Positions 1 to 64,000 of a DNA stretch of 64,000 nucleotides are shown one piece after another. Location: positions 75,430 through 139,429 of the forward strand of contig JBARQV010000015.1 in assembly GCA_049643885.1 (NCBI GenBank). The letters are read 5' to 3'. The number at the start of each line of letters is the position of its first letter. Position 1 is the first letter of the stretch. This stretch comes from Candidatus Omnitrophota bacterium (GTDB lineage: Bacteria; Omnitrophota; Gorgyraeia; Tantalellales; Tantalellaceae). The position numbers were made by a program, and so were the translations under genes. The notes below the pieces were generated by a model. It searched no databases. It saw only the letters and a list, made by a program, of their open reading frames with translations, and was not told the DNA's origin.

Positions 1-1058
1 TTAAGATCTGCGATTCTGTCCGCAAAATGAAGGTAAGGACCAACGCCGATACGCCGGAAGACGCGAAGAAGGCGCGGGCGTTCGGCGCTGAAGGCATCGG
101 CCTTTTAAGGACGGAACACATGTTCTACGGGGAAGGTTCGGAAAAGCCGTTATTTAAACTTCGCAAGATGATACTTTCCAAAACTGAAAAAGAAAGAAAA
201 GCTGCTCTCAAAGAGCTGTATCCGTACGTGAAAAATGACATCAAAGGCACGCTTCAAGCAATGGTCGGGTTGCCGGTGACCATCAGGCTTTTGGACCCGC
301 CGCTTCATGAGTTTGTGCCGCATGAGAAAGAACAGCTTAAAGAGCTGGCGAAAAGCCTTAAGGTCGATATGGCCGACCTTGAAAAACGTGTTTCTCTTCT
401 CAAGGAAAGCAACCCCATGATGGGACATAGAGGTGTCCGCTTGGGCGTTACTTATCCGGAGATAACAGAGATGCAGGTCCGGGCCATACTTGAGGCCACC
501 GCGGAATTGGTGAAAGCGAAAAAGAAGGTGGCGCCCGAGATAATGATACCGGTCGTAGGCGTGGACACGGAAATAGTCGATCAAAAATTTATCTTTGACC
601 GTGTGCTGAAAGAAGTCCTCGCGAAATATAAGTTAAGGAGGTTACCGGTCATGGTCGGCACGATGATCGAGATACCGCGCGCGGCGCTCACCGCGGACAA
701 GATCGCGAAAGTAGCCGAGTTCTTTTCATTCGGGACCAATGACCTGACCCAGATGAGCTTCGGTTTCTCGCGTGACGATATGGGGGCGTTCCTTGTGCCG
801 TATCTGAACAAAAGGATACTTCCGAAAGATCCGTTCCAGTCACTTGATACCGAGGGTGTCGGGCAATTGGTAAAAGCCGGGATCGAGCGGGGGAGGAAGA
901 CACGGCCCAATCTAAAGATCGGCATATGCGGCGAACACGGAGGCGATCCGGCGTCCATAGAGTTCTGCTACAAGGCGGGCATGGATTACGTTAGCTGTTC
1001 GCCTTTCCGCGTACCGATTGCGAGACTTGCCGCCGCGCAGGCAGCGATAAAAAATTAG
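1..1058 (+). CDS. ppdK: pyruvate,phosphate dikinase, C-terminal PEP-utilising TIM-barrel domain (5' end cut by window edge)
   Basis: Reading frame is open to position 1. Motifs ADTPEDA..FGAEGIGLLRTEHMF, GTNDLTQ and ICGEHGGDP are typical of PPDK and other PEP-utilising enzymes. Confidence 0.85.
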   Translation, partial: KICDSVRKMKVRTNADTPEDAKKARAFGAEGIGLLRTEHMFYGEGSEKPLFKLRKMILSKTEKERKAALKELYPYVKNDIKGTLQAMVGLPVTIRLLDPPLHEFVPHEKEQLKELAKSLKVDMADLEKRVSLLKESNPMMGHRGVRLGVTYPEITEMQVRAILEATAELVKAKKKVAPEIMIPVVGVDTEIVDQKFIFDRVLKEVLAKYKLRRLPVMVGTMIEIPRAALTADKIAKVAEFFSFGTNDLTQMSFGFSRDDMGAFLVPYLNKRILPKDPFQSLDTEGVGQLVKAGIERGRKTRPNLKIGICGEHGGDPASIEFCYKAGMDYVSCSPFRVPIARLAAAQAAIKN

Positions 1059-1059
1059 T

Positions 1060-1086
1060 CGGTCGTATATCTTACAACCGGCGAAA
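1060..1086. repeat. short hairpin repeat GTCGGTCGTATATC... (copy 1 of 3)
   Basis: GTCGGTCGTATATC core shared with 1991-2015 and partly with 2336-2359. Lies between the ppdK stop and the sigma factor start. Confidence 0.4.
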
Positions 1087-1108
1087 GAAAGCGATAGAGC
1101 GTGAATTT

Positions 1109-1972
1109 ATGGATGCGATAAAACTGTATCTAAAGGATATCAGGGATCTTCCTCTTCTGACAGCAACCGAGGAGAAGGAGATCGCGCAGAGGGTCAAGAG
1201 GGGCAATAAGAAAGCCCGCCAGAAAATGATCCAGAGCAATCTGCGACTGGTGATAAATATCGCCAAGAAGTACAGCTATCTGGGCGTGCCCATGCTTGAC
1301 CTTATAGAGGAAGGCAACCTGGGTCTCATGAAAGCGGTTTCCAAGTACGATCCCGACAAGGGATACCGTTTCTCCACATACGCCGCGTGGTGGATAAAGC
1401 AGTATATCACCCGTGCCGTGGCAAACCAGAGTAAGACTGTACGCGTGCCGGTATACGTGATGGAGATGCTCATGCGCTACCAGAAGATGAAGAAACATCT
1501 GGCCCAGAAGTATAAGAAGAACCCGCGGGTCAGTGAAATAGCCAAGAAGATGAAGCTCCCTCTTACGCGGGTTAAACAACTTGATCACATGGCATCCAAT
1601 ATTACCAGCCTCAACGCGCCGATCGGTGAATCAGGGGACTCAGAATTCATGGACCTGATCGAAGATGAAAGCATTGTCAATGCCGTGGACGAATTAAGCA
1701 GGTTTCTGCGCAATGAGAGGATAAAGGGGCTTTTGGAGAAGATGACCCCCCGGGAGAAAAAGATCCTGGAACTACGTTACGGCTTGAACGAGGACGAGAC
1801 CCCGCATACCCTCAGAGAAACGGCGAAACATTTCGGCATAACCAGGGAACGCGTGAGACAGATCGAGGTCGCCTGTATACAGAAACTTCGGAAGATGATC
1901 GAGGAACAGGAGCAGGAGGCCCAGGCCCGGTTCAGGAGATCCGGAAAAAAGAAAACGTCCAAAAGACGATGA
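1109..1972 (+). CDS. RNA polymerase sigma-70 family factor (regions 2-4 present; RpoD/RpoS-like, no region 1.1)
   Basis: Region 2 motifs NLRLVINIAKKY and DLIEEGNLGLMKAVSKYD; region 4 helix-turn-helix TLRETAKHFGITRERVRQIE. Protein is 287 aa. Confidence 0.85.
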   Translation: MDAIKLYLKDIRDLPLLTATEEKEIAQRVKRGNKKARQKMIQSNLRLVINIAKKYSYLGVPMLDLIEEGNLGLMKAVSKYDPDKGYRFSTYAAWWIKQYITRAVANQSKTVRVPVYVMEMLMRYQKMKKHLAQKYKKNPRVSEIAKKMKLPLTRVKQLDHMASNITSLNAPIGESGDSEFMDLIEDESIVNAVDELSRFLRNERIKGLLEKMTPREKKILELRYGLNEDETPHTLRETAKHFGITRERVRQIEVACIQKLRKMIEEQEQEAQARFRRSGKKKTSKRR

Positions 1973-1990
1973 CCCCGTCGGTTATCGGCA

Positions 1991-2015
1991 GTCGGTCGTA
2001 TATCGTACGACCGAC
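1991..2015. repeat. perfect hairpin GTCGGTCGTA-TATCG-TACGACCGAC (copy 2)
   Basis: 10-bp inverted repeat immediately after the sigma factor stop. No T-tract follows it. Confidence 0.45.
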
Positions 2016-2028
2016 GATTGACAATAAT

Positions 2029-2105
2029 GCGCCCGTAGCTCAGCAGGATAGAGCGGCTGCCTCCTAAGCAGTAGGTCGTGCGTTCGAATCGCGCCGGGCG
2101 CGCCA
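2029..2105 (+). tRNA. tRNA-Arg (anticodon CCT), CCA encoded
   Basis: Cloverleaf readable: acceptor GCGCCCG/CGGGCGC, D-arm GCTC..GAGC, anticodon stem GCTGC/GCAGT with loop CTCCTAA, T-arm GTTCGAATC, 3' CCA. Length 77 nt. Confidence 0.85.
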
Positions 2106-2335
2106 TTTTTCCAGAACTGTTCATAAAATAGATGTCGAAAAATGGCTGCCAAATCATTGACATGATTTGGCGATATCTCAAAGCCCCTTCGGATTTGAAA
2201 ACAAGTTTTCAACCCTCAGGAGCTTTTCAATATCTTCCGCCCGTTGCGGTCGGAAGTTAGCCATGGGGTTAGATCACGCCTCGGCATCGCGCCGTTTTTT
2301 GAATAAGAGACTATAATTTCGTTGGTTGTCGTTTC

Positions 2336-2359
2336 TATAAGACACGACCGACGAAATAC
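2336..2359. repeat. hairpin-like repeat ...GTCGTTTCTATAAGACACGACCGAC (copy 3, diverged)
   Basis: Shares the ACGACCGAC arm with copies at 1060 and 1991. Confidence 0.3.
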
Positions 2360-2410
2360 AACCGAGTGCGAAGCGAAGAGAAGCTTCCTCGGAGGGGGTG
2401 ACCGACGATC

Positions 2411-2683
2411 ATGTGGTTCGTATACATCGTTCAGTGTTCGGATGGCAGCCTTTATACGGGAATAACAAAAGATACCGTTCGCCGTATTAAGGAACATAAT
2501 ATTAAAAAAGGTGGAAGTTATACCAGGGCCCGCCTTCCTGTCAGGCTTGTTTACAAAGAGGAGCATCCAACAAGATCTAAAGCGCTAAAAAGAGAAGCTC
2601 AACTCAAAAAATTTAAAAGACAGGGGAAAATAGCGCTTATCTCCCAGCATAAACCAAGTCCACGTAAATTTCACAGAAATTAA
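2411..2683 (+). CDS. GIY-YIG nuclease-domain small protein (YhbQ/UPF0213-like)
   Basis: N-terminal WFVYIVQCSDGSLYTGITKDTVRRIKEHN is the GIY-YIG motif. Protein is 90 aa. Confidence 0.7.
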   Translation: MWFVYIVQCSDGSLYTGITKDTVRRIKEHNIKKGGSYTRARLPVRLVYKEEHPTRSKALKREAQLKKFKRQGKIALISQHKPSPRKFHRN

Positions 2684-2759
2684 GCTTGCATGAGATCGCC
2701 GTACGTGTTATAATAATCTTACTTTATGTAGGATTAACATCATTATGAGGTGATAGGAT

Positions 2760-2897
2760 ATGTGGAAATATCTGATGTCCGTGAGAGAGAGGATCTTTCA
2801 AGCGGTTAAAAAAAAGGTGAGAGACGAGGTAAGGGTTATAGATAAATTCTACAAACAATATCATGACCAGACTTCTGCATTAGACAGTAAACGTTGA
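2760..2897 (+). CDS. possible small protein (45 aa), hypothetical
   Basis: ATG follows a GAGGTG Shine-Dalgarno at 7-nt spacing. An intrinsic terminator follows. The ORF is below the 60-aa cutoff of the supplied ORF track. Confidence 0.25.
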   Translation: MWKYLMSVRERIFQAVKKKVRDEVRVIDKFYKQYHDQTSALDSKR

Positions 2898-2963
2898 TGC
2901 GGGGAAAATACTGCCTTCGTGGACCGGGTTCGGCATGCGTGCCGGACCCGGAAAAATAAGAGA

Positions 2964-2991
2964 AACCGGGACCCGTTCCCGGTTTTTTTTG
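2964..2991 (+). terminator. intrinsic terminator (AACCGGG-ACCCGTT-CCCGGTT then T8), preceded by a second hairpin at 2919-2946
   Basis: 7-bp GC-rich stem followed by a U-tract. The upstream hairpin CCGGGTTCGGCA-TGCG-TGCCGGACCCGG shares the CCGG(G)ACCCG motif, so this could be an attenuator in the thyX leader. Confidence 0.6.
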
Positions 2992-3044
2992 TGCCTTGAA
3001 TGAAGCGCTGTTTAGGTGTAAAATAATTGGACAACGGAGGGATT

Positions 3045-4559
3045 ATGATGAAAGTGAATTTAGCTGGATACAATGTCGACACCACGGTTTTGCGTGAACT
3101 TGAGCAAAAGTACGGAAAGCGCGAAGACCTTACCCCGGAAGTCCTTTCGGCCGCTTATGCCCGTATCAGCCGGGATCCCAGGCCCATCGATGAGATCAGA
3201 AAAGACGCGCGGGAAGAAGTAGAAAAATCGAGGAGATCCAATTCTTCAATAATATTCAAGATGGGGCATCACTCTGTCGCTGAGCACGCTGTGTTTAACC
3301 TTGATATCCTGGGAGTTTCAAGATATGCGATGGAGGAGGTGGAAAAGTTCCGTCTTTGTTCCTACACTGAAAAATCACAAAGGTACATCACGCTCGACAA
3401 GGATTTCGTTATTCCCGAAGAGATCAAGGGGACCCGCCATGAGAAGACGTTTCTGGACATGATCCATGAACAGAACGAGGCATATTTTGAGCTGTACGAA
3501 AAACTCAAAGACTGGGTGTTCAAAAAACATCCCGAACTTGCCGCTGATCAGAAGAAGCATGATCTCCTTGAGGGGTGGGCAAAAGAGGACGCCCGCTATG
3601 TTACGGCGCTGGCAACGGAATCACAGGTAGGGCAGACGGTCAACGCCCGGAGTCTTGAACTCATGCTCAGGAGGTTCGCTTCTCACCCCCTGGAGGAAGT
3701 CCAGAAACTGGGCCGGAGGCTGTATGAAGAGATAGCCCACGTAGCGCCTTCTATTGTCATTTTTCATGAAGCTAACGACCGTGACCTTAAGACATATCCC
3801 GAGCTTAAGGAAACAACGCGAGAATTCATGCACGGCGTATCCGGATCTTCTTTTACCGGGGAAGAAGTCCGGTTGGTGGAATTCACAAAAAATGCCGATG
3901 ACGTGATCGCTTCTTCATTCGTGCACACTTCTTCGGGCGTGCCATATGAACGGTGCAAGGAACTGGTAAAGAACCTGACAGGGGAACAGAAAGCGGAGAT
4001 CTTTAAGGCCGCATGCCGGAACATGCAGTTTTACGATTCCATGCTGAGGGAATTCGAATACGCCGATCTTACCTTTAATATAGTACTTTCGGCTGCCTGT
4101 TTCGGTCAGCTGAAAAGGCACCGCATGTCCACTATCACTTCGCAACCTTATGACCCCGGGCTTGGTATTACTATTCCTGAATCGATAAAAGAGATCGAAA
4201 TGGAGAAGTATTTCCGGGGAATAGTCGACAGGACCAATGAGGTATATGAGCAAATAAACAAGGAGTTTCCCCTGGCAGCCCCATATATCCTCACCAATGC
4301 CCACCGGAAAAGGGTATTGATACGGCTGAACGCCAGGGAATTATACCATATATCCCGCCTGAGAGAAGACGCTCACGCGCAATGGGATATAAGGAACGTT
4401 TCCATGGCCATGACAGAGCATGCTAAAAAAGTCATGCCCCTGACCTTCGGGCTGGCAGGAGGCAAGGACAGGTATAGCGAGGTCTACCGGAATATTTACG
4501 GCCGGATCCCGAAGGCAACAGAAGCTATGCTGCCGGGCGTCAGGAACATAAAGACCTGA
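3045..4559 (+). CDS. thyX: flavin-dependent thymidylate synthase ThyX, tandem-duplicated (two ThyX domains in one chain)
   Basis: First half has HHSVAEH plus SYTEKSQRY, but KFR in place of RHR. Second half has RHRMSTITSQ(P)Y plus AHAQWDIR. The 510-aa length is consistent with fused ThyX domains. Start may be the ATG at 3045 or at 3048, after a GGAGGG Shine-Dalgarno. Confidence 0.8.
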   Translation: MMKVNLAGYNVDTTVLRELEQKYGKREDLTPEVLSAAYARISRDPRPIDEIRKDAREEVEKSRRSNSSIIFKMGHHSVAEHAVFNLDILGVSRYAMEEVEKFRLCSYTEKSQRYITLDKDFVIPEEIKGTRHEKTFLDMIHEQNEAYFELYEKLKDWVFKKHPELAADQKKHDLLEGWAKEDARYVTALATESQVGQTVNARSLELMLRRFASHPLEEVQKLGRRLYEEIAHVAPSIVIFHEANDRDLKTYPELKETTREFMHGVSGSSFTGEEVRLVEFTKNADDVIASSFVHTSSGVPYERCKELVKNLTGEQKAEIFKAACRNMQFYDSMLREFEYADLTFNIVLSAACFGQLKRHRMSTITSQPYDPGLGITIPESIKEIEMEKYFRGIVDRTNEVYEQINKEFPLAAPYILTNAHRKRVLIRLNARELYHISRLREDAHAQWDIRNVSMAMTEHAKKVMPLTFGLAGGKDRYSEVYRNIYGRIPKATEAMLPGVRNIKT

Positions 4560-4570
4560 CCAAATAAATC

Positions 4571-4975
4571 GTGCGCAAATTTGTTTTTTCTTTTATCGGA
4601 TGGCTTGAAGTCCTCATAGGGGTTCTAACCTTTACCGTCCTGCTTGTCATTCAGATATATCAGCCTAACGGCATTCCGGTCAAACCTTTAAATGTCTTCG
4701 TTTTTGTCATGGCCTCCGCAGTGGTTTCATTCGTGCTGGGCCTGGGACTCGTCTTTCATAAGGACTGGGCAAGCATCCTATTAATGTTCTTTTCGGGTTT
4801 TATCATGCTGGAAAAATTGCAGATATTCTCAGGCCTCCTGGCGTTCAAAGGCGAAATAATAACGGTAATACCGGTCCGGGTAAAAGATGTTATTTCATTT
4901 ATTTATCACACGGCGATCCTGGCATCGCTCTGGTATTTTAAATGTAATAGCAAGGAGGAAACAGATGCTTTCTAA
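4571..4975 (+). CDS. hypothetical integral membrane protein
   Basis: Four predicted transmembrane helices; GTG start. Confidence 0.45.
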   Translation: MRKFVFSFIGWLEVLIGVLTFTVLLVIQIYQPNGIPVKPLNVFVFVMASAVVSFVLGLGLVFHKDWASILLMFFSGFIMLEKLQIFSGLLAFKGEIITVIPVRVKDVISFIYHTAILASLWYFKCNSKEETDAF

Positions 4976-5321
4976 GTTACTCGGTATAATATGGATCTTA
5001 CTTGGCATACTGTGGCTTGTCGATCCGCAAAGGCTGAAGACCAGGCTTCAGGGGAAGATGAACCGCAAGATGAAACGGGTCGTATTCGGTTTTATACTGG
5101 TGTTCGGACTCCTCATGATCGGGAGCGTTTTCAGGACTTCCGGGATCCTGCCTAAGATCATCGGGATAGCGGGGATGGTCCTTGTAATAAAAGGCATTAT
5201 TTTGATCACGTCAAAGACGTCAGATAAGATCTTTGAGTGGCTGGGAAGCAGGTCGCTCAAATACTTCAGGATATGGGCGCTGGTCCTATTGGCGCTCGGT
5301 CTCATGATGATATTCGCGTAA
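4965..5321 (+). CDS. hypothetical integral membrane protein
   Basis: AGGAGG Shine-Dalgarno precedes the ATG at 4965. Product is hydrophobic. The supplied ORF starts upstream at 4887, but the internal start has the better ribosome-binding site. Confidence 0.45.
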   Translation: MLSKLLGIIWILLGILWLVDPQRLKTRLQGKMNRKMKRVVFGFILVFGLLMIGSVFRTSGILPKIIGIAGMVLVIKGIILITSKTSDKIFEWLGSRSLKYFRIWALVLLALGLMMIFA

Positions 5322-5339
5322 ATCTCAAAGAGGAGATAC

Positions 5340-6173
5340 ATGGCGGTGAAAATTTTTATTACCTGCATCACGGTATTCTTCTTGGCCGGCAATGTATTTT
5401 GCCAGACAGAGGAGATGGAGGTTAAAGTCTTCAGATTGGATCACAGGGAGGCAAGGTCCATGCTCCCGGCCGTGGAACACTTGAAAAGCGGCGAAGGCAA
5501 AGTCACTGTCGATCAAAACTCCAACAGCCTGATCGTTGTCGATCTTCCGGAGAACCTGGAAAGGATAGCTGAAGTCATCAGCATGCTTGACGTTGCACAG
5601 AAAGAGGTCCGTATAAACGTGACCGTTGCGGAAGTCACTGACGCCTTTCTTGGAAAGATCGGAATGGTTTCAGGCCAGGCGATCATCCCGGAAGACAGGC
5701 TCTCGGAGATACAGTACCTGGTCAATACCAGCGAGGATACCAATGTCATCACGGAGATGTCGTTAAGAACTTTAAGCGGTCAGACGGCTAAGCTCCAGGT
5801 AGCCCGTGAGGAGATCCTCTGGGGTGTTACATCCACGCCTGAAGGTAGCACGATAACCGTTTCGCCCGCGGGGATAAGAGCCGCTGGCAGTTTTTTGGAG
5901 ATCTTTCCGAATGTCAACAGAGACGGGTCGATCACAATAACCCTTATGCCGTCAGTGAGCGAATTTGTGGATGAAAGGACTACGCAAAAGAGGGAGGTCA
6001 TTGCCAGCGTGGTCGTTAATAGCGGGGACACGATAGCTCTCGGGGGGTTGAAATCGTCAAAAAGACGTACCAGGCAGGAAAGGATACCTCTTACCGAGCT
6101 TTCCCTGCCCGAGAAGTTCACCGAAGAGGCGCGGATAATGGTCATGTTTCTTACTGCGTCAGTTATAGAATAG
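5340..6173 (+). CDS. minimal secretin-family outer-membrane channel (signal peptide + one secretin-N domain + secretin domain)
   Basis: Secretin-N-like VKVFRLDHREARSMLP...SNSLIVVDLPENLERIAEVISMLD. Secretin core SGQTAKLQVAREE ... VVVNSGDTIALGGL ... IPL...LP ... IMVMFLTASVI. Only 277 aa. Confidence 0.6.
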   Translation: MAVKIFITCITVFFLAGNVFCQTEEMEVKVFRLDHREARSMLPAVEHLKSGEGKVTVDQNSNSLIVVDLPENLERIAEVISMLDVAQKEVRINVTVAEVTDAFLGKIGMVSGQAIIPEDRLSEIQYLVNTSEDTNVITEMSLRTLSGQTAKLQVAREEILWGVTSTPEGSTITVSPAGIRAAGSFLEIFPNVNRDGSITITLMPSVSEFVDERTTQKREVIASVVVNSGDTIALGGLKSSKRRTRQERIPLTELSLPEKFTEEARIMVMFLTASVIE

Positions 6174-6231
6174 GAAAAAGGTGAACAAAGGGTAAGCCTC
6201 TAGAACCCCTTAATTTGTTGGAAAATAAGCC

Positions 6232-6264
6232 TTGACATTTATCTTCTAATAAGGGTATTATAAT
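6232..6264 (+). promoter_or_regulatory. sigma70-type promoter, TTGACA-N18-TATTAT (TATAAT overlapping)
   Basis: Perfect -35 hexamer at 6232-6237 and -10 at 6256-6264. Lies about 50 nt upstream of the tubulin-like gene's Shine-Dalgarno/ATG. Confidence 0.55.
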
Positions 6265-6314
6265 TTTGTTAATTCGGCTGTAATGATCACTTGATAAACT
6301 CAAGGAGGAGCAAA

Positions 6315-7586
6315 ATGGCAGGAGCGAAGAAGAAAAAGGCAAAAAAAGCGACATCCAGAAAATCAAAAGCTTCAAAACCAAAAACCAGAAAATCAACATT
6401 TAAGAAGTCCGCAACTGCAAAATCAGCCACCAGGAAAAGAGCCGGGAAGTCATCGGTCGATATCTTCGAAAGCGTGAACGTCCCTACGCTCGAACTTGAA
6501 GAGTATGAACCCAGGATGGCTCACGAAGACGCGGTAGAAGATGTTATCGGCGGATCGACTCATTACGCGTGGGTAGGTTCGGGACAGTGCGGCGGCAGGA
6601 TCGTGAAATCGTTCTATGAGCTTGGGTACAGAAAATCCCTTGCCGTAAATACAACTCACCACGACCTGGATCTTTTAGAGCTGCCCAACAACCAGAAGTT
6701 CTTAATGGACATCGGAGAAATGGGCGCCGGCAAAGATATGAGCCGGGGCAAAGAAGCGGCGAACCGCTACCAGCAGGAGATCATCCACATGAAAGGAAAG
6801 ATCTTCGGTTCCCAGATCAATCACATCATGGTCAGTTTCGGAGCCGGCGGCGGTACCGGAAGCGGAAGCGCTACTAAACTTGTAGAGATAGCCAAAAAGT
6901 ACGCCCGCCATATCGGTATAGGCAATCCGGATAAACGCGTAGGCGTAGTCCTGACGCTGCCGACCGTGGGTGAAGCAAGTTCTCCACTGGTATCGCAGAA
7001 CACTTACAACGTAGTTTCAGAGCTGGGCCAGATGGCAATGGAGGGAAAACTTTCCCCGCTGGTGATCATCGACAACGAAAAGATCAGCAAGATGTATCCC
7101 GGCCTGACCGTCAAGACCTTCTGGTCGACCATAAACAATACCGTAGCAGGCCTGTTCGACATATTCAACAGGCTCAGCGCGTTAAGCAGCGAGTACACGT
7201 CGTTTGATACCGTGGATTACCACAGCATCATGGAAGCCGGCGGCTGCGCGATAATGGGTCTTACGAAAGTGACCGAGATCAAAGACAAGTTCGCTTTGTC
7301 GACGGCCGTGAAGAACAACCTGCAAAAGACACTGCTTGCGGACGGGTTCGATCTGGCCTCCGCTAAAGTTGCCGGATGTATAGTGGTCGGCGGGCGCGAT
7401 TTGATGGCAAACGTACCGGGTCTGCAGGACAACATCAACTACGCGTTTGACGTCCTGTCGGATATAACCGGGAAGGCGACCGTCCACAGAGGGATCTATG
7501 AGGATAATAAGGATTCCCTTAGGGTGTACACCATAATCGGCGGTCTTGATCTTCCCACCCGAAGGCTTGCTGAGTTCAAGGCGTAA
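6315..7586 (+). CDS. tubulin/CetZ-like GTPase (FtsZ-tubulin superfamily) with an N-terminal Lys/Ala-rich basic tail
   Basis: T1 loop GSGQCGGRI resembles tubulin GQCGNQ and CetZ GQAGG. Tubulin signature GAGGGTGSG is present. IIDNEKI resembles tubulin DNEA rather than FtsZ PND. T7/H8 region SFDTVDYHSIMEAGGCAIMG aligns with FtsZ NVDFADVRTVMSEMGYAMMG. Residues 2-50 are AGAKKKKAKKATSRKSKASKPKTRKS... AAGGAGG Shine-Dalgarno 5 nt before the ATG at 6315. Confidence 0.8.
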   Translation: MAGAKKKKAKKATSRKSKASKPKTRKSTFKKSATAKSATRKRAGKSSVDIFESVNVPTLELEEYEPRMAHEDAVEDVIGGSTHYAWVGSGQCGGRIVKSFYELGYRKSLAVNTTHHDLDLLELPNNQKFLMDIGEMGAGKDMSRGKEAANRYQQEIIHMKGKIFGSQINHIMVSFGAGGGTGSGSATKLVEIAKKYARHIGIGNPDKRVGVVLTLPTVGEASSPLVSQNTYNVVSELGQMAMEGKLSPLVIIDNEKISKMYPGLTVKTFWSTINNTVAGLFDIFNRLSALSSEYTSFDTVDYHSIMEAGGCAIMGLTKVTEIKDKFALSTAVKNNLQKTLLADGFDLASAKVAGCIVVGGRDLMANVPGLQDNINYAFDVLSDITGKATVHRGIYEDNKDSLRVYTIIGGLDLPTRRLAEFKA

Positions 7587-7610
7587 AAGGGTTGAACTTT
7601 GTAGTGAAAA

Positions 7611-7652
7611 GGGGCGGTTCCGAAATCGAGTTCGGATCCGCCCTTTTTTTAT
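7611..7652 (+). terminator. intrinsic terminator (13-bp stem GGGCGGTTCCGAA/TTCGGATCCGCCC followed by T7ATTTT)
   Basis: Strong GC stem and U-tract directly after the tubulin-like gene stop. Confidence 0.8.
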
Positions 7653-7698
7653 TTTCGCTGGGTTAAAGATGAGTTATAATTAAAACCAGGAGGGTAAA

Positions 7699-8073
7699 GT
7701 GCGGAAGTTCCTTATATTCATATGTGCGGTCACCGTTTTAAGTTTCTTTTTGCCCGGGATGGTCCATTCCGAGTCGCTGGAAGAATTGAGGGCCAGGGTG
7801 AGGGGCGAAGTCAGGGAAGAGATGGGGATAAAAGAGCCCGCTAAATCCGAGCCCAGAGAAGAAGGAAAAGAAGATTTTATCAGGAGCAAACAGGATATAA
7901 TCATCCAATCGGTATTGATCCTGATGATCCTGGCGATGATCCCGGCTACCATAGCCAAGATCAAGGGGCGGAGTTTTATCGCCTGGTGGGTCCTCGGTGT
8001 ATTATTTTTTATCATTGTCTTTCCCGTTTCGGTATATATAAAGAAATTGCCTCAAAAAAATGCTCAACCATAA
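7699..8073 (+). CDS. hypothetical small secreted/membrane protein (signal peptide, acidic middle, C-terminal transmembrane hairpin)
   Basis: GTG start. Overlaps the larE start by 14 nt. Confidence 0.4.
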   Translation: MRKFLIFICAVTVLSFFLPGMVHSESLEELRARVRGEVREEMGIKEPAKSEPREEGKEDFIRSKQDIIIQSVLILMILAMIPATIAKIKGRSFIAWWVLGVLFFIIVFPVSVYIKKLPQKNAQP

Positions 8074-8893
8074 AAAAGCGGCGAAATACGGTCTTCTTGA
8101 GGATATCCTGAAAGACATGGAAAGCGCGGTCGTTGCTTTCTCCGGCGGCGTGGACAGCACTTTTCTCCTCAAGGCTGCGTCCCTGGTTTTAAAAGATAAG
8201 GTCATGGCGGTCACCGCGCGTTCTCCCATTCGATGCAGGGAGGAACTTGAAAGGGCCGGACGGATCGCCGCCGGATTCGGCGTCAGACACATGATTTTAG
8301 ATTTTCCCGGACTTGAAGATAAAAACCTGGCCAATAATTCGATCGAAAGATGTTATCACTGCAAGAAGAAGCTTTTGACAAGGCTGGCAGAGGTCGCTGG
8401 GGAACATGGGTTTAATCACGTCGCGGAAGGGTCTAACGCGGATGACGATAAGAGTTTCAGGCCCGGATCAAAAGCCATAAAAGAACTCAAGGTAAGAAGC
8501 CCCTTGAAAGAAGCCGGCTTTTCAAAAAACGATATACGGACTTTTTCAAAAGAGATGGGACTCGAGACCTGGGATGCTTCTCCGCAAAGCTGCCTTTTGA
8601 CGAGGTTCCCTTATGATGAAAAAGTATCTGCTCTGGACCTGGAGAGGGTCGGGGAAGCGGAACGCTTTCTGGCCGGCTTGGGTTTCAGGCAGGTCAGGGT
8701 CCGCGTCTATGGCGACCTGGCAAGGATCGAAGTCCCTCTTCAAACGATAGGCGCGGCTGCGGATAAAGGCCCTTCCGAAAAAATAATCAAAAAATTGAAA
8801 GCGCTGGGCTATAAATATATTACGCTTGACCTGGAAGGATACAGGACAGGAAGCATGGATCATGGAACAGAGGCGAAAGACAGGCATGGATAG
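8060..8893 (+). CDS. larE: LarE, ATP-dependent sacrificial sulfur transferase (PP-loop ATPase) for nickel-pincer nucleotide cofactor
   Basis: PP-loop SGGVDS; conserved Cys in SPQSCLLTRFP; about 277 aa. Confidence 0.8.
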   Translation: MLNHKKAAKYGLLEDILKDMESAVVAFSGGVDSTFLLKAASLVLKDKVMAVTARSPIRCREELERAGRIAAGFGVRHMILDFPGLEDKNLANNSIERCYHCKKKLLTRLAEVAGEHGFNHVAEGSNADDDKSFRPGSKAIKELKVRSPLKEAGFSKNDIRTFSKEMGLETWDASPQSCLLTRFPYDEKVSALDLERVGEAERFLAGLGFRQVRVRVYGDLARIEVPLQTIGAAADKGPSEKIIKKLKALGYKYITLDLEGYRTGSMDHGTEAKDRHG

Positions 8894-9632
8894 GGAAAAA
8901 ATAAAGAATATATTAAACGACGTGAAAAGCGGTGATGTCGGGATAGACCAGGCCCTGGAAGCCTTCAAGGGGTTCCCATATGACGATATAGGTTTCGCCA
9001 AAATAGACACGCACCGTGACTTGAGGAAAGGTTTTCCGGAAGTGATCTTTTGCGAAGGCAAGACGCTCAAACAGGTGACAGGCATTTTTACAAAAAGCAG
9101 ACACTCCAAGGCGATAATGGCCACCAGGGCCAACCGTGGGATATATAATGCCATAAAGAAAGTAAAAAAAGACGCTGTATATTATAAAGATGCCAGGATC
9201 GTATTTTCCGGCAAGAAAAGAAGAAAAGAAGGGGGGAAAATACTGGTCGTAAGTGCGGGGACCGCTGATATTCCGGTCGCTGAAGAGGCCGCGGTGACCG
9301 CCGAGATCACGGGTAATCCGGTGGAGCGGGTCTATGATATCGGGGTCGCGGGGATCCATAGGGTATTTTCAAACCGCAAGAAGTTGACAGCCGCCAATGT
9401 GCTCATCGTGGTCGCAGGCATGGAAGGGGCCTTGGCCAGCATAGTAGGAGGGCTGGTGGCTCGCCCCGTTATTGCGGTGCCTACCAGTGTGGGATACGGC
9501 GCGAATTTTAAGGGACTGGCTCCGCTTCTTGCGATGCTGAACTGTTGCGCTCCCGGGGTCGCGGTAGTGAATATCAATAACGGGTTCGGCGCGGGTTACA
9601 TGGCCGGCCTTATAAACAGGGCGGGGGAATAG
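8886..9632 (+). CDS. larB: LarB, pyridinium-3,5-biscarboxylic acid mononucleotide synthase (PurE-like carboxylase/hydrolase)
   Basis: PurE-like C-terminal half ILVVSAGTADIPVAEEA...VIAVPTSVGYG...VNINNGFGAGY. ATG overlaps the larE stop by 8 nt (ATGGATAG). Supplied ORF starts further upstream at 8826. Confidence 0.8.
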   Translation: MDREKIKNILNDVKSGDVGIDQALEAFKGFPYDDIGFAKIDTHRDLRKGFPEVIFCEGKTLKQVTGIFTKSRHSKAIMATRANRGIYNAIKKVKKDAVYYKDARIVFSGKKRRKEGGKILVVSAGTADIPVAEEAAVTAEITGNPVERVYDIGVAGIHRVFSNRKKLTAANVLIVVAGMEGALASIVGGLVARPVIAVPTSVGYGANFKGLAPLLAMLNCCAPGVAVVNINNGFGAGYMAGLINRAGE

Positions 9633-9634
9633 AG

Positions 9635-10804
9635 ATGAAAGTGGCTTTTTTTGATTGTTTTTCAGGTATAAGCGGGGATATGGTCCTGGGGGCCCTGGTC
9701 GATTTGGGCATCGAACTAGGATTTCTCGAATCGGAACTGGCAAGTCTCGGTCTTGAAGGATACAAGATAAGGCACGATAAGGCCGTTCGCAGGGGGATAT
9801 CAGGCAGTAAGGTGAAGGTAGAGGACACGGCTCGCCGGACCGAGAGAAGTTATAAAGATATAGTCGGGCTTATCGAAGAAAGCAGGCTAAGCTCCGGGGT
9901 GAAGACAACGAGCCTGAAGATATTTAAAAACCTGGCCATAGTCGAAGGGAAGATCCACGGTATGGATCATGAAGAGGTCTCTTTCCATGAGATAGGGGGA
10001 ACGGATTCGATAATCGATATAGTAGGAACGGCGGTAAGCCTTGAAAAACTCGGCATAGAAAGAGTGTATTCGTCAAAAGTCCATGTGGGAAGAGGTTTTG
10101 TCGAGTGCGGGCACGGGAAATTACCTGTACCCGCACCCGCGACTCTGGAGCTCCTGGAAGGGATCCCCGTCTACTCTACGGGCATAGAGGGTGAACTTGT
10201 GACCCCTACCGGAGCCGCGATCCTTAAAAGCGTATCCCGTGGTTTCGGGAATATGCCCGAGATGAAGATCGGCCGTGTAGGATACGGGGCCGGGGACAAA
10301 GACTATAATATACCCAATCTTTTAAGGGTCGTCATTGGCGAAGCATCCATAAGTGGATATGATGCGGACAGGGTTTTTCTCGTTGAGACGAATATTGACG
10401 ACATGAATCCTGAGTTCTTCGGCCATATCTTTTCGTTGTTGGAGAAAGAAGGATGTTTGGATGTTTTTATGACCCCTGTATATATGAAAAAGAACAGGCC
10501 GGCTACGCTTCTTAGCGTCCTGGCGGGGCCGGAAAAGCTTGATGATATTTTGTCGGTAATATTTTCCGAGACGACTTCAATAGGAGTAAGGATCAGGGAA
10601 GTCGAAAGAAGAAAGCTGTCCCGGCAGAAGATATCGGTAATGACCGAATTCGGGGAGATAGAGGTGAAGGTGGGCAGGATGGACGGTGAGATCAAAAATA
10701 TCGCTCCCGAATATGAATCCTGCAGGAAGATCGCCCTGGAAAAAAGGGTGCCTTTAAAAGATGTGTACGATGCGGCGAAGAAGGCTGATATGCCCGTGAA
10801 ATGA
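9635..10804 (+). CDS. larC: LarC, CTP-dependent nickel insertase (DUF111)
   Basis: N-terminus MKVAFFDCFSGISGDM is diagnostic of the LarC family. 389 aa. Confidence 0.85.
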   Translation: MKVAFFDCFSGISGDMVLGALVDLGIELGFLESELASLGLEGYKIRHDKAVRRGISGSKVKVEDTARRTERSYKDIVGLIEESRLSSGVKTTSLKIFKNLAIVEGKIHGMDHEEVSFHEIGGTDSIIDIVGTAVSLEKLGIERVYSSKVHVGRGFVECGHGKLPVPAPATLELLEGIPVYSTGIEGELVTPTGAAILKSVSRGFGNMPEMKIGRVGYGAGDKDYNIPNLLRVVIGEASISGYDADRVFLVETNIDDMNPEFFGHIFSLLEKEGCLDVFMTPVYMKKNRPATLLSVLAGPEKLDDILSVIFSETTSIGVRIREVERRKLSRQKISVMTEFGEIEVKVGRMDGEIKNIAPEYESCRKIALEKRVPLKDVYDAAKKADMPVK

Positions 10805-10847
10805 GGTTGTCTTCTTCGGTGATTATATGTATCATAAAGAAAGCAAT

Positions 10848-11126
10848 ATGAGTAACGCCAGGAAGCATGTTTTGATATCGGGTATGGTCCAGGGGGTCTT
10901 TTTCCGTTCTTATGCTCAGGAAAGGGCGCAAGGCCTGGGAGTTACGGGTTGGGTCAAGAATCGCTGGGATGGAAAGGTGGAAGCGATATTTGAAGGGGAA
11001 AAATCCGCTGTTGACATGATGGTCAAATGGTGTCACGAAGGTCCGCCATCGGCGCATGTCAGCGATGTCGATGCCGTGACTGAAAATTACACCGGGGAAT
11101 TTGATTCATTTAATGTTGAATTTTAA
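10848..11126 (+). CDS. acyP: acylphosphatase
   Basis: VQGVFFRSY...GWVKNRWDGKVEAIFEG motif pattern. About 92 aa from the internal Met. Confidence 0.75.
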   Translation: MSNARKHVLISGMVQGVFFRSYAQERAQGLGVTGWVKNRWDGKVEAIFEGEKSAVDMMVKWCHEGPPSAHVSDVDAVTENYTGEFDSFNVEF

Positions 11127-11151
11127 CGTGGTCTCATTAAAAAGGAGGTAG

Positions 11152-11355
11152 ATGATGAAGAAGGTTCTTGCTTTTATCATAGCAGCAATGCTGGTCATGG
11201 GCAGCGCGCCCGCGTTTGCCGAAGGTTTTTTTCAGGGGTGTTATGACTTTTTCGGCGGTAAGGGAAAGAAAAGCGAGGAGAAGGTCCAAAAGGAGAAAAA
11301 AACGACTGAAACAAAGTCGGAGGGCTCTACGAAACGCTCGTCGTGTATAAAGTAA
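11152..11355 (+). CDS. small secreted protein, Lys/Glu-rich (hypothetical)
   Basis: Signal peptide MMKKVLAFIIAAMLVMGSAPAFA. AAAGGAGG Shine-Dalgarno upstream. Confidence 0.45.
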   Translation: MMKKVLAFIIAAMLVMGSAPAFAEGFFQGCYDFFGGKGKKSEEKVQKEKKTTETKSEGSTKRSSCIK

Positions 11356-11361
11356 AACAAC

Positions 11362-12099
11362 ATGAAATACAAAACAGTATATATTTTTGCGGGAGTCCTT
11401 CTCTGCCTGGTCGCGGTAGCCGTGGTCATGCGGCATTTAAGGATTCCCGCAAAAAAAGGTCTTGTGATATGGAAAGAGGATTTCAGTAAGGCCTCCAGGC
11501 AAGGCGGATCCCTTCTCCCGGAAGGATGGCAACTGAGCAAAAAACCGGGGACCAGGCCCGCTATATTCTCGATAGTTAAGGATCGGTCCGGGGATCATTC
11601 TTATCTTCACATGGAGGCGGTAAAGGGGAGCGCTACGTTGCTTTCCAGGCTTAACGGTGTTGACCTGAATAAAACGCCGATCTTACGGTGGAAGTGGAGA
11701 GCCCCCGTGTTGCCGGATGGCGCCAACGGCAAAATAGGGGCTAAAGATGATCAGGCCATCGGGATCTATGTGGGGACAGGGACAATGTTGAATAAAAAGA
11801 GCATATCATACCGGTGGGATACGGAAACGCCTAAGGGAGCGACGGGGGACAGTGTATACGGTGGGGGGACGGTCAAGGTGAAATGGTATACGCTGCGAAA
11901 TAAAGAGGACGCCAAAAATGGACAATGGATCGTCGAGGAGCGTAATTGCGCCGAAGACTTTAAAAGGGCCTGGGGGTTCTATCCCCGTAAGATTTATCTA
12001 GGCATTTCCTGTAATAGCCAGTATACTAGAACAAAGGCAGCGGCCGACCTGGACTGGGTAGAATTTTTGTCTGCTGCAGATAAAGGCAAATCAGATTGA
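11362..12099 (+). CDS. membrane-anchored hypothetical protein, DUF3047-like (tentative); paralog of 27452-28267
   Basis: N-terminal transmembrane segment. Shares a WKWR...KDD...YRW...EERN..DF motif series with the ORF at 27452. Confidence 0.5.
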   Translation: MKYKTVYIFAGVLLCLVAVAVVMRHLRIPAKKGLVIWKEDFSKASRQGGSLLPEGWQLSKKPGTRPAIFSIVKDRSGDHSYLHMEAVKGSATLLSRLNGVDLNKTPILRWKWRAPVLPDGANGKIGAKDDQAIGIYVGTGTMLNKKSISYRWDTETPKGATGDSVYGGGTVKVKWYTLRNKEDAKNGQWIVEERNCAEDFKRAWGFYPRKIYLGISCNSQYTRTKAAADLDWVEFLSAADKGKSD

Positions 12100-12914
12100 T
12101 GTTTACCGAAAAACTTTCCCAGCGTTTGATAAAAACGCCTGTGCTTGTTGAGGCGAAGAACTTTCTGGTCAAGCTGGCGGAAAACCAGGAAGAGGTCGAA
12201 GACGCAATGCGCCTCCGTTATGAAGTCTTTAACCTCGAGCAGCAAAGAGGCCTCAAAAGCGCGGAAGAATTCTGCATTGATTCTGACGAGTTTGATCATT
12301 ATTGCCTGCACATAATGGTCATGGATAAATGGTCCCGCCGCGTGCTTGGCACCTACCGGATCCATTTCGGGGTAGTGGCGAACTCCGCGAAAGGATTTTA
12401 CTCCTCAAGAGAATTCGATATAAGGGGCATTGAAAGTATCTCCGATAAATGCATGGAGCTGGGGCGGTCCTGCGTGTCTCCTGAATTTCGCACCGGGAGC
12501 GTGATATCTCTTCTTTGGAAGGCGATCTCGGAACTACTGATCAGAACGAATTTCACGTACATGATAGGATGCGTAAGCCTGGATGAAACAGACCCGCGAA
12601 TAGGGTGGGCTTTGTACGAATATTTCAGGAAGACCTGCTCGATGTCCGGCTATCTTACCGCTGTTCCGCACCCGGAATTCAGGTTTGATCGTCCTCCGGA
12701 TAAAGAAATAGAGAAGATCCTGGCGGATGAGACCTCGCTCAAAAAATACATGCCGCCGCTCTTCAGGGGTTATATGCGCCTTGGCGCGCAGATCTGCGGA
12801 GTGCCGGCGCTGGACAGGGATTTCGGGACCATGGATTTCCTCATGGCGGCCGATACCAGGAATCTTCCCGAGAGGTATGTCCGGCATTTCAATTACGTAA
12901 GGAAACCAGACTAA
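12099..12914 (+). CDS. olsB: OlsB-like N-acyltransferase (GNAT/Acetyltransf_5), first step of ornithine/aminolipid synthesis
   Basis: LRYEVFNLEQ...DEFDHYCLHIMVMD...VLGTYRI matches the OlsB family hallmark. ATGA overlap with the upstream stop codon. Confidence 0.7.
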   Translation: MFTEKLSQRLIKTPVLVEAKNFLVKLAENQEEVEDAMRLRYEVFNLEQQRGLKSAEEFCIDSDEFDHYCLHIMVMDKWSRRVLGTYRIHFGVVANSAKGFYSSREFDIRGIESISDKCMELGRSCVSPEFRTGSVISLLWKAISELLIRTNFTYMIGCVSLDETDPRIGWALYEYFRKTCSMSGYLTAVPHPEFRFDRPPDKEIEKILADETSLKKYMPPLFRGYMRLGAQICGVPALDRDFGTMDFLMAADTRNLPERYVRHFNYVRKPD

Positions 12915-12920
12915 AAGATC

Positions 12921-13718
12921 ATGTCTTTTTTTCGGCGTTTATACCGTATTACAGCTATTACAGGATGGCTTTTCTTTGTCATTCTTTTATCCCTGCCGCA
13001 TCACTTCAGGGGGTGGAAGGGGACCAAAAGAATGAACCAGGTCGTTAATTTGTGGTGCCGGGGCGTGGCCAGGATCATCAATATGCGGATCAGGATATCC
13101 GGCGATATGCCGGACGGTTCTGCGGGCTTGGTAGTTTCAAATCACCTGGGCTATATAGACATAATCACTCACGGTGCGGTTTTCTCTTTGCGTTATTCTC
13201 CGAAGTCGGACATCGCCAAGTGGCCTTTCGTGGGATGGGTCGTGGGTTTGAGCCATCCGGTCTGGATCGACAGAAGCTTTAAACAGGCGACAGGAAAGGC
13301 GCTGGATGAATTCATGCAGACCCTGAAACACGGCATGAGCCTCATCGTCTACCCGGAGGGGACAAGTTCGGATGGCAAGAGCGGCATCCTTCCTTTCAAG
13401 TCCGCGCTGTTTGAATCAGCAGTAAAGGGGGATATTCCCGTTTATCCTGTCCTTACGCGTTATCGCGAGGCGCCGGGCAGGGGTGAGGTCGCGTGGTACG
13501 GAGACATGACGTTTCTTCCGCACTTATGGCGGGTTCTAGGGCTTCCGTCCATTGAATCGGAATTACATCTTCTTCCGCCGGTTTTTTCGGAAGGAAGATC
13601 CAGGAAGGAAATGGCTTCTTACGTCCGCGATACGATGTTAAAGGAAAATAATAGGATCACAAGGAGGAATTATGTTATCCAAGCGGGATCTCATAAGGAT
13701 CTTATGCAAGTACCCTGA
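12921..13718 (+). CDS. olsA: OlsA-like lyso-aminolipid O-acyltransferase (PlsC/LPLAT family)
   Basis: HX4D motif VSNHLGYIDI; PEGTSS motif. Sits immediately downstream of the olsB-like gene. Confidence 0.7.
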   Translation: MSFFRRLYRITAITGWLFFVILLSLPHHFRGWKGTKRMNQVVNLWCRGVARIINMRIRISGDMPDGSAGLVVSNHLGYIDIITHGAVFSLRYSPKSDIAKWPFVGWVVGLSHPVWIDRSFKQATGKALDEFMQTLKHGMSLIVYPEGTSSDGKSGILPFKSALFESAVKGDIPVYPVLTRYREAPGRGEVAWYGDMTFLPHLWRVLGLPSIESELHLLPPVFSEGRSRKEMASYVRDTMLKENNRITRRNYVIQAGSHKDLMQVP

Positions 13719-14061
13719 GCTTGTTGAGCATGGTTATACGGTCAGGGAATGTAATGCCGACCTGTACGGACAGGAAGTGGACATGCTCATGGAAGACCAG
13801 TTCAGGAAAAAGCTGGTTGTCCAGGTCAGGACCGACCCGATAAAGGAAGAAAATCTTGGCGAGGTCCTTTCGTATCAGGAAGCGATACTGTCCGGTGAGG
13901 CTCCCAATGTAAGCGTGATGCTTATCGCCATAAAGATCCCTCCTCACCTCCAGAAGACATTCGATCACAATGGTGTGGCCTGGAAGGAGGTCACCCTGTT
14001 CCAGATCGAGGAACATCTGAGCAGCAAAGGGGACATGGAGCTGCTTAAACTTCTAAAGTAA
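13672..14061 (+). CDS. hypothetical protein, possible degenerate PD-(D/E)XK/NucS-like fold
   Basis: AGGAGG Shine-Dalgarno. GQEVDMLMEDQFRKKLVVQVRTD resembles NucS GxxDLLAxD..LVVIELK with Q/R substitutions. Overlaps the 3' end of olsA. Confidence 0.4.
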   Translation: MLSKRDLIRILCKYPELVEHGYTVRECNADLYGQEVDMLMEDQFRKKLVVQVRTDPIKEENLGEVLSYQEAILSGEAPNVSVMLIAIKIPPHLQKTFDHNGVAWKEVTLFQIEEHLSSKGDMELLKLLK

Positions 14062-14065
14062 AGTC

Positions 14066-14842
14066 ATGTTAAGAAAGTCATTGATCCTTATTGTGCTCAG
14101 CCTGGCGATTTTCCGGAGTGCCTTCGCAGGTCAAGACCAGGGACCCGATATCGTCACATTGCACCTGAAGACCGGCGGCCGGATCAATGGGGTCATCATA
14201 CAGGAGACCGAAGAAGGGATGATCATAGATCCCGGCTACGGCACTGTGGTGATGTCTAAAAGCGAGATAGAAAGGATAGTGAGACCGGAAACCGGCGACA
14301 AGCAGGATATGTTGAGATCCTGGAGAAGAAAAAAGATCATTACCGAAAGGGCCGGGGCGTCCAGGGAGAGAAAAAGAAATCTGGAGGAATTTTACAGGCG
14401 GGAAGAAGAGAATATCAGGACCAAAAGAGAGAGGGCAGAGAGAGTAAGGAAAGAAAAAGAGCACAGGATAAGTTTTACAGATAGCTCGAAAATCGTGGTG
14501 GATGCGGTCCTGAACGGTGAAGTCGAGACCCTGCTCCTTGTGGATACCGGCGCTAATTCGGTCCTTATACCGATGGATGTCGCGGAAAAACTCCGCGGAG
14601 CAGTAAGGAAGCATTCAAAAACCGTCAAGGTTAAGCTGGCCGACGGGACCGTCAGGGAAGGAGTGCCGTTCGTTCTTGGATCTGTCGAGATAAACGGCAT
14701 AAAAGCGGAGAATGTGGATGCCATTGCCATGGACATGCAGGACATGGAAGGAAGGCACGGTTTACTGGGCATGTCATTCCTGAACAAGTTCTACCTCAAG
14801 ATCGATTTTGAGAATAATGAGTTGATATTAAAAAAGAAATAG
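14066..14842 (+). CDS. secreted retropepsin-like (clan AA) aspartic protease
   Basis: Signal peptide. Charged coiled-coil linker. C-terminal LLLVDTGANSVLIP with the DTGA catalytic motif, plus a GLLGMSFL flap-like element. Confidence 0.65.
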   Translation: MLRKSLILIVLSLAIFRSAFAGQDQGPDIVTLHLKTGGRINGVIIQETEEGMIIDPGYGTVVMSKSEIERIVRPETGDKQDMLRSWRRKKIITERAGASRERKRNLEEFYRREEENIRTKRERAERVRKEKEHRISFTDSSKIVVDAVLNGEVETLLLVDTGANSVLIPMDVAEKLRGAVRKHSKTVKVKLADGTVREGVPFVLGSVEINGIKAENVDAIAMDMQDMEGRHGLLGMSFLNKFYLKIDFENNELILKKK

Positions 14843-14853
14843 GGGCCCAAGAA

Positions 14854-15105
14854 ATGGTCGATATCACCTTTTTGCCGGTTTTTGTATTCATCGGGATAAT
14901 CAATCTTTTCATAGGGTCATTCCTGTTTTTGAAACCGGAACTGTCCATCGAGATCCAGATAAGATTTTATGAGAAGATAAACTGGCGGATCGAGCCGATT
15001 TCCATGAGAAAAGAGGTAAGGAATACAAGGCTCATGGGGATATTACTGATCGCCGTCACTTCGGTGCTCCTAGTCTGTGCCTTGACCCAGAAAATAAATA
15101 TCTAG
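14854..15105 (+). CDS. small membrane protein, hypothetical
   Basis: Two predicted transmembrane helices. Confidence 0.35.
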   Translation: MVDITFLPVFVFIGIINLFIGSFLFLKPELSIEIQIRFYEKINWRIEPISMRKEVRNTRLMGILLIAVTSVLLVCALTQKINI

Positions 15106-15115
15106 CAAAGACCCG

Positions 15116-16447
15116 TCAAATTTTTTTAGAAATAAGATAGACAGGTACCCCGCTGAGCATCAGGCAGATCCCCAGAAGAGATGACATGGGATGATGGATA
15201 ACGGTATTTACCACCAGCCATACGCAGGTCAGCGTGAATATAACAGGCGTCAACGGATACCCCCAGACCTTAAAAGGCCTTTCAATGTCCGGATATTTCC
15301 GCCGCAGGATAAAGACCCCCGCTCCGGTCAGGCCGAAAAAGAACCAGATCAGAACGCCCGTGAAGAAGATCAGTTTTGCGAAAGTCCCCCACATTATTAA
15401 AAGAACGATCCAGAGAGCGTTCGCGGCAATGGACCTGTGAGGGGTATGAAATCTTTCATGGACCTTGCCCAGGTATCGAAAAACCGCGTTGTCCCTGGCC
15501 ATGGCGAAAGTGATCCGGCTTGAAGTGATGATCATTCCATTGATAGCTCCGAACGCGGAGATCACTACCAGCGCCTCGACCGTTTTGCTCGCCCATTTTC
15601 CCAGAAGTATCTGCATCACGTTTGAAGTGATCAATTCCGATTCAGCAATTCTTTCTACCGGGACAAGATAGATATAGACAAGGTTCATGAGCATGTAAAG
15701 CGCGGTGATTATCAAGGTTCCCCCCAGAAGCGCCACGGGGAGAACTTTCCGGGGATCCTTTGTCTCGCCGGTGACGTATGTGTTTTCATGCCATCCACCG
15801 TATGTCCAAAGAATCGGTATAAGCGCCAGCCCGAATAAAGGCAGTGTTGATATGCCGGTGGAGAGGTGCGTGGACCGGAAATTAGAGATATCGCCTTTTG
15901 GGGAAAGGAACCCCAGGACTATGATCGCGGCCAGGGTCAGGACCTTGGCTATGGCTGCCGCGTTCTGAAGCGATTTACCTTTGCGAAGCCCCAGGATATT
16001 GATCAAGGAAAGAACAAGCACTGTGATGACTGCTGTGATCTTTATCAGTGAGGTTCCCAGGGCCAGGAAGGATACCAGATATTCGGCGAAGATAAAAGCG
16101 ATAGCTGCGATCGCGCCTGTCCGCATGACCACGAGACACGTCCATCCGTAAAGGAAACCCGTCAAGCGGCCGTAACTGTTCTTAAGATAGACGTAATCAC
16201 CGCCGGTCTCCGGGAAAGAAGAAGAAAGTTCCGAATAGCAGCTGGCGCCCATAAGGGAAAAGACCCCGCCTACAAGCCAGGCCAGGAGGATCAATCCCGG
16301 CGAAAAAAGATATTTGCCGACTTCGGAGGGGACGCGGAATATACCGACGCCGACGACAATTCCGATCACCAGGGCTACGGAATCCCACAAACCTAGGACT
16401 TTTAACAGTCCCGGACTCTCGTTTGAAGATGTTTTTACGTTCTCCAT
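15116..16447 (-). CDS. APC-family amino acid/polyamine permease
   Basis: 12 transmembrane segments. The G(I/V)F.....SE N-terminal signature region GVGIFRVPSEV is typical of the APC superfamily. Confidence 0.8.
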   Translation of the reverse strand: MENVKTSSNESPGLLKVLGLWDSVALVIGIVVGVGIFRVPSEVGKYLFSPGLILLAWLVGGVFSLMGASCYSELSSSFPETGGDYVYLKNSYGRLTGFLYGWTCLVVMRTGAIAAIAFIFAEYLVSFLALGTSLIKITAVITVLVLSLINILGLRKGKSLQNAAAIAKVLTLAAIIVLGFLSPKGDISNFRSTHLSTGISTLPLFGLALIPILWTYGGWHENTYVTGETKDPRKVLPVALLGGTLIITALYMLMNLVYIYLVPVERIAESELITSNVMQILLGKWASKTVEALVVISAFGAINGMIITSSRITFAMARDNAVFRYLGKVHERFHTPHRSIAANALWIVLLIMWGTFAKLIFFTGVLIWFFFGLTGAGVFILRRKYPDIERPFKVWGYPLTPVIFTLTCVWLVVNTVIHHPMSSLLGICLMLSGVPVYLISKKI

Positions 16448-16558
16448 GAACCCTTAAGTAGTAACTTGCTATTTTCAACGACAATTACTATAATTATACC
16501 ATGAGACTATACATCGGGAGTGAAATTCACCTTTCTTAAACTCAAGGAGGTAGATGCA

Positions 16559-16951
16559 ATGGCAGAGATCAAGGACCTTTTTCAGGGCGCGGACTGGAAG
16601 ACCGAAAAACATGTTCCGGTCATTGAGGCCCCTGAAAAAGCGGCAAAAGGGGAGCTTTTGAAAGTTACTGTATCGGTGGGTAAGGAAGTCGCGCATCCGA
16701 ACAAGACCGAACATCATATAAGGTGGATATCAGTCTATTTCCTTCCTGAAGGGGAGAAGTTTCCATCCCAGGTAGGTAATTTCGAATTTACCGCTCATGG
16801 AGAATCCGTTCAAGGGCCGGATACAGGTCCGGTATATACTCACCCGGAAGCGACCCTGAGCTTTAAGACCGAGAAGAGCGGGACGATATTGGCATCGTCC
16901 TATTGTAATGTCCATGGACTATGGCAAAGTTCAAAGAATATTAACGTTTAA
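16559..16951 (+). CDS. superoxide reductase (neelaredoxin-type 1Fe-SOR)
   Basis: KHVPVIE and CNVHGLW Fe-binding motifs. AGGAGG Shine-Dalgarno 8 nt before the ATG at 16559. Confidence 0.8.
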   Translation: MAEIKDLFQGADWKTEKHVPVIEAPEKAAKGELLKVTVSVGKEVAHPNKTEHHIRWISVYFLPEGEKFPSQVGNFEFTAHGESVQGPDTGPVYTHPEATLSFKTEKSGTILASSYCNVHGLWQSSKNINV

Positions 16952-16963
16952 CGGAGAAGAAAT

Positions 16964-17239
16964 ATGGGTCCAGATGAAGTAAAGAGTTCAGAATCGCAAA
17001 GCGGCGTCCCGGATCTTCTGGAGACGGCCAGCGAATACGGTTTCTGGTGGACTATCCAGAAGATAACGCTTCTTATGTGTATCTTTCTCCTGGTCCTGGG
17101 CATCATTGTCAGCTGGATTTTCGTGCTATTTTCATTCCTGTTTCTCGGGTTCAACCTGTTCGCGAATTTTAAAAGAATAAGATCGCTGCGTAAGCTGGAG
17201 AGTTCGGGACTGAAATTTAACCCAAACCTGGGCCGCTAA
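16964..17239 (+). CDS. small membrane protein, hypothetical
   Basis: Two transmembrane helices. Confidence 0.35.
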   Translation: MGPDEVKSSESQSGVPDLLETASEYGFWWTIQKITLLMCIFLLVLGIIVSWIFVLFSFLFLGFNLFANFKRIRSLRKLESSGLKFNPNLGR

Positions 17240-17255
17240 GTATAACCCCAGGGCC

Positions 17256-18512
17256 ATGATATCAAATATGGGCAAGATCAAGGGAAGTTTGCTGATTTTA
17301 TCCTGGGCTTTATACGACCTTGCCAACCAGTTCTTCGCTTTGAATGTTGTTTCACTTCACTTTCCCCGATGGATCAGCGTAGAAAAAGGATCGCCTGAGA
17401 TTTTTTACAGCCTGGCCTTTGGGGTATCCATGTTCCTTGTAGCTGTTTTCGCGCCTTTCCTGGGCGCGCTCTCGGACATGAGGAATTGGAAGAAGTCTTT
17501 CCTGGTTTTTTTTACCTTTCTTTCGATCATATTCACCATAGGCCTGGGACTGTCTACCGGTGTTCTTATGTCACTGGTATTTTTTGCGATCGCCAATTTC
17601 GGTTGCCAGGAAGCGATAATCTTCTATAACGCCCTGATGACCAGAGTAGCGCCAAGGGAAAGGATCGGGCTTGTATCGGGATTAGGAAGGATGTTCGGAT
17701 ACAGCGGGGCGATACTGGCCCTTTATCTTACCAAGCCCGTAATACTGAACATGGGCTACCAGGCGACTTTTATTTTTACCGGCATTTTGTTTCTCGTCTT
17801 TGCCTTGCCTTGTCTGATCTTTATAAAGGAGGAAAGGCCCGGGGAGAAAATGAGACTGTCTTTCTTTTTACGGAAGGAAAGGCTGGTTGAATTAGCCGAC
17901 AGGCTTAAAATGACTATCAGGGGAACCGAGACATTTAAGGGGCTAAGGAATTTTCTGAAGGCTTCGTTTTTTATGCTGTGTGTTGTAAATGCGCTCATAC
18001 TTTTCATGGCTGTTTACGCCGTGAGAGTTTTTGGGCTCGCGGAAGACCAGATAATCGATCTGGTAGCTTTTTCCACTCTTTTTGCCATTCTGGGAAGTAT
18101 CGTGTCAGGGTTTATCAGCGATCTGATAGGATACGTACGGTCTTTGCTGATTATATTTTTTCTCTGGGGGCTTTGTATCTTGGGCGGGGGTTTGCTTGAG
18201 CCTCCATTCCATTGGCTGGTCGGGGCCCTGGCGGGATTAAGCCTGGGGTCGACATGGGTCGTATTGCGGGCCCTGGTCATAAAACTCGTTCCGGAAGAGA
18301 AAATAGGCGAAGCCTTCGGCTTGTTCAATCTTGTAAGCTATTTTTCCGGAATGGTCGGCCCTCTTTTCTGGGGGATGATGCTTTTTTTTCTTTCCCGGAT
18401 GGGGGAGATAGGTTACCGGATTTCGTTTCTTAGTATGATGATATTTATCGCGGTCGGCGTTTATTTTCTTCTAAAAATAGGCCGGGCAGATGCAGATGAA
18501 GAAAGGGTTTAG
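17256..18512 (+). CDS. MFS transporter (UMF1/Atg22-like; candidate lysophospholipid transporter LplT analogue)
   Basis: 12 transmembrane segments with a YDLANQ motif. Its stop is 3 nt upstream of the Aas-like gene. Confidence 0.65.
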   Translation: MISNMGKIKGSLLILSWALYDLANQFFALNVVSLHFPRWISVEKGSPEIFYSLAFGVSMFLVAVFAPFLGALSDMRNWKKSFLVFFTFLSIIFTIGLGLSTGVLMSLVFFAIANFGCQEAIIFYNALMTRVAPRERIGLVSGLGRMFGYSGAILALYLTKPVILNMGYQATFIFTGILFLVFALPCLIFIKEERPGEKMRLSFFLRKERLVELADRLKMTIRGTETFKGLRNFLKASFFMLCVVNALILFMAVYAVRVFGLAEDQIIDLVAFSTLFAILGSIVSGFISDLIGYVRSLLIIFFLWGLCILGGGLLEPPFHWLVGALAGLSLGSTWVVLRALVIKLVPEEKIGEAFGLFNLVSYFSGMVGPLFWGMMLFFLSRMGEIGYRISFLSMMIFIAVGVYFLLKIGRADADEERV

Positions 18513-18514
18513 AA

Positions 18515-21223
18515 GTGGCGATTAACCTGTGGAAAAAATTCGAAGAAACCGCGTCAAGATCGCTTGACAGTATTGCTATCAAGGATAAAAAAGCCGGCAG
18601 ATGGGAAAATATCACTTACGGCGGTTTGAAGCGCAATATAGAGTCTCTGACATCTTTTTTGCAAAAAGAGGGGATAGGGAAGGGCGATAAAGTCGGTATA
18701 GTCCTGGAAAACGGGGCCGAATGGCCGGTGATATTCTTTTCCACGGTTCTGGTAGGCGGCGTTTCTATTCCCCTCAACCCCGCGTCCACGCACGAAGAGA
18801 TCGAAAATATACTTAAAGATTCCGGATGCAAACTGGTCTTTGCCGGGAAAGACTTTTTTGATCCAGTCAGGGAGATATGCCGGAGCTGTCCGGGGGTAGA
18901 AAACGTTATTTTGGTAGACCCCGTATCGTTTAAAAACACGGTTACCGGCCAGCGCGAGGAGGTTGATGTCGGCCAAGTCGGCCGGGATGACCTGGCCTGT
19001 ATCCTGTATACCTCGGGCACGACCGCTGAACCAAAAGGAGTGATGCTTACCCACGGCAACCTCCTGTCTAATTGCGACTCACTGTTCCGGATGAACATTA
19101 TTACTCAAGATGACAGTGTCGTTTCCATACTCCCCCTGCATCATACTTATCCTCTGACAGTGACCATGCTCTTACCGCTTCTATACGGCGGCAAGGTCAT
19201 CTATCCCGGGACAATGCGCGGGGAAGCGGTGCTGGAAGCTATGAGGGAAACAAGAACGACCGTTTTTGTGGCTGTTCCGCAGATCCTGCATTCTTTTGAT
19301 CAAAAGATCGCTGAGCAGATAAAAAAGATCATTTTTCCGTTTAATCTCCTGTTCAGAGCCGTCATTGAGGTTCTTTATAAAATCAGGAATAGAACCGGTA
19401 TAAATCTGAGCCGGTGGGTTCTCGGCAGTATCCACAGAAGATTCGGAAAATCACTGCGGATGTTTGTGAGTGGAGGCGCAAGGCTTGATGAGAACGCCGC
19501 GCGGGATCTGGTCAGGTTGGGCTTCACCATTATTGAAGGATACGGTCTTACCGAAAGTTCTCCAGTCCTTACCCTTAATCCCGCGAAAAAGGCTAAGATC
19601 GGTTCGGTCGGCCTGCCTATACTGGATGTCGAGCTGAAGATCGGCGGCAAGAACGAAGAAGGCGTAGGTGAAGTGATCGCTAGCGGGCCCAATATCATGG
19701 AAGGGTACTATAAAAGGAAAGACCTGACCGCGGAGGCTTTAAAGGACGGGTGGCTTCACACCGGCGATCTCGGTTACATCGACGAAGACGGCTATCTGTT
19801 CCTGACCGGCAGGGTGAAGGATGTTATCGTTTTGAGTTCCGGAGTAAATGTCTACCCGGAAGAGATAGAACATGCCTACCTCAGCGCGTCTCCTGTAGAA
19901 GAGATGTGCGTGTTCGAAGTCCCATCAAAGAAAGAAGAGGACCAGACCCTGACCCTCTGGGCGGTAGTCGTGCCTGACCTTGAGTTTTTTAAAAAATACG
20001 GCGAAATAAATCTCAAAGGGGTAATAAGGGAAAGGTTTGACAATGTCTCCAGGTCCTTGCCCAGCCACATGCGCTTGAGGGGTTTCTCCGTGACCCTTGA
20101 TAAACTTCCCCGTACCCTGCTGGGTAAGGTCAAGAGGTTTGAAGTCAGGGAAAAATTCACCTCGACAGCGAAAGAAGAGATGCTTAAGCCGGAAGAGAGA
20201 GAACTTTCCGGCGGGGATCTTGAACTTATGGAAACAGATCGCGGCAGAAAAATCATTAAGTATCTTGCCAAACAGACCGGCATAAAAAGGTCCATTACTC
20301 CTCCGGATCTTCTGGAGCTGGATCTGGGCATAGATTCCCTGGGAAGGATAGAGCTTGCGGCAGGTCTTGAAAAGGTCCTGGGGATCGAGATAGAAGACGA
20401 GGTCATAGGAAGGGCCTTTACCGTAAGGGACCTTATCAAAGGGGCGGAACCCCTTCTAGCCAGAGCCGGAAAAGCTGTCCCGGCGGAGAAGATATCATAC
20501 ACACCCGGCGAATGGAAAGAAACCCTCCAGGGTCTGCCCGGGAAAGGAAATCTGGAAAAGATAGACCTTCATCCCGGCTGGTGGGCGTGGCTGGCCGGGT
20601 TTCTTTTTACCTGCATGAATAAGGTTTTCTTTAAGCTTTTTTACAGATTAAGAGTCGAAGGGATAGAAAATTTTCCGAAAGCAAGGCCATATATACTCTA
20701 TGTGAACCATGCCAGTTATTATGACGGCTTGATCGTGGCTTCATCCTTGCCGCGTTTCCCCAGGCTGGAGCTTTTTTTCGTCGGGTTCAGGCCGTATTTT
20801 AACGTCCCGATAATACGCAATCTGATAAAGGTCGGCAGGATCATCCCTCTTGATTTTTCTTCACATCTTTTAGAAGCGCTGAAAAGCTGTTATTACGTCC
20901 TTAAGAACAAAGGCGCTCTGTGCCTTTTCCCGGAAGGCATACGCACTCTTACCGGCGAGATAGGTGAGTTCAAAAAAGGTTTCGGGATCCTGGCAAAAGA
21001 GACAGGGGCGAAACTTGTGCCGGTTCTGATCGAAGGGGCATACGAAGCCTGGCCCAGGACCTCAAAGTATCCAAAGATACATCCCCTGAAGGTGAGGTTC
21101 GGAAAGGCCCTGGACCCGGAAGAACTTGAGAAAGAAGGCTTGAAAATGGGGGCGAAGGACGGTTATACGGCAATATGCATGTCCGCGAGAAAGATCCTCA
21201 TCGACATGAAAGACCGTACGTAA
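18515..21223 (+). CDS. tri-domain acyl-AMP ligase (AMP-binding) - phosphopantetheine carrier - 1-acylglycerol-3-phosphate acyltransferase fusion (Aas-like)
   Basis: AMP-binding YTSGTTAEPKG and TGDLGYIDEDGYLFLTGR. Carrier LGIDSLGRIEL carries the DSL Ser. LPLAT HX4D VNHASYYDG and FPEGIRT. GTG start. Confidence 0.75.
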   Translation: MAINLWKKFEETASRSLDSIAIKDKKAGRWENITYGGLKRNIESLTSFLQKEGIGKGDKVGIVLENGAEWPVIFFSTVLVGGVSIPLNPASTHEEIENILKDSGCKLVFAGKDFFDPVREICRSCPGVENVILVDPVSFKNTVTGQREEVDVGQVGRDDLACILYTSGTTAEPKGVMLTHGNLLSNCDSLFRMNIITQDDSVVSILPLHHTYPLTVTMLLPLLYGGKVIYPGTMRGEAVLEAMRETRTTVFVAVPQILHSFDQKIAEQIKKIIFPFNLLFRAVIEVLYKIRNRTGINLSRWVLGSIHRRFGKSLRMFVSGGARLDENAARDLVRLGFTIIEGYGLTESSPVLTLNPAKKAKIGSVGLPILDVELKIGGKNEEGVGEVIASGPNIMEGYYKRKDLTAEALKDGWLHTGDLGYIDEDGYLFLTGRVKDVIVLSSGVNVYPEEIEHAYLSASPVEEMCVFEVPSKKEEDQTLTLWAVVVPDLEFFKKYGEINLKGVIRERFDNVSRSLPSHMRLRGFSVTLDKLPRTLLGKVKRFEVREKFTSTAKEEMLKPEERELSGGDLELMETDRGRKIIKYLAKQTGIKRSITPPDLLELDLGIDSLGRIELAAGLEKVLGIEIEDEVIGRAFTVRDLIKGAEPLLARAGKAVPAEKISYTPGEWKETLQGLPGKGNLEKIDLHPGWWAWLAGFLFTCMNKVFFKLFYRLRVEGIENFPKARPYILYVNHASYYDGLIVASSLPRFPRLELFFVGFRPYFNVPIIRNLIKVGRIIPLDFSSHLLEALKSCYYVLKNKGALCLFPEGIRTLTGEIGEFKKGFGILAKETGAKLVPVLIEGAYEAWPRTSKYPKIHPLKVRFGKALDPEELEKEGLKMGAKDGYTAICMSARKILIDMKDRT

Positions 21224-21326
21224 TCATTGATAAAACAGGGAAATAGAGCTAAGATTATATTTAAGTCGGATTGGTATTATCTGTGCATTTTTTAAACTTA
21301 AGGAGAGAACGTAAAGAGGGGTATAT

Positions 21327-21716
21327 ATGTTTAGAAAAAAGAAAAAGATATTATTGATCGAAGACGAGCCGGACATGGCCACGGTCATCAGCGAAAGGCT
21401 TCAAAGGGATGACATGGAAGTCATGATAGCCGGTGAAGGGAAGAAGGGTGTGGAGATGGCCGAAAAGAACAGGCCCGACCTCATCATACTGGATCTCATA
21501 CTCCCCCTTGGGGACGGTTTGTGGGTCCTGCAGAAACTGAAAGAACAGGCTAAGACCATGGACATTCCGGTGATCATCCTGACGGCGAGCGGTGATGACA
21601 AATATATAAAGAAAGTCACGGACCTGGGCATTGAAGCGTTCATGAGAAAACCCTATAGGGGCGATAAACTCGTGGGCACGATAAACAATATCCTGGAAAA
21701 AGGTCGGAAGAAATGA
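21327..21716 (+). CDS. single-domain response regulator (CheY-like receiver)
   Basis: DD..D..K pattern: LLIEDEPD, ILDLILP, and the Lys in RKPY. Confidence 0.8.
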   Translation: MFRKKKKILLIEDEPDMATVISERLQRDDMEVMIAGEGKKGVEMAEKNRPDLIILDLILPLGDGLWVLQKLKEQAKTMDIPVIILTASGDDKYIKKVTDLGIEAFMRKPYRGDKLVGTINNILEKGRKK

Positions 21717-23593
21717 AAAAGGAAAAGTTGGAAGAAAAGATCAGCAGGATCAGCCATGAACTTGAGGAACGCGTCAAGGAGCTGAGATGTATCTACGGCA
21801 TGGCCGATCTCGTTGAGAAACCGGAGATAACGCTCGATGAGATCTTCCGGGGAACGGTCAAACTTATTCCTCCCGCCTGGCAATATCCAAAAATAGCGTA
21901 TACCAGGGCTAAATTTCTGGACAAAGAATTCAAAACAAAAAATTTCAAACAGACCCCCTGGAAAATGACCAGCGGCATCTTTGCGCGCGGTAAAAAAATA
22001 GGATCTCTTGAGGTCGGATATTTGAAAAAGACCCCAAAAAGCCGCAAAAGCCACTTCCTTAAAGAAGAAAAGAAACTCTTAAATTCCCTTGCCGAAAGAC
22101 TGGGAAAGATCACGGAAAAAAAATGGGCTGAAGATGATGTCCGGCGGAGCGAAATGAAATTCAGGCAGTTCTTTGAAAATGATCCTAACTATTGTTACAT
22201 GGTCTCGCCCCAGGGGAAAATACTCGATATCAACGACGAAGCCCTTAAAGCGCTAGGTTATAGTAAGAAAGAAGTTATAGGAAAACCCTTGATCACCGCG
22301 CTTTATGCGCCGTCTTCCCGGAAGAAGGTCAGGAAATTATTTGATCGATGGAAAAAAACCGGGGAGATCAGAAACGAGGAACTCAAGGTCATGACCAAGT
22401 CCGGCGAGGAAAGGACCGTTATCCTAAACGTCGATTCCGTCAGAGATGCTAAAAGTAATATCCTTCACAGCATTTCGGAGCAACTGGATATAACCGATAG
22501 GAAAAATGCGGAACAAGCGCTCCGGGAAAGTGAGAACCATTTTCGCACTCTTGTCTCCAACATCCCGGGCATCGTGTACCGTTGTGCAAATGATCCGGAA
22601 TGGACAATCCAGTTTGTCAGCGATCCTATCTATGAGGTCTCAGGCTATCCTTCTGCGGATTTCATTGGAAATAGGGTTCGAAGTTACGCAAGCGTTATCC
22701 ATCCTGACGATAGAGCCATGGTCGAAGAGGCGGTTTCCAGGGGCGTGAAAAGAAAACAGACCTATATTATCGAATACCGTATAGTGAGAAATGATGGGAC
22801 CATACGCTGGGTACATGAGAAGGGCCGGGGAGTTTTCGGAGATAATGGTGATCTTCTCTGGCTTGATGGAGCTATTTTTGATATCACAGAGCGAAAAAAA
22901 ATAGATGAACTCAAAGATGAATTCGTCAACACCGTTTCGCATGAGCTCCGGACGCCCCTGGCCATAATCAGGGAAAGCAGCTATTTCCTGGCGTTAAGTA
23001 TGGAGAAGACAGCGGATGAGAAGCAGAAAAGGCATTTTGACATTCTCAGGAGGAACGTCGACAGGTTGGAGCACCTTGTGGGCAACGTCCTGGATTACCA
23101 GAGGCTCACCGCCGGGAGAATGGGTTTTGACCTGAAAAAAGATGATGTCAACGTCCTGGTAAAGGACGCAAAAAAGGAATTGCTGACCCTGGCGGAGGAG
23201 AAGGGGATAGAACTGGATGTAAAACCGGCGAAAAACCTGCCAAAAGTAAAGTATGACGCGGACAGGGTGATGCAGGTATTGATGAACCTGGTCAGCAACG
23301 CCATAAAATTTACGAACGAAGGCAAAGTCACTATTAATACTTCAAGAGCAAAAGAAGGAGTGAAAGTCTCCGTAAAAGATACCGGACCCGGGATAAAGAA
23401 GCAGGATATCGGCAAGCTTTTCCAGAGTTTCGCTCAATTACGCGCCGAGGACAAGTGGAAGGGCGGCGGAACGGGCCTGGGCCTGGCGATATCAAAAAAG
23501 ATCATAGAACAGCACGGAGGGAAGATCTGGGCCAAATCGAAATACGGCAAGGGGAGCGCGTTCTCTTTTATCCTGCCCTTCAAGGCAAGGTGA
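21713..23593 (+). CDS. cytoplasmic sensor histidine kinase (N-terminal sensor region, two PAS, HisKA, HATPase_c)
   Basis: H-box SHELRTPL. N-box NLVSNAIKF. G-boxes DTGPGI and GGTGLGLAI. PAS regions lie in the middle. Start overlaps the response regulator stop (ATGA). Confidence 0.8.
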   Translation: MKKEKLEEKISRISHELEERVKELRCIYGMADLVEKPEITLDEIFRGTVKLIPPAWQYPKIAYTRAKFLDKEFKTKNFKQTPWKMTSGIFARGKKIGSLEVGYLKKTPKSRKSHFLKEEKKLLNSLAERLGKITEKKWAEDDVRRSEMKFRQFFENDPNYCYMVSPQGKILDINDEALKALGYSKKEVIGKPLITALYAPSSRKKVRKLFDRWKKTGEIRNEELKVMTKSGEERTVILNVDSVRDAKSNILHSISEQLDITDRKNAEQALRESENHFRTLVSNIPGIVYRCANDPEWTIQFVSDPIYEVSGYPSADFIGNRVRSYASVIHPDDRAMVEEAVSRGVKRKQTYIIEYRIVRNDGTIRWVHEKGRGVFGDNGDLLWLDGAIFDITERKKIDELKDEFVNTVSHELRTPLAIIRESSYFLALSMEKTADEKQKRHFDILRRNVDRLEHLVGNVLDYQRLTAGRMGFDLKKDDVNVLVKDAKKELLTLAEEKGIELDVKPAKNLPKVKYDADRVMQVLMNLVSNAIKFTNEGKVTINTSRAKEGVKVSVKDTGPGIKKQDIGKLFQSFAQLRAEDKWKGGGTGLGLAISKKIIEQHGGKIWAKSKYGKGSAFSFILPFKAR

Positions 23594-23697
23594 AAACTTA
23601 TTTTTTGCCCCTGCGAGCGGTCATCTTTTTTATTTCCCTTTCGGTCGGTTTATGTTAAATTTTATCATGAACATAAAAGGATAGGCAAGGAGCCATT

Positions 23698-23976
23698 ATG
23701 GGCAAGATGTGTGAAAAGTGCCTGAAAAAGTATGAAGATTCGCAGAATGTCTGTCTATTATGCGGTTCTGAGCTGAAGGCCGAAGAAGAATGCCGAAAGG
23801 TTTGCGAGGAAAAAGGAAAGACCCCGGAAGAGAAACTGGCCAGGAATAAATATCTCAAGCCCCAGCTTTTCATTCTGGCGGTTGTCGTTATAGTCCTGAT
23901 CCTGGTTTATCTGGCCCTTTCCAGGGGTATGGAGTTTTTCGTAAAAGTGGGGGAGAGGTTGTTGGTGAGGTATTAG
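23698..23976 (+). CDS. zinc-ribbon membrane protein, hypothetical
   Basis: CxxC...CxxC (CEKC...CLLCG) followed by one transmembrane helix. Confidence 0.45.
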   Translation: MGKMCEKCLKKYEDSQNVCLLCGSELKAEEECRKVCEEKGKTPEEKLARNKYLKPQLFILAVVVIVLILVYLALSRGMEFFVKVGERLLVRY

Positions 23977-23979
23977 AAG

Positions 23980-24135
23980 ATATGTCATCCCAGGCGAGGC
24001 TGTAAGAAAAATATGTCATCCCGGACGGCCGAAAGGACGATCCGGGATCAAACAAGATTATTATTTGGTCCCCGCTTTCGCGGGGATGACATACTTCTAA
24101 ACCGGCGAATTCCGGGATGACAGGCAACATACGAG
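23980..24135. mobile_element. MITE-like palindromic repeat cluster with ATGTCATCCC(A/G)GG ... CCGGGATGACA(T) termini (copy locus 1, composite)
   Basis: Fills the whole intergenic gap. Contains two ATGTCATCCC heads, internal hairpins ATCCCGGA/TCCGGGAT and CCCCGC-TTTC-GCGGGG, and two GGGATGACA tails. A homologous element is at 56638-56750. Confidence 0.6.
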
Positions 24136-24138
24136 TGG

Positions 24139-24534
24139 GTGGATATGGTGAATAAAGTTATTTTATGTTGTTTGGTTATTGGTTTGATGTTCTGCGCCGG
24201 GTGCGGATCGGGCAAAATTGTAAAGGTCCGGTTAGAAAGCAATGAGAGGATCGAACTCGTGAGAGGACAGTTGCTAAAAGTCGAGGTGGAAGAAAATCCA
24301 ACTACCGGGTACAGCTGGCAGATATCGGGACCCGGCGAAAGTGATGCGGTCCAGTTGGCAGGAGAGCCCCTATATATCGCAAACTCACCGCTCATAGGCG
24401 CTGGCGGCATTCGCACGTTTCGCTTTAGATCTTTAAGGCGGGGCAGAGCAATGATCGTATTCGAATATAAAAGGTCCTGGGAGAAATATAGAAGGCCGGC
24501 AAAAAAATATATACTGACTTTAGTTGTGCACTAA
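24139..24534 (+). CDS. chagasin-family (I42) cysteine-peptidase inhibitor lipoprotein
   Basis: Lipobox LMFCAGC. Conserved NPTTGYSW chagasin motif. Confidence 0.7.
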   Translation: MDMVNKVILCCLVIGLMFCAGCGSGKIVKVRLESNERIELVRGQLLKVEVEENPTTGYSWQISGPGESDAVQLAGEPLYIANSPLIGAGGIRTFRFRSLRRGRAMIVFEYKRSWEKYRRPAKKYILTLVVH

Positions 24535-24547
24535 AATGGAGGCTTAG

Positions 24548-25201
24548 ATGATAGATCTACACACACATTCATTTCTCAGTGACGGGGAGTTGATCCCAAG
24601 CGAGCTGGTGAGGCGTGCAGAGGTCGCCGGGTATAAAGCGATAGCAATAACTGAACACGTGGACCACTCAAATATTGAAAGCGTCATTGATGCTGTAGTA
24701 AGGGTCTCCGAGGTTCTTAATAAATATTGGGACATAACTGTTATCCCCGGAGTCGAGCTGACGCATGTCCCCCTGGAGACTTTTCCGGAGCTGGTCGGTC
24801 TTGCCAGGAAAAAAGGCGCCAGGATAGTAGTAGGCCATGGAGAGTCGCCTGTCGAGCCCGTGATCCCCGGGACCAATGCGGCCGCTATCCGGGCCGGCGT
24901 GGATATACTTGCGCACCCCGGGTTCATCAGGGAAGAGGACGCGCGTCTGGCGGCTGAAAAAGGAGTTTATCTTGAGATAACTTCGCGGAAAGGGCACTCT
25001 GAGGGCAACAAGCATGTTTTTGAGGCGGCGATGAAAACCGGAGCGAAGTTGGTTCTGGATACGGACGCTCATTCTGTCGAAGATATCCTTGATCCTGAAA
25101 AAAGAGATGATATTTTGAGGTCGCTGACGGATTCCGAGGAAGTCAAATCGGAGATCTTGCGAAATTCAGAAGAGATAGTGGATAGGATACGCAAGCAGTA
25201 A
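24548..25201 (+). CDS. PHP-domain metal-dependent phosphoesterase
   Basis: MIDLHTHS...ITEH...GHGE...LDTDAH histidine motif series of the PHP family. Confidence 0.7.
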   Translation: MIDLHTHSFLSDGELIPSELVRRAEVAGYKAIAITEHVDHSNIESVIDAVVRVSEVLNKYWDITVIPGVELTHVPLETFPELVGLARKKGARIVVGHGESPVEPVIPGTNAAAIRAGVDILAHPGFIREEDARLAAEKGVYLEITSRKGHSEGNKHVFEAAMKTGAKLVLDTDAHSVEDILDPEKRDDILRSLTDSEEVKSEILRNSEEIVDRIRKQ

Positions 25202-25245
25202 TTTAGCTTATGGTTCTCTTAACTAAACAAATTCATATCATCTTC

Positions 25246-25273
25246 TTGACACAATAAATTTACATGATATACT
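25246..25273 (+). promoter_or_regulatory. sigma70 promoter TTGACA-N16-TGaTATACT (extended -10)
   Basis: Perfect -35 and TATACT -10 with TG extension. About 240-nt leader before the outer-membrane protein gene. Confidence 0.55.
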
Positions 25274-25516
25274 TTCAGCGTGAGCCATGCTTTTATTATT
25301 CTTATAAAAGCAGTTCTTTTATATATCATTTAGGGTGTACCGCCGAAGCAGTTTCGATTCCGGCAAAGAAAGGGGGGAGGAAATAGCGTTTTATCTATGC
25401 TTGCCAGAAACTGTAAAATAAAAAGGCGATACTTATATAGAAAAGCAATGTTATGAGCGGTAAAATGCCGTTCATTATAATAATCATTTGATTGAAATTA
25501 CCTTTAAGGGGGTAAA

Positions 25517-27001
25517 ATGAAGTTATTTAAAATTCTATGCGTTCTGGCGCTCGTGTTCGCATTTACCACGATCGCGTATGCCGAAACGCAGAGCGTAAAG
25601 GTGAGCGGCGATATCGCGCTGCGCACTTTTGCGAGAAACAACTATGATCTGGACAACGATGACGCTGTTGCAACGAACAACGGTGCGGAATCCACGGACT
25701 GGGCGTCATATCTTCTGAGCACCGCGGAAGTCCAGATCGATGCCGACCTGACCGATAATGTGTCCGGTGTCATAAGACTGGTGAACCAGAGAGTGTGGGG
25801 TTCCGGTGTTTATAACAGCCAGACTGCAGGGACCAGCGAGCTCGGCAGCACCCAAGAGCCTTTCATGAATGCGGTCGTAGGCAGACAGGTTAATCCGGGC
25901 AGCGCCGCGGCATTTGACGTTGATGTTGACCTGGCTTATATCGAGCTGAAAGAGTTCCTGTACTCTCCTCTTACACTGAGGATAGGTCGTCAGGATCTCT
26001 GGTTCGGTAAAGGCTTCATCATGGGCAATTCGTTGCTTGATCCAAACGGCAGCATCTATCCGCAGGAATATACAGCTATCAATTCGTTTGATGCTGTCAG
26101 GGCGACCTTGGACTATGATCCTTGGACCATCGACTTAGTGTACGCTAAAATAATGGAAAACATGAGAAGAGCCGATGATGATGTGAACCTGTGGGGCGCG
26201 AACATAGGGTATGTTTTCGACGAGTACAACGCGGAAGCCGAAGCTTACTGGTGGTATAAGCAGGACAGGAACGTAGGTTCTGCTGTCGCTACTGGCGTGC
26301 CCAGGGCCAGCGTCATAAACGGCGCGGACTCCAACGACGTTTTCTGCTGGGGCGGCCGTGGAAGCTTTGATCCCATCGAAGACTGGACGATCGCCGTCGA
26401 AGCCGCGTATCAGCACGGCGAATTTGTCGGCGTGAACAGCCAGATGGAGAGAAGGCCAAGAAGCGCGTGGGCTATCGACGCCATGATCGAATGCCGTTAC
26501 TGGCAGGATGATTTCGCGTGGAGGCCTGTTGTCGGCGCAGAATACATCTTCTACTCCGGCGAGCAGAACATGGGTAACATGAACACCCTTTCCGATGCCA
26601 CTTACAACGGATGGGACCCGATGTTCAGAGGCAAGTTCGACACAGCCATCAGAGAGTTCCAGAACGTGTTCTATCGTACCGCTATGGCCAGCACCCCGTC
26701 ATCGACAAACCAGCACCAGTTGCTGGTCCGCGGCACTTTGGAACCGACCGACAGCCTGACACTCGACGCGGTGTACGGTCACTTCTGGCTTGCGGAAAAT
26801 TGGGCCACAGTGAACGACGTCGTTCCCGAGAACAGGAAGAAGAACGTGGGTGATGAATTCGACCTTAAGCTGACTTGGGATTATACCGAGGATGTTCAGT
26901 TCAGCCTTCTGGCTGGATGGTTCTTCCCGGGTGATCACTTCACCAGCGGCCTGGACGACACAGCCACCGACCTTGTCGGTACAGTGAAACTCAGCTTCTA
27001 A
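25517..27001 (+). CDS. outer-membrane beta-barrel protein (porin/alginate-export-like), C-terminal Phe
   Basis: Signal peptide. Alternating amphipathic beta-strand pattern, Gly/Tyr/Trp-rich. Terminal ...GTVKLSF. Confidence 0.65.
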   Translation: MKLFKILCVLALVFAFTTIAYAETQSVKVSGDIALRTFARNNYDLDNDDAVATNNGAESTDWASYLLSTAEVQIDADLTDNVSGVIRLVNQRVWGSGVYNSQTAGTSELGSTQEPFMNAVVGRQVNPGSAAAFDVDVDLAYIELKEFLYSPLTLRIGRQDLWFGKGFIMGNSLLDPNGSIYPQEYTAINSFDAVRATLDYDPWTIDLVYAKIMENMRRADDDVNLWGANIGYVFDEYNAEAEAYWWYKQDRNVGSAVATGVPRASVINGADSNDVFCWGGRGSFDPIEDWTIAVEAAYQHGEFVGVNSQMERRPRSAWAIDAMIECRYWQDDFAWRPVVGAEYIFYSGEQNMGNMNTLSDATYNGWDPMFRGKFDTAIREFQNVFYRTAMASTPSSTNQHQLLVRGTLEPTDSLTLDAVYGHFWLAENWATVNDVVPENRKKNVGDEFDLKLTWDYTEDVQFSLLAGWFFPGDHFTSGLDDTATDLVGTVKLSF

Positions 27002-27018
27002 GTAAATCTTAGCAGCTT

Positions 27019-27057
27019 AAAAAACCGGCCTGCTTTTAAAGCAGGCCGGTTTTTTTA
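27019..27057 (+). terminator. intrinsic terminator (AACCGGCCTGC-TTTTAAA-GCAGGCCGGTT then T7)
   Basis: 11-bp perfect stem plus U-tract after the outer-membrane protein gene. Confidence 0.85.
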
Positions 27058-27141
27058 TGTCCGCTCATTATTATTGACTTTTGCGGTTTAACCGCTAAAA
27101 TATAGTAAATAATATTAATATATAGCAGTGAAAGGAGCGGG

Positions 27142-27450
27142 ATGAAAAACAAACAAGAGGGCAATCTTTACGCTGTATTGTCCTATCTCTGGGTTCTATG
27201 CCTTATACCGATCTTGTTAAAAAAAGATGACGAATTCATTATTTTTCACGCCAAGCAGGGGCTGGTGCTGTTTATCACGGAAGCAGCGTTCAGCATAATA
27301 GGGATAATCCCGCTTTTGGGCGGGCTGGTCGCAAAACTCGGGATATTTATCTGCGGTATACTTTCTCTTATCGGGATAGTGCAGGTTCTAATGGGCAATA
27401 AATGGAAAATACCTGTGATAGGGGATTGGGCCGAAAGAATTACAGTTTAG
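27142..27450 (+). CDS. DUF4870-family small membrane protein
   Basis: YAVLSYLWVLCLIPIL...GII motif, typical of DUF4870. Confidence 0.55.
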   Translation: MKNKQEGNLYAVLSYLWVLCLIPILLKKDDEFIIFHAKQGLVLFITEAAFSIIGIIPLLGGLVAKLGIFICGILSLIGIVQVLMGNKWKIPVIGDWAERITV

Positions 27451-27451
27451 A

Positions 27452-28267
27452 GTGAAGTTACCCATTAAGATACTTATAATATCGTTAGTTGTCGCCTTGA
27501 TCCTGGCAGCCATAGGCATGATAATAGAGACGGTGAGGCGGGCAAGAAAGCCTCCCGAAAAGGCCGGGCTGGAGGTCGTGAAACATTTTACGCTTTCCTC
27601 AAGTTCCGAGATGAAAGAGCTTGATGACAAGCTTCTGGCCGACAGCCGGACCAGTTACGTTATTTCTGAAGCGGATGGCGACAAATTTTTAAAAGCTGTC
27701 AGTGAAGACTCGGCTTCAGCTCTTTTTTATCGGCATAAATTAGTGCCGGAAAAACGTCCTTTCGTCAGCTGGGACTGGAAGGCGGGCAAGTTCCCCTCCA
27801 GGTCAAAAGAAGAAGCCCTGGACAAAAAGGATGAATTTGATTTTGTCGCCCAGTTCTATGTGATATTTTCATCAAGGTTCTTTCTGAATGCCAAAGCGAT
27901 CCAGTATGTCTGGACTGAGAATGTCCCGGCCGGGACCGTTAGCGATAGCCCGTACACAAAGAACGTTAAGATCCTTGTTTTGGAGTCAGGTATGTCGGAA
28001 GAATGGAAACACGAGGAGAGGAATATAAATGAGGATTTTGAAAAACTTTTCGAGGAAGAACTGAATGAGGACGTCGATGCTGTAGCTCTGATGACGGATT
28101 CGGACAGCACTGATACCAGCGCGGAGGCGTATTTCAAGGATATAAAGATAGGGTATCTTGGAGCTCTTCCGGGCGAGAAGAAAAGCAGAATGAGGAAACG
28201 CAGGAGCAAGGCCGAAAGATCGAAACGTTTTCCTTTTCTAAAAATAAAAGGTGCTTATACTAATTAG
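27452..28267 (+). CDS. membrane-anchored hypothetical protein, paralog of 11362-12099 (DUF3047-like, tentative)
   Basis: GTG start. Transmembrane anchor. Shared W-D-W-K, YVW, EERN..DF and SD..T...A.AYF motifs with the ORF at 11362. Confidence 0.5.
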   Translation: MKLPIKILIISLVVALILAAIGMIIETVRRARKPPEKAGLEVVKHFTLSSSSEMKELDDKLLADSRTSYVISEADGDKFLKAVSEDSASALFYRHKLVPEKRPFVSWDWKAGKFPSRSKEEALDKKDEFDFVAQFYVIFSSRFFLNAKAIQYVWTENVPAGTVSDSPYTKNVKILVLESGMSEEWKHEERNINEDFEKLFEEELNEDVDAVALMTDSDSTDTSAEAYFKDIKIGYLGALPGEKKSRMRKRRSKAERSKRFPFLKIKGAYTN

Positions 28268-28308
28268 AAAGAAAGGAGCCAGCCATTAAGTATTTTAACC
28301 GGACATTA

Positions 28309-28695
28309 TTGACGCATAACCTGTTTATCATTGTTTTTTCGATGACCGTTCCTACTATTTTTGTGGGAGGCTGCCTTTATTATTTCATCTTTACGGTGAT
28401 GGCGGAACAGCTGGTGCTGCCGGATATGATAGCAATGAACCTTTTACCGGTCATTCACAAGATCAATTACATCCTTCTTATAGGATTACCGGCCGTATTT
28501 GTTGTCATACTGGGATGGGCCGCTTTTCTGTCGTACCGGTTCGTAGCTCCGCTGGAACGTCTGGAAGAAGATCTGGAGAAGATCGACAGTGGGGATTATT
28601 CGGTGCGTCTCCAGATCAGCAGGGATCACGACCTGAGCCCCATCACGGATGTGATAAACGACCTGGTCGATAAACTTGAAAAGAACAAAAGGTAG
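28309..28695 (+). CDS. membrane protein with HAMP domain, hypothetical
   Basis: Two transmembrane segments, then a HAMP-like APLERLEEDLEKIDSGDYSVRL. Start codon uncertain (TTG). Confidence 0.4.
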   Translation: MTHNLFIIVFSMTVPTIFVGGCLYYFIFTVMAEQLVLPDMIAMNLLPVIHKINYILLIGLPAVFVVILGWAAFLSYRFVAPLERLEEDLEKIDSGDYSVRLQISRDHDLSPITDVINDLVDKLEKNKR

Positions 28696-28703
28696 AAACA
28701 GGA

Positions 28704-29495
28704 ATGGGAGCGCATCAAACTGCTATTGTGGCCAAAAGTGCTGAGATCGACAGCTCGGCTGAGATAGGCCCCGGGGTCATAGTGGAAGAAGGGGCCCGGG
28801 TCGGTCCGGGAGTGAAGATAATGGCCAACGCTTATGTCTACCGGGGGACGGAGATAGGCGAGGGTACTGTTATTTATCAGGGTGCCGTGATCGGGGGCGA
28901 ACCCCAGGATCACTCCTATGAAGGAGGAGAAAGTTTCACCAAGATCGGCAAGAACAACATTATCCGCGAGTACGTGACCATCCATCGGGGGACCACCGAA
29001 GGTTCATCGACTGTGATCGGGGACAACAATTTCCTGATGGTCCAGTCACATGTTGGGCATAATTGCAGGATAGAGGATAACGTGATCATAGCTAACGGGG
29101 CTTTACTGGCAGGGTACGTCGAAGTCGAAAAAGGCGCTTTTCTGTCGGGTAACGTTGTTTTCCACCAGTTTTGCCGTATCGGCCGTTATGCTATGATAGG
29201 GGGGTTCAGCGGCGTGAATAAAGATGTCCCCCCGTATATGATAGTCAGGGGACCTTCGGCTATAAGGGGGATCAATCTTGTCGGCCTGAGGCGGGCCGGG
29301 TTCAGCCGTGAGGCAATAAGAGAGATCAAGGAAGCTTATAAACTCCTGTTTGTCTCGGGGCGGTCAACTCGGGAAGCGCTTGATGAGATGAAGAAAAGCC
29401 TGAAATCGGATGAGGTCGGGCATTTAGCCTCGTTTATCGAGGATTCAAAAAGAGGTATCTGTAAATGCAGGTTCAGTAAAGAGGAATTTTTCTAA
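28704..29495 (+). CDS. lpxA: acyl-ACP--UDP-N-acetylglucosamine O-acyltransferase
   Basis: Hexapeptide left-handed beta-helix repeats. C-terminal helical domain. Length 263 aa, characteristic of LpxA. Confidence 0.8.
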   Translation: MGAHQTAIVAKSAEIDSSAEIGPGVIVEEGARVGPGVKIMANAYVYRGTEIGEGTVIYQGAVIGGEPQDHSYEGGESFTKIGKNNIIREYVTIHRGTTEGSSTVIGDNNFLMVQSHVGHNCRIEDNVIIANGALLAGYVEVEKGAFLSGNVVFHQFCRIGRYAMIGGFSGVNKDVPPYMIVRGPSAIRGINLVGLRRAGFSREAIREIKEAYKLLFVSGRSTREALDEMKKSLKSDEVGHLASFIEDSKRGICKCRFSKEEFF

Positions 29496-29510
29496 AAGGG
29501 AGGTAGATGT

Positions 29511-29867
29511 ATGAAGAAAAGTGACATGAACAAAATGTTCAAGAAATATCAGCCGCTTGTGAAGAAAACAGGCGAGCAGCTTTCAAAAGCTGTGAAAGCG
29601 GCCGAAAAAGATATTTCCAAAATGTACAAGATCGCCCAGACTCACGTCGAGATGCAGATGAAAAATCTTCAGAAAGAAAAGCTCTATTATGATCTGGGCA
29701 AGGTCGTTGCGGGAAAACTCATGAAAGGCGAGATCGAGGTCGCCGGTCTTGAAAAATATAAAAAATCTCTCAACAAGCTCGACTCAGAGGGTGCGAAAAT
29801 GAAGAGGGAGCTTTCCCGCGTCGGAAGCTCCAAGACCGAAAAGAAAAAGACTTCAAAGAAAAAATAA
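29511..29867 (+). CDS. hypothetical coiled-coil protein with Lys-rich C-terminal tail
   Basis: GGGAGG Shine-Dalgarno; helical heptad character; ...KTEKKKTSKKK tail. Confidence 0.45.
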   Translation: MKKSDMNKMFKKYQPLVKKTGEQLSKAVKAAEKDISKMYKIAQTHVEMQMKNLQKEKLYYDLGKVVAGKLMKGEIEVAGLEKYKKSLNKLDSEGAKMKRELSRVGSSKTEKKKTSKKK

Positions 29868-29917
29868 AGTTTGGCACGACGAAGTTAAAGCTTGGCACAA
29901 CAAGGAGGAACGAAATT

Positions 29918-31294
29918 ATGAAGAGAGTCTTTGTCATTACACTTTTTGTGTTCCTGATCGGGATGTCCGCATCCTCTCATGCGGAAAAAGAATGGAGATT
30001 CGTCGAGCGGGACTGGAAGACGACCAAGATCAAACGCATGGTTTCCGACCTTTACGACAGGGAACGCGCTCGCGAGGCCGAGAATTATCTGATAAGTTGC
30101 GGGCCGGAAGCCCTGGAATTCGTAACCCCTCTTCTTAATGATGAGGGCAACGAATCTGTCCGTGTTTCGGCGCTCTATATCATAAGGGAGGCCGGCGACA
30201 GTTCGTGTGAAGAAGCTGTGGCGGAAAAACTTCAGGACGAGAGCCCAAGAGTTAGGAAGGAAGCTTACAAGACACTGCGCGCGATCGGGACAAAAGAGTA
30301 CGCTGAACCTGAGTCTTTCCACGCGGAAGACGAATGGGAATTTATCAACCGGGGCTGGAAGACCAACAAGATAAAACGGTTAGTTTTGAAACTTTACGAC
30401 AAAAAACAGGCGGACAGTGCCAAGAAATATCTTTCGAGTTACGGCCCGGAGGTCGTCGAATTCGTGGCTCCGCTCGTTAACGATAAAAATAACGAAAATG
30501 TCCGCATTGATGCCCTTTACATCATAGGTCAGGTCGGCGACAGTTCGTATGAGGAATTAGTCATCGAGAAACTTCGTGACAGGAACCGCAGGGTAAGACA
30601 GGAAGCCGCAAGGACATTGACCATGATAGGCACGGAGAAGTCCATCGAGCCGCTTAAGGAACTTTTGGAGGACTATAATCCGGACCTCAGGTTTAACGCT
30701 ATAAGGGCCCTTGCCAGGATCGCCCCGGAACAGGAGAAGGATCTATTTATCGAAGCCCTTAATAATTATGATCCCCGTATACGCATGTTCGCGGTGAATG
30801 CCCTGGGCAACATGAAAGCGGCGGATACTGTCGTTTATCTATCCGAGATGGTCCAGGACGAAGATGCCGGAGTAAGGTTTGAAGTGGCCAAGGCTCTGGG
30901 CAAGATCAATACAAAAGAATGTTTAAAGCCTCTTGTATGGCTCACCAGGGATCCCGAGGTCGATATAAGGGTGCTGGCTCTGAGGAACGTCGCCAAGATG
31001 GGTACGCCTGAAGCTGAAAAACCCTTGGTCAAGGCTGCCGGAAGTTTCGACCCCAGGGTGGCCAGCAGAGCCATTCTGAGCCTGGGAAGGATGAAGAGCC
31101 CCAAAGCTCTGGATGTAGCCAGAAAATACCTGGACGATGAACATGTTCTAGTGAGGCTTGCCTGCGTAGAAGTCCTGGGAATGATGGGCGGCGAAGAGGA
31201 AAAATCCCTTTTAGAGCCTCTTCTGGAAGCAGAATCTACCAAGGTAAGGAAAAGAGCTAAGAAAGCCTTGGCGGAGGTTAACGGCAGAACATGA
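29918..31294 (+). CDS. secreted HEAT/PBS-lyase repeat protein
   Basis: Signal peptide. More than 8 HEAT-like repeats (...VRxxAxxALGxIG...). Confidence 0.65.
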   Translation: MKRVFVITLFVFLIGMSASSHAEKEWRFVERDWKTTKIKRMVSDLYDRERAREAENYLISCGPEALEFVTPLLNDEGNESVRVSALYIIREAGDSSCEEAVAEKLQDESPRVRKEAYKTLRAIGTKEYAEPESFHAEDEWEFINRGWKTNKIKRLVLKLYDKKQADSAKKYLSSYGPEVVEFVAPLVNDKNNENVRIDALYIIGQVGDSSYEELVIEKLRDRNRRVRQEAARTLTMIGTEKSIEPLKELLEDYNPDLRFNAIRALARIAPEQEKDLFIEALNNYDPRIRMFAVNALGNMKAADTVVYLSEMVQDEDAGVRFEVAKALGKINTKECLKPLVWLTRDPEVDIRVLALRNVAKMGTPEAEKPLVKAAGSFDPRVASRAILSLGRMKSPKALDVARKYLDDEHVLVRLACVEVLGMMGGEEEKSLLEPLLEAESTKVRKRAKKALAEVNGRT

Positions 31295-32406
31295 CCCCGG
31301 AGAGAGCGCCGTCAAAATCCAAAAGGTATTCAGCGGTAAAGACACGTTTTTTTATTGCTGATCTTGTTTTGACGTTTGCTGCTCTTGTGGTTTTTCAACT
31401 GTTGTTATCGCGTGGACTTTCCCGGGCGGTTGCCGGAACATTCACCAGCTTTTATCTCGGCTGCCTTATCTACGTTACTGCTTTCTTCATATTCACGTAT
31501 ATACTGGGTTTTCCGCTTCACTTTGCCAATTCCTTTTTTGTTGAACACCATTTCGGCCTTTCCAATCAGAGCTTAGCAGCCTGGATGCTGGATGAATTTA
31601 AGCAAGTGCTGCTGTCTTTTGCCCTCTGGATCGCATGCACACAGGTGTTCTATTTAGTCCTGCGGAATTTTCCAAACCTTTGGTGGGTTATCATCGCGGC
31701 CTTGTGGATATTTTTCTCGATTGTACTAAGCCGCATTTTACCGGTCCTTATCATTCCGCTGTTTTTCAAGTATATACCGATAGAGGATAAAGGCTTGAGG
31801 GACCGCATATTCGCCCTGGCTGACAAAACTCAAGTGCGGCTCATGGATGTATGCAAGATCGATCTCAGCAGTAAGACCAAGAAGGCGAATGCGGCCCTGG
31901 TGGGCCTGGGTAAGACCCGCAAGGTCATACTGGCCGACACCCTGACTGACGAATTTACACCGGAAGAGGTGGAAACGGTCGTCGCTCATGAGTTTGCCCA
32001 CCACAAGTACAGGCATATCTGGCAACTTTTGCTGTTTTCCGGGGTGCTGACACTGGCCGCGTTATACATCCTGTTCATGCTTGCCGATAAGGTAGCGGTT
32101 CTGGCCGGAGTGCCGGGGATCGACGACTTATATCTTTTCCCTGTTCTTGTCTTTTTCCTGGTCGTGTCCGGTCTGGCCGTACTTCCCGTGCAGAATCTGT
32201 TTTCGAGGATCCTTGAGCGACAGGCGGACAGGTTCGCGCTGGAGTGCATGAAAGATCCGGAAACGTTCATATCGGTTATGAAGAAGCTGGCTTCGATGAA
32301 CCTGGCCGATATGGAACCATCGCGACTGAAGAAGATCTTTCTTTATGACCATCCGCCGATATGCGAGCGGATACAGATGGCCGAGAAGATCAAGGCTAAA
32401 GGTTAG
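31291..32406 (+). CDS. M48 (Ste24/HtpX-like) integral membrane zinc metallopeptidase
   Basis: Multi-transmembrane N-terminus. HEFAHHKYRH (HExxH) in the C-terminal half. Confidence 0.7.
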   Translation: MTPERAPSKSKRYSAVKTRFFIADLVLTFAALVVFQLLLSRGLSRAVAGTFTSFYLGCLIYVTAFFIFTYILGFPLHFANSFFVEHHFGLSNQSLAAWMLDEFKQVLLSFALWIACTQVFYLVLRNFPNLWWVIIAALWIFFSIVLSRILPVLIIPLFFKYIPIEDKGLRDRIFALADKTQVRLMDVCKIDLSSKTKKANAALVGLGKTRKVILADTLTDEFTPEEVETVVAHEFAHHKYRHIWQLLLFSGVLTLAALYILFMLADKVAVLAGVPGIDDLYLFPVLVFFLVVSGLAVLPVQNLFSRILERQADRFALECMKDPETFISVMKKLASMNLADMEPSRLKKIFLYDHPPICERIQMAEKIKAKG

Positions 32407-32423
32407 GGTAAGGGGAGGCCGGT

Positions 32424-33086
32424 TTGGCAGTTAGTTCAAGGGTTAAACGTCAGATAATACGCAAGATTTACAACAAGCTTGAAAAGCGTTTCGGGGATCT
32501 GGGGTGGTGGCCGGCGAGCTCGCGATTTGAAGTGATAATTGGGGCGGTCCTGACGCAGAATACTGCTTGGAAAAACGTAGAAAGGGCCATAGCAGAATTG
32601 AAGCGGGAAAGGGTCATGAGCCCTGGAAAAATATTAAGGATAAGCGGCACAAGATTATCCGGGCTCATAAGGTCCGCCGGGTATTACAGGGTAAAGGCAA
32701 AGAGGCTTAAATCTGTCTGCAGTTTTTTAGAGGAAGAAGGCGGTTCAGGGCTGTCAAAACTAAAAAGACAGAGCACCAGGGCGCTCAGAGAAAAACTTTT
32801 GAAAGTCAATGGGGTCGGGCCGGAGACAGCGGATTCTATCCTTGTCTATGCCATGGAAAAGCCGGTTTTTGTAGTGGACGCGTATACTAAAAGGATATTT
32901 TCCCGCCATGGTCTTGTCGCTGAGAGCGCGTCTTATGACGAGATCCAATCTCTTGTCCATGAAAATTTTCCGAAAACGGTGAAATCCTTGAACCAGTTTC
33001 ACGCTCTTTTGGTAGAGACCGGAAAAAGATACTGCAAAAAGAAAAAAGCGCTCTGTGAAGAGTGCCCGTTATGTAGACTCTTGTAG
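32424..33086 (+). CDS. endonuclease III-related HhH-GPD protein
   Basis: LTQNTAWKNV; HhH GVGPETADSIL; C-terminal CEECPLC. TTG start after a GGGGAGG Shine-Dalgarno. Confidence 0.65.
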   Translation: MAVSSRVKRQIIRKIYNKLEKRFGDLGWWPASSRFEVIIGAVLTQNTAWKNVERAIAELKRERVMSPGKILRISGTRLSGLIRSAGYYRVKAKRLKSVCSFLEEEGGSGLSKLKRQSTRALREKLLKVNGVGPETADSILVYAMEKPVFVVDAYTKRIFSRHGLVAESASYDEIQSLVHENFPKTVKSLNQFHALLVETGKRYCKKKKALCEECPLCRLL

Positions 33087-33230
33087 TTTGTGGTTTGGAT
33101 CCATCAGCGCGGGTGGCGCTACAGTGTCCGAGCACCGCACAAACCAGTGGCGCGGAGGCGCGCAGGACACTGAGCGACAGGACCCGCACACTGGATGCTG
33201 GATGTCAGATACCGGATAATGAATAGTAAA
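33087..33230 (+). repeat. ~140-nt intergenic element, copy A (inverted partner at 37037-37170)
   Basis: Termini TAGTTTGTGG(T/G)TTGGATCC ... CAGGACCCGCACACTRGATGCTGGATGT..CAGATACCGGATAATG are conserved with the reverse complement of 37037-37170. GC-rich variable core with internal stems. Confidence 0.6.
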
Positions 33231-33269
33231 TAATGGAGTTTGGGATTTTTCATGTAAAGGGGGTGAAGC

Positions 33270-33563
33270 ATGATCTTTGGGATTTTCAGGAAAAAGAAAG
33301 AGGAAGAGATAAAAGGGGTCCTTATTGGGGAAGTCGTGCATTATTTCCGGAAGGTAAAAGCCGCGGTGATCAAAATAAAAAAGAATAAAGTTTCCGTCGG
33401 CGACGACATACGGATCAAAGGTCATACTACGGATTTCGGCCAGAAGGTCAAATCGATGCAGATAGACCATGAGTCCGTTGAAAGCGCCGCAAAGGGTAAA
33501 GAGGTGGCGATCAAGGTAGGGAAGAAGGTAAGAAGAGGGGACAAGGTATATATAGTAAGCTAA
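33270..33563 (+). CDS. hypothetical small protein (EF-Tu domain-2-like beta-barrel?)
   Basis: Pattern VGDDIRIKGHTT...EVAIKV...GDKVYIV is reminiscent of translation-factor beta-barrel domains. Weak assignment. Confidence 0.4.
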   Translation: MIFGIFRKKKEEEIKGVLIGEVVHYFRKVKAAVIKIKKNKVSVGDDIRIKGHTTDFGQKVKSMQIDHESVESAAKGKEVAIKVGKKVRRGDKVYIVS

Positions 33564-33579
33564 CCCCACACTTCCGTGT

Positions 33580-33628
33580 GGGGAATGGATACTAAATGTG
33601 GAAGGATGCTACAGGCGGAAGCCTGTAG
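33580..33628. repeat. GGGGAATG(G)ATACT...CTACAGGC-GGAA-GCCTGTAG repeat (GNRA-capped 8-bp hairpin), copy 1
   Basis: Perfect hairpin with GGAA tetraloop. Preceded by the CCCCACAC-TTCC-GTGTGGGG hairpin. A second copy is at 56349-56379. Confidence 0.5.
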
Positions 33629-33645
33629 AACAAGGGTCGGAAAGC

Positions 33646-34425
33646 ATGGAAGAGTTGGCGAAGATCAAGGAAGTGGCTGTCAGTGTCGCGCAAGAGGCGG
33701 GGAATTATGCGCTTCAGCGAATGGGACATCTGAAGCAAGTCTCCCAGAAAAGCGGGAGGACCGACCTGGTGACCGATGTCGATAAAAAATGCGAAGAGAT
33801 CATCATCGGCAGGATCAAAAAAGATTTTCCTGCGCACTCCATACTGGCCGAGGAAAGCGGGGAGTACAGCCGCGAAGCCGCTCATAGGTGGGTAATAGAT
33901 CCGTTGGACGGGACGACGAATTACGCTCATTCTTTTCCTGTATTTTGTGTTTCTATCGGCGTAATGCTGAACGATAAGGTGAAGCTGGGCGTTGTCTATG
34001 ACCCGTCCAGAGAGGAACTCTTTATGGCCGAGGACGGCAAGGGCGCATTCCTTAACGGAAAAAAAATCAAAGTATCCGGGACGAAAGCGCTTCAGGATTC
34101 ACTTGTCGTAACGGGTTTTGCTTACAACATTCAAGGAAAGATAGCGAATGTTGAATATTTTAAAAAAATGTTGGAAATCACACAGGCAGTAAGGCGTTTA
34201 GGGTCTGCCGCTCTGGATCTTTGCTATGTCGCGTGCGGAAGGTTTGACGGCTTTTGGGAATTGGGCCTTAACCCTTGGGATATGGCCGCAGGGCAGCTTG
34301 TGGTCAAGGAAGCAGGCGGAATCGTTACGACAATGAGAGGCGGACCTTTTGATATCTTTAAAAAAGATATAACGGCAACGAACGGAATAATTCATGATGA
34401 AATGCTTAAGGGCATGATTCATTAA
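33646..34425 (+). CDS. inositol monophosphatase family protein (SuhB/IMPase-like)
   Basis: WVIDPLDGTTNYAHSFP and Li-sensitive phosphatase motifs. The internal ATG at 33646 is preferred over the 33598 start. Confidence 0.75.
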   Translation: MEELAKIKEVAVSVAQEAGNYALQRMGHLKQVSQKSGRTDLVTDVDKKCEEIIIGRIKKDFPAHSILAEESGEYSREAAHRWVIDPLDGTTNYAHSFPVFCVSIGVMLNDKVKLGVVYDPSREELFMAEDGKGAFLNGKKIKVSGTKALQDSLVVTGFAYNIQGKIANVEYFKKMLEITQAVRRLGSAALDLCYVACGRFDGFWELGLNPWDMAAGQLVVKEAGGIVTTMRGGPFDIFKKDITATNGIIHDEMLKGMIH

Positions 34426-34516
34426 TCCTACCAGGCGTATCTATAACTCCCTTAATGTAAAGCACTTTAAAAAAAAGAATTTTTTGACAATTATGGTTAA
34501 GATATAAAATAGTTAG

Positions 34517-34545
34517 TTGACTCAAAGAAGAATTTCACCTATAAT
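34517..34545 (+). promoter_or_regulatory. sigma70 promoter TTGACT-N17-TATAAT
   Basis: Consensus spacing and hexamers. Upstream of the ORF at 34594. Confidence 0.5.
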
Positions 34546-34593
34546 GTAAACTACAAAAAAGCTAGGTAATCAGCAACTTTTAAGGGGAAAATT

Positions 34594-34965
34594 ATGAAAT
34601 ATAGAACATTGATCGAACTTATATGTGATGCGATTGACAAGGATGATGCTATCCATACCGCCGGTGAATTTCTAAGAGGCGAAGTGGAATCGGGCGTGGA
34701 CATGCGCTATAGCGCCAGAACACTCAGGTCGCACCGCGCGTTCAAATACGGTTTTACCGGGCTTCTTGTTTTGTGCCTGATCTCCACCTTATATATAGGT
34801 TACGCGACAAAGGAAAAGAACGAGACCCTGCGACACATCACGGGATATATATTAAGCAATACCTGCACGATCCAGCCGGTTTTGAAAACCCAGCATACCG
34901 AAGAATTTAAGGAAAAATGGGAAAATAAAAAGAGCGAGGTTATGTTCGATCATTTAAAGAAATAA
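34594..34965 (+). CDS. hypothetical membrane protein
   Basis: One central transmembrane segment. GGGGAAAA Shine-Dalgarno. Confidence 0.4.
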   Translation: MKYRTLIELICDAIDKDDAIHTAGEFLRGEVESGVDMRYSARTLRSHRAFKYGFTGLLVLCLISTLYIGYATKEKNETLRHITGYILSNTCTIQPVLKTQHTEEFKEKWENKKSEVMFDHLKK

Positions 34966-34993
34966 ACAGCGCTTGGTAAAAACGTCAAAAAAA

Positions 34994-35023
34994 GGAGGGG
35001 CAATAAGACCCCTTCTTTTTTTT
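34994..35023 (+). terminator. intrinsic terminator (GGAGGGG-CAATAAGA-CCCCTTC then T8)
   Basis: Stem-loop plus U-tract after the ORF at 34594. Confidence 0.7.
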
Positions 35024-35078
35024 GTAAATTGACTTTTGTTCATGTATAATAAACACATAAGTCGATTCAGGTGAAAGA

Positions 35079-35510
35079 ATGGTCGAAAAACGCGGAAGAT
35101 CCGGAAAAGAAAAAAAGCGCACGATACTCGTGGTTGATGATGAAATAGGGATAGTGTCTTTCCTGTATGATTTTTTTGTCCGTAAAGGATACGATGTCCT
35201 ACAGGCAACCGACGCCAATAGTGCCCTCCAGACAGTAAAGAAAGAAAATCCTGATCTTGTTCTTCTGGACATCAAGCTGGGGCACGGGAAGAGCGGCATG
35301 GACGTGCTCCGGGAGATAAAGGAGATCAAACCCAGGCAAAGGGTCATAATGATGACCGGGGTTACTGACAAGAAGGTGATTAACGAGGCCCTTCGTATAG
35401 GAGCGGATGATTATATGATCAAGCCTTTCAGCCTGCAGCATCTGGAAAGGGTTGTCGCTCTCAAGATATTGACCCTCGAAATAGAACGTATCGGAGAAGG
35501 TGGAGGGTAA
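35079..35510 (+). CDS. single-domain response regulator (receiver)
   Basis: ILVVDDE...LLDIKLG...MMTG..D...K pattern. Confidence 0.75.
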   Translation: MVEKRGRSGKEKKRTILVVDDEIGIVSFLYDFFVRKGYDVLQATDANSALQTVKKENPDLVLLDIKLGHGKSGMDVLREIKEIKPRQRVIMMTGVTDKKVINEALRIGADDYMIKPFSLQHLERVVALKILTLEIERIGEGGG

Positions 35511-36018
35511 TATTTTGAGCCGGAAAAAGATATTTAAAGGACGGCTCATCAATGTTTTGACAGAAGAAAAGACCCTGCCCGACGGGAGAAAAGCATATTT
35601 CGAAAAGATAGAACACCCCGGAGCCGCTTTGGTCCTTCCTTTTACCGCCAAAAAGATAGTTTTCATCCGACAATACCGCTGTGTAATAAGAAAATACATC
35701 TGGGAACTTCCCGCAGGGATCATCTCGCGGGGGGAGACGCCTTACGCCTGCGCCAAGAGAGAGGTCGCGGAAGAGACCGGCTACAAAGTAAGAAATCTAA
35801 GGCGTATCGGTACGATTTATACTACCCCGGGTTTCTGTAATGAAAAGATATATATCTTTTCGGCTGATTGTTTTAAAAAGAGAGCGCCGAGAAGGGAAAA
35901 AGACGAGCACATAAAGGTGAGACTTTTCAGCAGGACGGAGGTCAAGGGGCTTTTTAAAAAGGGCAAGATCACAGATTCGAAGACGATCGCCGCTCTCGCG
36001 TTTGCCGGTATAATTTGA
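35500..36018 (+). CDS. NUDIX hydrolase (ADP-ribose pyrophosphatase-like)
   Basis: Nudix box GIISRGETPYACAKREVAEETGY. GTG start overlapping the upstream stop. Confidence 0.75.
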   Translation: MEGNILSRKKIFKGRLINVLTEEKTLPDGRKAYFEKIEHPGAALVLPFTAKKIVFIRQYRCVIRKYIWELPAGIISRGETPYACAKREVAEETGYKVRNLRRIGTIYTTPGFCNEKIYIFSADCFKKRAPRREKDEHIKVRLFSRTEVKGLFKKGKITDSKTIAALAFAGII

Positions 36019-36056
36019 ATATAAATACGTGTAGAGCAGGCACTTTCGCTATGAAC

Positions 36057-36085
36057 TTGACAATCATATATATATAAGATATACT
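36057..36085 (+). promoter_or_regulatory. sigma70 promoter TTGACA-N17-TATACT
   Basis: Perfect -35 with 17-nt spacer. About 30 nt upstream of the ORF at 36115. Confidence 0.6.
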
Positions 36086-36114
36086 CCAAGCTAAAGGTCA
36101 AAAAGGGGGATAAT

Positions 36115-36429
36115 ATGAAAAGGCATTTGACGTTTTTGGTCATAGTAGCGTTTATTTTTTGTTCTATAAGCATTGGAGCTTTTGCGTCTACAAACAAGCC
36201 ACTTAAGAATCTTGGGCAGGGACTGGACGATATCTTATACGGTCAGCTGGAAGTACCTGATAATGCCAATGAGACAGGCACCAAAGGTTCACCGGCATAC
36301 GCGGATTGTACGGATAAGACAAATGACGATGTCGGAAGAGGCATCGCCAGGTTTGTAGGCGGTCTCTGGCGCATAGCGACTTTCTGGTATCCCGAGGAAG
36401 ATACTGCTACTGAAATGACCATGAAGTAA
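36115..36429 (+). CDS. small secreted protein, hypothetical
   Basis: Signal peptide MKRHLTFLVIVAFIFCSISIGAFA. GGGGGA Shine-Dalgarno. Confidence 0.45.
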   Translation: MKRHLTFLVIVAFIFCSISIGAFASTNKPLKNLGQGLDDILYGQLEVPDNANETGTKGSPAYADCTDKTNDDVGRGIARFVGGLWRIATFWYPEEDTATEMTMK

Positions 36430-36451
36430 CGCGCAGGAACGGTTTGTAAAA

Positions 36452-36490
36452 AAAGCCCGCTTGTTAGACAAGCGGGCTTTTTTTATAACT
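36452..36490. terminator. bidirectional intrinsic terminator (AAAGCCCGCTTG-TTAGA-CAAGCGGGCTTT flanked by A7/T7)
   Basis: Perfect 12-bp stem with A-run upstream and T-run downstream, between convergent genes. The nitroreductase stop codon lies in the loop. Confidence 0.8.
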
Positions 36491-37036
36491 ATTGAACGAT
36501 AGAAGTTCTTTCCTGTCCTTGAGGTGTTTTTCCGGAAGGTCCTGCTCTGACGGATAGCCCAGAGCAATAACCAGCTCTATCTTTTTACGGAATGGGACGG
36601 AGAGGATCCTTTTAAGTCTTCGTTCGTTGAACCATCCGAGGATACATGTCCCTATGCCGAGGTCCTGCGCCTGTAGAACCAGGTGAGCGCAAGCTATCCC
36701 TATGTCTATGTGCCGGAAATTGACGTTTCTCGCTTTACCGCCCAGCCACGCGGGCAGTACCTGCTTTTCAGCTACGATTGCGATAAAAGCGCGCGCTTCC
36801 CGGGCGAAGGAATTCATGCCCCCGGGGCCGTATGCAACAGCTTCTGCAGTGAACTTTCGTTTTTCAGGGTCGTCGATGATTATGAAGCTCCACGGTTGAG
36901 AATGACAGGCAGAAGGAGAATACCGCGCCGCTTCAATGCAGATCTCAAGGTCCTTTCTGCTTATATCGGCAGCGGAATAAGACCTTACACTTCTTCTGTT
37001 TTTAGCTAGTTCGAGAAAAGAATTCATAATAACCAA
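36464..37036 (-). CDS. nitroreductase-family protein
   Basis: RRSVRSY N-terminal motif and FMN-binding nitroreductase fold signature. 190 aa. Confidence 0.75.
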   Translation of the reverse strand: MVIMNSFLELAKNRRSVRSYSAADISRKDLEICIEAARYSPSACHSQPWSFIIIDDPEKRKFTAEAVAYGPGGMNSFAREARAFIAIVAEKQVLPAWLGGKARNVNFRHIDIGIACAHLVLQAQDLGIGTCILGWFNERRLKRILSVPFRKKIELVIALGYPSEQDLPEKHLKDRKELLSFNSYKKSPLV

Positions 37037-37170
37037 CCCCCATTATCCGGTATCTGATGTTTAACATCCAGCATCTAGTGTGCGGGTCCTGTCTACACCT
37101 TCTGCCGTCAAGGATCCGGCACAATGAAATGCTCTGCACCCGCCCCCAAGGATCCAACCCACAAACTATT
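37037..37170 (-). repeat. ~140-nt intergenic element, copy B (inverted relative to 33087-33230)
   Basis: Reverse complement matches copy A at both termini. Lies immediately 5' of the minus-strand nitroreductase gene. Confidence 0.6.
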
Positions 37171-37208
37171 ATTTACTAATCCTATGATTATTGATTATAA
37201 TATAACTA

Positions 37209-38030
37209 ATGCGTAAGTTACAAATGTTATTATTTGCTGTGTTCTCTCTTCAGTTAGTGCTTTCAGGATGTGCCAATACCGGAAAGATAAGATATATTGG
37301 CAGGGCAAGCGGTGTCACTAAAAATGAAGTTACCACTTCGATGGCTACCAAACCGCAATTGCACTACCGTAAAAGGTTTACATTTTTGATGGCCTGGAAC
37401 GGTATCCCGATCGGCAGCGTAGTCGCGGAGATAGGTGATATCATAAGGTATCGCGGACGGGATGTTTACGTGGTGACGCTGATCACGCGTTCAAACAAGT
37501 TTCTTTCCAAAATATATAAAGTGGAAGATAAGTATATATCATATGTCGACACGGAGACCATGACCAGCCGGAGATATGAAGCTGACCGGAAAGAGGGCAA
37601 TTACAGGAAGCATGTGATCGTCGAATATGATTTTGACAAGAACGAAGCTATCTATACGAACTTGACCGACGGTTCGGTTAAACGCTGCGCGATAGAAAAA
37701 GACGTCCAGGACCCGTTAAGCGCTACTTTTTATTTCATGACCGTGCCGGTGAAAGTTGATGACGAGATCAGGATAACGGTCAATCTGAACGAAAAGAACT
37801 ACAAGGTATTCGGGAAGGTAGAGAGCCTTAATCTTATCAAATTGCCGGGGTTGGGTTCGTTTCCCGCATTCAGGATCCGGCCGTATGCTATACTGGGTAA
37901 TGAACGATTCAAAAAAGGAAGAGGCTGGCTTTACGTAATAGCGGATAAAAGACGATACCCGCTGTATGGCGTCGTCCTTATACCTTTTGGCAAGGTGACC
38001 TCGACCCTGGCCAAGGTTGAGGATATATAG
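37209..38030 (+). CDS. lipoprotein, DUF3108-like (tentative), hypothetical
   Basis: Lipobox LVLSGC. Beta-rich sequence. Confidence 0.45.
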   Translation: MRKLQMLLFAVFSLQLVLSGCANTGKIRYIGRASGVTKNEVTTSMATKPQLHYRKRFTFLMAWNGIPIGSVVAEIGDIIRYRGRDVYVVTLITRSNKFLSKIYKVEDKYISYVDTETMTSRRYEADRKEGNYRKHVIVEYDFDKNEAIYTNLTDGSVKRCAIEKDVQDPLSATFYFMTVPVKVDDEIRITVNLNEKNYKVFGKVESLNLIKLPGLGSFPAFRIRPYAILGNERFKKGRGWLYVIADKRRYPLYGVVLIPFGKVTSTLAKVEDI

Positions 38031-38040
38031 AAAAATCAAA

Positions 38041-38838
38041 ATGAAAAAATTAGGAAAGACGGAATATTTCATATCTAAGAAAGTAGGGGCGGCCATAAAC
38101 CGGTTTAAAATGATCGGCGAGGGCGACAAGGTCCTGGTCGGTGTGTCCGGAGGCAAAGACAGCCTGACTCTGATCAGGATATTACAGGAGCGCAAGCGCT
38201 GGCTTCCGATAGATTATACGGTGAAGGCAGCGCATATCATCACTGATTATGATAAACATCCGGAAAGGAAAAAGAAAGAACTTGCCCGTATTTTTGAGTC
38301 CCTGGGATGCGATTATGTTTTCAAAGAGATCGCCATCGCTCGGAAGAACAAGCTAGGCCGGCAGGATTGTTTCTGGTGCTCGTGGAACCGGCGCAAGGCT
38401 TTGTTTGAGACCGCGGCTGAGATCGGTTTCACCAAGGTGGCCCTCGGACACCACAAGGATGATGTGGTAGAAACTATACTTATGAACATGTTTTATAACG
38501 GTGAATTGTCCAGCATCAACCCCGTGCAGAGCCTTTTCAACGGCAAGATAATTATCGTCAGGCCCTTGATCTTATTGGAGGAAAAAGATACGTCAAGATA
38601 TGCCAGCGATACCGGTTTGCCGGTCGTGAAGTCAAGATGCCCCAGGAATGATGACTCCAAGCGCGCATTGGTGAAGTCCCTGATACGGGAGCTGTCGCGG
38701 AAAAATCCCGACATCAAAGATAACATCCTGAGAGCTCCGCACAATATAAAAAAGGAGTATTTGACGGACATTATAAACGGGATCGGTTTGTCAGGTTATC
38801 AGGAGGAAGGATATCAGGATGACAGGATATCGGAATAA
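38041..38838 (+). CDS. TtcA-like PP-loop ATPase (tRNA 2-thiocytidine/thiolation family)
   Basis: PP-loop SGGKDS; CxxC CFWC; second Cys motif SRCPRN. Start uncertain: TTG at 38017 or ATG at 38041. Confidence 0.65.
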   Translation: MKKLGKTEYFISKKVGAAINRFKMIGEGDKVLVGVSGGKDSLTLIRILQERKRWLPIDYTVKAAHIITDYDKHPERKKKELARIFESLGCDYVFKEIAIARKNKLGRQDCFWCSWNRRKALFETAAEIGFTKVALGHHKDDVVETILMNMFYNGELSSINPVQSLFNGKIIIVRPLILLEEKDTSRYASDTGLPVVKSRCPRNDDSKRALVKSLIRELSRKNPDIKDNILRAPHNIKKEYLTDIINGIGLSGYQEEGYQDDRISE

Positions 38839-39628
38839 GAGCGCTTTGTTATCGATATTATTGCTTGTTCCTTTTGTTACAGGCGGGATGATGTCGTATA
38901 ACCCGGCAACAGAGGAGGAAGAGGTCATCTTTATTTCCAGCGCTAAAGAGAGAAATATGGGCAGGAACATAGATGAGCAGGTCCGCAAGGCTTTCGAACT
39001 GCCGGTAGATCCTCTGGTCCAGGAAAGGATAGGTAAGATCGGGGAAAGGCTAGCCGGGGGATCCGATCGAAAGGATGTCATATATCACTTCACTGTTATA
39101 AACCATAAAAAAGATGATTGTTACAACGCCTTTGCCGCGCCGGGAGGGTACATATATATATTTGATGACCTGGTCGAAGTAATGCAGGATGATAATGAGA
39201 TAGCGGCAGTTCTTGCCCATGAGATGGGGCACGTGGAGGCTAAGCACTCTATCAAACGCCTTCAGGGTTCCCTAGGGGCGACCCTGTTAATGGTACTCGG
39301 CAGCCAGATGAAGCCCGAGAAAGGCGCTTTCGAGGCTGCCAATGAGGCTATAGGCCAACTGATGTCGGCTTATTCACGTCATGATGAACGCCAGGCAGAC
39401 GAACTTTCGGTGAAGTACCTGGAAAAAGCAGAGTTTGATCCTCAGGGAGCGGTAAAGTCTTTGAAAAAGATGAAAAAAATGCGTAAAAAGGGGCCCCTGA
39501 TGAAATACCAGTATTATAAGTCCCACCCATATGTTTCAGAACGTATCGCCCATCTGAACAGGGTGGTCAAGGGTTACATGGATTTTGATTCATATATAAA
39601 TCTTGTTTCCGAAAAAGATGAATTATGA
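38819..39628 (+). CDS. secreted M48-family zinc metallopeptidase
   Basis: Signal peptide. HEMGH (HExxH) plus a downstream Glu. Confidence 0.65.
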   Translation: MTGYRNKSALLSILLLVPFVTGGMMSYNPATEEEEVIFISSAKERNMGRNIDEQVRKAFELPVDPLVQERIGKIGERLAGGSDRKDVIYHFTVINHKKDDCYNAFAAPGGYIYIFDDLVEVMQDDNEIAAVLAHEMGHVEAKHSIKRLQGSLGATLLMVLGSQMKPEKGAFEAANEAIGQLMSAYSRHDERQADELSVKYLEKAEFDPQGAVKSLKKMKKMRKKGPLMKYQYYKSHPYVSERIAHLNRVVKGYMDFDSYINLVSEKDEL

Positions 39629-39658
39629 TAGTATATCAGGAAGCAAACGGGGGTGGAT

Positions 39659-40135
39659 ATGAAGAAGGTCGGTATTATATACTATTCCAATACCGGGAAC
39701 ACTGAGGCCATGGCCCGCCTGGTCGAAGAGGGGGCGAAGATGGAACCCGACGTCCTGGTCGATGTGGTAAAGGTGGAAAAGTTTCCCGCAAGGAAAGCGC
39801 TTGAATACGACGGCCTGATAATAGGCTCTCCTACATATTACGGTACCGCCGCTTACCAGGTGAAGAAATTTTTGGATGAGACCGTGGAATTCCACGGGAA
39901 GCTGGCCGGAAAAGTAGGGGCAGCCTTCAGCTCCTCGGCCAATATAGGAGGGGGTAACGAGACCACGATAGTTTCGATCTTAAATGCCCTGTTGATACAC
40001 GGGATGATCGTCCAGGGGGACCCCGTGGGCGACCATTACGGCCCGGTTTCGATCGGTAGTCCGGACGCCCGCGCCGAAGAGCAGTGCCGCGCTCTGGGCA
40101 AGCGGGTAGCCGCCCTTGTAAAAAAAGTGACATGA
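39659..40135 (+). CDS. flavodoxin-family protein
   Basis: FMN-binding loop YYSNTGNTE. Flavodoxin-like alpha/beta pattern. Confidence 0.65.
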   Translation: MKKVGIIYYSNTGNTEAMARLVEEGAKMEPDVLVDVVKVEKFPARKALEYDGLIIGSPTYYGTAAYQVKKFLDETVEFHGKLAGKVGAAFSSSANIGGGNETTIVSILNALLIHGMIVQGDPVGDHYGPVSIGSPDARAEEQCRALGKRVAALVKKVT

Positions 40136-40139
40136 ACTC

Positions 40140-41462
40140 ATGAGAAAAACTTTTGTTCTTGATACCAACGTTATATTGCATAATCCCAAGGCCCTGATCT
40201 CTTTTGAGGATAATATCGTCCTTTTGCCCATAGAAGTCCTCGAGGAGCTGGACAGGTTCAAGAAAGGCCGCGATGAAAGAGGTCGTAACGCCCGGATAGC
40301 GATACGCATGCTGGACGAGATACGGCAGAAGGGAGAACCCGGCCACGGATACCCGCTTGAGAACGGAGGGATCCTGAAGATAGCGACCGGAGTGGATTTC
40401 GGTGCTGCCGCGGAACTGGGCCTGTCAAAAAGCATCGTGGACAACAGGATACTGCTTACCGCCCACGTATTAAAGGACAAGGGGGAGCGCGTGATCTTCG
40501 TGTCCAAGGACATCAATACCAGGGTCAAGGCGGACGCCATCGGAATAACCTGTATGGACTTTGAAAAGCAGAAGGTGGATTTCGATAACTTCTACAGCGG
40601 ATGGAGGACCCTGGAGCTGAGCAAGGGAGAGATAGATTCCTTTTATACCAAAAAAGAACATAAAATGGAGCATGGCTTGTTTTACCCGAACGAATTCGCG
40701 TTCATGGTCGACAAGGAAGATCCCAAGCATACGGCTATCGGCAGATATAAAGAAGAATTCAAGATATTGATGCCATTGATCTTCAATAAAATGCACGTTA
40801 TGTCGGTCCGCCCCCGGAATAAAGAGCAGGCCATGGCCATCGAGCTTTTACTGAACGATGATATCAGGCTGGTCACACTCGTGGGTTCAGCAGGTACGGG
40901 CAAGACCCTCCTGGCCATAGCCGCGGGCTTGCAGAAGGTGGTCAAGGACAAAACCTACGGCGGGCTTCTTATATCCAGGCCGGTCATGCCATTGGGAAAA
41001 GATATAGGATATCTTCCCGGATCGAAGGAAGAAAAACTGGAAAGCTGGATGGGTCCGATCTTTGATAACCTTGAGTATATCTTCAACACCGAAAAGGGCG
41101 AAAAGGAAACCAAGACCAGAACGAAAAATCTGATCGACAAGTATATTAAAGAAGAGATCATAGAATTGGAGGCCATGACCTTCATGCGCGGACGCAGCAT
41201 TCCTAACCAGTTCATAATCATAGACGAAGCCCAGAACCTTACACCTCACGAAGTGAAAACGGTCATCAGCCGCGCCGGGAACAGGACAAAAATGGTGCTT
41301 ACCGGGGATCCTTACCAGATAGATAATCCGTACCTGGATTCATCCAGCAACGGATTGACATATTGCGCGGATAAGATGAAAGGGCAGAGGATGTTCGGTC
41401 ATGTTATGCTGACCAAGAGCGAGAGGAGTCCTCTGGCCGCGCTTGCTGCAGAGATCCTGTGA
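40140..41462 (+). CDS. PIN-domain + PhoH-like ATPase (YlaK-like)
   Basis: N-terminal PIN (VLDTNVIL..D). Walker A GSAGTGKT. PhoH signature region. 440 aa. Confidence 0.75.
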   Translation: MRKTFVLDTNVILHNPKALISFEDNIVLLPIEVLEELDRFKKGRDERGRNARIAIRMLDEIRQKGEPGHGYPLENGGILKIATGVDFGAAAELGLSKSIVDNRILLTAHVLKDKGERVIFVSKDINTRVKADAIGITCMDFEKQKVDFDNFYSGWRTLELSKGEIDSFYTKKEHKMEHGLFYPNEFAFMVDKEDPKHTAIGRYKEEFKILMPLIFNKMHVMSVRPRNKEQAMAIELLLNDDIRLVTLVGSAGTGKTLLAIAAGLQKVVKDKTYGGLLISRPVMPLGKDIGYLPGSKEEKLESWMGPIFDNLEYIFNTEKGEKETKTRTKNLIDKYIKEEIIELEAMTFMRGRSIPNQFIIIDEAQNLTPHEVKTVISRAGNRTKMVLTGDPYQIDNPYLDSSSNGLTYCADKMKGQRMFGHVMLTKSERSPLAALAAEIL

Positions 41463-41465
41463 GAT

Positions 41466-41774
41466 ATGACCACCGGAAGACCCACAAAAAAACGCATAGT
41501 TCACAGAAAACCGGAGAGTTTTAGATTCAGCCCGAGAGGGAAAAGGGGCAAGCCGGAGACGGTAGTGTTGACGCTGGATGGATTTGAGGCCATAAGGCTG
41601 GCGGATTGGCAGTCCAGGAAGCATAATGATGCCGCCGCTTTGATGAAAGTATCCCGCCAGACGTTTGAAAGGATATTGAAAAACGCCCGCAAAACGGTCT
41701 CCGACGCGATAGTTAACGGAAAAGGAATAAAGATCTGGGGCGGGACATACGATTACGAGGACATGGAGATCTAA
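41466..41774 (+). CDS. DUF134/UPF0251 predicted DNA-binding protein
   Basis: GRP.K.R.V...P....F.P N-terminus and length are typical of DUF134. Confidence 0.5.
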   Translation: MTTGRPTKKRIVHRKPESFRFSPRGKRGKPETVVLTLDGFEAIRLADWQSRKHNDAAALMKVSRQTFERILKNARKTVSDAIVNGKGIKIWGGTYDYEDMEI

Positions 41775-41970
41775 GGTATTGATTGGAGCGGAATATGAGG
41801 ATCAATATACGGTATATGAAAGAAAAGGATATTTTTGAGATACAGGTAATCGAGAAGAAACTCCGGTCGCATTTCATCCTTTCACGGGCTGAGCTTAACA
41901 ATCTCAGGACCATGTTGGAGAAAGCTCTGCTTCAGAGCAAGACCAAGGGAAAAAGCGGGGGAAAAGAGAG

Positions 41971-42441
41971 GTGAAAATGAGAATGTTTATCGTTGTCCTG
42001 ACATTTGTTCTTGTTTTCTGTTCGGTTCCGGGCAGCCTTCGGTCTCAGGAGGAAAAAAAATCTACTTCGAGCAAAGTCAAGTATGTCAAATCCAAGCACG
42101 GGGTGAGAGCGCTTATAAAACTCGGCAAGAGCCAGGCATCGATGGCCAAAGAGGTGGAGCGGCAGACCAGGAACTACAATAAGGTGCTCGAAGCGATAAA
42201 TGACGGTGATCTGAAGAAAGGCCAGACCGCTTCATCGGTCCAAAAGGCCGTGGGAGAACCAGTGATCATTTTATCGCGGGAAGGCCAGGAAGTCGTAAAG
42301 TGGGTCTACAAACCGGGCAATGTCACTTTTTTCGAAGACGAAAAAGTGTATCTCATGTTCGATAAAAATGACGAGCTCGTAGACTGGAAGGTCTTGCAGG
42401 GAAAGAAAGAACCCGGCACCGAAGCGATGAAAGGAAAATGA
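41971..42441 (+). CDS. secreted hypothetical protein
   Basis: Signal peptide MKMRMFIVVLTFVLVFCSVPG. Confidence 0.4.
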   Translation: MKMRMFIVVLTFVLVFCSVPGSLRSQEEKKSTSSKVKYVKSKHGVRALIKLGKSQASMAKEVERQTRNYNKVLEAINDGDLKKGQTASSVQKAVGEPVIILSREGQEVVKWVYKPGNVTFFEDEKVYLMFDKNDELVDWKVLQGKKEPGTEAMKGK

Positions 42442-42918
42442 ATGGGTGGTAAGGGCAGGATATCGTTGACCCGTGAAGGGTATAATAAATTACACAAGCA
42501 ATTGCAGCATCTTAGAGGCGAAAAGAGATTGCAGATATCGAGAGATATAGGTGAGGCCAGGGAGAAAGGCGATCTCAGCGAAAATGCCGAATATGACGCC
42601 GCCAAAGAGGCGCAGGCACATAACGAAAAAAGAATCGCTGATCTGGAAAATACTTTGAGTAGCGCCCAGATAATAAAGAAAGACGAAATAAAAGGCGACA
42701 AGGTCGTCCTGGGAGTAACGGTCAAGGTCAGGGACAAAAATACGGGCGAAGAAGAAACTTACACCTTAGTTTCCGAGGAAGAGTCCGATTTTGATGCTAA
42801 CAAGATATCTGCAGCATCTCCCGTCGGCGGCGCCCTTATGGGTAAAAAAGCGGGGGATATCGTGGATATTAAGGTTCCCGCTGGGACCCTTCAGTACGAG
42901 ATTTTGAGCATCGAATAG
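42442..42918 (+). CDS. greA: transcription elongation factor GreA
   Basis: LT.EG...L..EL..L ... GDLSENAEYDAAKE coiled-coil N-terminus. FKBP-like C-terminal domain. Confidence 0.85.
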   Translation: MGGKGRISLTREGYNKLHKQLQHLRGEKRLQISRDIGEAREKGDLSENAEYDAAKEAQAHNEKRIADLENTLSSAQIIKKDEIKGDKVVLGVTVKVRDKNTGEEETYTLVSEEESDFDANKISAASPVGGALMGKKAGDIVDIKVPAGTLQYEILSIE

Positions 42919-42959
42919 ATGCAGGGGCAAACCTCCGTGTTTGCCCGGGAAGAAAATTT

Positions 42960-45250
<2,291 letters not shown>

Positions 45251-45259
45251 GCACAGGCC

Positions 45260-46192
45260 ATGAAAATATACGATGATATCACAAAGACTATCGGAAATAC
45301 TCCTCTTGTGCGACTGGCAAAGATCGATAAGGGTCTTCCCGCAAACATTTACGGTAAAGCTGAGTTTTTTAATCCCCTTGCCAGCGTTAAAGACCGTATT
45401 GGCTTAGCCATGATAGAGGTTGCCGAAAAAGAAGGCAAGCTGGGGAAAGAGTCGGTTGTAATAGAGCCGACCAGCGGGAATACAGGGATAGCCCTTTCAT
45501 TTGTTTGCGCCGCTAAAGGTTACCGGCTTGTTCTGACGATGCCTGATACGATGAGCAAAGAAAGAAGGGCTCTTTTAAAGATATTGGGGGCAGAGCTTGT
45601 CCTGACTCCGGGAGAAAAGGGTATGCAGGGGGCCGTAGATAAAGCCGAAGAACTCGCCAAAAAGACGCCTAACTCTTTCATGCCGCAGCAGTTCGAGAAC
45701 GAAGCCAATCCGGGCATTCACAAACAGACTACGGCTGAAGAGATATGGAACGACCTGGATGGAAAAGTGGACATATTTGTCGCGGGGATAGGTACCGGAG
45801 GGACCATAACGGGGGTAGGCGAAGCGTTGAAGAAGAAAAAACCCGATGTAAAAGTCATAGGCCTGGAACCCGAAGACTCGCCGGTCCTTTCAGGAGGCCA
45901 GCCCGGACCCCACAACATCCAGGGTATTGGCGCGGGTTTCGTTCCAAAGGTCTTGAAAAAAGAAATACTAGATGAGATAATAACCGTCTCCGAGAGGGAA
46001 GCCGGTGAGATGGCTCGCAGACTGGCCCGTGAAGAGGGGCTACTGGTGGGTATATCTTCCGGGGCAAATGTAGCGGTCAGCGTCCGGATCGCTTCGAGAA
46101 AAGAGAACAAGGATAAGAACATCGTGACCGTGCTTTGTGACACGGGCGAGAGATATCTGAGCACCGGGCTGTTCAGAGACTTCATGGATTGA
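45260..46192 (+). CDS. cysK: cysteine synthase A (O-acetylserine sulfhydrylase)
   Basis: PLP-Lys SVKDRIG; TSGNTG; [10 protein letters not shown]. Confidence 0.85.
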
Positions 46193-47331
46193 ATATGACT
46201 AAGAAAAACGAGATAGGATACATAGAGACAAAGTATTTCGTCTTACCCAAGGGCGAAGATTTTCTTCTGCAGAGCGGCGTGAAGCTTCCCGAGTTGAAGG
46301 TCGCTTATGAGACATACGGAGAGCTGAACGAAAAGAAGAACAACGCCGTTCTTATATGCCACGCACTTTCCGGTGACGCCCACGCGGCGGGATACCATCC
46401 CGGCGAGAGCAAGCCGGGCTGGTGGAATGATATGATAGGTCCTGGGAAAGCCCTTGATACCGATAAATACTATGTGATCTGTTCCAATATCATCGGGGGC
46501 TGCAAGGGCTCGAGCGGCCCTAATTCCATCAACCCCAAAACGGGGAAACCTTACGGTCTTAGTTTTCCTATCGTATCCATCACGGACATGGTCAACGCCC
46601 AGAAAAAGCTGGTCGATCATCTGGGTGTGAAAAAACTTCTTTCGGTCTGCGGAGGGTCAATGGGTGGGATGCAGGCCCTGCAATGGGCGCTGAGTTATCC
46701 TGATTTCCTGATCTCATGCATCCCCATCGCCACGACAGCCAAACATTCCGCCCAACAGATAGCTTTTGACGAGGTCGGCAGGCAGGCGATCATGGCAGAT
46801 CCGGCATGGAACGAAGGTGATTATTATGCCAAGAAGGCTCATCCTTCGGCCGGACTGGCGGTAGCCAGGATGATAGGGCATATCACTTACATGAGCAATG
46901 ATTCCATGGAAAAAAAGTTCGGACGGTCCTTGAAGAATAAAGAACTTGGTTATGAGTTTTCAACAGAATTTGAGGTCGAAGGATACCTGAGATACCGAGG
47001 CGACAGCTTTGTGAAAAGGTTCGACGCCAACTCGTATCTTTACATCACCAAGGCTATGGATTATTTTGACCTCCATCCGGACAAGAAATTGTCACAGGTA
47101 TTCAGTAAGGTGAAAGCGTATTTTTTGGTCATCGCTTTCAGTTCGGACTGGCTTTACCCGCCTTACCAGTCCAAGGAGATAGTCAAGGCGCTCAAGATGA
47201 ACGGCATAGATGTTACCGATTGCGAGATAAGTTCGGACTACGGCCACGACGCTTTTCTGGTCGGGTTCGATGAGGAGACCAAACTTATAAAGCATTTTCT
47301 TGACAGGGTTTTTAAAAAAACTGCGAAATAA
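46189..47331 (+). CDS. metX: homoserine O-acetyltransferase
   Basis: Alpha/beta-hydrolase GGSMGG nucleophile elbow. MetX N-terminal region. Confidence 0.85.
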
Positions 47332-47334
47332 ATC

Positions 47335-47940
47335 ATGGTCAGCGTAAGAAAAGAAGAATTGAGACTGGATCATAAGGTGATCGGGGATATCATAGAGCCC
47401 GGTTCTATGGTTCTTGACCTGGGGTGCGGGGATGGCGATCTCCTGAAGTATCTTGTCATCAACAAGGATGTCAGGGGAAGCGGCGTGGAGATAAGTGAAG
47501 AAGCTATTTACAAGTGTGTTGAAAAGGGCCTGAGCGTTTCCCACGGCGATATAGATTCGGGGCTTACGGAGTACCCGGATAAGCTGTTCGATTACATCAT
47601 CTTCAATCAGACCATGCAGCAGGTCCATAAACCCAAGGATGCGATCCAGGAAGCCCTGAGGATAGGCAGGAAGGTCATCATAGGTTTTCCGAATTTCTGC
47701 TACGTAGGGTCCAGGTTCCAGATTTTCTTCTGGGGACACGTACCCATCACCCCGTCCCTGCCTTATGAATGGTATGACACGCCGAACCTGCATTTTTTGA
47801 GCATAAAGGACTTCAAGAAATTCTGTTCGGAACAGAATTTTGTCATCGAAAAAGCTTTTTACCTGACCCAAAAAAGAGTGATCAAGCTTTTTCCGAATCT
47901 TTTCGCGCTCAACGCGATATTTCAAATAACGAAAAAGTGA
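47335..47940 (+). CDS. metW: methionine biosynthesis protein MetW
   Basis: SAM-methyltransferase-like LDLGCGDG. About 200 aa. Sits directly after metX. Confidence 0.8.
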   Translation: MVSVRKEELRLDHKVIGDIIEPGSMVLDLGCGDGDLLKYLVINKDVRGSGVEISEEAIYKCVEKGLSVSHGDIDSGLTEYPDKLFDYIIFNQTMQQVHKPKDAIQEALRIGRKVIIGFPNFCYVGSRFQIFFWGHVPITPSLPYEWYDTPNLHFLSIKDFKKFCSEQNFVIEKAFYLTQKRVIKLFPNLFALNAIFQITKK

Positions 47941-50900
47941 ACGCCTTTCAGCAGCATTATGACCGTTTGAACAAGGAACAGAAGCAAGCCGTCGACATGA
48001 TCGACGGCCCCCTCCTGGTGTTAGCCGGCCCTGGAACCGGGAAAACGCAACTTCTGTCCATACGCGCTGCCAATATTATCCGTCAGGGAAAAGCCCTTCC
48101 CGAAAACGTTCTCATACTTACCTTTACCAACGCGGCGGCCAGGGAGATGAGAGAGAGGCTTGCCCGGATAATAGGGCATGAAGGGTACAGCGTCGAAGTC
48201 GAAACATTCCATTCTTTTGCCAATTCTATCGTCCTTGATTCAGAGGGGGCTATAAAATACGTAAAGGATAAAATAGACATCACGGATGTCGAAAGAGTAA
48301 GAGCCCTCCAGCATATTCTTGACAACGTGAAAGGTGTCGAGCCCCTGAGGCCTTTCGGTGCTCCGTACATCCATTTATCCGAAATAGGTGGACGGATCAG
48401 CGAGCTTAAAAACGAGGACATCTCGCCGGAAGAACTGAAACAACATTTGAAAAACCTTAAGCCGGACGGCATAAATGTCGAGGAAAAGCATATTTCCCGT
48501 TTAAAAGCACTTTCTCTTATTTATGAGAAGTACGAGAAGCTGAAAGACGAAGAACGCACGGTACTTTTTGACGAAAGAGGGAGAAAAGATTTTGACGACA
48601 TGATACTGATCGCGCTCAAGGCCTTGCGCAACGAGGCGGATCTCCGGGATTCTTTCAGGGGACAATACAAGTATATCATGGTCGACGAGTACCAGGATAC
48701 TAATGGAGCGCAGCTTGAACTCCTTTTCTCGATATTCGACCCGGGATCGCCCGATATCTGCTGTGTGGGAGACGACGATCAGGCCATTTACCGCTTCCAG
48801 GGAGCCACACTTTCCAATTTCCGTGTTTTAAAAGAGAAGTTGCCTTCCCTGAAGACGGTGGTGATCAAGGATAACTACCGTTCAAATGAAGAGATACTGG
48901 ATATTTCCAGGCAGGTTATCTCCCAGCTTCCGGCGGATGAAAGAATGGCAGTGAAGAAGCTCGAGCCCAGGAAGAAATACAGGTCCGGCAATGTCGAGTT
49001 CCTTGAATTCGGTACCGAAGAAGAAGAGATGGCGTTTATCGTAAGTGAGGTAAAAAAACAGGCCGAGGTGATAAAAAAAGACACCGGCCTTACGGAAGAA
49101 GAAAGAAAAAAACCTTACAATAACATAGCTGTTCTTGTGCGCAAGCGTTACCAGCTTCAAAGGGTGATCGAGGCCTTTTTGAAATCCGGCATTTCGTATG
49201 CTTCCGACGGCAAAGAGGATATACGCCTGGAAAAGCGCGTCAGGCAGATGCTGGATGTTCTTGACCTGGCAAATGTGGACACGGAAAGCAACGAGAGAAA
49301 AGCGCTTGCGTTGTATAAAGTTCTCACTTCCGATTATGTCCGTGCTTCTCATGCGGATATTCTCAAGTTTATAAATTTCGTGAACGACATAAGAAAAGAT
49401 TCAAGGTTCAAGGGAGACGTAAAAAGGTATAAATGTTCAAACCTTTATCAGGAGTTCCTGGCACATTTTCCATCCGGCATGGACGCGAAGCCCACAGAAG
49501 AGGGATCAGGAGATCTTAAGATAACCAAAGACCTGAAACTTGAAAACCCGCACGCCCTTCACAGGGCCGCGTGGGCGATAACACGCCTGCTCGAAGACGC
49601 CCATACCCGTCCTGTCCACGATCTTCTCATGAGATATATAGACGATATAGGTTTATACGGTTTTCTATTGAAGACGTACAGAGATAACGAAGTTATCAAG
49701 CTGAGGGACCTGAGGTCGCTTGTGTCGTTCATAAATATGATAAAACAGTCAAGCCTGTCAAGGCCGTCCTACCGGCTTAAAGACCTTACCGAAGAACTTG
49801 ACCTCAGGGAAGTGCACGACATGCCCATAACCGGAGAACTTGCCACGCTTACCCAGGATGGTGTGCGTGTATACACAGCGCACAGCGCCAAAGGGCTCGA
49901 GTTTTACACGGTGTTTCTGCCTTTTTGCCTGGAGAGGAAAAGCTGGCCCTCCCGGGGCAAGGCCGATGTAGTGCCGCTTCCGCCCGAGATCTATAAAAGC
50001 AAGGAAAGGGTCGACGAAAAACAGAAAATAAAGCTCTTGGATATTTATGATGAAATACGCCTTTTCTATGTCGCTTCTTCCAGGGCCAAGGCTAATCTTA
50101 TTTATACCGCTACCCCCGAGGAAAAAGTCATAGTAAGCCGTTTTCTGGACCATCTCGACCTGGATCAAAGATCGGGTTCACCGAGGGTAGAGAGCGAGTT
50201 TCTTGCCGAGCAGCTCCGGGGAAGAACGGACAGAGATCCTTTTGAGAGCACCTCCGACATATTAAAAGACATGATAGAAAGGCTCGACCTTACTCCTACC
50301 AACGTCAATACTTATATCGAATGCAGGAGGAAATTTTTATATAACTATATCCTGCGACTTCCGGGGAAAAAGACGCAGCATATTACTTTCGGTAACTGTG
50401 CCCACAAGGCGCTTGAGGATACCTATGGTTATTTCATGGAGAGAAAAAAATTCCCGTCTTTCGGTTTTTTTAAGAACTCCTTTCTGCGGGAACTAGAGTT
50501 CCAGGGAGTGAACGACGCCATTAAGAATATGTGCATTTCGCGTCTTGAGACCTTGAGCGGATGGTATGACATGGAAAAAAAGTCCCCGGTCATACCTTAT
50601 TCTCTTGAAGAGGATCTTTCCGTGACCTTTCCGGGAGGTCTTGTATTCAAGGGAAAGTTTGACAAGGTAGAGGCAAACGGCGGCGGTACCGTTAAGGTTG
50701 TGGACTACAAGACCGGCAAACCCGACAAGCATGTCAAGGCCGTTCAAAATTGCCGTGATATCGAAAGCTACGAGTGTGACGGATACTATAGGCAGCTTGT
50801 CTCTTACAAGTTGATCTTCGATAAAAACAAAAAAAAGGAAAACCTCACCGTGAACCGCGGGAGGCTCCAGTTTCTTGAGCCCGCCGCGAGTACAGTAAAG

Positions 50901-51095
50901 AAATACGACCTTGAAAAGGGTGAGTATCGGGATATAGATATTGAACTTACGGATTTCATGGTGGAAGGCCTGGAAGGCCTTATTAAAAAATGCTGGAAAG
51001 AGATCAAGGATCTGAAGTTTGAGAAGCTTTCCGAACGGGACGATAAGGACCGGTGCGGGCGCTGCGAATACGATTCCATTTGCTGGGGAGGTTGA
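47937..51095 (+). CDS. UvrD/REP-type SF1 helicase fused to C-terminal Cas4/AddB-like PD-(D/E)XK nuclease with Fe-S cluster cysteines
   Basis: Walker A GPGTGKTQ. DEYQDTN (motif II). C-terminal ...ECRRKF..., VVDYKTGKP and C-x2-C-x5-C (DRCGRCEYDSIC). GTG start overlapping the metW stop. Confidence 0.75.
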   Translation: MNAFQQHYDRLNKEQKQAVDMIDGPLLVLAGPGTGKTQLLSIRAANIIRQGKALPENVLILTFTNAAAREMRERLARIIGHEGYSVEVETFHSFANSIVLDSEGAIKYVKDKIDITDVERVRALQHILDNVKGVEPLRPFGAPYIHLSEIGGRISELKNEDISPEELKQHLKNLKPDGINVEEKHISRLKALSLIYEKYEKLKDEERTVLFDERGRKDFDDMILIALKALRNEADLRDSFRGQYKYIMVDEYQDTNGAQLELLFSIFDPGSPDICCVGDDDQAIYRFQGATLSNFRVLKEKLPSLKTVVIKDNYRSNEEILDISRQVISQLPADERMAVKKLEPRKKYRSGNVEFLEFGTEEEEMAFIVSEVKKQAEVIKKDTGLTEEERKKPYNNIAVLVRKRYQLQRVIEAFLKSGISYASDGKEDIRLEKRVRQMLDVLDLANVDTESNERKALALYKVLTSDYVRASHADILKFINFVNDIRKDSRFKGDVKRYKCSNLYQEFLAHFPSGMDAKPTEEGSGDLKITKDLKLENPHALHRAAWAITRLLEDAHTRPVHDLLMRYIDDIGLYGFLLKTYRDNEVIKLRDLRSLVSFINMIKQSSLSRPSYRLKDLTEELDLREVHDMPITGELATLTQDGVRVYTAHSAKGLEFYTVFLPFCLERKSWPSRGKADVVPLPPEIYKSKERVDEKQKIKLLDIYDEIRLFYVASSRAKANLIYTATPEEKVIVSRFLDHLDLDQRSGSPRVESEFLAEQLRGRTDRDPFESTSDILKDMIERLDLTPTNVNTYIECRRKFLYNYILRLPGKKTQHITFGNCAHKALEDTYGYFMERKKFPSFGFFKNSFLRELEFQGVNDAIKNMCISRLETLSGWYDMEKKSPVIPYSLEEDLSVTFPGGLVFKGKFDKVEANGGGTVKVVDYKTGKPDKHVKAVQNCRDIESYECDGYYRQLVSYKLIFDKNKKKENLTVNRGRLQFLEPAASTVKKYDLEKGEYRDIDIELTDFMVEGLEGLIKKCWKEIKDLKFEKLSERDDKDRCGRCEYDSICWGG

Positions 51096-51096
51096 A

Positions 51097-52035
51097 ATGG
51101 GGAAGAAATTCATAAATGAGCTGAAAGTCAACGAAAAAGTAAATTCTTATTTTATACTGAGAAAAAAGAACCTTAAACGGACAAAGTTCGATAAACCTTA
51201 TCTTGAACTCTCCTTCCAGGACAAGACCGGTAAGGTCGAGGGCCGTTTATGGGATGACGCGGAAAAATTCGACGGAGCGGTAGAGACCGGTGACGTGGTC
51301 CAGGTAAAAGGCCTGGTAGATAAGTATCGTGAGGAGAAACAGCTCAAGGTCGATTTTATCGCGAGAGCAGACGACAGAGCCTTCAGGTATGAGGATATGG
51401 TGCGGGCAGTCGAGAACAGGGACGAGATAGTAAACAAAATAATCGATTACATGCGCCAGATCGAGAACCCTTGGATCAAGGCCCTTTCCGAGGAATTTAT
51501 TAATGACACGCAGCTTATGTCAATGTTCAAGGACGGCCTTGGCGGTAAGAGCTGGCATAACGCGTATATAGGCGGGCTCGCTGAACACACATATGAGGTT
51601 ATCCATATAGTCGACCAGATGTGCGGGCTTTACCCGGAGGCGGACAGGGATATAGCTCTTTTCGGGGCGTTCATCCATGACATAGGGAAGGTATATGAAC
51701 TTGACGCGAAAAACATGGAATATACCGTCCAGGGCGGCCTTGTGGGCCATATTGTCATCGGCCACAATATCCTTACGGAGAAGATAGGGAGCATACGGGA
51801 TTTCCCCGGTGATCTGAAAACTCTACTTGAACATATCATCCTGAGCCATCACGGGGAGTATGAGCAGCAATCCCCGGTGCTGCCGAAGACGCTCGAAGCG
51901 ACTATCGTCTACCAGACGGATGAGCTGGTTTCCCAGGCGAACGCGATAAGGGAGATCAAGAGCGCGCAGGCGGAAGAGGGGAAAGAGTGGAGCAGTTTCG
52001 TCACTATCAAGAAACGCAAGTATTATATTAAGTAG
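51097..52035 (+). CDS. YhaM-like 3'-5' exonuclease (OB-fold + HD domain)
   Basis: N-terminal OB-fold-like region. HD motif FIHDIGK plus downstream His residues (HHGEYE). The ATG at 51097 is preferred over 51019. Confidence 0.65.
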   Translation: MGKKFINELKVNEKVNSYFILRKKNLKRTKFDKPYLELSFQDKTGKVEGRLWDDAEKFDGAVETGDVVQVKGLVDKYREEKQLKVDFIARADDRAFRYEDMVRAVENRDEIVNKIIDYMRQIENPWIKALSEEFINDTQLMSMFKDGLGGKSWHNAYIGGLAEHTYEVIHIVDQMCGLYPEADRDIALFGAFIHDIGKVYELDAKNMEYTVQGGLVGHIVIGHNILTEKIGSIRDFPGDLKTLLEHIILSHHGEYEQQSPVLPKTLEATIVYQTDELVSQANAIREIKSAQAEEGKEWSSFVTIKKRKYYIK

Positions 52036-52043
52036 AGACAAGA

Positions 52044-52412
52044 ATGGATGCCAAACGCTTTGAAGAGCTGGTAATGAAAGCGCTCAAAGACCTGCCCGAT
52101 GTTTTCAAACGCAGTCTTGATAATGTTGACGTTGTGGTCGAGGACGAACCCACCAAAGAACAGGCGGGAATGGTCAATACCGCCCACCGCAGGATGGTTC
52201 TTGGGCTTTACCAGGGAGTCCCCCTGGCCAGAAGGAGCCATTATTACGGGTTGGTCATGCCTGATAAGATAACTATTTTCCGGAAAAATATCCAGAAGGT
52301 GTGCAGAACCGAGGAAGATATGGTCCGGCTGGTCACGCATACCGTCCAACATGAACTCGCCCATCATTTCGGGATCTCAGACCAGCGGCTCAGGGAACTG
52401 GGGATATATTAA
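52044..52412 (+). CDS. zincin-like small metallopeptidase-family protein (DUF1025-like)
   Basis: C-terminal HELAHHFG (HExxH). About 120 aa. Confidence 0.5.
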   Translation: MDAKRFEELVMKALKDLPDVFKRSLDNVDVVVEDEPTKEQAGMVNTAHRRMVLGLYQGVPLARRSHYYGLVMPDKITIFRKNIQKVCRTEEDMVRLVTHTVQHELAHHFGISDQRLRELGIY

Positions 52413-52451
52413 TATCGTCGATCGTCGTTCGTGGTTCGTCGAGCATATAGC

Positions 52452-52650
52452 TCTGCGAAAACAATAAAATCTTTCCCATCCAAATTTTTTAACGGTATTT
52501 TTCAAACTTTTGAAGGGCATAAAAGAACTCGCCCCCGCTGCTTCGCTTTGCGAAGCAAAGCGACGGGGGCTCAGACGTCCTTTTACGCTTTTTTCCTTCA
52601 AAAGTTATAAAAATACCTAAAATTTGGAAACGGGTCCCTTTGATCTTATT
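52452..52650. repeat. ~200-bp imperfect palindrome (long hairpin/MITE-like) in convergent intergenic region
   Basis: Left arm CTGCGAAAACAATAAAATC...TTCAAACTTTTGAAGG and right arm CCTTCAAAAGTTATAAAAATACC...TTGTTTTTGCAG are reverse complements at roughly 75-80%. Central perfect hairpin CGCTTTGC-GAA-GCAAAGCG flanked by GCCCCC/GGGGGC. Confidence 0.6.
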
Positions 52651-52828
52651 GTTTTTGCAGCGATAATTTTCGTCCGGATGTAAGTTGCACAGTGCAGTAT
52701 GTTCCCGTACAGGGAGGATCCACACCGGGCGGAGGGGCCCTGGTAGGGAATATACTGCGCTGTGATCTTCACTTCCTCGCTCCGCTTCGCATTCTGCTGT
52801 CTGATGTCTGATAACAGTGCGATTGCAC

Positions 52829-53818
52829 TTATTCTTGGCGGGATGAAATCCTGATATGATCTATGTAGATAGGTCCGGAATAGGCCGGTTTGCCGTTCGA
52901 CTCGACCCTTATAGCTATTTTCCTGATATCTGACTTGAAAGCGTCATCGACTTGTGTCCTTTTCCAGTCCCTGCTTTCTTCGGAGAAACTGGCCCTTATA
53001 GTGGTCCACTCTCCCGGGATCAGTCGGACGCTTCGGGTCATCTCCACGAATTTCCATGTTTCGCCTATAGTGATGATCAGCTTGGCTCTCAGGCCTTCAG
53101 GGGCCGAAAGGGGCAGGAATAGATCGGCTTCGATAATATCGAAATCTTTCAGATCGAGAAATTGCTGGACTTCGACCAGGGCCGCGGACCAGCCGGTCCC
53201 GGGGAATTCCGCGGCAAGTTCCAAACTGCTGGATCCATTGCTGGCTGCGTTTCCCGTCTTCATGAGAGACCTTGCCACGTGGTCGGCTTTTTCGAGTTCC
53301 CATGCGGGTATTTCCCAGCCTTCTTCGTCGATCTCGAAATCGTAAAGCGTTTTTATGGTATATGTTCCCGGCACCGGCTCGGGCTTAACGGGCTTAGTCC
53401 ACGCATCTTTGCTCAGGACAGGGACGGTCCGGACGGCTCCCGGTCGTACATGTTCAGCTCGAGCGGGTCCGGTCCGGACAGGTTCCGGAACGGCCGCGGC
53501 CGCCGGTTTCACCTCAGGCGTTTCTTTTTCTACATTGATGCTTACATTGAATACGACGCGTTTATCGCGGAAGAAATAGCCGGCGAAAAACATGATAGCA
53601 CTGACCATCCAGAGAACGAGGAGGAAAACCGCTACTGGCGACCACCAGCGCCGTTGAACAGGGCGGGGAGCTTTTTCATCTTGGCCATCCCGGGGATGGC
53701 CATCTCTGAGTTGGAGCGATTTTTGATCTTCCGTGCCGCCGAAATACGTTCGGGACAGTTCAAGGTCTATCTCGTCGCGTGTCCTTTGTTTTTCCATTAA
53801 AATCGACCTCACAACCAT
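52829..53818 (-). CDS. bitopic membrane protein with Pro-rich linker and C-terminal beta-sandwich (carbohydrate-binding-like) domain, hypothetical
   Basis: Cytoplasmic N-terminus, one transmembrane segment, PEPVxPEP linker, C-terminal ...GPIYIDHIRIS ending typical of CBM-like jelly-roll domains. Confidence 0.45.
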   Translation of the reverse strand: MVVRSILMEKQRTRDEIDLELSRTYFGGTEDQKSLQLRDGHPRDGQDEKAPRPVQRRWWSPVAVFLLVLWMVSAIMFFAGYFFRDKRVVFNVSINVEKETPEVKPAAAAVPEPVRTGPARAEHVRPGAVRTVPVLSKDAWTKPVKPEPVPGTYTIKTLYDFEIDEEGWEIPAWELEKADHVARSLMKTGNAASNGSSSLELAAEFPGTGWSAALVEVQQFLDLKDFDIIEADLFLPLSAPEGLRAKLIITIGETWKFVEMTRSVRLIPGEWTTIRASFSEESRDWKRTQVDDAFKSDIRKIAIRVESNGKPAYSGPIYIDHIRISSRQE

Positions 53819-53924
53819 TATATTAAAAATAGAAAAGGCTCGTCAAGTGTAATATATCATATTTACTAACCACTTCTATTATGATATACTTTCTTAAAAT
53901 CAAACTAAAACACAGGAGGATAAG

Positions 53925-54968
53925 ATGAAAATAATATCTGTTGCCAATCAAAAAGGCGGGTGCGGCAAAACTACGTTGGCAATTAACATCTCCGCGGCTT
54001 TATCCAAACTCGGGAACGAGACGCTTCTAATAGATCTCGACCCACAGGCACATGCGACGTATGCCATGGGGTTTGGCAAGGAGTCGTCAAGCTTCAAGAC
54101 TTCTTATGATATTTTCCGCGCTCATTTTGATTCAAGCGCAATACCGTTCGATGATATTATCTTGACCGGCAGGGATAAGCTGTCCTTTATGCCCGCGAAT
54201 ATGCTTCTCAGCGCGGCGGAGATCAATCTTGGAGGAGTGAACGGCGCCGCGGCCATATTGTCCAGGACTCTATCCGATCCTTTTTTCGAGAGATACGAAT
54301 ACGTGGTCATCGATTCTCCGCCGAGTTTCGGGTTTTTGACCTTGAATTCGATGTACGCGGCGGATATGATCCTTGTTCCGTTGGATCTAGGTTATTTCGC
54401 GCTTAACAGCGTGAACAGCGTGTACAGGGTGACCAGCCTGTTGAACTCTGAAACCGGAAGGGAACCTTCGGTGTTTTTCGTCCTTAACCTGTTTGACGGA
54501 CGCTCGAATTTTTCCAGGAATCTGGAAAACGATGCCCGGAAAAAGCTAGGCCAGTATCTTCTTTCGACAAGGGTCCGATCAAGCGTGAGGATCAGAGAGG
54601 CCGCCCAGTTCGGCCAGACGATATTCGAATATGCGCCGAAATCCAAGCCCGCGCTGGATTTTTATGACTTGACCAGCGAGATCATGACTATTAGGAATAA
54701 AGATATCAACATGAGCGTAAAGGAGTTTTTCGTTCAGGCGCCTCAAGCCGATGAGGTATATGTGCTCGGAGATTTTAACGGGTGGCAGAAATCGCCGGTA
54801 AGCCGTCTCACCAGGCTTGGGAACGGGAATTGGGCGGCGCATATCATGCTGGATAGGGGTAAATACAGGTACAAATATCTGGTCGACGATCAGTGGACCC
54901 ATGATGTCAGTAATCCCCTTAAAGAGATCAATTCTTTCGGAAGCATCGATTCCATAGTGGAAGCTTAG
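53925..54968 (+). CDS. ParA/MinD-family ATPase fused to C-terminal CBM48 (AMPK-beta glycogen-binding) domain
   Basis: Deviant Walker A KGGCGKTT. C-terminal EVYVLGDFNGWQK...YKYLVDDQWTHDVSNP aligns closely with AMPK-beta GBD (GSFNNW...YKFFVDGQWTHDPSEP). Confidence 0.8.
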   Translation: MKIISVANQKGGCGKTTLAINISAALSKLGNETLLIDLDPQAHATYAMGFGKESSSFKTSYDIFRAHFDSSAIPFDDIILTGRDKLSFMPANMLLSAAEINLGGVNGAAAILSRTLSDPFFERYEYVVIDSPPSFGFLTLNSMYAADMILVPLDLGYFALNSVNSVYRVTSLLNSETGREPSVFFVLNLFDGRSNFSRNLENDARKKLGQYLLSTRVRSSVRIREAAQFGQTIFEYAPKSKPALDFYDLTSEIMTIRNKDINMSVKEFFVQAPQADEVYVLGDFNGWQKSPVSRLTRLGNGNWAAHIMLDRGKYRYKYLVDDQWTHDVSNPLKEINSFGSIDSIVEA

Positions 54969-54980
54969 AAAGGCAGGACC

Positions 54981-55928
54981 ATGACACAACCCGTAATTTA
55001 CGATAAGAAGAAGCAGGATATAGTAATCCGCTATCCGGGTAATCCTATCCTGACCAAAGACGATGTTCCAGCCGCGGCAAAGGGAGTTTATAATTCAGGC
55101 TGTATAAAACTTAAAAATGGGAAGTATGTCATGCTATGCCGGGTCGAGACGCCATCCATGAAACAGATGATCTGGCCCGCTGATTCCGATGATGGCATAG
55201 ATTTCAAGTTCAGGACAAAACCTATAAAAATGCCTGATACGGAAGAATTCAGGGAATACACCGCCGGCATGTATTACGATCCCAGGGTAACGGAAATAGA
55301 GGGTAAATATTACCTGGTTTTCGCGTGCCACAGCGGGCATTCCTGCCGTCTGGGGCTCATGAAATCCCCCGACATGAAAGAATTCAAATGGAAAGGGTTT
55401 ATTTCCGAGACCGATAACCGCAACGGGGTCCTTTTTCCGGAAAAGATAAACGGATATTACTGCCGCCTGGACAGGCCCAATACCGGCGACGGGAAGGGCT
55501 ATATCTGGATATCTTACTCCCCGGACCTTATTCACTGGGGCCAATCGAAAGCGTTAGCCTTGACCCAGGACGAATGGGGATGGAAAAAGAACGGTTCCGG
55601 CGCGGTTCCCATCAAGACCGATAAAGGGTGGCTCGTTATATATCATGCTGTAAATGTCCAGTGTGCCGCCCAGTATGTTTACCACCTTGGGGTCATGCTC
55701 CTGGACATCAAGGATCCATCGAAGATCGTGGCCCGGGCTAAAGCCCCGATACTTTCTCCGACAACCGATTATGAGCTTAACGGGCTTACCTACGCGGTAG
55801 TTTTCACCTGTGGCGCGGTGCCCGAGGATGACGGTGAAGTCAAGATCTATTACGGCGGCGCGGATACTGTCCAGTGTCTGGCCACGGCAAGACTTGAGGA
55901 TTTGATAGACGCCTGCTTTAACCGATGA
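54981..55928 (+). CDS. GH130-family glycoside phosphorylase/hydrolase (beta-mannoside phosphorylase-like)
   Basis: 5-bladed beta-propeller GH130 pattern, including YNSGCIKLKNGKY, WISYSPDLIHW and the C-terminal KIYYGGADT. Confidence 0.7.
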   Translation: MTQPVIYDKKKQDIVIRYPGNPILTKDDVPAAAKGVYNSGCIKLKNGKYVMLCRVETPSMKQMIWPADSDDGIDFKFRTKPIKMPDTEEFREYTAGMYYDPRVTEIEGKYYLVFACHSGHSCRLGLMKSPDMKEFKWKGFISETDNRNGVLFPEKINGYYCRLDRPNTGDGKGYIWISYSPDLIHWGQSKALALTQDEWGWKKNGSGAVPIKTDKGWLVIYHAVNVQCAAQYVYHLGVMLLDIKDPSKIVARAKAPILSPTTDYELNGLTYAVVFTCGAVPEDDGEVKIYYGGADTVQCLATARLEDLIDACFNR

Positions 55929-55934
55929 CCACCC

Positions 55935-56357
55935 ATGCCGGGATATAACGTAAGCCAGAAAAAAGAGAAAAATCTCAGGGAGAAAATGCGCCGCCTGGGC
56001 ATAAAGGAAAGCGACCTTAGCGAGCGGTTCATACGTTCCGGAGGACACGGCGGCCAGCATGCCAATAAAGTATCTACGTGTGTGCATTTGAGGCACAGGC
56101 CGACCGGAATAGAAGTCAAATGCGGGCGGGAAAGATCGCAGGCATTGAACAGGTTTCTGGCAAGGAGGATACTGGCGGACAAGATAGAGGCCGTGAAGCT
56201 TGGCAGGGAGTCGGAAGAAAGAAAGCGTATCGAGAAAATAAGAAGACAAAAACGAAAAAGATCGAAAAGGGCGAAAGAAAAGATACTGGCGAACAAGAAG
56301 AAACGCGCCGAGAAAAAGAAACTGCGCAAAACCCCACACTTCCATGTAGGGGAATGA
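55935..56357 (+). CDS. arfB: alternative ribosome-rescue factor ArfB (peptidyl-tRNA hydrolase, RF-1 domain)
   Basis: GGQ motif RSGGHGGQHANKVST. Basic C-terminal tail. 140 aa. Confidence 0.8.
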   Translation: MPGYNVSQKKEKNLREKMRRLGIKESDLSERFIRSGGHGGQHANKVSTCVHLRHRPTGIEVKCGRERSQALNRFLARRILADKIEAVKLGRESEERKRIEKIRRQKRKRSKRAKEKILANKKKRAEKKKLRKTPHFHVGE

Positions 56358-56379
56358 TACTACAGGCGGAAGCCTGTAG
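56349..56379. repeat. GGGGAATGATACTACAGGC-GGAA-GCCTGTAG repeat, copy 2
   Basis: Identical 20-nt GNRA hairpin and GGGGAATG(G)ATACT lead as at 33580-33628. Overlaps the arfB stop and ends 9 nt before the smr start. Confidence 0.5.
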
Positions 56380-56387
56380 GGTAACCA

Positions 56388-56633
56388 ATGAAGAAGATAA
56401 CGCTTGATCTGCACGACATCTTTAATAAAGGCAAAGATATAGACAAGGCCCTCAGGGATATCTTGATCGAAGCTCGCGAGACAAAGGTAAAAATAGTCGA
56501 GATAATCCCGGGAAAGGGTTCAGGTCAACTGAAGAAGAGGGTTTTGAAATTTCTCGAGCGGAACAAAGACCTTTACGGCCGGGTGGACAAGGATTCAAAA
56601 AACTGGGGCAGATTATTCGTTCGCCTCAAATAA
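56388..56633 (+). CDS. Smr-domain protein (stand-alone small MutS-related nuclease domain)
   Basis: LDLHD...EA...I.....K...V.IIPGKGSG.LK..V..FL motif order of Smr domains. 81 aa. Confidence 0.7.
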   Translation: MKKITLDLHDIFNKGKDIDKALRDILIEARETKVKIVEIIPGKGSGQLKKRVLKFLERNKDLYGRVDKDSKNWGRLFVRLK

Positions 56634-56637
56634 AAAT

Positions 56638-56750
56638 ATGTCATCCCAGGCGAGGCCGCAGGCCGAGACCCGGGACCACGTAATAATTTTATTTGATCCC
56701 GGATATTTGCCTTCGACGAATTCCGGGATGACATACAACTGCTGAAACGG
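56638..56750. mobile_element. MITE-like element, ATGTCATCCCAGGCGAGGC ... TTCCGGGATGACAT (copy locus 2)
   Basis: 12-13-bp terminal inverted repeats (ATGTCATCCCAGG / CCGGGATGACAT). About 105 bp. Internal CCCGGGA/TCCCGG stem. Same head and tail as at 23980-24135. Confidence 0.6.
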
Positions 56751-56759
56751 TGACATGAA

Positions 56760-58322
56760 ATGGCGAAGAAGATCCGCGAATCATGGGGGACACGCCTGGG
56801 AGTCGTAATGGCCGTGGCAGGATCGGCCGTCGGGCTCGGGAACTTTTTGCGTTTTCCGGTCCAGGCCGCTAAAAACGGCGGCGGCGCTTTCATGATCCCG
56901 TATTTTGTAGCCCTTTTATTGGTGGGGATACCGCTCATGTGGATCGAATGGTCCATAGGCCGGTACGGGGGAGGATTCGAGCATTCTACTGCCCCGGGAG
57001 TTTTCCACAGCCTCTGGAAAAAGAGCCGGTTCATCAAGTACTTCGGGGTCATAGGCATCTTCGGGCCCCTGGTCATCATGATCTATTACACCTATATCGA
57101 ATCCTGGACCCTGGCGTACAGTTTCTTCGCTTTTACCGGGAAATACGCAAGCCTGACCGACCAGTCGTCCATGGAAGCCTTCCTTGCCGGTTTTCAGGGC
57201 CTGGCGAAGAATGAGTATTTTTCAAGCATAGCCACCGCTTATTTTTTCTTCCTGATAACGTTTGTCCTGAACATGACCGTTCTGTATTACGGGATCCGGG
57301 GCGGTATCGAGAAGTTCTGCAAGTTCGCCATGCCCACGCTGTTCATCTTCGCGATCATACTGGCTGTGAGGGTTTTGACCCTCGGGACACCGGACCAGGC
57401 CAAACCGGCATGGAATGTTTTTAACGGTCTCGGGTATTTATGGAATCCGGATTTTTCGAGACTCAAAGAAGCTAAGGTGTGGTTAGCGGCGACCGGGCAG
57501 ATATTTTTCACTTTAAGCGTGGGGATCGGCGTCATACTCACGTACGCAAGTTATCTCAAAAAAGGTGATGACGTCGCCTTGTCAGGCCTGACCGCCGTGA
57601 GCATGAACGAGACCGCGGAGGTTGTCCTTGGAGGAAGCATCGTCATCCCGGCTGCTTTCATGTTTTTCGGCCCGATGGCGATAGGGACGATAGCGAATTC
57701 AGGCGCTTTTAATCTGGGCTTCGTGACAATGCCTTTGATCTTCGGCCATATGCCTTTTTCTGGAGTTTTCGGATTCTTATGGTTCGGCCTTTTATTTCTC
57801 GCGGGTGTTACGTCTTCTGTATCACTGGCGCAACCGGCGATAGCGTTCCTGGAGGATGAGTTCGATATATCCAGGGAAAAAGCCGTGATGCTTTTCGGGC
57901 TGGTTACCTTTGTTCTCTGCAATGCGGCGATATTTTTTCTCGGCAAGGGTGTTGTAGATGAGCTGGATTTCTGGGGAGGGACTTTTTGCCTGGTGCTTTT
58001 CGCCACAATAGAGGTTATACTGTTCGGATGGATATTCGGAATAGAAAAAGCCTGGGAAGAAGTTCACCACGGCGCCGATATGAGGATCCCGGGGATCTAT
58101 AAATATATCATTAAGTACGTCACTCCTTGTTTTCTTCTGGCTGTCCTTATCGCCTGGTTTTTCCAGGACTGGCTGCCTATAATCAGGATGGAAAACGTGC
58201 CGGCGGAGAACGCCAATTATATTTTAGCCACACGGATAGGGCTTATGTTGCTTTTTGCCGGCCTCGCGGCCATGGTAAAGATCGCATGGAAGAAGAGAAA
58301 GATAAAAGGGAAACCGGTATGA
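56760..58322 (+). CDS. sodium-dependent transporter, neurotransmitter:sodium symporter (NSS/SNF) family
   Basis: N-terminal GTRLGVVMAVAGSAVGLGNFLRFP NSS signature. 12 transmembrane segments. Confidence 0.85.
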   Translation: MAKKIRESWGTRLGVVMAVAGSAVGLGNFLRFPVQAAKNGGGAFMIPYFVALLLVGIPLMWIEWSIGRYGGGFEHSTAPGVFHSLWKKSRFIKYFGVIGIFGPLVIMIYYTYIESWTLAYSFFAFTGKYASLTDQSSMEAFLAGFQGLAKNEYFSSIATAYFFFLITFVLNMTVLYYGIRGGIEKFCKFAMPTLFIFAIILAVRVLTLGTPDQAKPAWNVFNGLGYLWNPDFSRLKEAKVWLAATGQIFFTLSVGIGVILTYASYLKKGDDVALSGLTAVSMNETAEVVLGGSIVIPAAFMFFGPMAIGTIANSGAFNLGFVTMPLIFGHMPFSGVFGFLWFGLLFLAGVTSSVSLAQPAIAFLEDEFDISREKAVMLFGLVTFVLCNAAIFFLGKGVVDELDFWGGTFCLVLFATIEVILFGWIFGIEKAWEEVHHGADMRIPGIYKYIIKYVTPCFLLAVLIAWFFQDWLPIIRMENVPAENANYILATRIGLMLLFAGLAAMVKIAWKKRKIKGKPV

Positions 58323-58423
58323 ACGCGATGGGTTGGGCATTTCTTTTTATATCATGGTTGTGCATAGCAGGCCTGGTGTGCTTTTGTTTCATAAGCATAT
58401 TCCGGAGGAGGAAAATAGATTAG
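58319..58423 (+). CDS. small (34 aa) single-TM protein translationally coupled to the NSS gene (ATGA overlap)
   Basis: MNAMGWAFLFISWLCIAGLVCFCFISIFRRRKID. Small membrane subunits commonly follow sodium:solute symporters. Confidence 0.4.
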   Translation: MNAMGWAFLFISWLCIAGLVCFCFISIFRRRKID

Positions 58424-58514
58424 ATATTAATATTATATATAATATTTGCATTTCGCGATGAATTCATATATTATTACTATATATAATTAAAAATCCCTGA
58501 AAAAGGAGGAACAT

Positions 58515-58748
58515 ATGGAAAAAGACGTCGCAGTGTTTGAAAAGAATAAATACCAGGACGTGAAGATTCGAATATCGGAATATCAGGGAAACGATGTTAT
58601 CGATATCAGGATCTGGACCCAGCCGCCGCAGGGAGGCGAAAAAGTTCCTACAGGCAAGGGAGTAAACATCAATATCAAGCTTTTCCCGAAGCTGAAGGAA
58701 GCGGTTGAAAAGTTGGAGAAGGATCTTAAAGAAAGCAATATGCTTTAA
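58515..58748 (+). CDS. PC4/p15-like ssDNA-binding small protein
   Basis: FEKNKYQDVKIRISEYQGNDVIDIRIW...KGVNINI matches the bacterial PC4-domain pattern. AAAAGGAGG Shine-Dalgarno. Confidence 0.6.
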   Translation: MEKDVAVFEKNKYQDVKIRISEYQGNDVIDIRIWTQPPQGGEKVPTGKGVNINIKLFPKLKEAVEKLEKDLKESNML

Positions 58749-58789
58749 TGAAGCATAGATGTAAAACCGTTCTGTTGGCAAGGATTTAA

Positions 58790-59224
58790 ATGCATAGACA
58801 GGAAAGGAGACGTTATGTAAGGCATCTTCTCGTTCAGCCTTTGGAATTCCAGGTTTCAGTAGGAGAACCGGAGAAAACCGAGACCATAGACTTAAGCGAG
58901 GGAGGGCTTTTATTCACCTCAAAGAAAAACGTAGCTCCGGGAACAGTAATAAAGATACAGATGCCATTGTATGAAAAAGTCTTCAATATCAAAGCCAAGG
59001 TAGTCCATTCAAGAAAAGACATTTCATCCGAACTCTTCAATATAGGCGTTACATTTCTGGAATATTCCGACGCTTTCAAAGTCAAACTGATAGAGCAGAT
59101 ATACCTGATAGAAGAATACCGGGTCCTTCGTTCCCTGCAGATGGGCAAGGAAATGTCCCTTCGCGAAGCCTCAAAGGAATGGATAAAAAGATATTCCGAA
59201 AGATTCGAGAGGCTTTACTGGTAG
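58790..59224 (+). CDS. PilZ-domain protein (putative c-di-GMP receptor)
   Basis: RRRYVRH ... DLSEGGLLF (RxxxR and DxSxxG PilZ motifs). Confidence 0.7.
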   Translation: MHRQERRRYVRHLLVQPLEFQVSVGEPEKTETIDLSEGGLLFTSKKNVAPGTVIKIQMPLYEKVFNIKAKVVHSRKDISSELFNIGVTFLEYSDAFKVKLIEQIYLIEEYRVLRSLQMGKEMSLREASKEWIKRYSERFERLYW

Positions 59225-59373
59225 CATAAGCGCTACGATCACTTCTCTATAATCCCTGATTTTCAAAAAAAGTCAAAAAAATCTTTTCCACAACATCAAG
59301 TATTTAGTAATTTTTAGTAAGCAATATGTTGTAGACTTTCTAAAAATATTTAAAATGTCGGCGAAAACCGTAT

Positions 59374-59402
59374 TTGACAAACATATATGCATTGTGTATA
59401 CT
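59374..59402 (+). promoter_or_regulatory. sigma70 promoter TTGACA-N17-TATACT (mraZ/dcw promoter)
   Basis: Consensus hexamers with 17-nt spacer, 40 nt upstream of mraZ. Confidence 0.65.
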
Positions 59403-59414
59403 CGCTAGATGTGT

Positions 59415-59440
59415 AGTGGAAAAAAGTGGAGGAAAGTAGA
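59415..59440 (+). promoter_or_regulatory. three direct repeats AGTGGA-N4-AGTGGA-N4-AGTAGA at 10-nt phasing (candidate MraZ operator)
   Basis: MraZ is known to bind phased GTGG(G/A) direct repeats between its promoter and start codon. Confidence 0.45.
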
Positions 59441-59881
59441 GTGTTTTACGGAGAATACTCACATAGCATTGATAAGAAAGGGCGGATCATAATTCCGTCC
59501 AAATTCCGTGATATCATACAGGAAATGTGCATCGAAAAAATGTATATCACACGTGGGTTGGATGAGTGTCTGTTCATGTTTTCAGAGAGTGAATGGAAGG
59601 CCCAGGAAAGCAAATTTAAATCTTTGTCTTTCACTAAACGGGAAGCCAGAAAGTTTAACCGTTTTTTCTTTTCCGGGGCGGTAGAGGCTGTTCTCGATAA
59701 GCAGTGGAGGGTGCTCTTGCCCGATTATCTGAGGAATTACGCGAAGCTGTCCAGGCAGATAGTCATTGTCGGCGTGTCTAACAGGATAGAGATCTGGGAC
59801 AAAGGTAAATGGGAAGAGTTTTACAAATCGTCCAAACAGAATTACGAAGAGATCGCTGAACGTTTAATGGACCTCGAATAA
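59441..59881 (+). CDS. mraZ: division/cell-wall cluster transcriptional regulator MraZ
   Basis: GTG start giving MFYGEYSHSIDKKGR. Two DxxxR/KGR SpoVT-AbrB-like halves. GGAGGA Shine-Dalgarno 8 nt upstream. Confidence 0.8.
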   Translation: MFYGEYSHSIDKKGRIIIPSKFRDIIQEMCIEKMYITRGLDECLFMFSESEWKAQESKFKSLSFTKREARKFNRFFFSGAVEAVLDKQWRVLLPDYLRNYAKLSRQIVIVGVSNRIEIWDKGKWEEFYKSSKQNYEEIAERLMDLE

Positions 59882-59900
59882 TTACTTTAAGGGGGGAGTC

Positions 59901-60092
59901 ATGTACAGGCGATGTGCTATCAAATTTAACAGGAAAAAGGTCGAGTTCATCGATTGTGTTAATCTGGTAGAAAGGGTCAAAAGGGCAAGGGCCTTGCCGT
60001 CTGGCGTCGAGCATCTTGGCATAAGGCGTTTTCAGATCCATTCATCGGAATTCGGGAATAAGACCTATTATATGATGAGAGATTGTCTATGA
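59901..60092 (+). CDS. small hypothetical ORF inserted between mraZ and rsmH
   Basis: Strong GGGGGGAG Shine-Dalgarno 5 nt before the ATG. 63 aa, Cys/Arg-rich. No recognisable domain. Confidence 0.35.
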   Translation: MYRRCAIKFNRKKVEFIDCVNLVERVKRARALPSGVEHLGIRRFQIHSSEFGNKTYYMMRDCL

Positions 60093-60101
60093 GGAGTCGC
60101 A

Positions 60102-60986
60102 TTGCATTATCCGGTTCTTTTAAGGGAAGTGATCAAGAATCTTGACCCGAAGGCCGGAAATGTCATCGTTGACGCGACTTTAGGGGGCGGAGGACACGCG
60201 AAAGAGATCCTGGGCAAGATACTTCCGGGGGGAAAGCTTATAGCAATAGATAAAGACCCGGAAGCTATAGAAAGAGTCCGGACAAAGTTCCGGCGGTTCA
60301 AGGAAGCTCTAATATACTTTAATGAGGATTTCAGGAAGATCCAGGATATTCTTGAAATCCTTGATATCAAGGAGATCGACGGAGCAGTATTTGACCTGGG
60401 AATGTCTTCATTCCAGGTCGATGACGAGAACAGGGGATTCAGTTTTCTTAGGGACGGGCTATTGGACATGAGGTTCGACCGTAAGCAGAAGTTTTCGGCC
60501 CGTGACGTCGTTAACAGCTTCGGACGGGAAGAGCTTGCGGAAATAATAAAAAAGTACGGTGAAGAAAGACACGCGAAACTTATAGCCGGGGCTATTTATT
60601 CCGCCAGAAAGAAAAGAAGGATCGGGACTACAGGCGAATTGAGGGACATCGTAGTGGGGGCGGTCGGGAGAAAATACCGGAAGCAAAGGCTCCACCCGGC
60701 AGCGCGCACCTTCCAGGCCCTCAGGATATATGTCAATGACGAGCTTTCAGCGGTCGAAGAAGCGATAAGAAAGACGGTGCCGTGCTTACGCGCCGGGGCG
60801 AGGATATGCGTTATCTCGTTCCATTCCCTGGAAGACAGGATAGTAAAGAACGTGTTCAGGGAATATAAAAAAGCCGGCCAGGTCAGTATTTTGACGAAAA
60901 AACCGCTTACGCCCGGGAAAGAGGAGATCAAAGATAACCCGAGGTCGAGAAGCGCAAAACTTAGAGTAGCGGAGAAAACGGTATGA
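60102..60986 (+). CDS. rsmH: 16S rRNA (cytosine1402-N4)-methyltransferase RsmH (MraW)
   Basis: MHYPVLLREV...VDATLGGGGHAKEIL SAM-binding signature. TTG start. Confidence 0.85.
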   Translation: MHYPVLLREVIKNLDPKAGNVIVDATLGGGGHAKEILGKILPGGKLIAIDKDPEAIERVRTKFRRFKEALIYFNEDFRKIQDILEILDIKEIDGAVFDLGMSSFQVDDENRGFSFLRDGLLDMRFDRKQKFSARDVVNSFGREELAEIIKKYGEERHAKLIAGAIYSARKKRRIGTTGELRDIVVGAVGRKYRKQRLHPAARTFQALRIYVNDELSAVEEAIRKTVPCLRAGARICVISFHSLEDRIVKNVFREYKKAGQVSILTKKPLTPGKEEIKDNPRSRSAKLRVAEKTV

Positions 60987-61345
60987 GGACTTACAAATGT
61001 ATTTTTGCAGGGATATTGGCGACATTTATGGCCGTTGGTTACGTCCATCAGCAGGTCGAGATCGTCAAGACCGGGTACGACCTTCAAAAGAACCGGGAGA
61101 ACCTGTCATGCCTCGTTGACCAGAATTCAAAATTAATGTATAATCTTTTCAAGCTCGAATCTCCCAGAAACCTGCTTGCTTCCATGAACAGCGAGAAAAT
61201 AAGTTTTGCGGGGCATATAACAAGACCGGAAAACGATCGCAGGTACCGGATAAGCCGAACCGATGTCAACAAAGATAGAAAGGCGGAAAGCCTGATCGGA
61301 CGGTTTCTTGACCTTTTCGCGATGGAAGCCGAAGCAAGCGATTAA
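60983..61345 (+). CDS. ftsL: cell division protein FtsL-like
   Basis: Small bitopic protein with coiled-coil. Located between rsmH and ftsI. Confidence 0.6.
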   Translation: MRTYKCIFAGILATFMAVGYVHQQVEIVKTGYDLQKNRENLSCLVDQNSKLMYNLFKLESPRNLLASMNSEKISFAGHITRPENDRRYRISRTDVNKDRKAESLIGRFLDLFAMEAEASD

Positions 61346-61384
61346 GTCAGGGCACTGCTCTTCTTGTGCCAATAGCGAGGAAAC

Positions 61385-63055
61385 ATGTTCAGGGCCCGCC
61401 GATACCTTATACTTTTTCTGTTAGTAACCTTTTTTATATCTCTTCTTGCCAGGTTGTTTTATCTCCAGATCGCGGGATATCACAGATTCACTAATATGGC
61501 CGCGGAGCAGCATAACCGGGTCATAAGGATCGAACCCCGAAGGGGAGCGATATATGACCGTAACATGGAGCCGCTGGCCATAAGCCTTGACTCCCCGAGC
61601 ATTTATGCCGATCCCCATCTTATCCGGGATAAGGAAAGTGTTTCTGGTGTACTTTCCGGTGTCCTTGACGTGGACAGAGAAGCCCTCCTGGAAAGGCTTA
61701 ACAGGGACAAATCGTTCGCGTGGGTCAAGAGAAAGGTCGGCGAGGATACCGCACGCAGGGTGCAGGAGATGGGATTACAAGGGGTGTATTTTCTTAATGA
61801 GAGTAAAAGACATTATCCTAACGATAATATGGCCACACATGTCATCGGATTTGCCGGTATCGACAACACGGGGCTGGAAGGGATAGAACTCCAGTACGAT
61901 GAGAAGTTGAAAGGTGAACCCGGCTGGAAGTACCTGATAAAGGATGCTAAAAGAAGGACCGTCCTGTATAACGAGAGAGATTCCATTCCTCCCAGGAATG
62001 GTTATAACATCATTTTAGCGATTGACAGTGTCGTGCAATGCATAGCCGAAGAAGAACTTCAAAGGATGGTTTCAAGGTCCAACGCCGCAAGTGCTACGGC
62101 TATAGTGATGGACCCCTTTTCGGGGGAGGTCCTGGCCCTGGCGAATTATCCAGATTATAATCCAAACGCCGTTTCTGAGATCCCTCATGAAAACGTGAAA
62201 AATGCCGCCATTTCCAGTGTCTTTGAGCCGGGAAGCGTATTTAAGATAGTCACGGCCAGTGCGGCCCTGAATGAAGGAAAATTCGATCCCGGTGATATCT
62301 TATATTGCGAAGAAGGGAGCTACAATGTCGGGGGAAGGATATTGCACGATTTTCACCGTTTCGGGGAACTCTCCTTCAGGGAAGTCATTTCAAAGTCCAG
62401 CAATATCGGCACAGTGAAAGTGGCCAGGGAACTGGGGGATGACCTTCTCTATGAATATGTGCGAAGGGTCGGATTTGGAGAAAAGACCGGTATAGACCTG
62501 CCCGGTGAAGTACGCGGTATCAGCAGGCATCCCGGCGGGTGGTCAAGGAGTGACATGACGACCATACCGATAGGCCAGGGCATAGCCGTTACACCCATGC
62601 AGTTAACCTGCGCGATAAGCGTGATCGCCAACGGGGGCTTTTTGGTCAGGCCGCGTGTCGTTGACTGGATATCCACCTGGGAAGGAAAACCTTATCGCAG
62701 GCGGGAAACTGTAGTTAAGACCCGGGTATTGAACGAAAAAACATGTGACGTGATGAAAGATATTCTGCACGATGTGGTTACCAAGGGAACAGGCAGGCTT
62801 GCCAGATCGGATCTTTACGATATATGCGGGAAGACGGGAACAGCCCAGATGGTCGATCCGGGAGGCGGCTACTATCAAAATAAGTATAACGCAACTTTTA
62901 TCGGATTTGCGCCTAGAGAAAAGCCGCTGATAAGTGTTATTGTCGTAGCGCGCGATCCCCGTCCTAATCATTTCGGAGGCACTGTAGCCGCACCAGCGTT
63001 CAAAAATATAGTTGAAAGGACGATACAATACCTTGAATCCGGTAAAGATGAATAG
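61385..63055 (+). CDS. ftsI: peptidoglycan D,D-transpeptidase FtsI (class B PBP)
   Basis: Transmembrane anchor, PBP dimerisation domain, SVFK (SxxK), SSN (SxN), KTGTA (KTG). Confidence 0.85.
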   Translation: MFRARRYLILFLLVTFFISLLARLFYLQIAGYHRFTNMAAEQHNRVIRIEPRRGAIYDRNMEPLAISLDSPSIYADPHLIRDKESVSGVLSGVLDVDREALLERLNRDKSFAWVKRKVGEDTARRVQEMGLQGVYFLNESKRHYPNDNMATHVIGFAGIDNTGLEGIELQYDEKLKGEPGWKYLIKDAKRRTVLYNERDSIPPRNGYNIILAIDSVVQCIAEEELQRMVSRSNAASATAIVMDPFSGEVLALANYPDYNPNAVSEIPHENVKNAAISSVFEPGSVFKIVTASAALNEGKFDPGDILYCEEGSYNVGGRILHDFHRFGELSFREVISKSSNIGTVKVARELGDDLLYEYVRRVGFGEKTGIDLPGEVRGISRHPGGWSRSDMTTIPIGQGIAVTPMQLTCAISVIANGGFLVRPRVVDWISTWEGKPYRRRETVVKTRVLNEKTCDVMKDILHDVVTKGTGRLARSDLYDICGKTGTAQMVDPGGGYYQNKYNATFIGFAPREKPLISVIVVARDPRPNHFGGTVAAPAFKNIVERTIQYLESGKDE

Positions 63056-64000
63056 TGTTTTGAAAAAATTGGTCGAAGAAGGACTGATAAACAGGGACAA
63101 TCTCAAGTATGATTCCCGCCGGGTCCATAAAGGAGACGTATTTATAGCATTGAAAGGGACCTGCCACGATGGGCATGATTATGTCAAAAATGCCCTGGCA
63201 GGAGGTGCTGCGAGAGCGGTATGCGAAAACGAAGTGCCGGGCTTGTCCGAAGAGGAACGGAAAAAAATCGTGCAGGTAAAAGACACAAGAGAAGCCCTGG
63301 CATTTATAGCGCGGCTGATCTTTGGAGACCCATCCGGTAAACTGGAGACATACGGGGTCACAGGGACTAACGGAAAGACCACAACGGTATTTTTGATAGA
63401 CGGCATACTTAACGCCTCAGGACATGAGAGCGGGATGGTCAGCACCGTTTTCACCAAGACCGGCGATATGATCACACGCTCAAACATGACAACGCCGGAT
63501 GCGTTTACGTTGAACCGGCTTTTAGAAGAAATGGTCAGCAACGGGAAAAAATCCGCCGTCCTGGAAGTCTCAAGCCATGCCCTGGCTCAGAAAAGGGTTT
63601 TGGGAATAGGGCTGGACGCTGCTGTGTTTACCAATATCAGTCCTGAGCATCTGGACTACCACGGGAACATGGAAACTTATCTTAAGGAGAAATGTAAGAT
63701 ATTCGATCATCTAAAAGAAGGCGGGACGGGAGTTTTGAATATAGACGACCTTAGGCTCCGCAACGTTAGGGGAGGGCTGTGTGTCGATGGACTGGTGACT
63801 TTCGGAACATCGGAAGAAGCGGATGTGAAGGCCTCAAATATCAGACTATGCGCGGAGAGCTGTGGATTTGATCTGGTCATCGGAGGCAGAAAAGCCATAC
63901 ATGTCAGATCTCCCTTATTAGGCATGCATAACGTCTATAACATGCTGGCCGCGGCGGCAGCTCTTTCGAAGAGAGGCCTTGATATTGGCGACATAAAGAA
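63048..64000 (+). CDS. murE: UDP-N-acetylmuramoyl-L-alanyl-D-glutamate--2,6-diaminopimelate ligase MurE (3' end beyond window)
   Basis: ATG overlaps the ftsI stop. DSRRVHKGDVFIALKG and the P-loop GVTGTNGKTTT. Frame stays open to the end of the window. Confidence 0.8.
   Translation, partial: MNSVLKKLVEEGLINRDNLKYDSRRVHKGDVFIALKGTCHDGHDYVKNALAGGAARAVCENEVPGLSEEERKKIVQVKDTREALAFIARLIFGDPSGKLETYGVTGTNGKTTTVFLIDGILNASGHESGMVSTVFTKTGDMITRSNMTTPDAFTLNRLLEEMVSNGKKSAVLEVSSHALAQKRVLGIGLDAAVFTNISPEHLDYHGNMETYLKEKCKIFDHLKEGGTGVLNIDDLRLRNVRGGLCVDGLVTFGTSEEADVKASNIRLCAESCGFDLVIGGRKAIHVRSPLLGMHNVYNMLAAAAALSKRGLDIGDIK

Follow-up and report, generated by a model that had tools for sequence, protein, structure and literature searches.

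The window, that is, the whole 64-kb stretch of Omnitrophota DNA analysed here, contains a 3.8-kb gene block bracketed by two copies, A and B, of a short GC-rich intergenic sequence that we call repeat X. Upstream of copy A lies an EndoIII-like (HhH-GPD) gene (32424-33086, plus strand), the stop codon of which abuts the repeat, and the first gene after the copy encodes a 97-aa protein with a weak Peptidase_U32_C match (33270-33563, plus strand). The block carries the genes first assigned to it (IMPase, a response regulator, NUDIX, a nitroreductase, and small secreted or membrane proteins), and its two transcription units converge, as previously noted, on a bidirectional terminator-like hairpin of 21 bp (36444-36488; 95% perfect) flanked by A and T runs. 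The nitroreductase gene (36464-37027, minus strand) lies downstream of copy B, and a promoter-like site, TTGTAA-18-TATAAT, is present on the same strand at 37194-37223 within TATATTATAATC, a motif that precedes the nitroreductase gene across Omnitrophota loci. Because of this site, copy B probably falls within the nitroreductase 5′ UTR. A sigma-70 scan detected no promoter-like site inside X that reads toward the genes. No transposase, invertase, or recombinase gene was called in or next to the 3.8-kb block, and no transposase or RAYT-like gene was called in the 82 kb examined.

The inverted GC-rich pair is real, and a repeat finder recovered both of its arms as they had been described: a 5′ arm of 32 nt (33084-33115 and 37137-37168; 84% identity) and a 3′ arm of 50 nt (33176-33225 and 37044-37093; 82%), with no exact identity longer than about 15-17 nt. 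Each of the consensus strings quoted in the preliminary description has exactly two matches in the 64-kb window, against a chance expectation of 0.00-0.04. The best coordinates, 33084-33221 on the plus strand for A and 37041-37168 on the minus strand for B, differ by a few nucleotides from those first given. Conserved termini around a diverged core were likewise recovered, in that the 32-nt 5′ part and the approximately 50-nt 3′ part are common to A and B while the centres (about 60 nt in A versus about 43 nt in B) are unrelated and cannot be aligned; the internal stem CAGTGTCC...GGACACTG of copy A was also confirmed. Both copies sit just upstream of a gene start as claimed, although the shared sequence of A stops 48 rather than 40 nt before the ATG at 33270. 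Copy B stops 13 nt (originally about 15) before the nitroreductase ATG at 37027, a start that agrees with the gene call in a fragment from the species (L001). The conserved 3′ terminus is present in both copies but proved to be composite, consisting of the end of the element fused to a 7-nt tandem array: only ...GACAGGACCCGCACACTRGA belongs to the repeat common to A, B, and a third copy, C, and the remainder (GCTGGATGT..CAGATACCGGATAATG) is part of the 7-nt-periodic array. The core of X is small, about 95-125 nt, with ends that resemble TTGGATCC-N6-GCGGGTG ... CACCCGC-N5/6-GGATCCAA. In copy A, the core (TAGTTTGTGGTTTGGATCC...GACAGGACCCGCACACTGGA; 33084-33195, plus strand) begins at the TAG stop of the EndoIII-like gene and is common to B and C. 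In copy B (37074-37168, minus strand), the 5′ and 3′ portions correspond to those of A and C, and the centre is unrelated to theirs.

The array, of the form [nnnGGAT]n, follows A at 33190-33245 (plus strand) as the degenerate heptamers ACTGGAT GCTGGAT GTCAGAT ACCGGAT AATGAAT AGTAAAT AATGGAG TTTGGGA, and its lag-7 autocorrelation of 0.59 over 33190-33252 was reached by none of 2000 shuffles. The corresponding array after B (37028-37079, minus strand) enters the nitroreductase ribosome-binding region and has one unit (TTAAACA/TAAACAT) more, which accounts for the 7-nt (TAAACAT) difference in length between A and B; apart from this unit, the two tails are identical at 46 of 47 positions. Each tail presents 4-5 GGA motifs at 7-nt spacing, adjoining a ribosome-binding site. 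The nearest relative, L089, has the array in its nitroreductase leader without X: the array of B aligns with it, and the array after A matches it at 26 of 31 positions. Among MAGs of this species, such arrays vary in length by a single unit, and 7-nt tandem arrays occur in leaders as well as at gene ends, where one-unit changes between strains shift the MurC C-terminus.

Copy C lies on the same contig, 35 kb away (L092, 20731-20841), between murC and murB, in sense orientation and 15 nt before the murB ATG. It matches A at 91% identity over 110 nt, with centres that are about 96% (96.5%) identical; it shares no flank with A or B and has no heptamer tail. An nhmmer search with an A/B/C profile, all filters off, covered 82 kb of the contig and some 0.9 Mb from further loci, most of which belong to other Omnitrophota; A, B, and C were its sole matches, and no further or degenerate copy appeared in this approximately 1 Mb of fetched DNA. 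The copy-number check proposed in the preliminary description yielded a third copy over a scope of 82 kb of this contig, with all three copies on one 172-kb contig. All three are intergenic and sense-oriented, with a start codon 15-75 nt downstream (orientation p = 0.125). Their relationship is that of a mosaic: the outer 5′ end is common to A and B, GGATCC-N6-GCGGGTG to B and C, and the centre to A and C, whereas the block GACAGGACCCGCACACTRGA occurs in all three and the tail only in A and B. The make-up is accordingly modular, with five segments in differing pairings and heptamer arrays attached on different sides. A reading of X as a small ORF was rejected: there is no conserved reading frame, the open frames of A and C differing from those of B. 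Six-frame translations of A and B, searched for copies mis-called as genes, had no relatives among 5.8 billion proteins.

Comparison with related genomes shows sites A and B without X in orthologous loci of L005, L006/L009, L007, L089, and others. The EndoIII-like and 97-aa genes are separated by 183 nt here, compared with 19 nt (L005) and 20 nt (L007) in the relatives, and X together with the array after A amounts to an insertion of about 158 nt. Similarly, the distance from the nitroreductase promoter motif to the ATG is approximately 30-50 nt in the relatives compared (L006/L009, L007, L011, L012, L014, L018, and L089) versus 166 nt here. In L005 and L007, X is absent and the gene order and orientation of the block are kept; within the host species, fragments from all four MAGs (L001-L004) agree in the order and orientation of the genes around copy A. 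No target duplication was seen at A or C. Copy B is flanked by TAAATAA and TAAACAT where L089 has a single TAAACAA, which could equally be one heptamer unit.

Structure prediction gave MFE z-scores of -2.8 for A, -1.6 for C, and +0.14 for B, the fold of B being no more stable than that of shuffled sequence. The predicted stems P0 (AUCC/GGAU) and P1 (GCGGGU/ACCCGC) correspond to the sub-terminal complementarity of X, the outermost ends of which are not inverted repeats. A 20-nt block and both stems are invariant across the copies, and the centres have been replaced. The proposed covariation check on A, B, and C detected none: the covariation term was unfavourable (+3.45; three sequences, and hence low power), and, of the 29 pairs predicted, those in stems that all copies have are unchanged throughout these three sequences. 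With Rfam 15, the whole window returned only a tRNA elsewhere at gathering thresholds, and A, B, C, and the L005 insert returned only noise at E<=10. Exact-pattern scans for the conserved block gave 0 matches in GTDB representatives, 0 in JGI metagenomes, and 0 in IMG/VR; a single JGI match to the 19-mer invariant in all three copies was set aside as chance, since it falls within high-GC coding sequence from an unrelated organism. No plasmid or phage relatives of X were found by blastn in 'distant' mode. A family of GGATCC hairpins carrying CCGTACAGGGAGGATCCACACCGGGCGGAGGGGCCCTGGTAGG occurs at the same site in L005, and X was considered as a divergent member of it; this candidate was rejected when the family covariance model missed A, B, and C at E<=10.

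Of the three interpretations raised in the preliminary description, a dispersed MITE-like family fits best, given the third copy, the empty orthologous A and B sites, and the mosaic copies. X is probably a repeat of the MITE/REP/BOX type, palindromic and non-autonomous, that inserted recently in transcribed spacers and is co-transcribed in leaders; as far as searchable data show, it is restricted to this Omnitrophota species. A and B are most likely ordinary repetitive DNA, and their bracketing of the 3.8-kb block is incidental. Under the dispersed-repeat reading, A would have inserted between the EndoIII-like and 97-aa genes, C between murC and murB, and B in the nitroreductase 5′ UTR, about 20 nt downstream of the putative transcription start. 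Mobilisation would most likely have been in trans, by an enzyme that we infer to be encoded elsewhere in the genome, none having been seen. After insertion, copies may swap segments through recombination or gene conversion, which would account for the mosaic pattern. The tail shared by A and B appears native to the nitroreductase leader, which suggests that A originated from a local copy comprising X and the leader array, not from a clean transposition. When co-transcribed, X could form a long GC-rich hairpin (P0 + P1) and may affect mRNA processing or stability. Several features count against a mobile repeat, namely the absence of clean terminal inverted repeats in X, the match between the flanking leader sequences of A and B, which resembles segmental copying and not transposition, and a uniform sense, start-proximal placement that need not be expected of a plain selfish element.

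A less likely idea is that X does not move at all, and that A, B, and C instead derive from one GC-rich leader sequence that underwent a small number of ectopic segmental duplications or gene conversions. X would then be a low-copy paralogous non-coding segment, as the lack of clear terminal inverted repeats and target site duplications, the at least 31 nt of nitroreductase-type leader that follow X in A, and the mere three copies seen on one 172-kb contig, with no relatives in the public collections scanned, would all lead one to expect. This origin is nevertheless doubtful, since the three-way mosaic (A with B, B with C, and A with C) calls for more donors or events than a set of three copies would readily supply, the flank of C is unlike that of either A or B, and three copies per 82 kb suggests many more genome-wide.

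It is unlikely, in turn, that X and the GGA-rich heptamer array constitute a lineage-specific cis-regulatory 5′ leader under common post-transcriptional control now, which would have reached the 97-aa/IMPase operon as a copy of the nitroreductase version, with X alone copied to murB, and which would be controlled, for example, by a GGA-motif-binding protein or hairpin-dependent processing. All copies are in sense and near a start codon, B is downstream of a conserved promoter and therefore probably transcribed, the nearly identical A and B tails place GGA motifs at 7-nt spacing beside the ribosome-binding site, and the 20-nt block and P0/P1 are invariant though the centres were replaced. Against this stand the orthologous leaders of all relatives examined, from which X is missing, together with the lack of an Rfam match or compensatory change, the shuffled-like fold of B, downstream genes without a common function, and the tail-less C. 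More specifically, X plus [nnnGGAT]n as a portable 5′-leader cassette copied between units that answer to one post-transcriptional regulator (a CsrA-type GGA-binding protein or a hairpin-recognising RNase) is quite improbable; if true, it would represent regulon growth through movement of leader RNA in a poorly known phylum. The array motif CUGGAUG resembles the CAGGAUG-type repeats bound by CsrA, and no CsrA-like ORF was found in 82 kb, a span that is uninformative for the whole genome.

A riboswitch or shared regulatory leader acting as a conserved regulator, another of the interpretations first raised, is not supported. The three copies are all in sense and directly upstream of a start codon, and X resembles the cis-regulatory leaders catalogued in Rfam in its 5′ UTR location and GC-rich stems; unlike these, however, it has no Rfam match, cross-species conservation, or covariation, and it lies upstream of unrelated genes. 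There is no sign that X senses a ligand or provides shared regulation. The remaining proposal, in which A and B would form the terminal inverted repeats of either a composite transposon or a 3.8-kb segment inverted by a recombinase, is extremely improbable despite the inverted arrangement around a discrete block, because L005 and L007, relatives that lack the repeats, carry these genes in unchanged order and orientation, no recombinase or transposase was called in or beside the block, X extends beyond this pair to a third site, L001-L004 are uniform around copy A, and exact identity between the arms is so short.

Among known systems, the BOX elements of Streptococcus pneumoniae and the enterobacterial BIME/REP sequences are short, non-coding, intergenic modular repeats with recombining modules and stem-loops, situated within transcription units and without a transposase of their own. 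X is likewise modular and intergenic, probably lies within transcription units, and has no transposase of its own, but has no sequence similarity to them, numbers three known copies versus about a hundred to hundreds there, and combines a length of 95-125 nt and a replaceable centre with no GTAG-type REP head or RAYT gene seen. Correia/NEMIS elements of Neisseria and ERIC sequences are MITE-like, 100-150 nt long, situated in leaders and intercistronic spacers, polymorphic for presence or absence, and co-transcribed as hairpins; X is similar in size, in its leader and spacer sites, and in its presence or absence between relatives. Correia elements have clear 26-bp terminal inverted repeats and a TA duplication, whereas the complementarity of X is weak and sub-terminal (ATCC-N5/6-GCGGGT), with no consistent duplication. 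Mycobacterial interspersed repetitive units (MIRUs) occupy operon intercistronic spacers in one orientation to transcription and abut neighbouring stop and start codons, much as the first position of A coincides with a stop codon and the end of C lies 15 nt short of a start codon, and short tandem repetition is found in both; MIRUs, however, are tandem and contain small ORFs coupled to their neighbours, while X is single-copy per site and has no conserved frame.

X itself matters little, as one more small intergenic repeat family in an uncultured Omnitrophota species (the JBAR* MAG series, with isolates labelled MFD, apparently Microflora Danica). It does serve as a caution that a GC-rich, stem-forming element before start codons can mimic a riboswitch, and that empty orthologous sites reveal recent insertion. 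The window holds several other small intergenic hairpin repeats, which suggests a genome rich in such elements. The by-products of the analysis may matter more, namely the heptamer arrays of leaders and gene ends and a cross-species hairpin element. The latter, a separate element at 52681-52774 of the window, looks more interesting than X: its core of 39-42 nt is almost unchanged from one Omnitrophota species to another, its outer stem covaries, and other Omnitrophota repeatedly carry it in the same nitroreductase leader.

The inverted pair of GC-rich elements bracketing a 3.8-kb gene block was borne out, as a repeat finder recovered both arm pairs: the 5′ arms (33084-33115 and 37137-37168) are 84% identical over 32 nt and the 3′ arms (33176-33225 and 37044-37093) 82% over 50 nt. 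The consensus strings quoted in the preliminary description each occur exactly twice in the window, with none expected by chance. Pairwise alignment of copy A (best limits 33084-33221, + strand) with copy B (37041-37168, - strand) likewise confirmed conserved ends around a diverged core, the centres being unalignable. According to ORFs and gene calls on the source contig (given as JBARSM010000022.1, 172 kb, from the Candidatus Omnitrophota bacterium MAG GCA_049644745.1), genes for a HEAT-repeat protein, an M48 peptidase and an EndoIII-like protein (32424-33086) precede copy A, the last of them directly. Copy A is followed by a gene for a 97-aa protein (33270-33563) and then by those for IMPase, a 123-aa protein, a receiver-only response regulator, a NUDIX protein and a 104-aa protein; a hairpin terminator (36444-36488) comes next, then the nitroreductase gene (36464-37027, - strand) and copy B, beyond which lie DUF3108 and further genes. 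Copy A and the same 97-aa gene are also found in three sister MAGs, and the ENA assembly ZINK19-1 holds a near-identical scaffold. Just after copy A, the sequence at 33226-33249 (GTAAATAATGGAGTTTGGGATTTT) is similar to that at the beginning of the 97-aa gene (33263-33286, GTGAAGCATGATCTTTGGGATTTT; MEFGIF versus MIFGIF), which could be due to chance or to a partial duplication of that region, 37 nt long, upon arrival of the insert.

Syntenic loci in related Omnitrophota were reached via nitroreductase homologues. In two of them, L005 and L007 (74% and 70% amino acid identity), gene order and orientation are exactly as in the window, from the HEAT-repeat gene to DUF3108, a second M48 peptidase and flavodoxin, and the 3.8-kb block is present without the repeats. 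At site A, the EndoIII-to-97-aa spacer measures 183 nt in the window versus 19 and 20 nt in L005 and L007, respectively, and the final ~25 nt before the 97-aa ATG (TTTTCA..AAAGGGGGTGAA) can be aligned between the window and L007; thus, the window carries ~158 extra nt (33087 to about 33244). At site B, the motif TATATTATAATC, which contains a -10 hexamer, lies upstream of the nitroreductase gene in most Omnitrophota loci examined. Its distance to the nitroreductase ATG is about 30-50 nt in L006/L009, L007, L011, L012, L014, L018 and L089 but 166 nt in the window, the difference being filled by copy B, which would therefore lie within the inferred 5′ UTR, starting ~20 nt past the inferred transcription start. 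Judged by these comparisons, copies A and B are most parsimoniously regarded as insertions gained in the window lineage. The motif itself gives TATAAT on either strand and, in most Omnitrophota loci examined, stands in the spacer separating the divergently oriented DUF3108 and nitroreductase genes (37194-37223 in the window; orthologous positions in L005-L023 and L089). The leader downstream of it has been repeatedly lengthened by unrelated insertions, namely the repeat in the window, a GGATCC hairpin in L005 and further sequences in L010, L015 and L021.

The conserved 3′ terminus of the preliminary description stands as a similarity between A and B, but this apparent end of the element is a degenerate heptamer array, [nnnGGAT]n. 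Following the core of the repeat, hereafter X, copy A reads in register ACTGGAT GCTGGAT GTCAGAT ACCGGAT AATGAAT AGTAAAT AATGGAG TTTGGGA, and copy B reads ACTAGAT GCTGGAT GTTAAAC ATCAGAT ACCGGAT AATGGGG GTTGGTT ATTATGA. Lag-7 autocorrelation is 0.59 for A (matched by 0 of 2000 shuffles) and 0.51 for B (1 of 2000), and the 7-nt indel between them equals exactly one array unit. The nitroreductase leader of the nearest relative, L089 (76% amino acid identity), lacks X and is also a heptamer array (AAAGATA TTGGATA ATGGATA GTGGATA ATGGAA), with which the B tail is colinear; this indicates that the array is native to the nitroreductase leader and that its 5′ edge was the insertion site of X. Copy B has TAAATAA on one side and TAAACAT on the other, against one TAAACAA in L089; this may be a target duplication of 7-8 bp or no more than an array unit. 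The A tail and right flank match the L089 leader at 26 of 31 positions, and site A in the relatives has no array; copy A thus looks like X plus leader array copied between the EndoIII and 97-aa genes, its centre perhaps later swapped with a C-type copy. Such 7-nt arrays ([nnnGGAT]n, (AGAAGAC)n) occupy leaders and gene ends (window 33190-33245 and 37028-37079; L089 62-108), and similar ones precede the third copy, C. The murC stop codon lies at an (AGAAGAC)n array (L092 20513-20556, on the same contig but beyond the window, at about 71897-71940 in its coordinates). Compared with L093, from another MAG of the species, this array differs in length by exactly one unit, and the MurC C-terminus moves accordingly from 458 to 464 aa. 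Slippage by whole units would thus be ongoing in this species, possibly as the source of such variation.

Copy C came to light when the contig was extended by 10 kb on each side of the window (L092 20731-20841, window coordinate about 72115-72225, outside the window). It belongs to the dcw cluster, where it lies in sense orientation in the 308 nt separating murC from murB, 15 nt ahead of the murB ATG. Its identity to A is 91% over 110 nt and rises to 96.5% over the centre absent from B. The three copies are mosaics of one another: the outer 5′ end (TAGTTTGTGGNTT) is common to A and B, GGATCC(K)TGGGGGCGGGTG to B and C, and the centre to A and C, while GACAGGACCCGCACACTRGA occurs in all three and the tail (GCTGGATGT..CAGATACCGGATAATG) only in A and B.

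X is a new repeat of a known kind, rather probably a small non-autonomous dispersed one of the MITE/REP/BOX type, whose copies would occupy transcribed spacers and recombine among themselves. The earlier interpretation is thus borne out in part, a dispersed MITE family coming closest among its proposals, given the third copy and the empty sites; against a clean MITE assignment stand weak TIRs, the lack of a consistent TSD or visible parent element, and a set of just three known copies. That these are instead a few non-mobile segmental duplications is unlikely. Short intergenic repeats are evidently plentiful in this genome, which raises the probability of the ordinary reading of X. An A/B/C profile run with all filters off found no other copies, either in 82 kb of this contig or in roughly 0.9 Mb from other loci. 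Exact-pattern scans of GTDB representatives and IMG/VR and blastn against plasmids and phages found no relative, nor did the first pattern in JGI metagenomes, where the invariant 19-mer gave a single chance match in coding sequence. Since no true relative emerged, X appears restricted to this species within the data searched.

X is neither a known RNA nor coding: A, B and C matched nothing in Rfam 15 at gathering thresholds or E<=10, its six-frame translation had no relatives among 5.8 billion proteins, and the open frames of the A/C type differ from those of B. A regulatory role, as a portable leader module, is quite improbable, even though all copies lie close to a start codon in sense orientation and GGA motifs abound in the tail. 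Minimum free energy beats shuffles for A (z = -2.8), marginally for C (z = -1.6) and not for B (z = +0.14). In the consensus fold of the three copies, the AUCC/GGAU and GCGGGU/ACCCGC stems are retained, both without any variation and with an unfavourable covariation term. With neither conservation nor covariation, no Rfam match, and no functional coherence downstream (a U32_C-like/IMPase operon, nitroreductase and murB), a regulatory leader, riboswitch-like or other, gained no positive support. The proposed composite transposon or invertible segment is highly improbable and fails, because the A-B block is syntenic in repeat-less genomes and no recombinase was called in it.

The GGATCC hairpin element (window 52681-52774, + strand; core CCGTACAGGGAGGATCCACACCGGGCGGAGGGGCCCTGGTAGG) recurs in L005 (2678 and 2760), L016 (6902-6995 and 13297-13390), L017 (588-680 and 2424-2512), L012 (890-982) and L019 (2845-2937). 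Six full-length copies, spread over four Omnitrophota species whose proteins share only 60-75% identity, have the same core sequence, and in the alignment of all eight copies 39 of 42 core positions do not vary. The outer stem (10-14 bp) varies in sequence while keeping complementarity, with compensatory changes in 11 of 22 pairs. Five of nine copies adjoin a nitroreductase gene, being just upstream in L016 and L017 and forming two tandem units in L005, in the leader position that copy B takes in the window. The element has no match in Rfam and none in IMG/VR, and its covariance model does not recognise X; candidates for its nature are a structured RNA not yet described and a mobile element inserting into hairpins. 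In the spacer just upstream lies a ~150-nt self-complementary palindrome (52479-52628; arms 72% identical, centre GCTTCGCTTTGCGAAGCAAAGCGA).

Two further repeat pairs occur in the window. The first (33564-33604 and 56330-56372; AACCCCACACTTCC(G/A)TGT(G/A)GGGGAATG.ATACTA, 86% identity over 44 nt) forms an 8-bp hairpin with a UUCC loop directly past the stop codons of the 97-aa gene and an RF-1-domain gene, respectively. The second, intergenic (24012-24080, - strand, and 56664-56735, + strand; 76% over 72 nt), contains the hairpin ATCCCGGAT...TCCGGGAT. Finally, a 102-aa gene at about 27142-27450 (3873-4181 in the same-species fragment L001) has a Pfam match to MamF_MmsF, a magnetosome membrane protein family.

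What the first reader, a model, noticed from the sequence alone, without database searches (positions are those of the whole stretch)
52829..55928. ParA-type ATPase fused to a CBM48 glycogen-binding module, flanked by GH130 and a CBM-like membrane protein
The ORF at 53925-54968 combines a deviant Walker-A ParA/MinD ATPase (KGGCGKTT) with a C-terminal domain that aligns nearly residue-for-residue with the AMPK-beta glycogen-binding domain (GDFNGW, YKYLVDDQWTHDVSNP). ParA-like ATPases are known to position carboxysomes, PHB granules, chemoreceptor arrays and plasmids. A fusion to an alpha-glucan-binding module suggests an uncharacterised system for positioning, partitioning or tethering glycogen or polysaccharide granules. 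The gene is transcribed divergently from a bitopic membrane protein with a C-terminal carbohydrate-binding-like jelly-roll, and is followed 12 nt later by a GH130 glycoside phosphorylase.
Basis: partly seen in the sequence, partly recalled or inferred. Interest (0 to 1): 0.75.

Follow-up and report, generated by a model that had tools for sequence, protein, structure and literature searches.

The report
ParA ATPase fused to glycogen-binding module
A real, widely conserved but unstudied bacterial gene joins a ParA-type "cargo-positioning" ATPase to a glycogen-binding module, and in this phylum (Omnitrophota) it always travels with a small membrane protein, which suggests that bacteria may actively tether or position their glycogen stores.

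Summary
ORF 53925-54968 encodes a 347-aa protein with a Soj/ParA-type ATPase (deviant Walker A KGGCGKT) joined by a ~7-residue linker to a CBM48/AMPK-beta-type glycogen-binding domain. The sugar-contacting residues are conserved. The 3.1-kb region is 100% identical in three independent assemblies, so it is not an artefact. The organism is a Candidatus Omnitrophota bacterium.

(1) The fusion is a very large family found in at least 10 phyla. Sources name it only "AAA family ATPase" or "chromosome partitioning protein", and I found no paper on it. (2) GH130 is a clade-specific neighbour, present in 6 of 10 close loci and in no other locus. (3) The membrane protein is the real partner. Across four deep Omnitrophota clades (ParA identity down to ~32%) the adjacent gene encodes a bitopic protein with a conserved N-terminal helix motif (ELSRTYF / EHLAKIYL / QLADIYF), one TM helix and a CBM-like beta-sandwich. 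The pair moved together when the ancestral cluster (porin, GH57 amylopullulanase-like enzyme, partner, ParA-CBM48) broke up.

No ParB or parS lies nearby. Best reading (about 0.45): an orphan ParA that binds alpha-glucan directly and tethers or positions it. Function is inferred, not shown.

The parts
53925..54968 (+). ParA-CBM48 fusion gene (347 aa)
   Evidence: AF2 model pLDDT 89, pTM 0.87. Identical in three independent assemblies.
53925..54689 (+). Soj/ParA-type ATPase domain (residues 1-255). Deviant Walker A QKGGCGKT lies at 53949-53972.
   Evidence: AAA_31 137 bits. Best PDB sequence hits are ParA 8RAY and Soj 1WCV/6IUB, E 1e-33 to 1e-28. Foldseek TM (target-normalised) 0.85-0.92 to Soj/ParA. 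K10, K15, D37, D39 and D130 are conserved in 77-78 of 78 family members.
54711..54965 (+). CBM48 / AMPK-beta-type glycogen-binding domain (residues 263-347)
   Evidence: AMPK1_CBM 43.8 bits and CBM_48 27.1 bits, both above cut-off. AMPK beta1 GBD E 1e-12. W287 and W324 are present in 78/78 members; K317 is K/R/Q. These correspond to W100, W133 and K126 of AMPK beta1 (PMC4032982).
53819..53924 (.). Divergent promoter region. Minus strand TTGACG-18-TATAAT at 53846-53817; plus strand TTTACT-17-TATACT at 53862-53890; AGGAGG Shine-Dalgarno at 53914-53919.
   Evidence: These are consensus matches only.
52829..53797 (-). Bitopic membrane partner protein (322 aa; the ORF extends to 53818)
   Evidence: Adjacent to ParA-CBM48 in all Omnitrophota clades examined.
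53741..53776 (-). Partner N-terminal cytoplasmic helix motif D-x-I-D-x-E-L-S-R-T-Y-F (residues 8-19)
   Evidence: E13 and F19 are invariant; D8, I10 and Y18 are at least 90% conserved in 27 homologues. Predicted as a helix at residues 9-19. Related motif variants occur in the other clades. Motif + single TM is found only next to ParA-CBM48: 30 of 1328 ORFs, all at -1 or -2.
53564..53638 (-). Partner transmembrane helix (residues 54-78)
   Evidence: AF2 helix 54-78; hydrophobic stretch.
52838..53362 (-). Partner C-terminal CBM-like beta-sandwich (residues 146-320), probably periplasmic
   Evidence: pLDDT about 95. Foldseek hits: 1WKY mannanase CBM (E 1e-8), CBM27 1PMH/1OF3, then CBM11 and CBM28. 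Pfam CBM27 and Mann_GBD_bact. A paralogous family of 196-238 aa, one member labelled a lipoprotein, shares this domain.
54981..55928 (+). GH130 beta-mannoside phosphorylase-like gene, probably co-transcribed; a clade-specific neighbour
   Evidence: GH130 166 bits. Nearest PDB: TM1225, UhgbMP and beta-1,2-mannobiose phosphorylase. Present in 6 of 10 clade-A loci and absent from all other loci.
25517..27450 (+). Remnant of the ancestral neighbourhood: Alginate_exp-type outer-membrane porin (25517-27001) followed directly by a 'c3' small TM protein (27142-27450)
   Evidence: for the porin. hmmsearch with the c3 profile gives E 2e-39. In clade B the order is porin, GH57, partner, ParA-CBM48, c3, c2.
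33267..33560 (+). 'c2' homologue (Lys-rich tail plus EF-Tu-domain-2-like barrel), a downstream neighbour of ParA-CBM48 in clade B
   Evidence: hmmsearch E 7e-35; weak Pfam GTP_EFTU_D2 match.

Best explanation
The gene encodes an orphan Soj/ParA-type P-loop ATPase that carries its own cargo-binding module. On binding ATP it should form the usual sandwich dimer, which would display two CBM48 domains that bind alpha-1,4/1,6-glucan (glycogen or maltodextrin-like polymer) in the cytoplasm. The dimer most likely also binds a matrix. In most phyla that matrix would be the nucleoid, through the Soj-like basic patch. In Omnitrophota it would be the inner membrane, through the conserved N-terminal cytoplasmic helix of the adjacent bitopic protein. 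ATP binding and hydrolysis would then tether, position or distribute glycogen particles, without a separate adaptor such as ParB or McdB.

Shown: the architecture, conservation of the ATPase catalytic residues and the sugar-binding residues, the family's breadth, the absence of ParB/parS nearby, and the conserved pairing with the membrane protein.

Inferred: glucan binding, dimerisation, DNA or partner binding, and the positioning function itself.
For: The domain calls are above Pfam cut-offs. The ATPase is closest in sequence and fold to chromosomal Soj/ParA, and the catalytic K10, K15, D37, D39 and D130 are conserved in 77-78 of 78 members. The CBM48 matches the AMPK beta1 GBD at E 1e-12. 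The residues reported as critical for carbohydrate binding (W100, K126, W133, N150; PMC4032982) correspond to W287 (78/78), K317 (K/R/Q), W324 (78/78) and D341 (N in other clades). Conservation across at least 10 phyla argues for selection on sugar binding. The Soj DNA-contact position HpSoj K230 aligns to R222 and is K or R in 62/78 members. No ParB is detected in the window or in about 90 loci, and no parS in the window, so this is an orphan ParA. In Omnitrophota clade B a cytoplasmic GH57 sits 2 genes upstream in 12 loci (Pfam 227 bits; nearest PDB is a GH57 amylopullulanase, E 2e-85). Most Ace Lake Omnitrophota MAGs in one study (9 of the 12 species tabulated) are predicted to make glycogen (PMC8542988). 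Partner pairing: a small bitopic protein sits at -1 in 38/75 loci against 17/1072 in the background. Motif + TM proteins are found only next to ParA. The motif variant tracks the ParA clade. The pair relocated together in the window's lineage.
Against: There is no biochemical evidence. No glycogen synthesis gene (glgA/B/C/P) is adjacent in any locus examined, and outside Omnitrophota the neighbours are unrelated to glucans. GH57 linkage is confined to one clade of related genomes (ParA 57-83% identical), so it could be inherited synteny. Ca. Aadella gelida carries an orthologue (P0049) but was reported with trehalose synthesis and no glycogen synthesis (91% complete MAG; PMC8542988). Fusing the cargo-binding domain to ParA itself does not fit the canonical diffusion-ratchet model, in which the ATPase coats the matrix and an activator sits on the cargo. 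No ATPase activator has been identified. Soj DNA-contact residues are only partly conserved: the K247 equivalent is basic in 20/78 members and the K227 and K199 equivalents are not basic. The Omnitrophota partner is a membrane protein with an extracytoplasmic CBM, which points towards the envelope rather than the nucleoid.
Confidence: 0.45

Rival explanations
1. Glucan-sensing regulator. The CBM48 acts as a sensor of glycogen or maltodextrin load, as in the AMPK beta subunit. It would modulate ATP-dependent dimerisation of the ParA domain, which in turn controls another process such as division-site placement, envelope growth or chromosome organisation, possibly through the membrane partner. 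Glycogen would be a signal, not a cargo.
For: The closest sequence relative of the C-terminal domain is the regulatory AMPK beta GBD rather than an enzyme-appended CBM48. The very short linker and high pTM (0.87) suggest a fixed ATPase-CBM arrangement suited to allosteric coupling. In the window clade the gene lies about 4.5 kb upstream of mraZ and the dcw cluster. No cargo-side activator was found.
Against: Proximity to the dcw cluster is confined to the close clade A and is absent in clades B-D and in other phyla. No FtsZ-interacting or other effector element is identifiable. In many other phyla the linker is long (proteins of 400-500 aa), which argues against a conserved rigid allosteric coupling.
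Confidence: 0.2
2. BcsQ-like organiser of an envelope polysaccharide machine. The ParA-like ATPase docks on the cytoplasmic N-terminus of the bitopic CBM protein and localises or assembles a trans-envelope glycan secretion or uptake apparatus (inner-membrane CBM protein plus an Alginate_exp-type outer-membrane porin). The CBM48 would hold the nascent or imported alpha-glucan chain.
For: Pfam CBP_BcsQ matches over residues 1-249 (40 bits, cut-off 21.3), and TIGR03371 BcsQ scores 72 bits, below its cut-off. BcsRQ structures appear among the fold matches. The conserved partner is a membrane protein with an extracytoplasmic CBM fold. An Alginate_exp porin lies 2-3 genes upstream in 16 clade-B loci. 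One non-Omnitrophota locus has a Wzy_C protein downstream.
Against: No glycosyltransferase, synthase or inner-membrane transporter is conserved in the cluster. The ATPase is clearly closer to Soj/ParA (about 32% identity, TM 0.9) than to BcsQ (about 16% identity, TM about 0.77). The porin did not move with the ParA-partner pair in the window lineage. In most phyla the gene stands alone.
Confidence: 0.15
3. Ordinary chromosome-partitioning ParA (Soj), as the automated annotations say, which happens to carry an accessory domain.
For: The nearest structural and sequence relatives are chromosomal Soj/ParA. JGI names many members 'chromosome partitioning protein'.
Against: No ParB gene is adjacent or within 8-10 kb in any locus examined, and there is no parS-like site in the window. 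The family has its own invariant signatures (Cys in the Walker A KGGCGKT, DPQxH). From general knowledge, the delta-proteobacterial and Planctomycetota lineages with Mb-scale contigs that carry it normally also have canonical parAB, so this would be an extra copy. That point is inferred and was not tested here. It scores far below the NCBIfam ParA_partition cut-off (103 bits against 180).
Confidence: 0.05
4. Assembly or frameshift artefact that joins two separate genes.
For: None found.
Against: The 3100-bp region is identical in three independent assemblies. More than 100 orthologues have the same ~347-aa length, and thousands of family members share the architecture. The AF2 model is confident across the domain junction.
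Confidence: 0.01

Closest known systems
Chromosomal ParA/Soj (e.g. T. thermophilus Soj 1WCV/2BEJ, H. pylori Soj 6IUB, ParA 8RAY)
   Same: Same fold and about 30% identity over 255 residues. Deviant Walker A with the signature lysine, plus Walker A' and Walker B aspartates. A basic residue sits at the position of HpSoj K230.
   Different: There is no ParB or parS partner nearby. The Walker A carries an invariant Cys. An extra C-terminal CBM48 follows directly after the last helix. Other Soj DNA-contact residues are only partly retained.
McdA/McdB carboxysome positioning and other orphan ParA/MinD cargo systems (PpfA, ParC, PomZ, MipZ)
   Same: It is an orphan ParA-family ATPase presumably devoted to a non-DNA cytoplasmic cargo. 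McdA structures are among the top fold hits (6NON/6NOP).
   Different: Those systems use a separate adaptor or activator protein on the cargo. Here the cargo-binding module is fused to the ATPase itself, and no activator is known.
AMPK beta-subunit glycogen-binding domain and plant CBM48 proteins (SEX4, LSF1, and PTST2 anchored by MFP1)
   Same: Same CBM48 fold family with the two stacking Trp residues and the Lys conserved. SEX4 and LSF1 appear among the sequence hits. From my own knowledge, PTST2 plus the membrane-anchored MFP1 offers a conceptual parallel: a CBM48 adaptor tied to a membrane anchor that sets where glucan granules form.
   Different: Here the domain is bacterial and cytoplasmic and is fused to a P-loop ATPase, not to a kinase scaffold, a phosphatase or a coiled-coil protein.
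PhaF / PhaM nucleoid tethers of PHA/PHB granules (own knowledge)
   Same: The proposed logic is the same: one protein binds both a storage granule and a cellular matrix, so that granules are distributed to daughter cells.
   Different: These proteins are unrelated in sequence and are passive, with no ATPase cycle.
BcsQ (ParA/MinD ATPase of cellulose secretion)
   Same: The Pfam CBP_BcsQ model matches above its cut-off. It is a ParA-like ATPase working with membrane-embedded polysaccharide machinery through small partner peptides.
   Different: Similarity is much lower than to Soj. No synthase, BcsR or BcsE equivalents are present, and BcsQ has no CBM.
CBM27 / mannanase galactose-binding-like CBMs (for the partner's C-terminal domain)
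   Same: Beta-sandwich jelly-roll fold. Best Foldseek hits are 1WKY and 1PMH/1OF3, and Pfam CBM27 is at its cut-off.
   Different: Identity is only 17-21%. The domain is attached to a bitopic membrane anchor with a conserved cytoplasmic peptide rather than to an enzyme. Its ligand is unknown.

Membership tests
ParA/MinD (SIMIBI) P-loop ATPases | Deviant Walker A KGGxxGK[ST] with the signature lysine | tested here: met
   QKGGCGKT at residues 9-16. K10 and K15 are present in 77/78 aligned family members, with one gap.
ParA/MinD (SIMIBI) P-loop ATPases | Walker A' / switch aspartates and Walker B aspartate; overall fold | tested here: met
   D37, D39 and D130 are present in 78/78 members. AAA_31 scores 137 bits. 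Foldseek TM (target-normalised) is 0.85-0.92 to Soj/ParA.
ParA/MinD (SIMIBI) P-loop ATPases | ATP-dependent dimerisation and ATPase activity | not testable with these tools
   This needs biochemistry. Only a monomer model could be made.
Chromosomal ParABS partition system | Adjacent or cognate ParB (ParBc domain) partner | tested here: not met
   No PF02195 appears among the Pfam-annotated neighbours within 8-10 kb in 12 loci. A ParB elsewhere in the genome cannot be excluded.
Chromosomal ParABS partition system | parS centromere sites | tested here: not met
   The window has 0 matches to TGTTNCACGTGAAACA (consensus from memory) with up to 3 mismatches. Only 64 kb was searched.
Chromosomal ParABS partition system | Non-specific DNA binding through a basic patch (Soj R189 / HpSoj K199, K227, K230, K247; residue list from memory) | tested here: inconclusive
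   The K230 equivalent, R222, is K or R in 62/78 members. The K247 equivalent, K239, is basic in only 20/78. The K227 and K199 equivalents are not basic, although R218 and R193 lie nearby.
CBM48 / AMPK-beta glycogen-binding domain | Profile match above the curated threshold | tested here: met
   AMPK1_CBM scores 43.8 bits (cut-off 26.8) and CBM_48 scores 27.1 bits (cut-off 22.4). phmmer to 1Z0M/4YEF gives E about 1e-12.
CBM48 / AMPK-beta glycogen-binding domain | Carbohydrate-contact residues W100, K126, W133 and N150 of AMPK beta1 | tested here: met
   W287 and W324 are invariant (78/78). K317 is K (37), R (35) or Q (6). The N150 equivalent is D341 in the window clade and N in other clades. 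The residue list comes from PMC4032982.
CBM48 / AMPK-beta glycogen-binding domain | Actual binding of glycogen, amylose or cyclodextrin | not testable with these tools
   This needs a pull-down or ITC experiment.
ParA-type cargo-positioning system (McdAB-like) | Separate cargo-bound adaptor with an ATPase-stimulating N-terminal peptide encoded nearby | tested here: inconclusive
   No McdB- or ParB-like gene was found. In Omnitrophota a conserved adjacent bitopic protein has a conserved N-terminal helix, but it has no invariant basic 'finger' residue and it is membrane-anchored. In other phyla there is no conserved neighbour.
BcsQ (cellulose secretion ATPase) | Equivalog-level match and Bcs operon context (BcsA, BcsB, BcsR, BcsE) | tested here: not met
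   TIGR03371 scores 72.5 bits against a cut-off of 157.85. No bcs genes are present in any neighbourhood.
GH130 (neighbour gene 54981-55928) | Pfam Glyco_hydro_130 match; similarity to characterised beta-mannoside phosphorylases | tested here: met
   Pfam scores 166 bits. PDB hits are TM1225 at 5e-57, UhgbMP at 1e-45 and beta-1,2-mannobiose phosphorylase at 2e-45. It is below all NCBIfam equivalog cut-offs, so substrate specificity is unresolved.
CBM27 (partner C-terminal domain) | Profile match and fold | tested here: inconclusive
   CBM27 scores 20.6 bits at a cut-off of 20, and Mann_GBD_bact scores 25.6 bits, below its cut-off of 27. The fold matches CBM27, CBM11 and CBM28 at 16-21% identity. 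The ligand was not determined.

The most novel reading that the evidence does not exclude
ParA-CBM48 defines a previously unrecognised, adaptor-free class of ParA positioning system found in many phyla. It grips storage glycogen directly and uses ATP cycling to tether or distribute it. In Omnitrophota it is wired to a transmembrane protein with a periplasmic carbohydrate-binding domain, which would physically or regulatorily couple an extracytoplasmic glycan cue to the organisation of cytoplasmic glycogen.
Probability: 0.3. Interest if true: 0.8.

Novelty: new variant of a known kind. Interest (0 to 1): 0.66.

Why it matters
Whether bacteria actively organise or partition glycogen, their most common carbon store, is an open question. 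Uneven glycogen inheritance has been linked to ageing in E. coli (PMC4836754, title and abstract seen). ParA-family ATPases are known to position chromosomes, plasmids, carboxysomes, chemoreceptor arrays and division sites, always through a separate adaptor.

A ParA with a built-in glycogen-binding module, conserved in thousands of sequences across at least 10 phyla and named only 'AAA family ATPase', gives a concrete and testable handle on that question. It would also extend the ParA paradigm to adaptor-free cargo binding. The conserved membrane partner in Omnitrophota adds a second testable interaction in a phylum with almost no experimentally studied cell biology.

Tried and rejected
(1) Assembly or frameshift artefact: rejected.

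(2) GH130 as a functional partner: rejected as a general feature. It is present in 6 of 10 clade-A loci and in no other locus. It may still be co-transcribed in this genome.

(3) Link to the dcw cluster: the locus lies upstream of mraZ only in the close clade, so I treat it as inherited synteny.

(4) Conserved neighbours outside Omnitrophota: Pfam on 20 downstream genes from Desulfobacterota, Planctomycetota, Krumholzibacteriota, Gemmatimonadota and others, plus three Pfam-annotated Planctomycetota contigs, showed no common theme and no glucan genes.

(5) Glycogen genes or ParB elsewhere in the 64-kb window: none among 30 larger ORFs. No GH57 was found by a profile search of the six-frame translation.

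The library excludes most subscription papers, so this is absence of evidence only.

(7) NCBIfam sub-typing of the GH57, c2 and c3 proteins returned nothing.

Full report
**1. What is there**

Window positions 52829-55928 hold three real genes.

- ORF 53925-54968 (+) encodes 347 aa. Pfam gives AAA_31 (137 bits) and CbiA for residues 1-233. For residues 268-341 it gives AMPK1_CBM (43.8 bits, cut-off 26.8) and CBM_48 (27.1 bits, cut-off 22.4).
- ORF 54981-55928 (+) starts 12 nt after that stop codon and is GH130 (166 bits).
- ORF 52829-53818 (-) is divergently transcribed and encodes a bitopic protein.
- The 106-bp intergenic region carries an 11/12 sigma70-like promoter for the minus-strand gene. 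That favours the ATG at 53797 (322 aa), which is also the NCBI-annotated start. On the plus strand there is a promoter-like site and an AGGAGG Shine-Dalgarno 5 nt before the ParA ATG.
- Downstream follow an RF-1-domain (ArfB-like) gene, Smr, an SNF transporter, PC4, PilZ and then mraZ with the dcw cluster.

**2. It is not an artefact**

The 3100-bp region is 100% identical in three independent assemblies: two NCBI MAGs and one ENA metagenome scaffold. More than 100 orthologues of ~347 aa at 60-74% identity exist, and those that carry a source name are labelled Candidatus Omnitrophota or Omnitrophica. The AlphaFold2 model is confident across the junction (pLDDT 89, pTM 0.87). The last ParA helix ends at residue 255 and the first CBM strand starts at 263.

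**3. The two domains**

*ATPase domain.*
- It is closest in sequence to chromosomal ParA/Soj: 8RAY, 1WCV/2BEJ and 6IUB, with E 1e-33 to 1e-28.
- It is also closest in fold: Foldseek TM 0.85-0.92 at about 30% identity, ahead of McdA, MinD, FleN and BcsQ.
- The signature and P-loop lysines and the three catalytic aspartates are conserved in 77-78 of 78 aligned family members.
- The family has its own invariant marks: a Cys in the Walker A (QKGGCGKT) and a DPQxH motif.
- Of the Soj DNA-contact residues, the HpSoj K230 position is R222 here and is K or R in 62/78 members. The K247 position is K239 here but basic in only 20/78. The K227 and K199 positions are not basic. Nucleoid binding is therefore plausible but unproven.

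*C-terminal domain.*
- It matches the AMPK beta1 glycogen-binding domain at E about 1e-12, then LSF1, AMPK beta2, pullulanase, GlgB and SEX4.
- The residues reported as critical for carbohydrate binding in the AMPK beta1-cyclodextrin structure are W100, K126, W133 and N150 (PMC4032982). They map to W287, K317, W324 and D341.
- The two Trp residues are invariant in 78/78 members from many phyla. The Lys is K, R or Q. The Asn position is N in most clades and D in the window clade.

**4. Breadth of the family**

The 80 best include full-length matches in the following:
- Omnitrophota
- Thermodesulfobacteriota and other 'delta' lineages
- Myxococcota
- Planctomycetota (Phycisphaerae, Pirellulales, Sedimentisphaerales)
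- Gemmatimonadota
- Acidobacteriota
- Krumholzibacteriota
- Zixibacteria, Eisenbacteria, Rokubacteria and Auribacterota
- Gammaproteobacteria

A profile of 17 non-Omnitrophota members retrieved 7,998 proteins at E <= 1e-30, which was the scoring cap. All of the top 120 carry AAA_31 + AMPK1_CBM, nearly all with CBM_48 as well, at lengths of 366-499 aa. They are named only 'AAA family ATPase' or 'chromosome partitioning protein'. Six literature searches found no paper on the fusion.

**5. Gene neighbourhoods**

I called ORFs in 88 loci, clustered them by BLASTP and placed each cluster relative to the fusion gene.

- *GH130.* It occurs in only 6 of 10 close (clade A) loci and nowhere else, so it is a lineage-specific neighbour.
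- *Outside Omnitrophota.* The gene is essentially stand-alone. Pfam on 20 downstream genes and on three annotated Planctomycetota contigs showed no shared theme, no glucan genes and no ParB.
There is no parS-like site in the window.
- *Within Omnitrophota.* The adjacent gene always encodes a small bitopic protein. There are four deep clades, with ParA identity between clades of 32-48%. The layout is a short N-terminal helix motif, a basic stretch, one TM helix, a linker and a beta-rich domain.
- *The motif tracks the ParA clade.* Clade A has IDxELSRTYF on the divergent strand. Clade B has IYEHLAKIYL on the same strand. Clade C has QLADIYF or ELAKTYF. Clade D has a looser L..xF[FL].
- *Specificity.* A motif + single-TM filter hits 30 of 1328 ORFs, all at -1 or -2 of ParA-CBM48. 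The motif was derived post hoc, but its specificity is real. A motif-free definition (150-380 aa with one TM in the first 110 residues) is met at -1 in 38 of 75 loci against 17 of 1072 other ORFs (Fisher p about 1e-36; the loci are not phylogenetically independent).
- *Clade B order.* The conserved order is an Alginate_exp outer-membrane porin, GH57, the partner, ParA-CBM48, a small DUF4870-like TM protein (c3) and a Lys-rich/EF-Tu-D2-like protein (c2). The GH57 scores 227 bits in Pfam and, judged from its N-terminal sequence, has no signal peptide. Its nearest solved relative is a GH57 amylopullulanase at E 2e-85 (PMC12106739).
- *Relocation in the window genome.* The window still has the porin (25517-27001) followed directly by c3 (27142-27450), with c2 at 33267-33560. 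The partner and ParA-CBM48 now sit about 26 kb away with the partner inverted, and no GH57 is in the window. The pair therefore moved as a unit, which is the strongest argument that they work together.

**6. The partner protein**

In 27 full-length homologues, E13 and F19 are invariant and D8, I10 and Y18 are at least 90% conserved. The two linkers are hypervariable. The C-terminal ~170 residues are rich in invariant Trp.

AF2 gives a helix at 9-19, a TM helix at 54-78, disordered linkers and a beta-sandwich at 146-320 with pLDDT about 95. Foldseek matches mannan-binding CBMs (1WKY, and CBM27 1PMH/1OF3), then CBM11, CBM28, CBM22 and CBM16, at 16-21% identity.

A shorter paralogous family of 196-238 aa, one member labelled a lipoprotein, shares only this domain. 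That fits an extracytoplasmic location. The N-in topology is inferred from the Lys/Arg-rich stretch before the TM helix.

**7. Interpretation**

*Shown.* This is an intact Soj-type ATPase with a sugar-binding-competent-looking CBM48. It is an orphan, with no ParB or parS nearby. The family is large and spans many phyla. In Omnitrophota it has an obligate-looking membrane partner and, in one clade, an alpha-glucan hydrolase neighbour.

*Inferred.* The ATP dimer would present two CBM48 domains to cytoplasmic glycogen and simultaneously bind a matrix, either the nucleoid or, through the partner's N-terminal helix, the membrane. It would thereby tether or position glycogen. I put this at about 0.45.

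*Main reservations.*
- No glycogen-synthesis gene is adjacent anywhere.
- An orthologue occurs in a MAG reported to lack glycogen synthesis (Ca. Aadella gelida).
- A cargo module fused to the ATPase does not fit the classical diffusion-ratchet mechanism.
- No activator is known.

*Rivals.*
- A glucan-sensing regulator in the AMPK-beta manner (0.2).
- A BcsQ-like organiser of an envelope glycan machine (0.15).
- A plain chromosome ParA (0.05).
- An artefact (refuted).

**8. Novelty and score**

The components are known families. The combination, and the conserved ParA-CBM48 plus bitopic-CBM pair, appear undescribed. I classify it as a new variant of a known kind, namely ParA/MinD positioning ATPases. 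Interest is 0.66. It is a widespread and easily testable candidate for active organisation of bacterial glycogen, but every functional statement is still inference.

Noticed in passing
window 6291-7586 (+), next to 5340-6173 (+): A 431-aa highly divergent tubulin/FtsZ-like protein (Pfam Tubulin 46.6 bits; TIGR00065 ftsZ 55 bits against a cut-off of 295) lies directly downstream of a short secretin-like protein. It may be a non-canonical FtsZ paralogue.
   Followed up: partly
window 25517-27450 and 33267-33560: An Alginate_exp-type porin is followed directly by a homologue of the 'c3' small TM protein, with a 'c2' Lys-rich/EF-Tu-D2-like protein 6 kb further on. These look like the remains of the clade-B operon from which the partner + ParA-CBM48 pair, and GH57, have been removed.
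   Followed up: yes
Loci L017, L022, L025, L027, L033 and others (clade B), position +1/+2; also L006 and L019: A conserved ~136-aa protein has a ~60-residue Lys/Arg/Ser-rich N-terminal tail and a small beta-barrel (weak EF-Tu domain 2 match). The tail resembles the basic tails of ParA activators or DNA-binding proteins, so this could be a missing activator or adaptor.
   Followed up: partly
P0163 against P0147 (same MAG, GF409), and P0188: Omnitrophota also encode a shorter family of 196-238 aa, one member labelled 'small lipoprotein YifL'. It shares only the partner's CBM-like domain at about 50% identity, so it is a paralogous periplasmic CBM family.
   Followed up: no
window 55935-56357 and 56388-56633: An RF-1-domain (ArfB-like peptidyl-tRNA hydrolase) gene and a stand-alone Smr-domain gene follow GH130 with 6-nt and 30-nt gaps. 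This pair is conserved next to ParA-CBM48 in the close clade even where GH130 is absent.
   Followed up: partly
window 3027-4559 (+): A 510-aa protein has two Thy1 (ThyX) matches, apparently a tandem-duplicated flavin-dependent thymidylate synthase.
   Followed up: no
window 18515-21223 (+): A 902-aa fusion of AMP-binding, phosphopantetheine-binding and acyltransferase domains (Aas-like lysophospholipid acylation enzyme) lies downstream of an MFS transporter.
   Followed up: no
window 11362-12099 and 27452-28267: There are two DUF3047 proteins in one window. The second sits immediately after the c3 gene in the remnant cluster.
   Followed up: no
The exact window ParA-CBM48 protein was not returned by the large homologue search (best hit 74% identity). 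Yet the same gene is called on contigs of that collection (L088-L090), and the neighbouring partner was returned at 100% identity.
   Followed up: no
L023 11128-12045 and L059 3339-4277: In two loci a second, N-terminally extended CbiA/ParA-like ATPase (305-312 aa) lies directly downstream of the ParA-CBM48 gene.
   Followed up: no
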